A DNA stretch of 32,676 bases from Dehalococcoidia bacterium (GCA_037441825.1 JBBIRL010000002.1:1-32676), one strand, 5' to 3'; positions 1-32,676 are shown, numbered from the stretch's first letter. The notes: generated by a model not told the origin, from the letters alone. Numbers and translations are program-made.

Positions 1-756
1 CGTTTCGACACCTGTCACTTTGTTATTTTTGATGACGATTTTGTTTACAGGAGTTGATAAACGGACATTGTCTTTTACTTTATCATACAACGCCGCTGTT
101 AATGTACCAAGTCCACCCTCCAGGCTGCGCATACCTTTCATCAATGAAAAAAGTGAAATCGGGTGTGCCACAGAAATATCTCTGGGACGCCCCAGGACCA
201 TGGTCGCTAGAAACGGATGAAACATCCATTCCAGTGCTTCAGGACCGCCATGTTTGAGCACAAACTCCTCAGTGCTCATTTTCGAAATCTCCGCCAGGGC
301 TTCAAAATTATGCTTTTTAGTATCAACTAATCTCATATATTTTCGCAACGCTAAAAATACTTTTATTATTTGCGGGTACGTTTTCAAGGGGAAGGCCGTG
401 AAAAAGAATCTAATGTTTTCCGGCGTAGCAACTATGGTGTCCCAAAGATTACCTCCAATGAAAACAGTTCGTATCTTGCCTTTAGTAAAGAACCCGTATC
501 GCTGTTTTTGCAGAGAAAACACCTTATCCATTAACCCCAGTTCATTGAGATATTGAAATGTCGTTTCCCACTGTGGTTCAGTGCTGCCGGCACCTATGCT
601 GAAGATATATCCCTGCTCCGTTATGCTCCTGCACCGCCCACCTGCAGTAGCCATCGATTCAAAAGTAATTACATCTACCCCCTGCTTGCGAAGCGTATAA
701 GTCGCTGAAAGCCCGGCACAACCCGCGCCAACGACAATTACTTTCTTGTTGTTCAT
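1..756 (-). CDS. NAD(P)/FAD-dependent oxidoreductase (amine-oxidase / protoporphyrinogen-oxidase / CrtI superfamily). Only the N-terminal 252 codons are present; the 3' end lies beyond the left edge.
   Basis: Absent from the supplied ORF track because no stop codon falls in the window. Manual minus-strand translation from ATG 756 gives MNNKKVIVVGAGCAGLSATYTLRKQGVDVITFESMATAGGRCRS... I checked every in-frame triplet down to base 1 and found no stop. It has a GxGxxG dinucleotide-binding fold followed by GGR. GGGAG lies 8 nt upstream of the ATG. The start is 23 nt downstream of the hypB stop on the same strand. Confidence 0.75.
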   Translation of the reverse strand, partial: MNNKKVIVVGAGCAGLSATYTLRKQGVDVITFESMATAGGRCRSITEQGYIFSIGAGSTEPQWETTFQYLNELGLMDKVFSLQKQRYGFFTKGKIRTVFIGGNLWDTIVATPENIRFFFTAFPLKTYPQIIKVFLALRKYMRLVDTKKHNFEALAEISKMSTEEFVLKHGGPEALEWMFHPFLATMVLGRPRDISVAHPISLFSLMKGMRSLEGGLGTLTAALYDKVKDNVRLSTPVNKIVIKNNKVTGVET

Positions 757-779
757 GAATCAAACTCCCAATAGGATGG

Positions 780-1457
780 CTATTTATCGTTTTCCCGAAA
801 TCCTTTGATTTCCTTCGCAAGCCAATTAACCCAGCTATCAATGCCCTCTCCGGTTTTGGCTGAGGTCTTAAAGATGCGGATATTAGAATTCAGCGCCTGT
901 ACCCTCTTTTTCATAGCATTAATGTCGAAATCGAAAACCTTCATAGTATCGATTTTATTCACCACGAGTACGTCGCAAACAGTGAACATCAGAGGGTATT
1001 TCAGGGGCTTGTCATCGCCCTCCGGTATACTGAGAATCATCGCATTCCTCATCGCCCCTGTGTCAAACTCCGCCGGGCAAACAAGATTGCCCACGTTCTC
1101 TATGATCACCAAATCGAAAGTCTGCGGTTCCAGGGCGTCTAACCCTTCTGATACCATCGTAGCATCCAAATGGCAAAAACCGCCGGTCCTCAGTTGAACA
1201 ACTTTGATACCACGGCTTGCTACTTTCTCCGAGTCCACTGTCGAAGCAATGTCAGCTTCGATGACACCTATGCGAAACTCATCCTTCAATGCGTCGATAG
1301 TTCTCAATATCAAGCTAGTCTTACCTGAACCAGGCGACGACATTAGATTTAACATGAAGGTGCCCTTGTCGCGTAATTTACGTCTCAGTTCATTCGCCAA
1401 GGCCTTGTTGTCCGAAAGTATTCCTTCCTTAACTTCTATTAGCCGTATCTTCCCCAC
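780..1457 (-). CDS. hypB: HypB-type nickel-incorporation GTPase (SIMIBI class, HypB/UreG family)
   Basis: P-loop SSPGSGKTSLI, metal-binding GGFCHLDA, ENVGNLVCPAEFD and NKID motifs. GTG start with GGAGG 6 nt upstream. Overlaps the hypA 3' end by 29 nt. There is no His-rich N-terminal tract. Confidence 0.9.
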   Translation of the reverse strand: MGKIRLIEVKEGILSDNKALANELRRKLRDKGTFMLNLMSSPGSGKTSLILRTIDALKDEFRIGVIEADIASTVDSEKVASRGIKVVQLRTGGFCHLDATMVSEGLDALEPQTFDLVIIENVGNLVCPAEFDTGAMRNAMILSIPEGDDKPLKYPLMFTVCDVLVVNKIDTMKVFDFDINAMKKRVQALNSNIRIFKTSAKTGEGIDSWVNWLAKEIKGFRENDK

Positions 1458-1806
1458 ACACTACCTCCATGGTTTCGACTCGGTACTCTTTCCCTGAGAC
1501 ATAAGCGAACTCAGTTCCCTTGCATCGAGGGCACTCGATCTGTCGCCCCGCGTGGATATCAACCTGGAAAGACTCTGAACATTTCTTGCACCGCATTACC
1601 AGGGGTACTCGCTCGATGACCAGCTTCGCACCTTCTACAAACGTACCTTTGCTGAGATAGCCAAAATAGCGCTGCATCCACTCATTCTGCAAATCGCTAA
1701 TCTCACCCACCTTAAGCGTGACAGAGAGAATCTTAGTTGCATTGTTGGCCTCGGCATATTTGACACACATATCGAATATGCTTTTTATCACCGGCAACTC
1801 GTGCAT
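1429..1806 (-). CDS. hypA: HypA-type nickel insertion metallochaperone
   Basis: N-terminal MHE nickel-binding motif and a zinc site CKKC...CPRC. The size (125 aa) is typical. The ATG lies 3 nt after the stop of the upstream Fe-S gene. Confidence 0.85.
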   Translation of the reverse strand: MHELPVIKSIFDMCVKYAEANNATKILSVTLKVGEISDLQNEWMQRYFGYLSKGTFVEGAKLVIERVPLVMRCKKCSESFQVDIHAGRQIECPRCKGTEFAYVSGKEYRVETMEVVCGEDTANRS

Positions 1807-1809
1807 GAT

Positions 1810-2790
1810 TTACCGCTTCTTCTTGCTGCCAGACGCTGTTTCTGCCTTCAACACCTCAATATCTAAAGGCTCACCAATAGATGGTTCCAGACGATATTTG
1901 ATAGCTCCCACAGAGCACTTATCTTCACAAAGTGTGCAACCCATGCACTTCCCCAGGTCGACGACTGCTTTCTGTGTTTGCTCGTCTACACTGATGGCAT
2001 GGAAGCTACAGGCCTTTGCGCAATCACCGCAACCGTTACAAGCATCGCCTACCTCAGGAACATAGCCTGAAGGAGCGAGAAAAGGATTGTCATTTGAGTT
2101 GAACAGATGCCAGTTTGTCGTGCTCATGCAACAGCAACTACAGCAATTGCAAATGCAGTTGAACCTATCGGAGGCCGGTTTCTCGAAGTAGGCGCAATGG
2201 ATGAAACCTGCCTTGTGGGCGTCTTCCAGTACCTTCACAGCTTCCTTCGGAGTTATCTTTCGGAAATACGGGTTTTGGGAGAGCAGGAAGGAAACGTTGG
2301 GTTCGCCGATCCACATACAAAGATCTTGCTCAGATGGGGGGACACAGGGATTCACCGCAGCCGCACGGCACATACAGCGTCCCAGCGCGATCGAATCGGG
2401 GCTCTCGAAAAGTATTTCCCTCGTTAGCTTAAATGGTATTATCTTCTCCGAAGGAACCAGGTGCATGTTTTCCGTCTGGCTGACCAGCTTCACGGCATCC
2501 TCGGAACGTATGATTTTCGAGTGCAGGATGCTGGTGTCCTTCGATAGGCTTCTTTCACAGACCTGGTCGACAAAGAGCTGCATCATCTCAGCGGTGCCTT
2601 TATCCACTTTCTGATAATCGGGCTCCTTTACATCGCGTCCCATCGCTTTGAGCAATTTGTACCCGAAATAATATATGTACTTCATGTACAGGTAGCCAGC
2701 GAGGGAGTCACTTTTAAAATCCAGTGGAAAAGCGTCCAGAAGGCTTTTATTTACCTTCGCAATGTCCGCCCTCTCTACCTTCTTAGCCAT
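1810..2790 (-). CDS. Cysteine-rich Fe-S protein, paralog 1. An N-terminal domain of unknown family carries CxC-x7-C-x8-C and CICNCCSCCCM, and the C-terminus is a 2x[4Fe-4S] ferredoxin domain.
   Basis: Two canonical CxxCxxCxxxC motifs (CNGCGDCAKAC, CMGCTLCEDKC). The poly-Cys run is encoded at 2125-2157. ATG start with AGGAGG upstream. Most positions are identical to the next paralog in a by-eye alignment. Confidence 0.85.
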   Translation of the reverse strand: MAKKVERADIAKVNKSLLDAFPLDFKSDSLAGYLYMKYIYYFGYKLLKAMGRDVKEPDYQKVDKGTAEMMQLFVDQVCERSLSKDTSILHSKIIRSEDAVKLVSQTENMHLVPSEKIIPFKLTREILFESPDSIALGRCMCRAAAVNPCVPPSEQDLCMWIGEPNVSFLLSQNPYFRKITPKEAVKVLEDAHKAGFIHCAYFEKPASDRFNCICNCCSCCCMSTTNWHLFNSNDNPFLAPSGYVPEVGDACNGCGDCAKACSFHAISVDEQTQKAVVDLGKCMGCTLCEDKCSVGAIKYRLEPSIGEPLDIEVLKAETASGSKKKR

Positions 2791-2878
2791 AGTGGCCTCC
2801 TATTGCTGTATCCTGCCCTATCTAATCGGAAGCAGTGACACGCATAATGCATACGCAAGTAATAAGCTGACGCTTCCT

Positions 2879-3859
2879 TCATTTACCTTTTCTTTTTCTA
2901 CCAGACGCTGCTTCTGCCTTCAGCGCCTCAATATCCAATGGCTCACCAATTGATGGCTCCAGGATCATGCTAATAGCTTCCACAGGGCATTTCTCCTCGC
3001 AAAAGCCACAGCCCATACACTTTGCCAGGTCGATGACAGCCTTCTGCGTTTGCTCGTCCACGCTGATGGCATGAAAGCCACAGGTCTCTACGCAATCACC
3101 GCAGCCGTTGCAGGTACTGCTTATCTCGGGAACATAACCCGAAGGAGCGAGAAAAGGATTATCGTTCGAGTTGAACAATTGCCAGTTTGTGAGCCCCATA
3201 CAACAGCAACTGCAGCAGTTGCATATACAGTTAAACTTGTCGGACGCCGGTTTCTCGAAGTAGGCGCACTGGTAGAAGCCTGCCTTGTGGGCGTCCTCCA
3301 GGACCCTGATGGCTTCTTTCGGGGTCACCTTTCGGAAATAAGGATTCTGAGAGCTTATGAAGGAGACATTGGGTTCACCGATCCACACGCAGAGATTTTG
3401 CTCAGAAGGGGGGACGCAGGGATTCACCGCAGCCGCACGGCACATACAGCGTCCGAGCGCAATCGAATCAGGACTTTCAAAAATTATCTCTCGGGTTACC
3501 TTAAAGGGTATTATCTTCTCCGAAGGCACCAGATGCATGTTTTCTGTCTGGGTGAGCAGCTTGACAGCGTCATCCGGCCGCACTATCTTGCCATGCATGA
3601 TGCTGGTATCTTTCGATACTCCTCTCTCAATGACTTGATCAACAAGCAGTTGTACCATCTCGGCGGTACCCTTATTCACCTTTTGGATGGGTTCACTGAC
3701 ATCACGCCCCAGCGCTTTGAGAATTTTGTTCGCGAAATAGTACATATACTTCATGTAGAGGTAACCGGAGATGGCATCGCTCTTATCATCAAGTTTGAAT
3801 GCGCCCAAGAGGTCTTTGTTTATCTTATCGTAATCTAGTTTCCCAACCTTGTTGGGCAT
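2879..3859 (-). CDS. Cysteine-rich Fe-S protein, paralog 2 (same architecture as 1810..2790)
   Basis: GRCMCRAAAVNPCVPPSEQNLC, CICNCCSCCCM (3197-3229), CNGCGDCVETC and CMGCGFCEEKC. ATG start with GAAGGAG upstream. Same length (326 aa) as paralog 1. Confidence 0.85.
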   Translation of the reverse strand: MPNKVGKLDYDKINKDLLGAFKLDDKSDAISGYLYMKYMYYFANKILKALGRDVSEPIQKVNKGTAEMVQLLVDQVIERGVSKDTSIMHGKIVRPDDAVKLLTQTENMHLVPSEKIIPFKVTREIIFESPDSIALGRCMCRAAAVNPCVPPSEQNLCVWIGEPNVSFISSQNPYFRKVTPKEAIRVLEDAHKAGFYQCAYFEKPASDKFNCICNCCSCCCMGLTNWQLFNSNDNPFLAPSGYVPEISSTCNGCGDCVETCGFHAISVDEQTQKAVIDLAKCMGCGFCEEKCPVEAISMILEPSIGEPLDIEALKAEAASGRKRKGK

Positions 3860-4163
3860 AATAATCTCCTTCTGCTATATCCTGCTCAGTTAACTCAGGG
3901 AATAAATTAGTTCTCGGATAATCACATTGCCTGGTTTCAATCCCTGAGTATCGATTTCCTGTTTTCATCTCAGCGAGATGCTCTACGTCGAGCACAATGA
4001 GATCGCCAACCTAAAAGCAAGTTCGAGCGTAGCACGAATCTTCAGACATCATAGTTCCTGGCGATAACTACGTCTGTCAGATCCGCGTTGCCGCTCGATT
4101 CAAGACAAACCACAAAGCCAATATGCCGCCGATTTAGACACCCGCTTCTTGTTCACGTCCAAC

Positions 4164-5084
4164 TTACTTTTTTGTTTTGCTCACCAACTCCTCGATATCA
4201 AGAGGCTCGCCTTTTGACGAGTCTCTCTCAAGGGTGATAGCCCCGGCTGGGCAGATGTCCTCGCAGACGCCGCAGCCCATGCACTTCGCTGCGTCGATAA
4301 CCGCTTTCTGCTCATTTTCATCCAGGCTGATGGCCTTGAACTGACAGTATTCCAGGCATTCTCCGCACCCGTTACAATAGTCGCCTATGTGTGACAGATA
4401 ACCTGAAGGAGCTATGATGGGGACTGTGCCCTCGAGCAGATTCCACATCTTGATACCCATGCAGCAGCAAGAGCAGCAATTGCAGATGGCGCTAAACTTG
4501 TTGCCCATGTCCTTCTTGAAATAGGCGGTGTGAACGTGTCCCCTTTTGTGTTCTGCCTCCAGAATAGCGACTGCCTCCTCCTGAGTGACCTTGCGGTAAT
4601 GGGGGTTGTGCTCGGCGATAAAGGAAGCCCCCGGGTCGCCAACGAAGAAGCAGACCTCCATGGGAAGACACGGCTTCTCTGAGGCCGCTCTACAGGGACA
4701 TCTTCCCACCGCAATTGACTGCGGGTTTTTCAGGATGATATCCTTGGCTAGTTTGAACGGTATCACTGTCTCCGGTGTAATGAGGGACAGCTCCCCCTTC
4801 TGTGTGACCATCTGTATAGCATCTTTAAGCTTCACTACTTTGCCGTGATAGATGCTGGTCGCTAAATCAGGTGCCCCGTCTGCAACACGCTGTACCGTGG
4901 CACGAACCAAGTCATCGAGACTTTTGTCTATCTTCTCTTCAGGCTCCCTGGCGGTCAAGCCAGACGATTGAATTGCGTGATACATAAAGTGGTCGATATA
5001 CCTCATATACACATAGGCGGAGAAGAAGTCGCTCTTGTTCTCCTCGGGGTAGGAATCGTATAGCTCCTTAGCCGAATCGCTCAT
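4164..5084 (-). CDS. Cysteine-rich Fe-S protein, paralog 3 (more diverged, 306 aa)
   Basis: GRCPCRAASEKPCLPMEVC, CNCCSCCCM (4458-4484), CNGCGECLEYC and CMGCGVCEDIC. ATG start with AGGAG upstream. Confidence 0.85.
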   Translation of the reverse strand: MSDSAKELYDSYPEENKSDFFSAYVYMRYIDHFMYHAIQSSGLTAREPEEKIDKSLDDLVRATVQRVADGAPDLATSIYHGKVVKLKDAIQMVTQKGELSLITPETVIPFKLAKDIILKNPQSIAVGRCPCRAASEKPCLPMEVCFFVGDPGASFIAEHNPHYRKVTQEEAVAILEAEHKRGHVHTAYFKKDMGNKFSAICNCCSCCCMGIKMWNLLEGTVPIIAPSGYLSHIGDYCNGCGECLEYCQFKAISLDENEQKAVIDAAKCMGCGVCEDICPAGAITLERDSSKGEPLDIEELVSKTKK

Positions 5085-5157
5085 AGTCTATCTCCTTTCA
5101 ACCTGCCCTGGCGGTCATTACAAAACCAAACCCTCTGCTCCCCCGAGCCGGAGCGGT

Positions 5158-6804
5158 TCATTCCAGGTACGTCTTAATATATTGCTCCATAGGTTTGGTA
5201 GGTTTCCACCACTTTCTGATGCCCAAATCTTCAGCCACTTTGTTGGCGCCCAGATAGCCAGACCCTCCGAGTACCATGCCGCCCGGATATGTGGAAGCAC
5301 CGCAAACATAGAGACCTTCGATGGGTGTCTTGCTGCTGGAACAATCCTGATTAGGACGGAAACAGCCGAGTTGTATGGGTTTATAGTCGCCGTGCTTGAT
5401 TCCACCGCGGCGCATATTGGGGAAGCGGGTTTCTATGCCTGCAGGCGTCTCGTGGCTGGTCATGATGATGTTATTTTTTGTCATGTTTGGCGCCGCTTTA
5501 CGCCACTTTTCCAGGATTGCATCCTCCATCTCCTTGCCTTTCTTGTCCCAGCCACCTTCGATTTCATACGGGGCGTGCATCTGGAAGAATGAAACGTAAC
5601 CGCCGTACGGAGAGCGGACTAGGTGTGGGTCGAAGAGGCTCTCACAGGTGGCGTGCCCACCGAAGTTATCACTAATCTTACCCGCCACCACGTTGTCCCA
5701 GTGAGACAGAAGCTGTTCCAAGCCCTCTATGCCGAAAATGACCATGAAGGCGTTGTTGACCCAGGGGTCATCGCAGGCATACTTTGGTGGTTCTTTGCTG
5801 GCAACATGCAGGGTGTAATAACTCCACTTGTCGTATTGCCAGCGTTCTATCGATTCCTTCAGGTCGGCCGGGAGATTTTTGGCTCCGACGAGGTTGAGAA
5901 ATGTGGAGTGCGGATCGAGTGTGGACATTACCACTTTGCTGCGAAGTACACGACCCTCTGCAAGCTGAACCCCAACTGCGCGACCGTTTTGCATAATAAT
6001 TTTGGCTACTTCAGCAGCATCTAAAATAGTTCCGCCGTTGCCAACTATCTCTCGCGCCAGGGCACCGGCAAACTTGTGTGATCCACCGTCGCAGTAACAC
6101 TTGTTAACGCCTCGTTGCAGCATGAGGGCAACAAACATACCTATTCCGGTCTCCCTGGGGTCCAGCCCCCACATGCAACTGGTATAAAGTAAAAGTGCTC
6201 TCACCCTGTCGTTTTCGAAGTTCCTGGTGATTATCTCCAGGGGGCTCTGCTCGACAAGCTCCAGCATCTCGTTACCGACCTTAGTGCGCTGCATGGCCAT
6301 TGAAATTTCTATTGGTGCCATAGGCGGTATGTAGGTAGCAGGTCCGATTATTTCATCGACTATCTTGCGCCACTTCCTCGTCAGCTTACCGAAGGCGATG
6401 GCGTCTTTATAAGATAGCTTACTTATAGAGTCCTTGGTATCTTCCACCATGCGTGTTAGCAGCAGAGACTTGCCATCCTTGAACACCATGCCGGTCTGGG
6501 CATTGGGTTTGAGCCACATTAAAGCATGGCGGTTCATATTGAAGTCCTGGAGCACGGGCATGAAATCAACCATCATATGATATATGGCATGCATGTTCGA
6601 GTAATAGCCCGGGAATAGTATCTCTTCAGTAGCCAGCCCACCTCCAACCTCGTAGCGTCGTTCTACCACAGCGACCTTTACCCCGGCTTTAGCCAGATAG
6701 GCACCCGCTATAAGACCGTTGGGGCCGCCTCCGATGATGACCACATCCCACTTGCTTTCATCAGGAAATTCATCGAATATCTTGCCAATCAATGAATCTG
6801 ACAT
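5158..6804 (-). CDS. CrtI/phytoene-desaturase-family FAD oxidoreductase, A-type subunit, copy 1
   Basis: N-terminal DVVIIGGGPNGLIAGAYLAKAG...ERRYEVGGG and C-terminal [17 protein letters not shown] flavin signature. The ATG is 1 nt after the B1 stop (TAA-A-ATG), and GGAGGAG lies inside the B1 3' end, which suggests translational coupling. Confidence 0.85.
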   Translation of the reverse strand: MSDSLIGKIFDEFPDESKWDVVIIGGGPNGLIAGAYLAKAGVKVAVVERRYEVGGGLATEEILFPGYYSNMHAIYHMMVDFMPVLQDFNMNRHALMWLKPNAQTGMVFKDGKSLLLTRMVEDTKDSISKLSYKDAIAFGKLTRKWRKIVDEIIGPATYIPPMAPIEISMAMQRTKVGNEMLELVEQSPLEIITRNFENDRVRALLLYTSCMWGLDPRETGIGMFVALMLQRGVNKCYCDGGSHKFAGALAREIVGNGGTILDAAEVAKIIMQNGRAVGVQLAEGRVLRSKVVMSTLDPHSTFLNLVGAKNLPADLKESIERWQYDKWSYYTLHVASKEPPKYACDDPWVNNAFMVIFGIEGLEQLLSHWDNVVAGKISDNFGGHATCESLFDPHLVRSPYGGYVSFFQMHAPYEIEGGWDKKGKEMEDAILEKWRKAAPNMTKNNIIMTSHETPAGIETRFPNMRRGGIKHGDYKPIQLGCFRPNQDCSSSKTPIEGLYVCGASTYPGGMVLGGSGYLGANKVAEDLGIRKWWKPTKPMEQYIKTYLE

Positions 6805-6805
6805 T

Positions 6806-8524
6806 TTACTTGTCTCCTCCGTGACGCGGCACAGCAGATACTTTGTCTTGTTGTGGAATGTACCAGGGTGAGGGATACCACCATTTGCCAGGCTCGGCTA
6901 AGCCATCCTCAATCAATATGTGCATCAGGTTGTAGGGGATAGCCATCAATGCCAGACCGCCGGGATGACACGCCGTCTGGTTGCATAAGTAGAGCCCTTC
7001 GATAGGTGTGCGGTATCGACTCAGTTCTGGTATAGGACGGTTTTCTCCCCACTGGTCGTCGCAATGGCGGGTGCCGCACCAGGTTCCGCCGATAAGGCCG
7101 GTGTTGCGAAACTCGGACTCATAAGGGGTGTTCGCCCAGTGGTGGACCAGGGTGTCATCGTTCAGGTTCTCGATGGTCTGGCTGAAAGCTTTTCTCAGGT
7201 AGGCATTTATCTCTTCCTTGACTTTGTCAAGGGCATCGGGCCCGCCTACAGTATATTCAGGCGGTGGAACATAAGTGTAGTAGGGAGAAGCTAAATAGCG
7301 TCCCGGGATGGTGCACTGTGAATCAGCGGCGTCAAACCTGTCGCCAGGGGTAGAAAGCCACATCAGCCTCTCTGGCGGCATTGTCGGTTTGCCTCTGCGT
7401 CCATCAACATCTGCTACATGCTCATAGTAAATTTCGCGCGAGTCGCAAGGGTAAGGGCCAAGGCCAGCATCGTCTCCCGAAATCGGGTTCCTGAACTTGG
7501 GTCGGCAGCGCAGCTTTTCACGGGTAAGCAAGTGGGAGACCCAGATGCTGCCTCCCTTGAGACTGATATCTTCCACCTTTCTCCTGAAGCTTGAACTCAA
7601 ATGCTGGGTTCCCACGAGCTTAGTAAAAGTCTGTTTGACATCCACATCGCTGATCACAGCCTTATTTGCCCAAATCCTCTTCTCATCGGTAGTAGCAGTT
7701 TCTCTTAATCGAACTCCTACCGCCCGTCCATCCTGAATAATAATCTCATCCACAGGACAGCAGGTGCGAACGACCACACCATGTGCTATGGCGCATCGTA
7801 TTATAGAGTGAAAATAGCCATGCATACCCCCGCGGGGAACACTAATTCCGCCGTAGATTGTAAGGGTTATGTCGCAGCCAAGAGCCGGTATGGCAACGCC
7901 CTCCCAGTGACCGGCAGCGCCTGAATACCAGGCTACCATAGCATGCATAACCTTAATAGGCTCTGTCTCAAGGTACTCGTCCATCAAGTCGAACATGGTC
8001 ATGTCGAGCAGTTCCTCGGTCCACACATCGGGCTGGTGCTTCTTATATACCTGCATATAGGGGATATTCTCGGCAGTTATCTCAACTTCAGAGGGATGGG
8101 GCGGGCACCAGAAGATTGAACGTAACAGCTCTTTGATAAAGGGAGGGCTAGTAAGCATGCCGCTTATCTTTGCCCAGCCCAGGGCGTCCTTGTCAGTTAT
8201 CGGCGCTAAACCGTAAGTAGTCGCTACGCCCCTTAATTGCTGGTCAGCGAGGTTCTTCGACTGCGGACTCCAGTCCATGCGGAAGCCGTACTTGTGCAAC
8301 TCCAGTTGCTCGAATGCGGGCGCTGGGCCAGCATACATGTACATTGCGTGGGGAGTAATGCGTACCCCTGGAATAGGCTCGGTGTTCTCAACTGCGCCCC
8401 CTGCCTCAGGTCTTTCCTCCAGAACACAAACACTGGCGCCACACTTGGCAAGATAAGCTGCAGTTCCCACTCCATTGGGTCCGCCGCCGACGATGACAAA
8501 GTCGTATCTCTCTTCTTTGGGCAT
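6806..8524 (-). CDS. CrtI/phytoene-desaturase-family FAD oxidoreductase, B-type subunit, copy 1
   Basis: YDFVIVGGGPNGVGTAAYLAKCG...EERPEAGGA and C-terminal LYLCNQTACHPGGLALM. ATG start with GAGGAG upstream. It is clearly a different paralog class from the A-type, though in the same superfamily. Confidence 0.85.
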   Translation of the reverse strand: MPKEERYDFVIVGGGPNGVGTAAYLAKCGASVCVLEERPEAGGAVENTEPIPGVRITPHAMYMYAGPAPAFEQLELHKYGFRMDWSPQSKNLADQQLRGVATTYGLAPITDKDALGWAKISGMLTSPPFIKELLRSIFWCPPHPSEVEITAENIPYMQVYKKHQPDVWTEELLDMTMFDLMDEYLETEPIKVMHAMVAWYSGAAGHWEGVAIPALGCDITLTIYGGISVPRGGMHGYFHSIIRCAIAHGVVVRTCCPVDEIIIQDGRAVGVRLRETATTDEKRIWANKAVISDVDVKQTFTKLVGTQHLSSSFRRKVEDISLKGGSIWVSHLLTREKLRCRPKFRNPISGDDAGLGPYPCDSREIYYEHVADVDGRRGKPTMPPERLMWLSTPGDRFDAADSQCTIPGRYLASPYYTYVPPPEYTVGGPDALDKVKEEINAYLRKAFSQTIENLNDDTLVHHWANTPYESEFRNTGLIGGTWCGTRHCDDQWGENRPIPELSRYRTPIEGLYLCNQTACHPGGLALMAIPYNLMHILIEDGLAEPGKWWYPSPWYIPQQDKVSAVPRHGGDK

Positions 8525-8561
8525 AGTTTTCTCCTCACCGCTCGTTTGGAACGATGTACTA

Positions 8562-10226
8562 TTATGTAAGATACGTTTTTATATAGTGCTCCATCTCCTT
8601 TGTGGGTTTCCACCACTTTTTAACGCCTAAGTCTTCCGCTACCCTGTTAGCAGCGAGATAGCCTGGCCCTCCAAGCACCAGTCCCCCGGGGTAAGTGGAG
8701 GCTCCGCACAGATAGAGGCCCTTAATGGGAGTGTTGTGGTTAGAGCAAGCCTCGTTGGGGCGGAAGCAACCCATCTGAATCGGCGTGTAGTCGCCGTGCT
8801 TGATTGAGCCGCGACGCATGTTGGGAAAGCGTATCTCAATATCCTTCGGAGTTTCCTGGGTGGACATGACAATGTTTTCCCGCTTCATGTTAGGGGCTGC
8901 CTTCTCCCATTTAGCCAGCATTGCCTCTTTGATTTCAGGGCCTCGCTTATCCCAGCCTCCCTCCAGATTATAGGGAGCGTGTATCTGGAAGAAGGAGATA
9001 TGATTGCCGGGCTTCCGAACAAGGTGCGAATCGAGGAAGCTCTCGCAGGTGGCATGACCGCCGAGGCTGTTCTTGTCGAGCTTGCCCGCCACTACGTTAT
9101 CCCAATGGGCAAGGAGTTGCTTGGTGCTCTCGAAGCCGAATATAGTCATGAAGGACTCATCGACCCACGGGTCGCCGCAGGCATAATGAGGAGCTTCCTT
9201 CGATACCACATGCAGGGTGTTGAAGCTCCATTTGTCGTACTTCCAGCGTTCCACAGATTCCTTGAGGTCTGTCGGCAGCTTCTTTTTATCCATAAGGTCA
9301 AAGAAGGTGGTGTGGGGGTCGAGGCTGGATATGACTACATCGCTGTTGAGAGTACGGCCCTCCATAAGTTCAACGCCTGTTACTGAGCCGTTATGCCTAT
9401 TGATTTTGATGACGTCGGAGGACTCCAATATAGTGCCGCCAGCCCGGACGATTTCTCGTGACAGAGCGCCAGCCAGCTTATGTGAACCGCCGTGCAGGTA
9501 GCACTTGTTCATGCCGCGGTCGATAAGGAGCGGGACATAGAAACCTATCCCGGTCTCCCTGGGGTCCAGCCCCCACATGCAACTGATGTACAGCAGGAAA
9601 GCCCTTATCCGGTCGTTCTCAAAGTTTTTATTAACAATCTCAAGCGGGCTTTGCTCTACAAGCTCCAGCATCTCACGGCCAATTTCGGTGCGCTGCATGG
9701 CTACGGTCAGGTCTATCGGAGCCATAGCGGGTATATAGGTTGCCGGAGCCAGTATCTCGCTCACTATGCGCCGCCAGTTCCTCATCAATTTACCGAAAGC
9801 GACCGCATCTTTGTCAGAGTACTTATGGAAAGAATCCATGGTATCCTCGATCATGCGTGTCAGCAGCAGAGAGCCGCCGTCCTCGAACACCATGGCGGTC
9901 TGCAGGTTGGGCTTTATCCAGACCAGGCCGTGGCGCTCCATGTCGAAGTCCTTGATGGCAGGCATAAAGTCGACCATGAGGTGATAGATGGCGTGCATGT
10001 TGGAGTAGAACCCCGGATATAGTATCTCTTCAGTGGCCAATCCTCCGCCGATTTCATAGCGTCGCTCGACTATAGCGACCTTGAGGCCAGCGCGAGCCAG
10101 ATACGCCGCTGTAATGAGGCCATTGGGTCCGGCTCCGATGACAACAGCATCCCAGTCACTCTCAGCAGGGAACTCAGAGAAGAAGCACTGTGGGTGTGGC
10201 TGACCGACTAATTCTCTCTTTTTCAT
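8562..10226 (-). CDS. CrtI-family FAD oxidoreductase, A-type subunit, copy 2
   Basis: The track ORF extends to 10322, but that extension overlaps the B2 3' end. ATG 10226 (MKKRELVGQ...) is preceded by TAAGGAGGAA, where TAA is the B2 stop. Motifs: [37 protein letters not shown]. Confidence 0.85.
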   Translation of the reverse strand: MKKRELVGQPHPQCFFSEFPAESDWDAVVIGAGPNGLITAAYLARAGLKVAIVERRYEIGGGLATEEILYPGFYSNMHAIYHLMVDFMPAIKDFDMERHGLVWIKPNLQTAMVFEDGGSLLLTRMIEDTMDSFHKYSDKDAVAFGKLMRNWRRIVSEILAPATYIPAMAPIDLTVAMQRTEIGREMLELVEQSPLEIVNKNFENDRIRAFLLYISCMWGLDPRETGIGFYVPLLIDRGMNKCYLHGGSHKLAGALSREIVRAGGTILESSDVIKINRHNGSVTGVELMEGRTLNSDVVISSLDPHTTFFDLMDKKKLPTDLKESVERWKYDKWSFNTLHVVSKEAPHYACGDPWVDESFMTIFGFESTKQLLAHWDNVVAGKLDKNSLGGHATCESFLDSHLVRKPGNHISFFQIHAPYNLEGGWDKRGPEIKEAMLAKWEKAAPNMKRENIVMSTQETPKDIEIRFPNMRRGSIKHGDYTPIQMGCFRPNEACSNHNTPIKGLYLCGASTYPGGLVLGGPGYLAANRVAEDLGVKKWWKPTKEMEHYIKTYLT

Positions 10227-10237
10227 AGCTTTCCTCC

Positions 10238-11980
10238 TTAGCGGGTTGCTACCGATGACGGACGGCTCGGTATTGCCGATTTTTTGCCCTTTTCCGGAAT
10301 ATACCAGGGCGAAGCATACCACCAGTCCCCTGGCTCGGCGATGCCATCCTCTATCAGGATGTGCATCAGATTGTAGCCTACGGCCATCAGGCAGAGGCCA
10401 CCGGGGTGGGCGGATGACTGGTGGGAGAGATACAGGCCGTCAATGCCCGGTACGCGGTAGCGTGCCAGCTCGGGCAGCGGGCGCTCGTTCCACCACTGGT
10501 CCCGGTCACAGCGGAGTCCGTACCAGGAGCCGCCAAGCATCCCGGTATTGCGGAACTCCTGCTCCCGAGGGGATTCCCCTATGATTTGGACGATATTATC
10601 GGAATCAAGATTCTCGACCACCTGGCTGAGTGCTTTGCGCATGTATTCGTTCCACTTGACCTTGTCTTCCATCGCGTCCATGCCGTCCACGTTATACTCC
10701 GGCGTGGGGACCAGCATCCACTGAGGCCCGTTGATATAGACCCCGGGGCGGGTACTCTGGGGGTGACACTCGGCGTAGGTCTCACCGGCAACCATGCCGT
10801 ACATCGCTCTCTCCGGAGGGATGGTGAGGTTGCGCTGATGCCCCATGACCTCCGTCACGTTTTCGAAGTATAGCTCCCGCGAGTCATTGGGAAAGAACGG
10901 ACCCGTGAAAGACCCGTAATTTTCGTACCTGTAGCCGGGCGTCTGGAACTTGGGGCGTACGCGAAGCCGTTCACGGGTCAGATAGTGCGTCATGTAGAGG
11001 CTCCCGCCCTTGAGGCTCAGGTCCTTGATCCTCTGCAGGAAGCCGCTGTCCAGATGCCGGGGACCTATCATTTCGAGGAAGGTCGGTTTTATGTGAACGG
11101 CGCTTATCACCGCCTTATTCGCCCAGATCTTCTTCGCACCCCAGGTAGCATCGTCCCTGAGCCGTACACCGACGGCACGATCGTGCTCGATGATGATCTC
11201 CTCCACGGGGCAGCAGGTGCGCACGACGGCGCCGTGAGCAATTGCACAGCGCAGCAGGGCATGATAGTAGCCGTGGATGTTGCCGCGCGGTGCCACGGGC
11301 ATGGCGACGGCAGGCGGCATGACGGTGGCCACGCTGCACAGGGCCGGGATAGCTGCTCCCTCCATATGGCCGTGGGCCCCCGATACCAGGGCTATCCATG
11401 CCTGGTTCACCTTGAAGGGCTCGGTATCCAGGTACTCGTCCATGAGGTCGAACATAGTCCACTCGAGCAGCTCTCTGGTCCACATGTCCGGCTGGTGCTG
11501 TTTGTATACCTGCATAAAGGGGATGGTGTGCTCATTGAGCTCGACGTGGGGGGGATGCGGCGGACACCAGAAAGTGGCACGCATCAGGTCTTTAAAGAAC
11601 GGGGGATCGGTCAGCAGGCCGGTGATCTTGGCATAACCCATCTTATCTTTATCGGTCACCTGGGACAGGCCATCGCTGGTAGTCATGTACCTGTCAGTGT
11701 CAAATGGGACAATTGCGCCCGCCTTCCAGTCCATGCGGAATCCGTACTTCCATAGCTCCAACTGCTCCCAGCCCGGAGCCGAGCCCCCGTAGTTGGCGAT
11801 GGCATGGGGCTGAATGCGAACGCCGGCTATGGGCTCGCAGGTCTCCTGCGCTCCGCCACACTCCGGCCTCTCTTCCAGCATGCAGACGCTTAATCCGCAC
11901 TTGGCCAGATAGGCTGCAGTAGTTGTGCCGTTGTGGCCTGCACCGATGATGACAATGTCGTACCTTTCTTCCTTGTTCAT
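10238..11980 (-). CDS. CrtI-family FAD oxidoreductase, B-type subunit, copy 2 (GC-rich copy)
   Basis: YDIVIIGAGHNGTTTAAYLAKCG...EERPECGGA and C-terminal LYLSHQSSAHPGG. ATG start with AGGAGG upstream. Confidence 0.85.
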   Translation of the reverse strand: MNKEERYDIVIIGAGHNGTTTAAYLAKCGLSVCMLEERPECGGAQETCEPIAGVRIQPHAIANYGGSAPGWEQLELWKYGFRMDWKAGAIVPFDTDRYMTTSDGLSQVTDKDKMGYAKITGLLTDPPFFKDLMRATFWCPPHPPHVELNEHTIPFMQVYKQHQPDMWTRELLEWTMFDLMDEYLDTEPFKVNQAWIALVSGAHGHMEGAAIPALCSVATVMPPAVAMPVAPRGNIHGYYHALLRCAIAHGAVVRTCCPVEEIIIEHDRAVGVRLRDDATWGAKKIWANKAVISAVHIKPTFLEMIGPRHLDSGFLQRIKDLSLKGGSLYMTHYLTRERLRVRPKFQTPGYRYENYGSFTGPFFPNDSRELYFENVTEVMGHQRNLTIPPERAMYGMVAGETYAECHPQSTRPGVYINGPQWMLVPTPEYNVDGMDAMEDKVKWNEYMRKALSQVVENLDSDNIVQIIGESPREQEFRNTGMLGGSWYGLRCDRDQWWNERPLPELARYRVPGIDGLYLSHQSSAHPGGLCLMAVGYNLMHILIEDGIAEPGDWWYASPWYIPEKGKKSAIPSRPSSVATR

Positions 11981-12021
11981 GTACCACCTCCTATTGATTA
12001 TTTGGTTAAGCCAGTATGGAT

Positions 12022-13668
12022 TTAAGTCAGGTACGTCTTGATATAGCGCTCCATCTCAGGCGTAGTCTTCCACCACTTCTTGACGCCAAGGTCTTCGGCC
12101 ACCTTGTTAGCGCCCAGATAGCCCGGGCCGCCGAGCACCAGTCCTCCCGGATATGTGGATGCGCCGCATACGTAAAGCCCCTCTACAGGAGTCCTGGTGC
12201 TGGAGCATTCCTGATTGGGGCGGAAAGAGCCCAGTTGTATCGGCTTGTAATCCCCATGCTTGATACCGCCGCGGCGCATATTGGGGAAGCGGGTCTCTAT
12301 GTCCACCGGCGTCTCATGGACAGTCATGATGATGTTCTCACGCTTCATATTGGGAGCAACCTTCTGCCATTTCGCCAGAATTGCCTCTTCCATTTCTTTG
12401 CCCTTCTTCTCCCAACCGCCCGGGATTTCGTAGGGGGCGTGCATCTGAAAGAAGGAAGTATGCTTGCCCGGCTTATCGCTGAGGTGGGGATCGTGGAGAG
12501 TCTCGCAGGTGGCGTGCCCGCCGAAATTAGCGCCGATCTTGCCCGCCACCACATTATCCCAGTGGGCCAGAAGTTGCTCTGTGCTTTCGATGCCGAAGAT
12601 GGTCATGAAAGCATCGTTTACCCAGGGGTCGTCGCACTTATAGCGCGGGGGCTCCTCGGAGGCAACATGCAGGGTATAGAAGCTCCACTTGTCGTACTTC
12701 CACCCGTCAATCAAAGCTTTGAAGTCTTTATCCAGGTGCTGTGCTCCGACGAGGTCGAGAAAGGTAGTATGCGGGTCAAGAGTGGACATGACTACCTTAC
12801 TGCGCAGGGTGCGCCCTTCGGCAAGCTCAACTCCGGCAGCCCTCCCATTCTGCACTATTATCTTGTTCACCTCTGCATGTTCCAGAATCAACCCCCCGGC
12901 TTTGACTAGCTCTCTGCCCATAGCGCTGGCAAATTTGTGCGAGCCTCCGTAGCAGTAGCATTTATTCATGCCCCGGTCCAGAAGTAGTGGCACGAAGAAG
13001 CCTATACCGGTCTCCCTGGGGTCGAGCCCCCACATGCAACTGGCATACAGCATCAGGGCTCTAACCCGGTCGTTCTCAAAGGTGTGATTGATGATTTCCA
13101 GCGGGCTCTGCTCAATGAGCTCCAGCATCTCCTGGCCGACCTTGGTCTTCTGGAGAGCCATGCTCATCTCGATTGGGGTCATCGTGGGCACGTAGGTGGC
13201 TGGAGCCACTATCTCGTCTACGATGCGTCTCCAGCTTCTCATCACCTTGCCGAAGTTGACAGCATCCTTAAAGGAGAACTTACTGATTGAATCCTTGGTA
13301 TCCTCTATCATCTGCGTCAGGAGCAGGGACTTGCCATCCTCGAAAACCATGGCTGTTTGCGCATTGGGCTTGATCCAGAGAAGCGAAGCCCCGTCCAGGT
13401 TGAAGTCCTTGATGACGGGCATATAGTCGACCATCATGTGATAGATAACGTGCGGGTTGGAGGAGTAACAGGGATATAATATTTCCTCGGTGGCCAGTCC
13501 TCCTCCGATTTCGTAGCGGCGTTCGATGAGAGCCACTTTCAGCCCTGCTTTAGCCAGATAAGCCGCTGCCATTAATCCATTAGGACCCGCACCTATGATA
13601 ACGGCATCCCATTCGCTATTTTCAGGAAACTCCTGAAACATATGTCCAAAATAGTCGTCTGTCGTCAC
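12022..13668 (-). CDS. CrtI-family FAD oxidoreductase, A-type subunit, copy 3
   Basis: The track start at 13689 is a TTG. GTG 13668 is preceded by AGGAGAAACATC and gives a 548-aa product, the same length as copy 1. Motifs: [37 protein letters not shown]. Confidence 0.8.
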
Positions 13669-13697
13669 GATGTTTCTCCTCTCGGTCAACTGTCATA

Positions 13698-15425
13698 TCA
13701 GCGAGGTATCGCAGAAACCTTTGCCTTTTGGGGTATGTAATACGGCGATGGATACCACCATTTCCCTGGTTCAGCGATACCGTCCTCGATAAGTATGTGC
13801 ATCAGGTTGTAGGGTATAGCCATTAAACACAGACCCCCGGGATGTCCTGTGGTCTGATGGCAGGTATAAAGCCCCTCGATGGGAGTGCGGTATCGAGCCA
13901 GCTCAGGTATGGGACGCCGCGTCCACGACTGGTCACGGCAGTGGCGGGAGCCGCACCAGGTGCCGCCTATGAGGCCGGTATTGCGGAACTCTACTTCCCG
14001 GCCGGTGGCTGACCAGCAGTGGATGATGTTTTCCTCATCAAGCCCGTCCAGCGCCTGACTGAACGCCTTGCGCATATAATCGTCTAGCTTTACTTTTTCT
14101 TTGTCCTGAGCATCGATGCCTTCAATCTGATACTCCGGGACAGGGACATTCACTTCAAAGGCGGCTGAAATATATCCGTTGCGATATTGGCCCTGACAAT
14201 CGGTTGGATTGAATGCCTGAGAAGGAGTTAGGAACCACATTAATTTTTCAGGCGGCAGGGTAGGAAGGCTCTTGCGTGCATCGCAATCAGCCACGTTTTC
14301 ATAGTAGAGCTCCCGTGAGTCCGAGGGGTAAACCCCTCCGGAGGCAACCTTGGCCGGTCCCGAAACACCTGTTTCGCTCTCCTGCATCGCTTTGTATCTT
14401 TGGTTCCACTGGATAGGCTTGCGTGTGTGGTAAGTAGTTACATAAAGCGTGCCATTCTTCAGGCTGATGTCCTTTACTTTCTGAATGAACGATGGGTCGA
14501 GATGCTCTCGCCCTATCATCTTGAGAAAAGTCTGTTTATAGTCGACAGCGGCTATCACTGCTTTGTTCGCCCAGATTTTCCGACCGCCTATCGCTGCTGT
14601 CTCCCTCAGACGTACACCCATCGCTCGCCCATCTTGCACAATGATTTCATCGACGGGGCAGGCCGTACGCACCACTGTGCCGTGGGCTACGGCGCAGCGA
14701 TGGATGGCATGGAAATATCCGTGAAGTCCACCGCGAGGGATGCTCAGTTTACCTGTGTTCGGTAAAATAAGAAGCTGCACACTGAGTAAAGCAGGGATGG
14801 CCACGCCTTCCCAGTGACCGGCGGCTCCCGATGCCCAGGCTGCGAACGCCATAGTTACCTTGAAAGGCTCGCTCTCCAAAAACTCGTCCATAAGCTCGAA
14901 CATCGTCCATTCACGCAGCTCTGGTGTACATACATCGGGCTGGTATTTTTTGTAAACCTGAATGTATGGGGTGTTCTCATCGGTTACTTCCACTTCGGAG
15001 GGATGAGGAGGGCACCAGAAGGTGGCACGCATGAGCTCCTGTGTAAATGGAGGCTGACCAAGCAGGCCGCCGAGCTTGGCGAAACCCATGGCATCCTTCT
15101 CTGTGATGGGAGACACACCTTGAGTGGTAGTGTTACCTGCGGTTAACGATTTCATCATATCAACCGGATTCCAGGCCATGCGAAAACCATACTTGTGAAG
15201 CTCTAGTTGCTCGAAACCCGGAGCGGGGGCTGCGTACATGAGCATGGCATGAGGATAGATTCGTACGCCGGGGATAGGCTCGACAGTCTCGCAGGCCCCT
15301 CCACATTCCACGCGTTCCTCAAGCACGCAGACGCTCAGTCCGCATTTAGCCAGATATGCCGCTGTAGCCATCCCATTGGGGCCTCCACCTACTATGACTA
15401 CATCGTATCTTTCATCCCTGGACAT
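13698..15425 (-). CDS. CrtI-family FAD oxidoreductase, B-type subunit, copy 3; first gene of block 2
   Basis: YDVVIVGGGPNGMATAAYLAKCG...EERVECGGA and C-terminal LYTCHQTTGHPGG. ATG start with AGGAGG upstream. A 489-nt non-coding gap precedes it. Confidence 0.85.
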   Translation of the reverse strand: MSRDERYDVVIVGGGPNGMATAAYLAKCGLSVCVLEERVECGGACETVEPIPGVRIYPHAMLMYAAPAPGFEQLELHKYGFRMAWNPVDMMKSLTAGNTTTQGVSPITEKDAMGFAKLGGLLGQPPFTQELMRATFWCPPHPSEVEVTDENTPYIQVYKKYQPDVCTPELREWTMFELMDEFLESEPFKVTMAFAAWASGAAGHWEGVAIPALLSVQLLILPNTGKLSIPRGGLHGYFHAIHRCAVAHGTVVRTACPVDEIIVQDGRAMGVRLRETAAIGGRKIWANKAVIAAVDYKQTFLKMIGREHLDPSFIQKVKDISLKNGTLYVTTYHTRKPIQWNQRYKAMQESETGVSGPAKVASGGVYPSDSRELYYENVADCDARKSLPTLPPEKLMWFLTPSQAFNPTDCQGQYRNGYISAAFEVNVPVPEYQIEGIDAQDKEKVKLDDYMRKAFSQALDGLDEENIIHCWSATGREVEFRNTGLIGGTWCGSRHCRDQSWTRRPIPELARYRTPIEGLYTCHQTTGHPGGLCLMAIPYNLMHILIEDGIAEPGKWWYPSPYYIPQKAKVSAIPR

Positions 15426-15673
15426 AGTTCCTCCTTACCAATGCATTGCGGGAATAAGCAAAGTAGAACTAAATGCTGGACAAAAAATGCCATCTCACCC
15501 TGCTCGCCAGTTAGAGCAAAGCTGGTAACCAGCCGTTTCGACCAGTGCTAATTTATACGATTATGTTTAGCCCACTCACTTAGGATCTGCTTCTTTGAGA
15601 AACAGATCAAAAAAGAAGAAGCCACAAACCCTATTGAGGGGATTGTGTTATATTTATATCTTGTGGTGAGATA

Positions 15674-15702
15674 TTTTTACTGCGCAATGCTGGGGGTGTC
15701 AA
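15674..15702 (-). promoter_or_regulatory. Candidate sigma70-type promoter for block 2 (TTGACA-N17-TAAAAA read on the minus strand)
   Basis: The reverse complement of 15661-15702 reads TTGACAcccccagcattgcgcagTAAAAAtatctc. This would imply a 5' UTR of about 240 nt ahead of the 15425 start. It rests on a hexamer match only. Confidence 0.25.
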
Positions 15703-15914
15703 TAGAGAAAACCCGATGTTTTTACGTAGTGTTATGGTATACAGGGGAGAGGGGAAATTGATATAAGTTTGCTAATAAGTTGTATTTGGAATGGCCTGTT
15801 TCGCGGTCGAGCACATTTAGTTATGATGGACATGTCTTTGTCTGCATGTTGGGGAAGGGCATCAGCATTTGGAGGTGAAATCGCATTACGCTGACGATTG
15901 CTCAAGATAATATC

Positions 15915-16187
15915 TTATCCTCCGCTGATAGCGAGCACAAAGAAGAGCTCGTCGCCATTGTTCAGCGGCTTGGTCAGGTCGTCGGCCGAGATTTTTTGTC
16001 CGTTAACGAAGAACCACACCTGGGGGCGCAGATTGCCCTGCTTGTCATATAGCCATCGCTTCATTTTCGGGAATCGAGCTTCCAACTCGTGAAGGCATTC
16101 CATAGGGTTGTTTCCTGTTACCTTCACAAACTCTTGTCCGTCAGTATATTTTCGAAATAGCGATGATATTTTTATAGTAACATCCAT
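15915..16187 (-). CDS. MoaD/ThiS-family ubiquitin-like sulfur carrier
   Basis: 90 aa ending in ...LAISGG-stop, the C-terminal Gly-Gly typical of the family. It sits directly downstream of an E1-like adenylyltransferase gene. ATG start. Confidence 0.75.
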   Translation of the reverse strand: MDVTIKISSLFRKYTDGQEFVKVTGNNPMECLHELEARFPKMKRWLYDKQGNLRPQVWFFVNGQKISADDLTKPLNNGDELFFVLAISGG

Positions 16188-16199
16188 CTTACATCCCGA

Positions 16200-16919
16200 T
16201 CACTTACACTCACAGCAATTTGGGTCTTTCTTCAGTCTGACTTCGCTGAATTTCATACTGATCCCATCATATATCAAGAGCCTGTCTGTGAGCAATTCGC
16301 CTATGCCCAGGATATACTTTATTACTTCGGTAGCCTGGATGCAGCCGATAACCGCTGGGGTGACTCCGACCACAGGGATCTTGCCCGGTATAACGCCCTG
16401 GTATAAGCACCTCAAGCACGCTGTCTTGCCTGGGATTACTGTGGTGGCCCTGCCCTCGAAACCGTAGACTGCCCCGTGAAACAAGGGTAGGTTTTTCTTG
16501 ACCGCAACCTGGTTTAGCAGAAACCTTGCCGGAAGATTGTCCATAGCGTCCACTATCAAATAATCACCTACAAGGTCGAACACATTGTTCTCATCGATTG
16601 TTGCCTTTACAGCCTCTACACTGATATGCGGATTAAGCGCCTCGAGCTTCTCTTTAGCCGAGTCAACCTTATTCCTTCCGATGTCTTTATCTGAATGCAG
16701 CACCTGACGGTTCAGGTTGCTGAGTTCCACCTTGTCACCATCTATGATTTTGATTCTTCCCACACCGGCTACGGCTAAATAGGTCAGAATGGCAGAGCCG
16801 AGACCGCCGGCTCCAGCGACCAGAACCTTTGCCTTCTTGAGCTTTTCCTGCCCCGCTTTTGACCAGCCGGGAATCAGTATTTGCCTTTCATATCTGGCTA
16901 GTTCTCGTTTGCTGAGCAT
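16200..16919 (-). CDS. ThiF/MoeB/HesA-family E1-like adenylyltransferase
   Basis: RYERQILIPGW, the nucleotide loop VLVAGAGGLGS, NLNRQ, and paired zinc motifs CLRC and CCEC. The track start 17057 is a TTG whose extension runs through the 32-nt palindrome. ATG 16919 (MLSKRELARYERQ) gives a family-typical length of about 239 aa. Confidence 0.8.
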   Translation of the reverse strand: MLSKRELARYERQILIPGWSKAGQEKLKKAKVLVAGAGGLGSAILTYLAVAGVGRIKIIDGDKVELSNLNRQVLHSDKDIGRNKVDSAKEKLEALNPHISVEAVKATIDENNVFDLVGDYLIVDAMDNLPARFLLNQVAVKKNLPLFHGAVYGFEGRATTVIPGKTACLRCLYQGVIPGKIPVVGVTPAVIGCIQATEVIKYILGIGELLTDRLLIYDGISMKFSEVRLKKDPNCCECK

Positions 16920-17028
16920 CTTTACTATCGCCTCAATAGCAATGGCTACGATGTTGAAAGCACTTTTTGATATTACCGCATTTGGTTTATCATTGCCAGT
17001 GGAGCCTCTCGTCAATGGGAGTACCTGT

Positions 17029-17060
17029 CCCCCGCGGGGGACAGGTACTCGACTCAAGGA
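17029..17060. repeat. Perfect 32-nt GC-rich palindrome (GAGTACCTGTCCCCCG|CGGGGGACAGGTACTC), 18 nt downstream of the AOR stop
   Basis: Verified base by base; the flanking bases 17028 and 17061 do not pair. Both strands translate to PVPRGGQVL in the ORF track, as expected for a palindrome. No U-tract follows on the transcribed strand, so it is not a canonical intrinsic terminator. Confidence 0.9.
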
Positions 17061-17078
17061 GGGCAGGGAACTGCAGGG

Positions 17079-18932
17079 TTATTTGTATAGCTTGGCGGCG
17101 AGCTCGGACAGGCCCAGGCTTAGCAGTTTTTCCTTCAAGGGGCGACCCTTGGCGTCCAGGCCCCTGGCCTTGTAGTAGTCTTTCAGCATGAGTTCTACAT
17201 TGGGCACCGAGCCCGCAGCGCCACCGTCGGGGAGGGGAGTCAAAATCCGCTTCGGCATTCGGTCATCTGCGGCTGTAATGCCCATGAGATTGTTCAGACC
17301 CCTTTGAAGCACCCAGATACGCTCTCCACACTCCATGACTTCTTTAAGGTCGTAGTCAAAACCGGTGGCGTCCTTCAGCGCCTCAGCCAGCTCGGTAACG
17401 GTCATGGACATGAGGCCGAACTGGCACATTGTCACTGAATTCGACAGCATGGCTACGTTTTCGCATATGACGTTAAGCTCACCTTTGCCCTCGTCGGCCT
17501 TAGGGTCGTAGCCTCCTGTTATACCAATGTCCGGCCAGGTGGTCCAGCCAGATTCAATTTTGCCTATCTCGGATGCGACGTGGCAGGCGCCACGGTTTGA
17601 CATCACGAAACCGAGGCCATGACCATGAGACCCCCGCGAATCGTATAAAGCATATTCGAGGCCTTTAATCTCCACTGTATAATCTGCCGCATTCTTGCCT
17701 ATCTTTTTAGCGGCACCGCGGCTGCCCTCTGCCAGTACATTGCCGAATCCCTTGCGGTATGTTATCTTCTCCATTATTGTCAGAACGTCTTCTGCGTTCC
17801 CCCACCTCAACTGGCCACCGTCAAGGTCTTTGGAGGTAATGAGTCCCTTCTCGAAGCACTCCATAGCAAAGGCAATAGTGGCCCCGCAGCTAATGCTATC
17901 CATACCATACCGGTTTGCCATCTCATTCATTTTGAGGATGGCTGCCATGTTTTCAATAACCATCAGGGAGCCGAAGGCGCCGATTGTCTCATACTGGGGC
18001 CCCGGTCCCTCTTCAATTGCGTAGGGACCCTCAGCCAGCTTGACTGTTCTCTTGCACGCTATGGGGCATGTGTAGCATGCATGTGGCTTTGTTAGGTAGG
18101 CACCCAGCGCACCTCCGCCGAGAAGCGGCCCCAGCCAGTTGCCGTCGCCCACGGTGTAATTCTTAACCGGCAGGACGCCGGTCATAGCATTTACATCCAC
18201 CCCCATTGCGGTACCGGAGGCTGTGAGTGTCTGCGAGACGATGCTTTCCTTGACCTTAGCCAGAGCATCCTTGCGTATATTCTCGAAAGCTTCCGGATTG
18301 GCAGGCGCTACTTTGCCTGTGCCGCTGATGACAATAGCCTTCAGTTTCTTGGATCCCATCACCGCACCGCCGCCGCAGCGGCTGATCGAGCCCCATTTCG
18401 TATTCATTATGTTGGCAAACTTCACCAAGTTCTCCCCGGCAGGGCCAATCTCCAGTACGTCTGCTTTGTTGCCATGGCGTTTCTTGAGAATATCTGAGGT
18501 TTCATAGATATCTTTTCCCCACAGGTCGGATGCATCCTTAATCTCCACCTTGTCATCTGCTATTACGATATACACAGGCTTCTTGGAGGCGCCTGATATG
18601 GTAATTCCATCGTAGCCTGCCCTTTTCATTTCAGCAGCGAAGTTGCCACCGGCCGAACCCTGCCCCCAGATACCTGTCTGGGGGGATTTAAAGGCTGCCA
18701 GTAAGCGTGAAGTGGTGAAAAAGTTGGTCCCTGACAATGGGCCAGCCATAAGAAAGAGTACGTTCTTGGCAGACAATGGCTCGGTGTTAGGGGGTACACG
18801 GTCGAAGAAGAGCTTTGCTGCAAGCCCGGCCCCTCCGATAAATTTTCGCAGCACGTCGTCTTTTATTTGGGTGGTCTTAACGGCGCCACTGCTCAGGTCT
18901 ATGTCCAGTATCTTGCCTTTATAAGTACCCAT
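17079..18932 (-). CDS. aor: Aldehyde:ferredoxin oxidoreductase (tungsten/molybdopterin AOR family)
   Basis: 617 aa. The AOR-type N-terminus is MGTYKGKILDIDLSSG...FIGGAGLAAKL, and the [4Fe-4S] ligand motif is CYTCPIACKR. ATG start with GAGGAGGGG upstream. Confidence 0.9.
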   Translation of the reverse strand: MGTYKGKILDIDLSSGAVKTTQIKDDVLRKFIGGAGLAAKLFFDRVPPNTEPLSAKNVLFLMAGPLSGTNFFTTSRLLAAFKSPQTGIWGQGSAGGNFAAEMKRAGYDGITISGASKKPVYIVIADDKVEIKDASDLWGKDIYETSDILKKRHGNKADVLEIGPAGENLVKFANIMNTKWGSISRCGGGAVMGSKKLKAIVISGTGKVAPANPEAFENIRKDALAKVKESIVSQTLTASGTAMGVDVNAMTGVLPVKNYTVGDGNWLGPLLGGGALGAYLTKPHACYTCPIACKRTVKLAEGPYAIEEGPGPQYETIGAFGSLMVIENMAAILKMNEMANRYGMDSISCGATIAFAMECFEKGLITSKDLDGGQLRWGNAEDVLTIMEKITYRKGFGNVLAEGSRGAAKKIGKNAADYTVEIKGLEYALYDSRGSHGHGLGFVMSNRGACHVASEIGKIESGWTTWPDIGITGGYDPKADEGKGELNVICENVAMLSNSVTMCQFGLMSMTVTELAEALKDATGFDYDLKEVMECGERIWVLQRGLNNLMGITAADDRMPKRILTPLPDGGAAGSVPNVELMLKDYYKARGLDAKGRPLKEKLLSLGLSELAAKLYK

Positions 18933-18985
18933 TTCCCCTCCTCTGCTTAGAGATAAAGCTTCCTAATGGTATTCAACAACCTATT

Positions 18986-20008
18986 TTAGTAGGGGCCGCG
19001 CTTTAAGTGCTCCTTCAACCTCAGATAAGAAATATAAGTTATATTTTGCTTGCGGTTCACGTATTTCTCCAAGGGAACGAGCTGTTTCCTCTTTCGCTCT
19101 ATTTGATTGCGCACAACCAGGCTCATGGCATTGCTGGCTCCGGAGCCATAGGAAGCAAGCAGTATTGTCTCATCTGGCTTTGCCTTATCCAGAACGTTAG
19201 CCAGGCTGATAAAAGCCGAGCAAGACCCCAGGTCGCCCACAACCGAGGCCAGGGCAGGTGCCAACTGGCCTTTTTGTATCCCCAGCTCTTTTGCGGGCAG
19301 ACTCGGAATCCTCTCATCTGGCTGCGCAAAGACTGCGTAGGTGTAATCTTGAGCCTTCTTGCTCAATTTCCCCAGTAGCCCTTTACAGGCCCCGGCCACG
19401 TGTGTTTGATAGCCGTATTCGCGGTCGAACCTGTAATCAGCCTGGTTCGATACCCATGAGTCTTTGGCTGAACGCCACCTATCCATAAATAGGGTGGCAT
19501 AGGTATCTATATCTTCAATATCTGCTATGGTACCTGTTGTCCCGATAACCATAGCCACAGCCCCGGCGCCGAAGTTGGCATCACCTTCGGTTCCCGGAGC
19601 GGTAGCCCTATCTTCCCCGCCGAGTACAAGACCGCACTTTATCCTTTTGGCGGCTATCGCATCCAGACATCCTAGCACGGCGTTGCCAAGTGAGTTCAGG
19701 GATCCCAGATAATCTATCCTGGTAGTCTCGGGGCGCACGCCCAGTATTTCGCCTATAATCGGCGACACATATTGCTCGATATAGGGTGAAGAAGCAGTGC
19801 CGAAGTATATTGCGCCTATTTGCTCGGGGTTAATGGCTGCATGTCTCATTGCGTTGCCGGCCGCCTCAGCGGCCATGGTTACGACATCCTCATCGGCTCC
19901 GCAAACAGACTTCTCGCCGGGAGCCCAGCTACCCCAGGGTATCGCGATATCCTTTTGTTCAATCCGAAACTTCGGTATGTACACTCCATATCCGATAATA
20001 CCAGCCAC
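18986..20008 (-). CDS. HMG-CoA-synthase-like / KAS-III-like thiolase-fold protein, apparently catalytically degenerate
   Basis: The archaeal-HMGCS-like N-terminus is IIGYGVYIPKFRI...ADEDVVTMAAEAA. The expected nucleophile Cys position reads GS(103)LNSLG, and the expected FHxP His reads FA(228)QP. ATG start with AGGAGG upstream. Confidence 0.75.
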   Translation of the reverse strand: MAGIIGYGVYIPKFRIEQKDIAIPWGSWAPGEKSVCGADEDVVTMAAEAAGNAMRHAAINPEQIGAIYFGTASSPYIEQYVSPIIGEILGVRPETTRIDYLGSLNSLGNAVLGCLDAIAAKRIKCGLVLGGEDRATAPGTEGDANFGAGAVAMVIGTTGTIADIEDIDTYATLFMDRWRSAKDSWVSNQADYRFDREYGYQTHVAGACKGLLGKLSKKAQDYTYAVFAQPDERIPSLPAKELGIQKGQLAPALASVVGDLGSCSAFISLANVLDKAKPDETILLASYGSGASNAMSLVVRNQIERKRKQLVPLEKYVNRKQNITYISYLRLKEHLKRGPY

Positions 20009-20030
20009 ATTTGCCTCCTAAAATGATGTT

Positions 20031-21221
20031 TTACCTGGAACGAGATAGAATGTTAACCACAGCAGCGCCGAACGCAGGCCCGCCTACATTCTGTTGCAGG
20101 CCGATGCCATTCTTGAGTTTCACCTGGCGTTTGTCCGCTTCCTCCCGCAACTGGGTGACGACCTCGAAGATTTGCCCCAGCCCGGTTGCTGCTATCGGGT
20201 GTCCGTGCGCTTTCAAGCCACCGCTGGGGTTGATAGGAAGCTTTCCGTGCATGTCGAACTCGCCATCCTTAAGCTTTTTGGCAGCTTCCCCGCTGCGCGC
20301 AAAACCTACATCCTCAATATCCATCAACTCAGTGTTGGTAAAGCAGTCGTGCAATTCGGCGAAGTCAACATCTTTTGGTTTGATGCCAGCCATTTCGAAG
20401 GCTCCTTTAGCGGCCCTGACCACGGAAGGCTGCGAAACGAAGCTGCTTCTATCCCAAAGCTGGTTGTGGTCTAATCCGGTGTGGCTGCCCCAAACGTAGA
20501 CAGGCTTGTCGGTATATTTCTTAGCCAGGTCAGCACGACATACAATCGCAGCGGCTGCCCCGTCGGTCTGAGGGCAGCAATCGAATAGATGAAGCGGCCA
20601 ACATATGACCGGGCTGTTAAGCACGCGCTCTACAGTTATCTCGAACTGATAGTGTGCATACGGACAAAGGCTCCCGTTATGGTGATTCTTGACAGCTACC
20701 CTGGCGAAGTCCTCCATGGTGTATCCGAGCTCGTGCATCTGCCTGGTAGCATGCATCGCCTGAATCGCTGGCCCGCCCTGTCCCATCATCCAGGAGGGGT
20801 GGTTGCCTGTCTCTGCGCCGCCGCCGCCGCCAGCGCCGCCCAGTGATTCAGCGGAAGGCTTGTCTCTCATTTTCTCTGCGCCGAGTGCGAGCACAACATC
20901 ATAGACTCCTGAAGCCACACCCAGGCAGGCGTTTCTGAAGGTGTCGCCTCCGGTGGGACAGGCATTTTCAATTCTGCTGCAAGACAGGTTAAGGTTGCCG
21001 ATCATGCTTGCCAGAGATTGACCGCCCTGAGCACCCTGACCTATGAAACCTCCGCTCCACTGTCCGAACCAGGCAGCCTTGATTTCTTTGGGGTCTATCC
21101 CCTTTTCAACGTTTTTCAGACAATTTAGATATGCTTCCTGAATCATATTCTCCAGGCTCTTATCGAAAAGCTCTCCGAACTTAATCATTCCCACCCCGAT
21201 GACAGCGACCTTGCCTTTCAT
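20031..21221 (-). CDS. SCP-x/archaeal-type thiolase (acetyl-CoA C-acyltransferase family), copy 1
   Basis: KVAVIGVGMIKFGE, the nucleophile motif ENACPTGG, and NPSGGLKAHGHPIAATG. I prefer ATG 21221, which lies 1 nt after the DUF35 stop with GGAGGAGGG upstream. The track ORF extends to ATG 21263. Confidence 0.85.
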   Translation of the reverse strand: MKGKVAVIGVGMIKFGELFDKSLENMIQEAYLNCLKNVEKGIDPKEIKAAWFGQWSGGFIGQGAQGGQSLASMIGNLNLSCSRIENACPTGGDTFRNACLGVASGVYDVVLALGAEKMRDKPSAESLGGAGGGGGAETGNHPSWMMGQGGPAIQAMHATRQMHELGYTMEDFARVAVKNHHNGSLCPYAHYQFEITVERVLNSPVICWPLHLFDCCPQTDGAAAAIVCRADLAKKYTDKPVYVWGSHTGLDHNQLWDRSSFVSQPSVVRAAKGAFEMAGIKPKDVDFAELHDCFTNTELMDIEDVGFARSGEAAKKLKDGEFDMHGKLPINPSGGLKAHGHPIAATGLGQIFEVVTQLREEADKRQVKLKNGIGLQQNVGGPAFGAAVVNILSRSR

Positions 21222-21222
21222 C

Positions 21223-21627
21223 TTATCCCTCCTCCGCCAGTCTGAATTTGTAACCGTAGACATTGAGCCCTCTATCGGTTAACATCCTGCGGAATACCAT
21301 TTCGACCTTGGTGCCTATTTTGATTTCATCTGGCGAACCGCACTCGGTCATTATCCCACCGTATCTGCCGCCTCCTTCGAGGTCAACGATAACGGGTAAA
21401 ATGGGTGGCTCAAACTGGGGTGGGGGTGCCCAGTTCACGCAAAATGTGTGTATTGTTCCTCTTTGGGGGAGCTTATATTCCTTGAGATTTTGGCTGCCAC
21501 ATTCATGGCATATCTTGGTTCGAGGATAACTGATATGACCACAATCCTGGCACTTGATGCCTACCAGTCTATGGACCTCAGTGTTAAATCGCCAGTACAT
21601 CGGCGATGCAGGTACTGGTTGTGTCAT
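21223..21627 (-). CDS. DUF35-family Zn-ribbon + OB-fold protein (thiolase scaffold, BbsA-like)
   Basis: Rubredoxin-like CQDC...CHEC followed by an OB-fold-length tail. The track start 21633 is a TTG. ATG 21627 has AGGAGG 7 nt upstream. Confidence 0.8.
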   Translation of the reverse strand: MTQPVPASPMYWRFNTEVHRLVGIKCQDCGHISYPRTKICHECGSQNLKEYKLPQRGTIHTFCVNWAPPPQFEPPILPVIVDLEGGGRYGGIMTECGSPDEIKIGTKVEMVFRRMLTDRGLNVYGYKFRLAEEG

Positions 21628-21678
21628 TAGCAAACCTCCTAACTCTATTTTAATACTAAAGCTTCCGCCAAGTTAACT

Positions 21679-22878
21679 TTATCGTGGTAATTCCAGTCCT
21701 CGCATGGCGATGACATTTCGCTGAATCTCGGATGTGCCTCCTCCTATATTTATGCTGATACATTCCTGGTAGGCGCTTTCAAACCTGCCCCTGAGAGGCG
21801 CCCATTTAGAGCCAGCCTTCACTTGACCATAGAGACCGAGAATCCGGGAGCCGGCATAGGCCAGGCGCTGTCCCAGCTCACTTCCGTAGACTTTACCTGT
21901 ACAGGCTGTAACAGCGGCCGGAATCATAAACGCCTCCCCTTTCTGCTGAAGCCAGGCTACCTTGTAGGAGAGAGCAAGACCCACCTCCACGTCGATAGTC
22001 AATTGCGTCAGAAGTTGGCGAACCAGAGGCTGTTCCGAAAGGCACTTACCATTTCGTTTGGTTTCTTTACAATACTCTATAAGCTCCTCGAGGTTTCGTT
22101 TGGCCTCTGCCATGAATCCTATGCTCGATCTTTCAAAGTTCATGGTCATCAGGCTGACATACCAACCCCTGTTCTCATCTCCCACCATGTTCTCTTTAGG
22201 TACTTTGACATCGTCGAAGTACATTTCGTTGAACATGTGCGTGCTATTCAAAGCCTTCACAGGGCGGAGATTGATACCTGGCGAACTCATATCCACGAGA
22301 AAGAACGAAAGGCCTCGATGCCGGGGTTGCTCTGGGTCTGTCCTTGCCAGCATAAAGCACCATTGAGCGCGATGCGCACCACTTGTCCAGGTCTTCTGCC
22401 CATTGATGATATAGTAGTCTCCGTTCCTGACGGCCCTCGTCTTCAGCGAAGCCAGGTCGGAGCCGGCGTTGGGTTCGCTCCAGCCCTGGCACCACATAAT
22501 CTCACCGTGGGCTATGGGTGGCAGATGCTGCTGTTTCTGCTCCTCGTTACCTGACGCAAGAAGGGTGGGCGCGAGCATTCCCACGCCCTGTACGTCTATG
22601 CCCGGTGCCCTGTAGTACGCTTTAGCCGCAGTGAACAGGAGTTGCTCCATGATAGGCGCTGCCTGCCCGCCGTATTGTCTGGGCCAGGGGCGGGAGAGCC
22701 ATCCTCTCTCTCCGAGCCTCCTCGCCATATAGCGATGGAAGTCCCATGCCTCATCGTTATCATAGATGTTTTCTGCCCCCCGAGGTGGCGCCTTTTTCAT
22801 CTCCTCTCTGAAGAAATTCTCGAATTCCGCCTTTAACGCTTCTTGCTCAGGAGTGAGACGGAAATCCAATATGACCAC
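21679..22878 (-). CDS. Acyl-CoA dehydrogenase
   Basis: The N-terminus DFRLTPEQEALK is typical of the family, and GGGTSEIQRNVIA holds the C-terminal catalytic Glu region. The start is uncertain: GTG 22878, or TTG 22869 giving MDFRLTPEQ. Confidence 0.85.
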   Translation of the reverse strand: MVILDFRLTPEQEALKAEFENFFREEMKKAPPRGAENIYDNDEAWDFHRYMARRLGERGWLSRPWPRQYGGQAAPIMEQLLFTAAKAYYRAPGIDVQGVGMLAPTLLASGNEEQKQQHLPPIAHGEIMWCQGWSEPNAGSDLASLKTRAVRNGDYYIINGQKTWTSGAHRAQWCFMLARTDPEQPRHRGLSFFLVDMSSPGINLRPVKALNSTHMFNEMYFDDVKVPKENMVGDENRGWYVSLMTMNFERSSIGFMAEAKRNLEELIEYCKETKRNGKCLSEQPLVRQLLTQLTIDVEVGLALSYKVAWLQQKGEAFMIPAAVTACTGKVYGSELGQRLAYAGSRILGLYGQVKAGSKWAPLRGRFESAYQECISINIGGGTSEIQRNVIAMRGLELPR

Positions 22879-22899
22879 CCCCTTCTAAGTCTTGTTTAC

Positions 22900-24069
22900 T
22901 CAAAGCCCGACAATGCAGACGCTGACTGTGGGCGCCAGGGGCTCGTGTCCCATATTGTGAGCAAGTCCCAACTTGGGATTCTTTATCTGACGTTTGCCTG
23001 CTCTGCCCTGAAGCTGAAGGTAGAGCTCATACAGCATCCTTATCCCTGATGCGCCGATGGGATGGCCGAAGCACTTCAAGCCTCCGTCTGGCTGCACCGG
23101 CAGGGCGCCGCTGAGTTCAAAAATCCCTGCATCGATGTCGTCTTTGACCTTTCCCCTTGGGCTGAACTGGAGGTCCTCCATCGTAACAGCCTCAGTGATG
23201 GAGAAACAGTCGTGTACCTCTGCCATGCTTATTTCCTTGCGAGGGTTCTTAATTCCCGCTTCTTTGTAAGCCGCCATGCCGGCCCGGTATCCTTCTTCTA
23301 CATGGGTGAAATCGTAGTCTGTAGTTACGCGGCCGGAGGTAGGACTGGCACATATCTGTAGAGCCTTGATATATACCGGATCCGGACGGAATTTTTTAGC
23401 TATATCGGCACGGGTGATAATGGCAGCGGCGCCGCCATCGGAAACGCCGCAACAATCGAACAGGCCAAGAGGCCAGGCGATGATAGGAGCATTCAGCACC
23501 CGCTCCACGGTTAGCACATTTCTCAGATGGGCCTTGGGATTCAAGGAGCCGTTATAATGACTCTTCACAGATATCTTGGCCAGCATAGTTTTGCCTTCTT
23601 GAGGACTCAAACCATAACGATGGAAGTACTTGGTTGCCATCATGGCGAACATGCCCGGCATGGTCGCTACGGCATGAGTATGAGTCATATTATCCATGCC
23701 TGGCAGACCACTCATTCCCTCATCCTTGATTTTCTCAAAACCAACGGCAAGAACGATATCGTAAATGCCGGCAGCCACAGAATAGGAGGCATTTCTCACA
23801 GCATCGTGTCCGGAGGCGCAGGCGTTTACTACGTGGCTGACAGGGATGTATTGTAACCTCAGCGGCTCGCTGACGGAGCGCCCTCCGTGTCCGCTGAAAA
23901 TACTGCCCGCCCAGGCAGCCTCGATATCCTTAATCTCAATGCCGGCATCGGCTACGGCCTCATTAACAGCTTCCACAATAAGGTCGCTGGGGCCCTTGCC
24001 CCACAATTCACCAAACCGGGTGCAGCCCATACCTACAATGGCAACCCGGTCTTTAATGCTCCCTGACAT
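22900..24069 (-). CDS. SCP-x/archaeal-type thiolase, copy 2
   Basis: RVAIVGMGCTRFGE, NACASGHDA, and QPDGGLKCFGHPIGASG. ATG start with AGGAGG upstream. Confidence 0.85.
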   Translation of the reverse strand: MSGSIKDRVAIVGMGCTRFGELWGKGPSDLIVEAVNEAVADAGIEIKDIEAAWAGSIFSGHGGRSVSEPLRLQYIPVSHVVNACASGHDAVRNASYSVAAGIYDIVLAVGFEKIKDEGMSGLPGMDNMTHTHAVATMPGMFAMMATKYFHRYGLSPQEGKTMLAKISVKSHYNGSLNPKAHLRNVLTVERVLNAPIIAWPLGLFDCCGVSDGGAAAIITRADIAKKFRPDPVYIKALQICASPTSGRVTTDYDFTHVEEGYRAGMAAYKEAGIKNPRKEISMAEVHDCFSITEAVTMEDLQFSPRGKVKDDIDAGIFELSGALPVQPDGGLKCFGHPIGASGIRMLYELYLQLQGRAGKRQIKNPKLGLAHNMGHEPLAPTVSVCIVGL

Positions 24070-24081
24070 ATCTTGCCTCCT

Positions 24082-25530
24082 TTAACACCTTATGGGGCGA
24101 GCCTTCCAGTAATAGCTGGTGATACCCCGGTCGACGAAGACCTTCCTGAAAGTCATCTCCACCTTCATCCCCACCTTAACATCATCCGGGTTCCGGTCGG
24201 TAAGGTCGAACAACATCCTACCACCGTCTTCGAAGTCGATCAGCACTACAGAAGAGGGCGGGTCAGCAGCCGGCGCCAGTTGGTCCAGGGTGTAGCTGAA
24301 CACAGTAGCCTTCTTTCTGGAGAAGTCATAGTCGTCGAAGTCATCCACTGCCCCGCATACCGCACAGACGCGGATAGGTGTTGTAGTAATGCCTCCGTTA
24401 TCATACTGAGGTGTCTTACAGCGCCTGCATTTGATTCCCCAGAGCCCCAGGAGGTCTTTTCTCTGCCTCCAGTTGGCTGCTACGGATATGTGTCCTCTCT
24501 CAGGACGCCTCGCTTGGTCGAGGGGGACGATTTCACGCCAGCGGAGGTAGTCATTATAGTTGTTCATCATATGTTTTGACTCGAGATGCTTGGCAAATCC
24601 ACGGCGCTCCCCCAGCTTCTTTATGGCATCGGTTACCTGCAACACAAATGCATCGGCCCCATTCCCGTAGCCAGCGAAGAGGATTTTATCTCCAGGCTCA
24701 GCTTGTTCCAGAGCGCTTACCAGCATCACGAAGGACATGGCAGATCCCAGAAGTCCTACATTCATAAAGATGCCCGCCGGGTCAAGTAATTGAGTGGGTT
24801 CAAAGCCTAGCTCCGCTGCTACCCGGCCATGCCTCCTGACGTCACCGGGCGGGTCGAAGACCACCTTGGCGAAGTCCTTGGGCTCGAGGCCGCTTTTCTT
24901 CATCAGCCCTGATAACGCCTCGGGCATGACCTTAGAGTAGCTTTCGTCCATCATCATGCGGTCTTCCCAGGAACGAATGAAAGTATCGGTTTCGCTCCGC
25001 CAGGTTGCTGCCAGCTCGTCAGAGATCGAGTAGCTGTCCAAAATCTCGGCGATAACATTCTTCTTGCCCAGAAGTAGGGCGCCTGCACTGTCACCCAGTG
25101 CCTGCTCGTTTATACCTGACGGGGCAGCCATGCGGGTATCGGAGGCGGTTACCAGCATACTGTTTGTTCTTTTAGCCTTTATAGCATCTAGAGCGAATCC
25201 CAGGGCAGTTGCCCCAGAGCGTGGTGAGCCTGTGATATCTGCCGTTGGGATATCCCGGCGCAGGTGTAGCGCCAGGGCCATCGTGGCTGAGCATAGCTTC
25301 TCCTTGTATGGAGATGTAGTAGTTGCAAAGAGGAGGCCGTCAACTGTAGAGGGGTCTATATCTCTCAGGCAATCTATAGCTGCTTCCACAGCCATGGTCA
25401 CGCTATCCTCGTCATAGTAAGCGATCGCCCTTTCTCCAGGTATAGCAAAGCCTCCCCATGCCTTGGCAAAATTCTGTCGGTCTATGCGTTGCCAGGGGAT
25501 ATAGGCACCATACGAGGTTATGCCTATCAT
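24082..25530 (-). CDS. Fusion protein with an HMG-CoA-synthase-like thiolase-fold domain (N-terminal, about 340 aa) and a DUF35 Zn-ribbon/OB-fold domain (C-terminal). First gene of block 1.
   Basis: The N-terminus is ITSYGAYIPWQRI...YDEDSVTMAVEAA. The Cys position reads GS(102)PRSG and the FHxP position reads FD(226)PP. The C-terminus has CRRC...CAVCG followed by an OB-fold-like VEMTFRKVF. ATG start with AGGAG upstream. Confidence 0.8.
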   Translation of the reverse strand: MIGITSYGAYIPWQRIDRQNFAKAWGGFAIPGERAIAYYDEDSVTMAVEAAIDCLRDIDPSTVDGLLFATTTSPYKEKLCSATMALALHLRRDIPTADITGSPRSGATALGFALDAIKAKRTNSMLVTASDTRMAAPSGINEQALGDSAGALLLGKKNVIAEILDSYSISDELAATWRSETDTFIRSWEDRMMMDESYSKVMPEALSGLMKKSGLEPKDFAKVVFDPPGDVRRHGRVAAELGFEPTQLLDPAGIFMNVGLLGSAMSFVMLVSALEQAEPGDKILFAGYGNGADAFVLQVTDAIKKLGERRGFAKHLESKHMMNNYNDYLRWREIVPLDQARRPERGHISVAANWRQRKDLLGLWGIKCRRCKTPQYDNGGITTTPIRVCAVCGAVDDFDDYDFSRKKATVFSYTLDQLAPAADPPSSVVLIDFEDGGRMLFDLTDRNPDDVKVGMKVEMTFRKVFVDRGITSYYWKARPIRC

Positions 25531-25553
25531 GGAAATCTCCTTTCAACCGCCTA

Positions 25554-25575
25554 ACAAGGGGCTCAAGCCCCTTGT
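25554..25575 (-). promoter_or_regulatory. 5'-UTR stem-loop (ACAAGGGGC-TCAA-GCCCCTTGT; 9-bp stem, 4-nt loop), about 24 nt upstream of the block 1 start codon
   Basis: A perfect inverted repeat read directly from the sequence. No U-tract follows on either strand. Its function is unknown. Confidence 0.4.
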
Positions 25576-25703
25576 CTACCTCAGCACTTCTGCGTTCACT
25601 GACTGCTGGCCCTATGTGTTATCTGGGTTATCGTCTTAGTGTCCTAATTTCCTAACTCTGAGGATAAAACCTTGACCAGCCTCTGAATATAGTGTTGGTA
25701 CTT

Positions 25704-25731
25704 ATTTTATCCCACTGCTCTTTCCTGACAA
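25704..25731 (-). promoter_or_regulatory. Candidate sigma70-type promoter for block 1 (TTGTCA-N16-TAAAAT on the minus strand)
   Basis: The reverse complement reads aacagTTGTCAggaaagagcagtgggaTAAAATaagtacc. It rests on a hexamer match only. Confidence 0.3.
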
Positions 25732-25876
25732 CTGTTAAGGGGTAACACTATATAAGGTAGTGGTGGCATGGTGTAGACAACAGTGTTGACACCTGACATA
25801 ATAGTGTCAGTGAGTATAAGATAACTAAATGCTTCTAGCAAGAGTGAGCGAGCAGCGGTCTGGGAGGAGAAAACGT

Positions 25877-26539
25877 ATGGAGAAAACGAGACTTCTCGTT
25901 GTAGATGATGAGGCTCTTTTCCGGGAGCTTTTATGTCGCACTTTGTCGGCAGAACCAGGGCTGGAGGTGATAGGGGTGGCAGGAGACGGAGATAGTGCGG
26001 TCCAATTTGCCAGGAGGGAGAAGCCGGATGTGGTGATTATGGATATCGAGCTACCTGGTAAGCTTGACGGGATTGAAGCAGCTCTACAGATCAAGAAGGA
26101 GAAGCCGCAAACTGGAATTGTTATCCTGTCTGCTCACAGTGAGCGACGTTATGTGACAAGCTTACCCCTCGAGGACATACAAGGGTGGGCTTATCTTTTG
26201 AAACAAACAGCGCCGGACCTTGCCACAGTCGTGCGCGCCATCGAAGGGAGTAAGGCAGGGATGGTGGTGTTGGATCCCACAGTAGTGGCGGGTCTTCGTC
26301 CCAGGCAAGGCTCGGCTGTGGCCAGGTTGAACCCCAGGCATCAGGAAGTATTGGAGTTCCTCGCTCAGGGGTATAGCAACACTGCCATAGCCCAGTTGCT
26401 GAAATTGTCCCGTAAATCGGTTGAAACCTACATAAATGCCATATACCAGGAACTGCATCTTTCCCACGAACAGGATATCCACGCCCGGGTCAAAGCGACA
26501 CTTCTCTATCTGGAAAGCTCTAGGAGCCGTCAAGGATAG
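25877..26539 (+). CDS. NarL/LuxR-family response regulator (REC + LuxR-type HTH)
   Basis: LLVVDDEALFRE, the phospho-acceptor region DVVIMDIELPG, and the HTH EVLEFLAQGYSNTAIAQLLKLSRKSVETYINAIYQEL. ATG 25877 is preceded by GGGAGGAG. The track ORF starts further upstream at 25829. Confidence 0.85.
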   Translation: MEKTRLLVVDDEALFRELLCRTLSAEPGLEVIGVAGDGDSAVQFARREKPDVVIMDIELPGKLDGIEAALQIKKEKPQTGIVILSAHSERRYVTSLPLEDIQGWAYLLKQTAPDLATVVRAIEGSKAGMVVLDPTVVAGLRPRQGSAVARLNPRHQEVLEFLAQGYSNTAIAQLLKLSRKSVETYINAIYQELHLSHEQDIHARVKATLLYLESSRSRQG

Positions 26540-26640
26540 ACGAGGAAAATCGTCAAGCTGGCACTATGTTATCTGTCCTCAGAGCCGTTACTCTAGTTAT
26601 GGGCGGAGAGGTAAGGCCCATACGCGGGGAGAGATGCATA

Positions 26641-27009
26641 GTGTACAGAGTCGTTGTAGTTGATGACGAGCCGGAGTTTCGCGAATGGCTTAAGTCGTTG
26701 ATGGAAAACAGCAAAGACTTCAAATTAGTGGGCGAGGCTAAAACAGGAACAGAAGCCGTTTACCTCATTCCATCGCTCTTGCCGGACCTTGTGATCGCAG
26801 ATATGTATATGCCGGAGCCGGATGGCTTGGAGGTGGCCCGCTATGTTCAGCACCATTTCTCAGACATCAAAGCGATACTTGTTAGTGCCTACGAGGAGCG
26901 TGTCTATGAAAGGCTGGCGAGGGAAGAAGGTGCGCTGGCATTTATTCCGAAAGCGAGGCTTTCTCTGGATGCCCTGCGCCAGGCCCTGAAAGGGGAAGTA
27001 AAGCCGTGA
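26641..27009 (+). CDS. Stand-alone receiver-domain response regulator (CheY-like)
   Basis: VVVVDDEPEF, DLVIADMYMPEPDG and ILVSAY, with no output domain. GTG 26641 is preceded by GGGGAGAG. The track ORF starts at 26566. Confidence 0.75.
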   Translation: MYRVVVVDDEPEFREWLKSLMENSKDFKLVGEAKTGTEAVYLIPSLLPDLVIADMYMPEPDGLEVARYVQHHFSDIKAILVSAYEERVYERLAREEGALAFIPKARLSLDALRQALKGEVKP

Positions 27010-29311
27010 CTTCAGTCCCTTCGCCTGGAGCGCTTCTGATAGTGCACTTGCCGCCGCCTACCTCGGCATAGTCCTGCATCATCAATAAACCCCGTCCGCC
27101 GGAGATGCTCCTTGGTTCGAATCCCTGGGCATTATCGCGCAGCGTCAGGAACAGCCATTCCTTAGGAAGCAGCTTTAATCCCATAGTGATTTTGCTTGCC
27201 TTGGTATGCTTGACCACATTGGTCAGGGCTTCCTCGGCGATACGATATGCTGCAAGCCTCACCCTCTCCGAAATCAACTGGGGATTTAGCCTTTCCTGCC
27301 GCATGAGTTCTTCATCCAATTCCATCTCGATGTTCAAGGATACCTCAAATTGGTCTCCTAATGACTGCAGAGCCGCAACCAACCCCCGGCGCAGGATAGA
27401 GGGATAGAGCCTGTGGCTGATGGGGCGGACGTGGTTATCCAGCAACTCACTCAATTTCTGGTGCAGGTCTCTTATTTCTTGAGCCAGCTCCCCCGCCGGC
27501 GCCTTGCGCTCCAGTTCAGTAAGCCGATGCAGCAGGATGATAAGCCTGTTCTGGACTGACCCGTGGAGCTGCTGCGCAATGTCCCTGCGCACCGACTCTT
27601 GTGCGACTATAATTCGTTGCAGCGATAGCTGCAATTCCTCCGCTCTGGCCAGGGCTGCCGCATGTTCAACCCGTTCCTGTTCCGCTATTTTGCGTTCGGT
27701 GATGTCGCGAAAATTGGTGAGAATACCGCCCACAACCGGGTCGTTAAGGAAATTTCTAGCCATAACCTCAAGAGTACGCCATGAGCCGTCTCTGTGCTGT
27801 GCGCGCAGTTCGCCTTGGTGCGTAGAACCGGGCTTTTTGACCAGCTCGGTGAATGTCTTAATGACGTATGCTTTATCATCGGGATGGATAAACATAAATG
27901 AGTTCCTGCCTTTATGCTCGTCAACCTTGTATCCTAACACACGTTCAATTGAGGGGCTTTGGTACAGAATGTCTCCATCGCTGTTAAGTATCGCAACATC
28001 GTCCAATGAGTTCTCGATCATCACCCGAAAATGCTCTTCCCTCTGCTTCAGCGTTTCCTGAGCACGCTGACGCTCGGTCACATCACGGTAATTGATAACG
28101 ATACCCTTAACCGCTGGATTATTGAGAAGATTATTTGCGGTTCCTTCCATTATGTGCCCCGTACCATCCTTATGCAGGAAGCGGATTGCTGCAGGTATTG
28201 CCTGCGCCGGATGTTTGGAGAGCCTCTTGAATGTTTTGATAACTTTTTCTCTATCGTCTGGATGAATAAAGTCAAGTATGTTCTTTCCCACCAATTCTTC
28301 AGGTTTAAGGCCGATTATCCTTTCTGCGGATGGACTTTCATAACTTATCGTAAGGTCCTCATTTACAATCGCGATGCCGTCCAGAGAGTTCTCAATGAGC
28401 GCTCGGAAGTGTTCCTCTCTTTCCCGCAGCATTTCCTCAGTCCATTTGCGCTCCGTGATATCCCGGGCATTGACTACAAAACCCCTGACAGAAGGGTCAT
28501 CGACAAGGTTATTCGTGATACCTTCAACTATATGCCATGAGCCGTCTTTGTGCCGGAAACGTACCTCCAGGGCTACAGGTTGGCGGGGATTTTTGGTGAA
28601 GTTGTCAAGATTGGCGGTGATATACTGTACATCTTCGGGGGAAAGGAACTCCAGTGCATTCTTGCCAACTACCTCTTCCGGATGGTAACCCATTATCCGT
28701 TCCACGGAAGGGCTCACGTAGCGGACGGTCATGTCGCTATTCGTAATCAGGCTGATGTCCATAGAATTCTCGACGAGTACCCTGAAGTTCTCCTCTCTTT
28801 TCCTGAGCGCCTCCTCCGCTCGCTTACGCTTGGTGATGTCTCTCATGACAGCGACCAGCGTTTTAGGAACCCCCTCTGCATCTTTGATAACCGAAGCGGC
28901 AAAACTGATAGCGATTTCCTCTCCGGATTTGCTCACAGCGCGGATATCTATATGTTCAGAGCTACCCTTCTCCAAGACCTCTTTCAAGGCATTTTTTGCC
29001 CTTTCTCTATCAATTGTCCTGCGGTATGTGGGCAAATTAAGAGCAGACGTTCCGATCAGTTCACTTGCCTTGTATCCGAGCAGTTTTTCAAAAGCCTTGT
29101 TGACATAAACTACTTTGCCCTCTGTATCTACAAGCATAACCCCATCGGGCATCTCTTCGATGGCTGCTGATCTCACCAGCTTGCGCTTAAGCTGTGCTGC
29201 GTCAATCCACCCTCTCTCGGAATTTGACTTCTCAAGTTCCGCGACGCGCTTGTGAAGGGTCTCCAATTCCATTATGAGTTGGTTCTTGGCCTTATCTGCA
29301 TTTTTGGCCAT
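26942..29311 (-). CDS. Soluble multi-PAS sensor histidine kinase (about four PAS domains + HisKA_3 + HATPase_c)
   Basis: Repeated PAS units are joined by a conserved RDITERK...REEHFRxLIENSLD linker. The H-box is IAQQLHGSVQNRL, with ATPase motifs EALTNVVKH, DNAQGF and GRGLLMMQ. I saw no hydrophobic transmembrane segment. ATG 29311 (MAKNADKAK) has GGGAGTGAG upstream, while the track start 29386 has no ribosome-binding site. Confidence 0.85.
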   Translation of the reverse strand: MAKNADKAKNQLIMELETLHKRVAELEKSNSERGWIDAAQLKRKLVRSAAIEEMPDGVMLVDTEGKVVYVNKAFEKLLGYKASELIGTSALNLPTYRRTIDRERAKNALKEVLEKGSSEHIDIRAVSKSGEEIAISFAASVIKDAEGVPKTLVAVMRDITKRKRAEEALRKREENFRVLVENSMDISLITNSDMTVRYVSPSVERIMGYHPEEVVGKNALEFLSPEDVQYITANLDNFTKNPRQPVALEVRFRHKDGSWHIVEGITNNLVDDPSVRGFVVNARDITERKWTEEMLREREEHFRALIENSLDGIAIVNEDLTISYESPSAERIIGLKPEELVGKNILDFIHPDDREKVIKTFKRLSKHPAQAIPAAIRFLHKDGTGHIMEGTANNLLNNPAVKGIVINYRDVTERQRAQETLKQREEHFRVMIENSLDDVAILNSDGDILYQSPSIERVLGYKVDEHKGRNSFMFIHPDDKAYVIKTFTELVKKPGSTHQGELRAQHRDGSWRTLEVMARNFLNDPVVGGILTNFRDITERKIAEQERVEHAAALARAEELQLSLQRIIVAQESVRRDIAQQLHGSVQNRLIILLHRLTELERKAPAGELAQEIRDLHQKLSELLDNHVRPISHRLYPSILRRGLVAALQSLGDQFEVSLNIEMELDEELMRQERLNPQLISERVRLAAYRIAEEALTNVVKHTKASKITMGLKLLPKEWLFLTLRDNAQGFEPRSISGGRGLLMMQDYAEVGGGKCTIRSAPGEGTEVTALLPLSGPGAGHPEKASLSE

Positions 29312-29591
29312 GATGCCGCTCACTCCCAGCCGCTTTTTTGCCGAGGCACAATTTCCAGACGAACTCGCTAGTGTAACAAAAAGCATATCAAAAACACCGA
29401 ATTAACGCAACTTGCCAGGAGGTTCTCTAACGAACTGCGCTTGCATAGAAGTAAGGAGAAACGGGAAAGGCGAGAACATTGGCCCGGTTGTGTACCAGTA
29501 ATTGTGGGACTTTGACGAATGCCGGATGTGAATATAGAATTATTAGGGCAAGTACGTTGGTTTCTACCCGGTTAAATAAAGGTGTTGAAAT

Positions 29592-30308
29592 ATGAGAGTG
29601 GAAGACCTCAGGAACTATGGAAAGGGCTTGATGGACAGTATACCCGATCCCGAAATGGCGGAACGCGAGGGTAAGATGAGGAGGAGAATGCACCAAGAGT
29701 TGGAGGGGGAACTGGGACCTGCCGGCGCAACGGAGCTTATGTCGAGAATGAAGGAAGAGGCCGAGCACATGAAGTCCCAAGACTTATCAAGCCTCAAAGA
29801 GCGTGGACTCCGCGACCAGAGATTCATAGAATCAGTTATTAAAAGGATAGCGCTCATGAAGGCCCTGGCGGATATGGTAGGTATGGAGAAGGCCTCCGCG
29901 CTACAATGCAGGCTGGTGGAAAAGACCATATGGGAATTGATGTCACCGATGTGGCCGTCGGTAGATGATTACAAGTCGTGCGGCAATTACTTTGAGGCTT
30001 TCAAGAAATATGGCATGACTGCTATGGTTGCAAATGCACGTGCCGGGCTGCACGATGTGGAGTTAGTGGAAGATTCGCCCACCGCGCTTGCCTTCAACGT
30101 CAAATATTGTGTCTGGCACGAAGCGGCCAAATTGTTCGGCGACCCCTACCTCTGTTACCCCTCGACATGCTACGGTGATGAAGTAACTATCCCCAGGGTG
30201 TTGAGCCAAATGGGGGGTCGGTTCAAGCGTGCTGGGACTCTAGCCCAGGGCGCGCCGGTGTGTGACTTCAGATATGAGCTTCTTGCTCTTGACGGCCATC
30301 GACTCTAG
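29592..30308 (+). CDS. L-2-amino-thiazoline-4-carboxylate (ATC) hydrolase-family protein; true function unknown
   Basis: The C-terminal pattern YCVWHEAAKLFGDPYLCYPSTCYGDE...RAGTLAQGAPVCDFRYE matches my memory of the family signature (C..W...G...L....C..D...R..TLA.G...CDF.F). This has not been checked against a database. Confidence 0.55.
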   Translation: MRVEDLRNYGKGLMDSIPDPEMAEREGKMRRRMHQELEGELGPAGATELMSRMKEEAEHMKSQDLSSLKERGLRDQRFIESVIKRIALMKALADMVGMEKASALQCRLVEKTIWELMSPMWPSVDDYKSCGNYFEAFKKYGMTAMVANARAGLHDVELVEDSPTALAFNVKYCVWHEAAKLFGDPYLCYPSTCYGDEVTIPRVLSQMGGRFKRAGTLAQGAPVCDFRYELLALDGHRL

Positions 30309-31876
30309 GTGGTCCTATCTCGAATCATTACCACACCAAAGATGGTGGTAGAAATTGCTATCCCGCCATTGGGGTGCAGCCACATACTACCCTGCCAATT
30401 GTTATAGCCTATCCCCGTTCCTACAAGTTTCTTGTACACCGTTTCGCCGGTTTTGAAATCGATAGCAGTGAGATACCATTTGGATCTGCAGCATGACACG
30501 ACCCGGTCGTAGATATACACCAAACCATTACCCATGGACAGCCTGAACCCACCGACACTCTTCTCATTGGTTGACCATACCTCTTTGCAGGTATATGTGC
30601 CGTCTTTATTCCTTACAGCATCTACGCGAGTCAGCCCCGGTTCTACGCACCTGGAGAAGGGAAATGTGTGGGGTCCCCAGTTATTCTCAACAATCGCCGA
30701 ATATACCCCGTTGCCGTTGCCGCTATCATCAGCGTGCGCAAAGGCAATGGCTGTAAGGTCTGTGGCGCTCTTGCCTTCCGCAAATAGCGGCACGCTGCCC
30801 ACGATAGCGCCATCTGAACGCTTGATGAATAGCAGATTTATCCGCGGCTCTGCGTTGTCTGCAATGACAATCAGCCCCTCTTTGGGAGTGCCAGTTATTG
30901 TCACCGATGTTCCTGAGCCAACGCTGATCAGGCCAGCCTTTCGCTCAGCAGCTTTGGAATACCCCGAGCGCCAATCTATGACAGGGCTGCCGGTGCTATC
31001 GTGGCTGAAGCGGTACATAGCCTGGTCGGAGATAATAAAGACTCCATCCTCGCCAACAGCAAAGGAGTTCTCAACCAGCTCACCCTGTATCCGCATCTGG
31101 CGAACCTCACCGGTATCCACATTTAGCGTGCCCACCACTCCCTGGACACTGGCGAACCAATAATATTTACCATCCCAGTCCGGCAGCACAAAAGCAGGGC
31201 TGTCGTCTGTACCAGGCACCATGTAAGAAGCTAGGTCATATTCACGCACCAATTCGAACTTTTTGCGTTTTTCTAAATCGGGGGTCTGAACGACCTGTAC
31301 GGTGTTCTTAGTCGTAGGCACTACAGCGCGGTCCAGGTGGTCAAGGTAGAAATACATCCCTGCGCCCAGATACTCCCAGGGCCTTACGCCTTTGAAGAAA
31401 AAAGTCCAACTCCGGGGAGGTAGGTCATATGATGCCAGTTTCTCCAGAGTATCGGGATCCGTTAGCTCTAGCCACAATTTCATGCCGTTACCGCCGACCC
31501 CGACAAGACGTCTCTTGCTGTCGAAGGTAATTGTGCCGTATCCTCCAAAGCCCTCTGTCCTCGAGACGATTTCTGAATTTATCCCGAGCGGCCCGCTAGC
31601 TTCGTATGTGTCGCTGATATAGGCGTCGCAGTGCATATTGCTGCCGGGGTTGGGTGCCATAAACGCATGCTGAGGAATTTTCACATGAGGTACCGGATGG
31701 GAGAATTCTTGGGGATGGAATCGGATTAGCTCATCGCGCTCCGGCACCAGAAAACGAAGCGGACAATTGGGGATCGGTTTTATCTTGCCCGGGCGCAGCT
31801 TCGTTATTGAGAAAATACAAATAGCGCTGATTACCAGCGAAGCAAGTGCTATGTATGACAGGACTCTCTTTTTCAT
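30305..31876 (-). CDS. Hypothetical protein with an N-terminal signal-anchor or signal peptide; the extracytoplasmic domain may be beta-rich or propeller-like
   Basis: The start MKKRVLSYIALASLVISAICIFSIT is hydrophobic. ATG start with AAGGAGAGG upstream. I recognised no family motif. Confidence 0.6.
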   Translation of the reverse strand: MKKRVLSYIALASLVISAICIFSITKLRPGKIKPIPNCPLRFLVPERDELIRFHPQEFSHPVPHVKIPQHAFMAPNPGSNMHCDAYISDTYEASGPLGINSEIVSRTEGFGGYGTITFDSKRRLVGVGGNGMKLWLELTDPDTLEKLASYDLPPRSWTFFFKGVRPWEYLGAGMYFYLDHLDRAVVPTTKNTVQVVQTPDLEKRKKFELVREYDLASYMVPGTDDSPAFVLPDWDGKYYWFASVQGVVGTLNVDTGEVRQMRIQGELVENSFAVGEDGVFIISDQAMYRFSHDSTGSPVIDWRSGYSKAAERKAGLISVGSGTSVTITGTPKEGLIVIADNAEPRINLLFIKRSDGAIVGSVPLFAEGKSATDLTAIAFAHADDSGNGNGVYSAIVENNWGPHTFPFSRCVEPGLTRVDAVRNKDGTYTCKEVWSTNEKSVGGFRLSMGNGLVYIYDRVVSCCRSKWYLTAIDFKTGETVYKKLVGTGIGYNNWQGSMWLHPNGGIAISTTIFGVVMIRDRTT

Positions 31877-31914
31877 TTTCCTCTCCTTTGTGTTTTTATC
31901 TCGTTCCCCACTAT

Positions 31915-32676
31915 TTACTCTCTAACATTGCCTCTTTGTTTTACTTTGTCCATATCCCCGCTTGCTGGCTCAAGCCGTTTATAGCCCAGTGCATCGAACG
32001 CGAAGTGCCAGTTTCGATTTATTTTTGCTATGACACTATCATCTAAGTTCTTATGTGCCAGCTTCTGGTAACCTGCTATAGAATCAAGGTAAGCGCGGAA
32101 GGCTGGCTCTGCCTCGGCGAATCCGGGCAGGCTTAGAGTCTCATAAATTCTACGCAATTGAGCTAAGGGTTCCTTATCCAGCTCCTCATATCTCACCTCA
32201 ACTAAATTGCCTGCCGGGATGAGTGTCTTATCGGCCAGCAGCCTCTGCATTAGCTGGCTATAGAACCGCAAGACCCAATTCTCATGTTCGCCCGGGTCAA
32301 TTTCTTGCAGTTGTGCCCTCTCCATTACGACCCTGTATAAATGCTGGGTTGAGCGAAATATACTGTAAGGGTTACGGTAAATGTGGATGAATTTTGCATT
32401 GGGGAACAGTTCGAGCAACGTTTTGATGCGCGCACTGTCGGCGCAGTTTTTAACAATCAGTCGCTTTCCTCCGGCTTTCAGTGAGGCCTTGCGTAGAACT
32501 ACAAGGTAGATTTCTTTCCATTTAGAGATAATTGATGCAGGGAGGTTGTAGAAGTTGGTGACATATCTTTCGAAGAAGTAGGTGGCTCGTCGGGGAAAAG
32601 AATACATATGCAGGTAGGAGTAGGGCGACATGTTGGCGATCGCAAGGTCTTCCTCTTCGGGGTTGTCCAGCGAGAG
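31915..32676 (-). CDS. Sulfotransferase-family protein; the 5' end lies beyond the right edge
   Basis: The RNPYSIFRSTQHLY motif is typical of the bacterial sulfotransferase family. The frame stays open upstream of the track Met (LSLDNPEEEDLAIAN-M...) to the window edge, so the true start is probably outside the window. Confidence 0.65.
   Translation of the reverse strand, partial: LSLDNPEEEDLAIANMSPYSYLHMYSFPRRATYFFERYVTNFYNLPASIISKWKEIYLVVLRKASLKAGGKRLIVKNCADSARIKTLLELFPNAKFIHIYRNPYSIFRSTQHLYRVVMERAQLQEIDPGEHENWVLRFYSQLMQRLLADKTLIPAGNLVEVRYEELDKEPLAQLRRIYETLSLPGFAEAEPAFRAYLDSIAGYQKLAHKNLDDSVIAKINRNWHFAFDALGYKRLEPASGDMDKVKQRGNVRE

Follow-up and report, generated by a model that had tools for sequence, protein, structure and literature searches.

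Canonical HMG-CoA synthases (HMGS) carry a Glu-Cys-His-Asn catalytic tetrad, E82/C114/H238/N270 in the M. thermolithotrophicus enzyme (6ESQ), with E79/C111/H233 the counterparts in S. aureus MvaS. In the archaeal thiolase/HMGCS/DUF35 complex of M. thermolithotrophicus (6ESQ/6ET9) the tetrad is complete and acetoacetyl-CoA is channeled to HMG-CoA for the mevalonate pathway; an archaeal HMGS quadruple mutant of the tetrad is inactive (PMC12960953). PhlACB (PpATase; 5M3K/5MG5) and MucABC (SmaATase; 9VBO/9VBT) are DUF35-bridged assemblies of the dodecamer type with a dead HMGS-like subunit, reading C/G/Q/D in PhlA and C/E/Q/Y in MucA at the tetrad positions. Both are Friedel-Crafts acyltransferases that work on small aromatic or tetramate acceptors and belong to biosynthetic gene clusters; their HMGS-like and DUF35 subunits are required though non-catalytic, and their thiolase-like subunit lacks the HDxF motif. 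PhlA is without Cys and Glu, PhlC being the sole catalytic subunit (PMC6392133), and the dead HMGS-like proteins PhlA, MucA and PfHMGS-DUF35 have no catalytic function, yet assembly or activity depends on them (PMC6392133, PMC12960953). The last of these is a fused HMGS-DUF35 protein without the tetrad that, with a thiolase, forms a complex in P. fluorescens (Liao et al., Nat Commun 2026); assayed with acetoacetyl-CoA alone, the complex only cleaves this compound, making none from acetyl-CoA, and it was read as an evolutionary intermediate with no pathway of its own, one of ∼1,000 orphan bacterial HMGS+ACAT+DUF35 loci (PMC12960953). The dead-HMGS arrangement has thus already been described in other bacteria between 2018 and 2026, as PhlA (2018), MucA (2026) and the fused tetrad-less variant (2026). 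A two-component relative, the benzoylsuccinyl-CoA thiolase BbsAB (7PXP) of anaerobic catabolism, pairs a degradative SCP2-type thiolase that has HDxF with a DUF35 zinc-finger subunit.

We have analyzed a 32,676-nucleotide stretch of DNA from a Dehalococcoidia bacterium (GCA_037441825.1, JBBIRL010000002.1:1-32676), referred to here as the window, that contains two sets of such genes (Table 1). The six ORFs encoding thiolase, HMGS-like, DUF35 and acyl-CoA dehydrogenase (ACAD) proteins all lie on the minus strand, and an earlier sequence-only reading had both their positions and their domain content right. Transcription would proceed from the fused HMGS-like–DUF35 gene to thiolase 1 (together set 1), the ACAD, and then DUF35, thiolase 2 and HMGS-like 2 (set 2), followed in the same operon by a tungsten-type aldehyde oxidoreductase (AOR) and a MoeB gene that probably serves pterin cofactor maturation for the AOR. 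The eight genes are joined with gaps of 1-53 nt as one tight operon. A GGAG ribosome-binding site precedes the ATG of the fusion gene in the leader, where a sigma-70-like site (25731..25704, minus strand) matches at 10/12 positions, a match to consensus only.

Table 1. Features of the operon, in order of transcription (positions in the window)
Feature	Position (nt)	Strand	Remarks
Operon promoter/leader region	25531..25828	-	divergent from LuxR-type response regulator gene; 298-nt intergenic gap
Fused HMGS-like–DUF35 protein, 482 aa	24082..25530	-	both domains present; tetrad replaced
Fusion, HMGS-like domain, aa 1-~340	~24511-25530	-	
Fusion, Zn-ribbon/OB DUF35 domain, aa ~350-482	24082-~24483	-	
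SCP2-type thiolase 1 (THL1), 389 aa	22900..24069	-	partner of the fusion
Acyl-CoA dehydrogenase, 399 aa	21679..22878	-	best model PimC-like large subunit, below cut-off
Stand-alone DUF35 (Zn-ribbon + OB fold), set 2	21223..21633	-	likely ATG start at 21627
SCP2-type thiolase 2 (THL2), 396 aa	20031..21221	-	
Stand-alone HMGS-like protein 2, 340 aa	18986..20008	-	GTG start
Aldehyde:ferredoxin oxidoreductase (AOR) family protein, 617 aa	17079..18932	-	co-transcribed downstream
ThiF/MoeB-family protein	16200..17057	-	final gene of tight operon

The reading that we favor, with a probability of roughly 70%, is that two distinct DUF35-bridged complexes of the bacterial HMGS/ACAT/DUF35 type are encoded here, each with a catalytically dead HMGS-like subunit (joined to DUF35 in set 1, free in set 2) that would be a structural partner and an SCP2-type thiolase that alone would catalyze the degradative cleavage of 3-oxoacyl-CoA. 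As in the bacterial complexes with inactive HMGS, the tetrad is absent, DUF35 is fused or adjacent and the neighboring SCP2-type thiolase is intact. Set 1 corresponds feature for feature to the published description of PfACAT/HMGS-DUF35 (a fused tetrad-less protein, an SCP2-type ACAT with Cys, HDxF and GHx, and no PKS/NRPS context), a likeness that implies neither orthology nor a single fusion origin. Whereas the P. fluorescens locus consists of two genes, the window also has, in tandem, a set in which DUF35 is not fused, together with an AOR and an ACAD lying between the sets.

The HMGS-like proteins were aligned (HMMER and MAFFT) with M. thermolithotrophicus HMGCS (6ESQ), PhlA (5M3K) and S. 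aureus MvaS (1XPL). Both lack all four E-C-H-N residues: at the positions of E82/C114/H238/N270 the set 2 protein reads A72/L104/A228/D259 and the fusion T71/P103/D226/L260, the MvaS alignment giving an identical mapping, while PhlA reads as above in the same alignment. This is a stronger case than the one originally put forward, where only Cys and His were held to be replaced. The His substitutions, Ala228 in set 2 and Asp226 in the fusion, hold against both the archaeal HMGCS and MvaS, as does the loss of Cys, and the residue numbers quoted (S103, S102, A228 and D226) are correct. The Ser thought to take the place of the nucleophile is, however, one residue upstream in both proteins, where HMGCS has Ala113 and MvaS has Ala110, and the alignments put Leu104 (set 2) and Pro103 (fusion) at the Cys position itself. 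The claim that the catalytic Glu is kept had picked the wrong residue, since the Glu of the D-E-D motif is E50 of the archaeal enzyme, which is conserved, non-catalytic and present even in dead PhlA; the Glu that takes part in catalysis is E82 of the G-S-E-S motif (E79 in MvaS), replaced by Ala72 in set 2 and Thr71 in the fusion.

The losses extend to the relatives. Cys is not found at position 114 in any of 370 sequences (0/120 and 0/120 close relatives, 0/130 diverse representatives), nor Glu at position 82 in the 130 diverse representatives, of which a single one has His at position 238. The nucleophile position is instead filled by bulky hydrophobics (L/V/I/P). Nonetheless, both HMGS-like families are strongly conserved, with a mean column identity of 71-72%, and the residue at -1 of the lost Cys is Ser or Thr in 120/130 diverse fused representatives, near-invariantly so in both close families and also in MucA. 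These features leave room for a residual ligand-binding or catalytic role. An altered role of this kind could consist of a Ser-based acyl-enzyme, or of a second acyl-CoA holding site that passes substrate to the thiolase; in addition to the -1 Ser/Thr and the strong purifying selection on both families, Thr at the Glu82 position (113/130 of the diverse fused representatives) and the interfacial chamber that the complexes of dead PhlA and MucA reportedly still have speak for it. We nevertheless regard it as improbable. His and Glu are gone, the nucleophile position is hydrophobic, and PhlA and MucA share the pattern with no catalytic role detected. The altered chemistry proposed in the sequence-only reading finds no support because the sole candidate substitutes, D226 and H234, vary within the superfamily: Y/P/A/S occur at position 226, and His is found at position 234 in only 39/130. 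Its other suggestion, that these are non-canonical proteins and probably scaffolds within thiolase/DUF35 complexes, is supported by the family-wide loss of the tetrad, the intact thiolases, the folds and the precedent of PhlA, MucA and PfHMGS-DUF35.

AF2 models compared by Foldseek place both HMGS-like proteins in the initiation-enzyme fold of the thiolase superfamily, the top matches being PhlA, 6ESQ HMGCS (6ESQ_I/J) and MucA, followed by MvaS and FabH. The nearest solved structures are all HMGS-like subunits, one from each of the three known DUF35-bridged complexes. For the fusion, whose model is of moderate confidence only (pLDDT 67.5), PhlA and MucA are closest; the set 2 protein is closest, in sequence as well as in modeled fold, to the HMGCS of the archaeal complex (34% identity, TM 0.80), with which set 2 also shares the format of three separate genes. 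The fusion has an OB_ChsH2_C domain at aa 406-462 and Zn-ribbon cysteines (C368/C371/C389/C392) that are invariant in relatives, the Cys4 set being retained in at least 126/130 diverse representatives, and the stand-alone DUF35 of set 2 comprises zf-ChsH2 and OB_ChsH2_C domains.

Databases annotate set 2 as HMG-CoA synthase, and its score against the NCBIfam 'hydroxymethylglutaryl-CoA synthase' equivalog PRK04262 (NF003274), 288 bits, exceeds the cut-off of 244 bits (the fusion, at 212.5, does not). Since set 2 also has the same three genes as the archaeal complex and a fold nearest to 6ESQ HMGCS, it at least might be taken for a true HMG-CoA synthase complex of a mevalonate pathway. Judged from sequence, such an assignment is already refuted and we give it almost no weight: no catalytic residue is left (A/L/A/D at the four positions), and the equivalent archaeal quadruple mutant is inactive; TIGR00748 scores are 232 bits for set 2 and 146 bits for the fusion relative to a cut-off of 353; neither protein matches the Pfam HMG_CoA_synt (N/C) models; and no mevalonate-pathway genes are present in the window. 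Dead HMGS-like proteins are routinely mislabeled in databases.

The partner thiolases, by contrast with the window's HMGS-like proteins, keep their catalytic residues. The NAC nucleophile motif is there in both, as had been noted, with Cys84 (NACAS), HDCF at 286 and GHP at 335 in THL1 and Cys88 (NACPT), HDCF at 291 and GHP at 340 in THL2, and all three elements are kept in 77/77 THL1 and 12/12 THL2 orthologs. The best PDB match of both is the ACAT of the archaeal complex (6ESQ_A; 5e-59 and 2e-72 for THL1 and THL2), with PhlC and MucB scoring far lower. These motifs bear on whether the complexes might be Friedel-Crafts C-acyltransferases like PhlACB/MucABC, or retro-aldolases like Ltp2/Sal, instead of thiolases. 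The three-component architecture with a dead HMGS-like subunit is indeed common to PhlACB/MucABC, and the downstream AOR could oxidize a retro-aldol aldehyde, much as an aldehyde dehydrogenase follows Sal in bile-acid degradation. However, HDxF is lost in the acyltransferases, whereas the two thiolases of the window have HDCF, as do their 89 orthologs without exception; the window has neither PKS nor NRPS genes, the neighbors being ACAD, AOR and flavoenzymes, its operon is of catabolic type, and PhlC and MucB are distant. In the aldolases HDCF is replaced by YDHF (Ltp2) or YDCY (Sal), whereas the window pair retains HDCF along with the N-terminal Cys, and DUF35 is supplied by the hydratase (ChsH2/Shy), whereas in the window it is fused to an HMGS-like protein or free, and not on a MaoC hydratase. 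On this motif test both alternatives are disfavored and appear very unlikely. Identity with BbsAB, which has no HMGS-like third component, was rejected too: scores against the NCBIfam equivalogs are far below cut-off (38 vs 250 bits for BbsA, 189 and 140 vs 750 bits for BbsB) and the window contains no bbs or glycyl-radical genes.

Returning to two scaffolded degradative thiolases, we infer the assembly of each set, its reaction direction and its substrate as follows. If built like the assemblies already solved (archaeal, PhlACB and MucABC), the dead HMGS-like protein would form a dimer core onto which the zinc-ribbon/OB modules of DUF35 clamp thiolase dimers, and would supply one wall of a shared CoA/substrate chamber. 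The reaction would most likely be thiolysis, releasing acetyl- or propionyl-CoA from the 3-oxoacyl-CoA intermediates that a β-oxidation-like pathway generates, with the co-transcribed ACAD supplying an earlier step and the AOR contributing acids that it makes from aldehydes. Genes for enoyl-CoA hydratase and 3-hydroxyacyl-CoA dehydrogenase are absent from the 32.7-kb window, so that a full β-oxidation cycle is not readable from the window alone.

Relatives provide a wider view. The order fusion then thiolase is nearly universal among 82 loci, at which the thiolase is always better conserved than its scaffold partner. Proteobacterial and actinobacterial relatives are only 31-35% identical. At loci of Variovorax, Rhodococcus DK17 and Azoarcus, SDR, MaoC, crotonase, ACAD and CoA-transferase genes flank the pair of fusion and thiolase. 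Some family members carry further fused SDR and/or SCP2 domains; one locus (L086) combines an ACAD/ACOX, an MFE-2-like hydratase-SDR-SCP2 gene, a scaffold-SDR-SCP2 gene and a thiolase. Such fusions and β-oxidation neighborhoods, the latter seen in uncultured as well as cultured bacteria, speak for degradative thiolases on a scaffold, whereas PfACAT/HMGS-DUF35 was read as having no pathway. Set-2-type operons are found in housekeeping-like contexts too, and the role of set 2 therefore need not be strictly catabolic.

These contexts are among the arguments for the opposite direction, in which acyl-CoA and acetyl-CoA would be condensed by the thiolases, for reverse β-oxidation or a fatty-acid synthesis independent of ACP, and the dead HMGS-like/DUF35 scaffold would bring in the enzymes that follow and so pull the unfavorable Claisen condensation, as in the archaeal assembly of KT, DUF35, reductase and dehydratase. 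In Sulfolobus, DUF35 brings together ketothiolase, ketoacyl-CoA reductase and MaoC dehydratase as a fatty-acid synthase complex (bioRxiv 10.1101/2024.07.05.601840), the SDR domain fused in some family members could be a ketoacyl-CoA reductase, and the window thiolases are nearest to the biosynthetic archaeal ACAT. Yet an active HMGS, the exergonic partner, is precisely what was lost, the P. fluorescens complex ran only toward cleavage, and the neighbors (ACADs, CoA transferases/ligases, TetR/LysR regulators) are typical of catabolism, with no enoyl-CoA reductase or ETF genes in the window. We consider biosynthesis unlikely; most likely the HMGS-like subunits of the window act only as scaffolds for fatty-acid-type breakdown.

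The branched substrates mentioned in the sequence-only reading are a suggestion drawn from context: the substrate may be methyl-branched or isoprenoid-derived, since the thiolases are SCP2-type and CtmAB-like flavoenzymes are neighbors in the window. What is new here is the tandem fused and unfused pair in a Dehalococcoidia subclade, linked to AOR and CtmAB-like flavoenzymes. The AOR gene is kept 3' of set 2 in related genomes, and the ACAD sits between the two sets solely in the closest relatives.

The fusion of an HMGS-like protein with DUF35 and the adjacent thiolase 1 (set 1), as well as the separate DUF35, thiolase 2 and HMGS-like genes of set 2, are found where the sequence-only reading had placed them, in an operon of eight genes with intergenic gaps of 1-53 nt that extends through an aldehyde:ferredoxin oxidoreductase (AOR) and a ThiF/MoeB gene. 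The regulatory trio beyond the promoter region recurs in L002 (1-9612), a 78%-identical locus, where it again precedes the fusion gene in divergent orientation, and is probably a dedicated regulator of the operon.

Table. Features of the window, with the basis of each assignment or a remark
Feature	Position	Strand	Basis or remark
HMGS-like–DUF35 fusion, 482 aa	24082..25530	minus	ORF listing + Pfam/NCBIfam domains
Thiolase 1	22900..24069	minus	ORF listing + Pfam/NCBIfam domains
Acyl-CoA dehydrogenase (ACAD)	21679..22878	minus	ORF listing + Pfam/NCBIfam domains
DUF35	21223..21627/21633	minus	ORF listing + Pfam/NCBIfam domains
Thiolase 2	20031..21221	minus	ORF listing + Pfam/NCBIfam domains
HMGS-like 2, GTG start	18986..20008	minus	ORF listing + Pfam/NCBIfam domains
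AOR	17079..18932		operon continued via short gaps
ThiF/MoeB gene	16200..17057		operon continued via short gaps
Promoter region, 298 nt	25531..25828		between operon and divergent response-regulator gene
LuxR/GerE-type response regulator, second stand-alone receiver protein, four-PAS histidine kinase	25829-29386		divergent, beyond promoter region
Six CrtI/CrtO-like flavoproteins, three α/β pairs	5158-15425	minus	upstream in window; α at 13698, 10238, 6806; β at 12022, 8562, 5158
Three paralogous Cys-rich proteins, 306-326 aa	1810-5084	minus	CxCCxCCC segment + C-terminal 2x[4Fe-4S] ferredoxin domain
CobW/HypB-type GTPase	780-1457

Both HMGS-like proteins were mapped onto HMGCS in three alignments (phmmer against the PDB; MAFFT of 244 sequences, anchored on M. 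thermolithotrophicus HMGCS and on PhlA of the PhlACB acyltransferase complex; and the family profile against S. aureus MvaS), with identical results in each case. The positions of the published catalytic tetrad E82/C114/H238/N270 (PMC12960953; PMC6392133) are occupied, in this order, by A72, L104, A228 and D259 in the set 2 protein and by T71, P103, D226 and L260 in the fusion, the corresponding residues being C, G, Q and D in PhlA and C, E, Q and Y in MucA, from the MucABC acyltransferase complex. The residue numbers reported previously are correct and the catalytic Cys and His are indeed absent from both proteins, but two details of that assignment do not hold. The Ser said to occupy the Cys position sits one residue ahead of the nucleophile site, and the Glu described as kept, that of the D-E-D motif (E50), is another conserved residue, one that the dead PhlA retains too; the true catalytic Glu is lost. 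Both proteins are therefore more remote from a working HMGCS than had been thought.

Loss of the tetrad is systematic. Cys at position 114 is found in none of 120 close relatives of either HMGS-like protein, and 1.84 billion representatives, searched exhaustively, yielded 543 clusters at E ≤ 1e-30, the best 150 of which include 130 full-length fusions with identities down to 32%; among these Cys114 and Glu82 each occur in 0/130 and His238 in 1/130, the four zinc-ribbon cysteines are retained in at least 126, and the Glu82 position is Thr in 113. Ser or Thr precedes the Cys site in 120 of the 130. A substitute triad of S102 of the fusion with D226 and H234 is rejected as a family feature. Both of the latter residues are invariant among close relatives of the fusion; at superfamily depth, however, position 226 is Y, P, A or S and H234 is present in only 39/130, which speaks against such a triad. 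Where the nucleophile used to be, Leu is usual (112/120 close relatives, 91/130 diverse representatives) and the Pro103 of the fusion (codon 25222-25224) is rare (1/120 and 6/130, respectively).

AF2 models of the fusion (pLDDT 67.5) and of the set 2 HMGS-like protein (80.2) find their best solved matches in three HMGS-like subunits, each from a DUF35-bridged complex, in the order PhlA, M. thermolithotrophicus HMGCS (6ESQ) and MucA for the fusion, and 6ESQ HMGCS (TM 0.80) followed by PhlA and MucA for set 2. Segments of low confidence coincide in the two models (about residues 13-40, 134-145 and 175-193) and would fit loops that become ordered only within a complex.

The best match of both thiolases is the acetoacetyl-CoA thiolase (ACAT) of the archaeal complex, 6ESQ_A (5e-59 and 2e-72), followed by SCP2-type thiolases and BbsB; membership in the BbsAB benzoylsuccinyl-CoA thiolases is ruled out by the scores. 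The nucleophile Cys, the thiolase signature HDCF, which both window proteins carry, and GHP are kept in all 77 orthologs of thiolase 1 and all 12 of thiolase 2. Thiolase-fold retro-aldolases have other motifs in place of HDCF, YDHF in Ltp2 and YDCY in Sal (PMC12329534), so that an aldolase function is rejected. A Friedel-Crafts acyltransferase function is rejected too, since both proteins keep the HDxF that the acyltransferases PhlC and MucB have lost (PMC12960953) and no biosynthetic gene cluster accompanies them. Compared with the archaeal ACAT, thiolase 2 contains a glycine-rich insertion at residues ~127-150 (GGAGGGGGAETGNHPSWMMGQGG), where a loop follows the first catalytic domain; the insertion may serve as a lid or as part of the substrate pocket, setting thiolase 2 apart from thiolase 1.

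A dead HMGS-like scaffold with a fused DUF35 and an intact thiolase has already been described. In PhlACB the sole catalytic subunit is PhlC, with PhlA and PhlB required for functional assembly (PMC6392133). Archaeal HMGS mutated at all four tetrad positions is dead, and a P. fluorescens complex of a fused, tetrad-less HMGS-DUF35 with an ACAT that contains HDxF cleaved acetoacetyl-CoA but formed no HMG-CoA or acetoacetyl-CoA (PMC12960953). Compared by published description, set 1 matches this complex feature for feature. Liao et al. list ~1,000 bacterial HMGS/ACAT/DUF35 loci without an assigned role and consider the fused type an evolutionary intermediate (PMC12960953). Given the tetrad loss, the intact thiolases and these precedents, the earlier interpretation of the HMGS-like proteins as non-canonical scaffolds in thiolase/DUF35 complexes is supported, though not novel.

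What is new is evidence for a physiological role from longer family members, extended by SDR and/or SCP2 domains, that recur on independent contigs, each followed by an SCP2-type thiolase: a 911-aa HMGS-like–DUF35–SDR–SCP2 protein from a Deltaproteobacteria MAG (P0268; locus L086, 6001-8736), and an 800-aa –SDR and a 722-aa –SCP2–SCP2 form (P0374 and P0287, L087). The P0268 operon contains an ACAD/ACOX-like gene and an MFE-2-like hydratase-SDR-SCP2 gene in addition to the thiolase, and in three cultured bacteria (Variovorax, Rhodococcus DK17 and Azoarcus KH32C) the fusion and thiolase are carried on megaplasmids, amid SDR, MaoC, crotonase, ACAD and CoA-transferase genes. The extensions and neighboring genes point to β-oxidation and, taken with the published mechanism class, lead us to regard set 1 and set 2 alike as degradative 3-oxoacyl-CoA thiolases built on a scaffold, with a probability of about 0.7 and with substrates whose identity we infer. 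This suggests a concrete function for the bacterial HMGS/ACAT/DUF35 loci that lack an assigned role. Neither a hydratase nor a hydroxyacyl-CoA dehydrogenase is encoded in the 32.7-kb window.

The fusion is encoded in at least 159 species-representative genomes in a genome scan, most of them Dehalococcoidia/Chloroflexota MAGs, with other carriers in Desulfobacteraceae, Syntrophaceae, Nitrospinae, Spirochaetota and Thermodesulfobacteriota. In a synteny sample of 82 loci the pairing of fusion and following thiolase is near-universal and the thiolase is better conserved than the scaffold in every case. Only loci whose fusion shares at least ~71% identity with that of the window have set 2 immediately downstream, the intercalated ACAD is confined to the closest relatives, and at least seven loci have an AOR after set 2. 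Most of the 82 loci have the fusion and thiolase without set 2, and DUF35–thiolase–HMGS-like operons are found alone too, so that a single obligatory hetero-complex of both sets is not supported; the sets are therefore separable modules, joined in one Dehalococcoidia subclade, within which they may cross-assemble. Their tandem fused and unfused arrangement is new. Multiple fusion paralogs per genome are common, with 2-3 dispersed copies in many MAGs, and tandem arrays of fusion and thiolase pairs occur in L074 (three consecutive pairs), L025 and L049, which suggests diversification by substrate. Full-length relatives are also located on haloarchaeal plasmids (Natrinema, Haladaptatus, Haloprofundus), so that the fused, presumably dead form is not restricted to bacteria.

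Also new is the Dehalococcoidia context of an AOR and flavoproteins that resemble limonene dehydrogenase CtmAB. The α subunits of the three pairs share 55-62% identity and the β subunits 70-75%, with ~23-26% between α and β. Five of the six have a G-x5-H-A motif near the N-terminus (GVRIxPHA / G[FY]YSNMHA) similar to the covalent-flavin (FMN) motif of CtmAB and sterol Δ24-desaturase; a PDB search with one subunit gave weak CrtI matches only. There is one Cys-rich ferredoxin-domain protein per pair, so that these may be the electron acceptors. In more distant loci homologous flavoenzyme pairs and AORs recur near the fusion and thiolase, lending weak support to a pathway for isoprenoid-like substrates. 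Literature searches found no paper joining DUF35, thiolase and AOR in Dehalococcoidia and, more broadly, nothing on function in anaerobes. It is conceivable, if improbable, that the operon and the three CtmAB/Δ24-desaturase-like pairs constitute an undescribed anaerobic Dehalococcoidia pathway for isoprenoid-type (allylic-methyl-bearing) hydrocarbons or lipids. Flavin-dependent hydroxylation or desaturation would come first; the tungsten AOR would then oxidize the aldehyde so formed, and CoA activation would lead into β-oxidation, in which the fused and unfused complexes would be specialized in alternate rounds, cleaving 2-methyl-branched vs unbranched 3-oxoacyl-CoA to propionyl- vs acetyl-CoA. 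Such a pathway would provide a physiological role for the ~1,000 'orphan' loci, and the link to AOR and CtmAB-like enzymes in an uncultured subclade is a hint that recalcitrant lipids or terpenoids may be degraded anaerobically in sediments.

A further new result is that the tetrad-less set 2 HMGS-like protein scores 288 bits against NF003274 (PRK04262), above the equivalog cut-off of 244. Automated pipelines will therefore call such proteins HMG-CoA synthase, explaining the widespread misannotation, with many relatives named 'hydroxymethylglutaryl-CoA synthase' in databases. With this label on a family of such breadth, metabolic reconstructions could wrongly infer a mevalonate pathway, a systematic risk for Chloroflexota.
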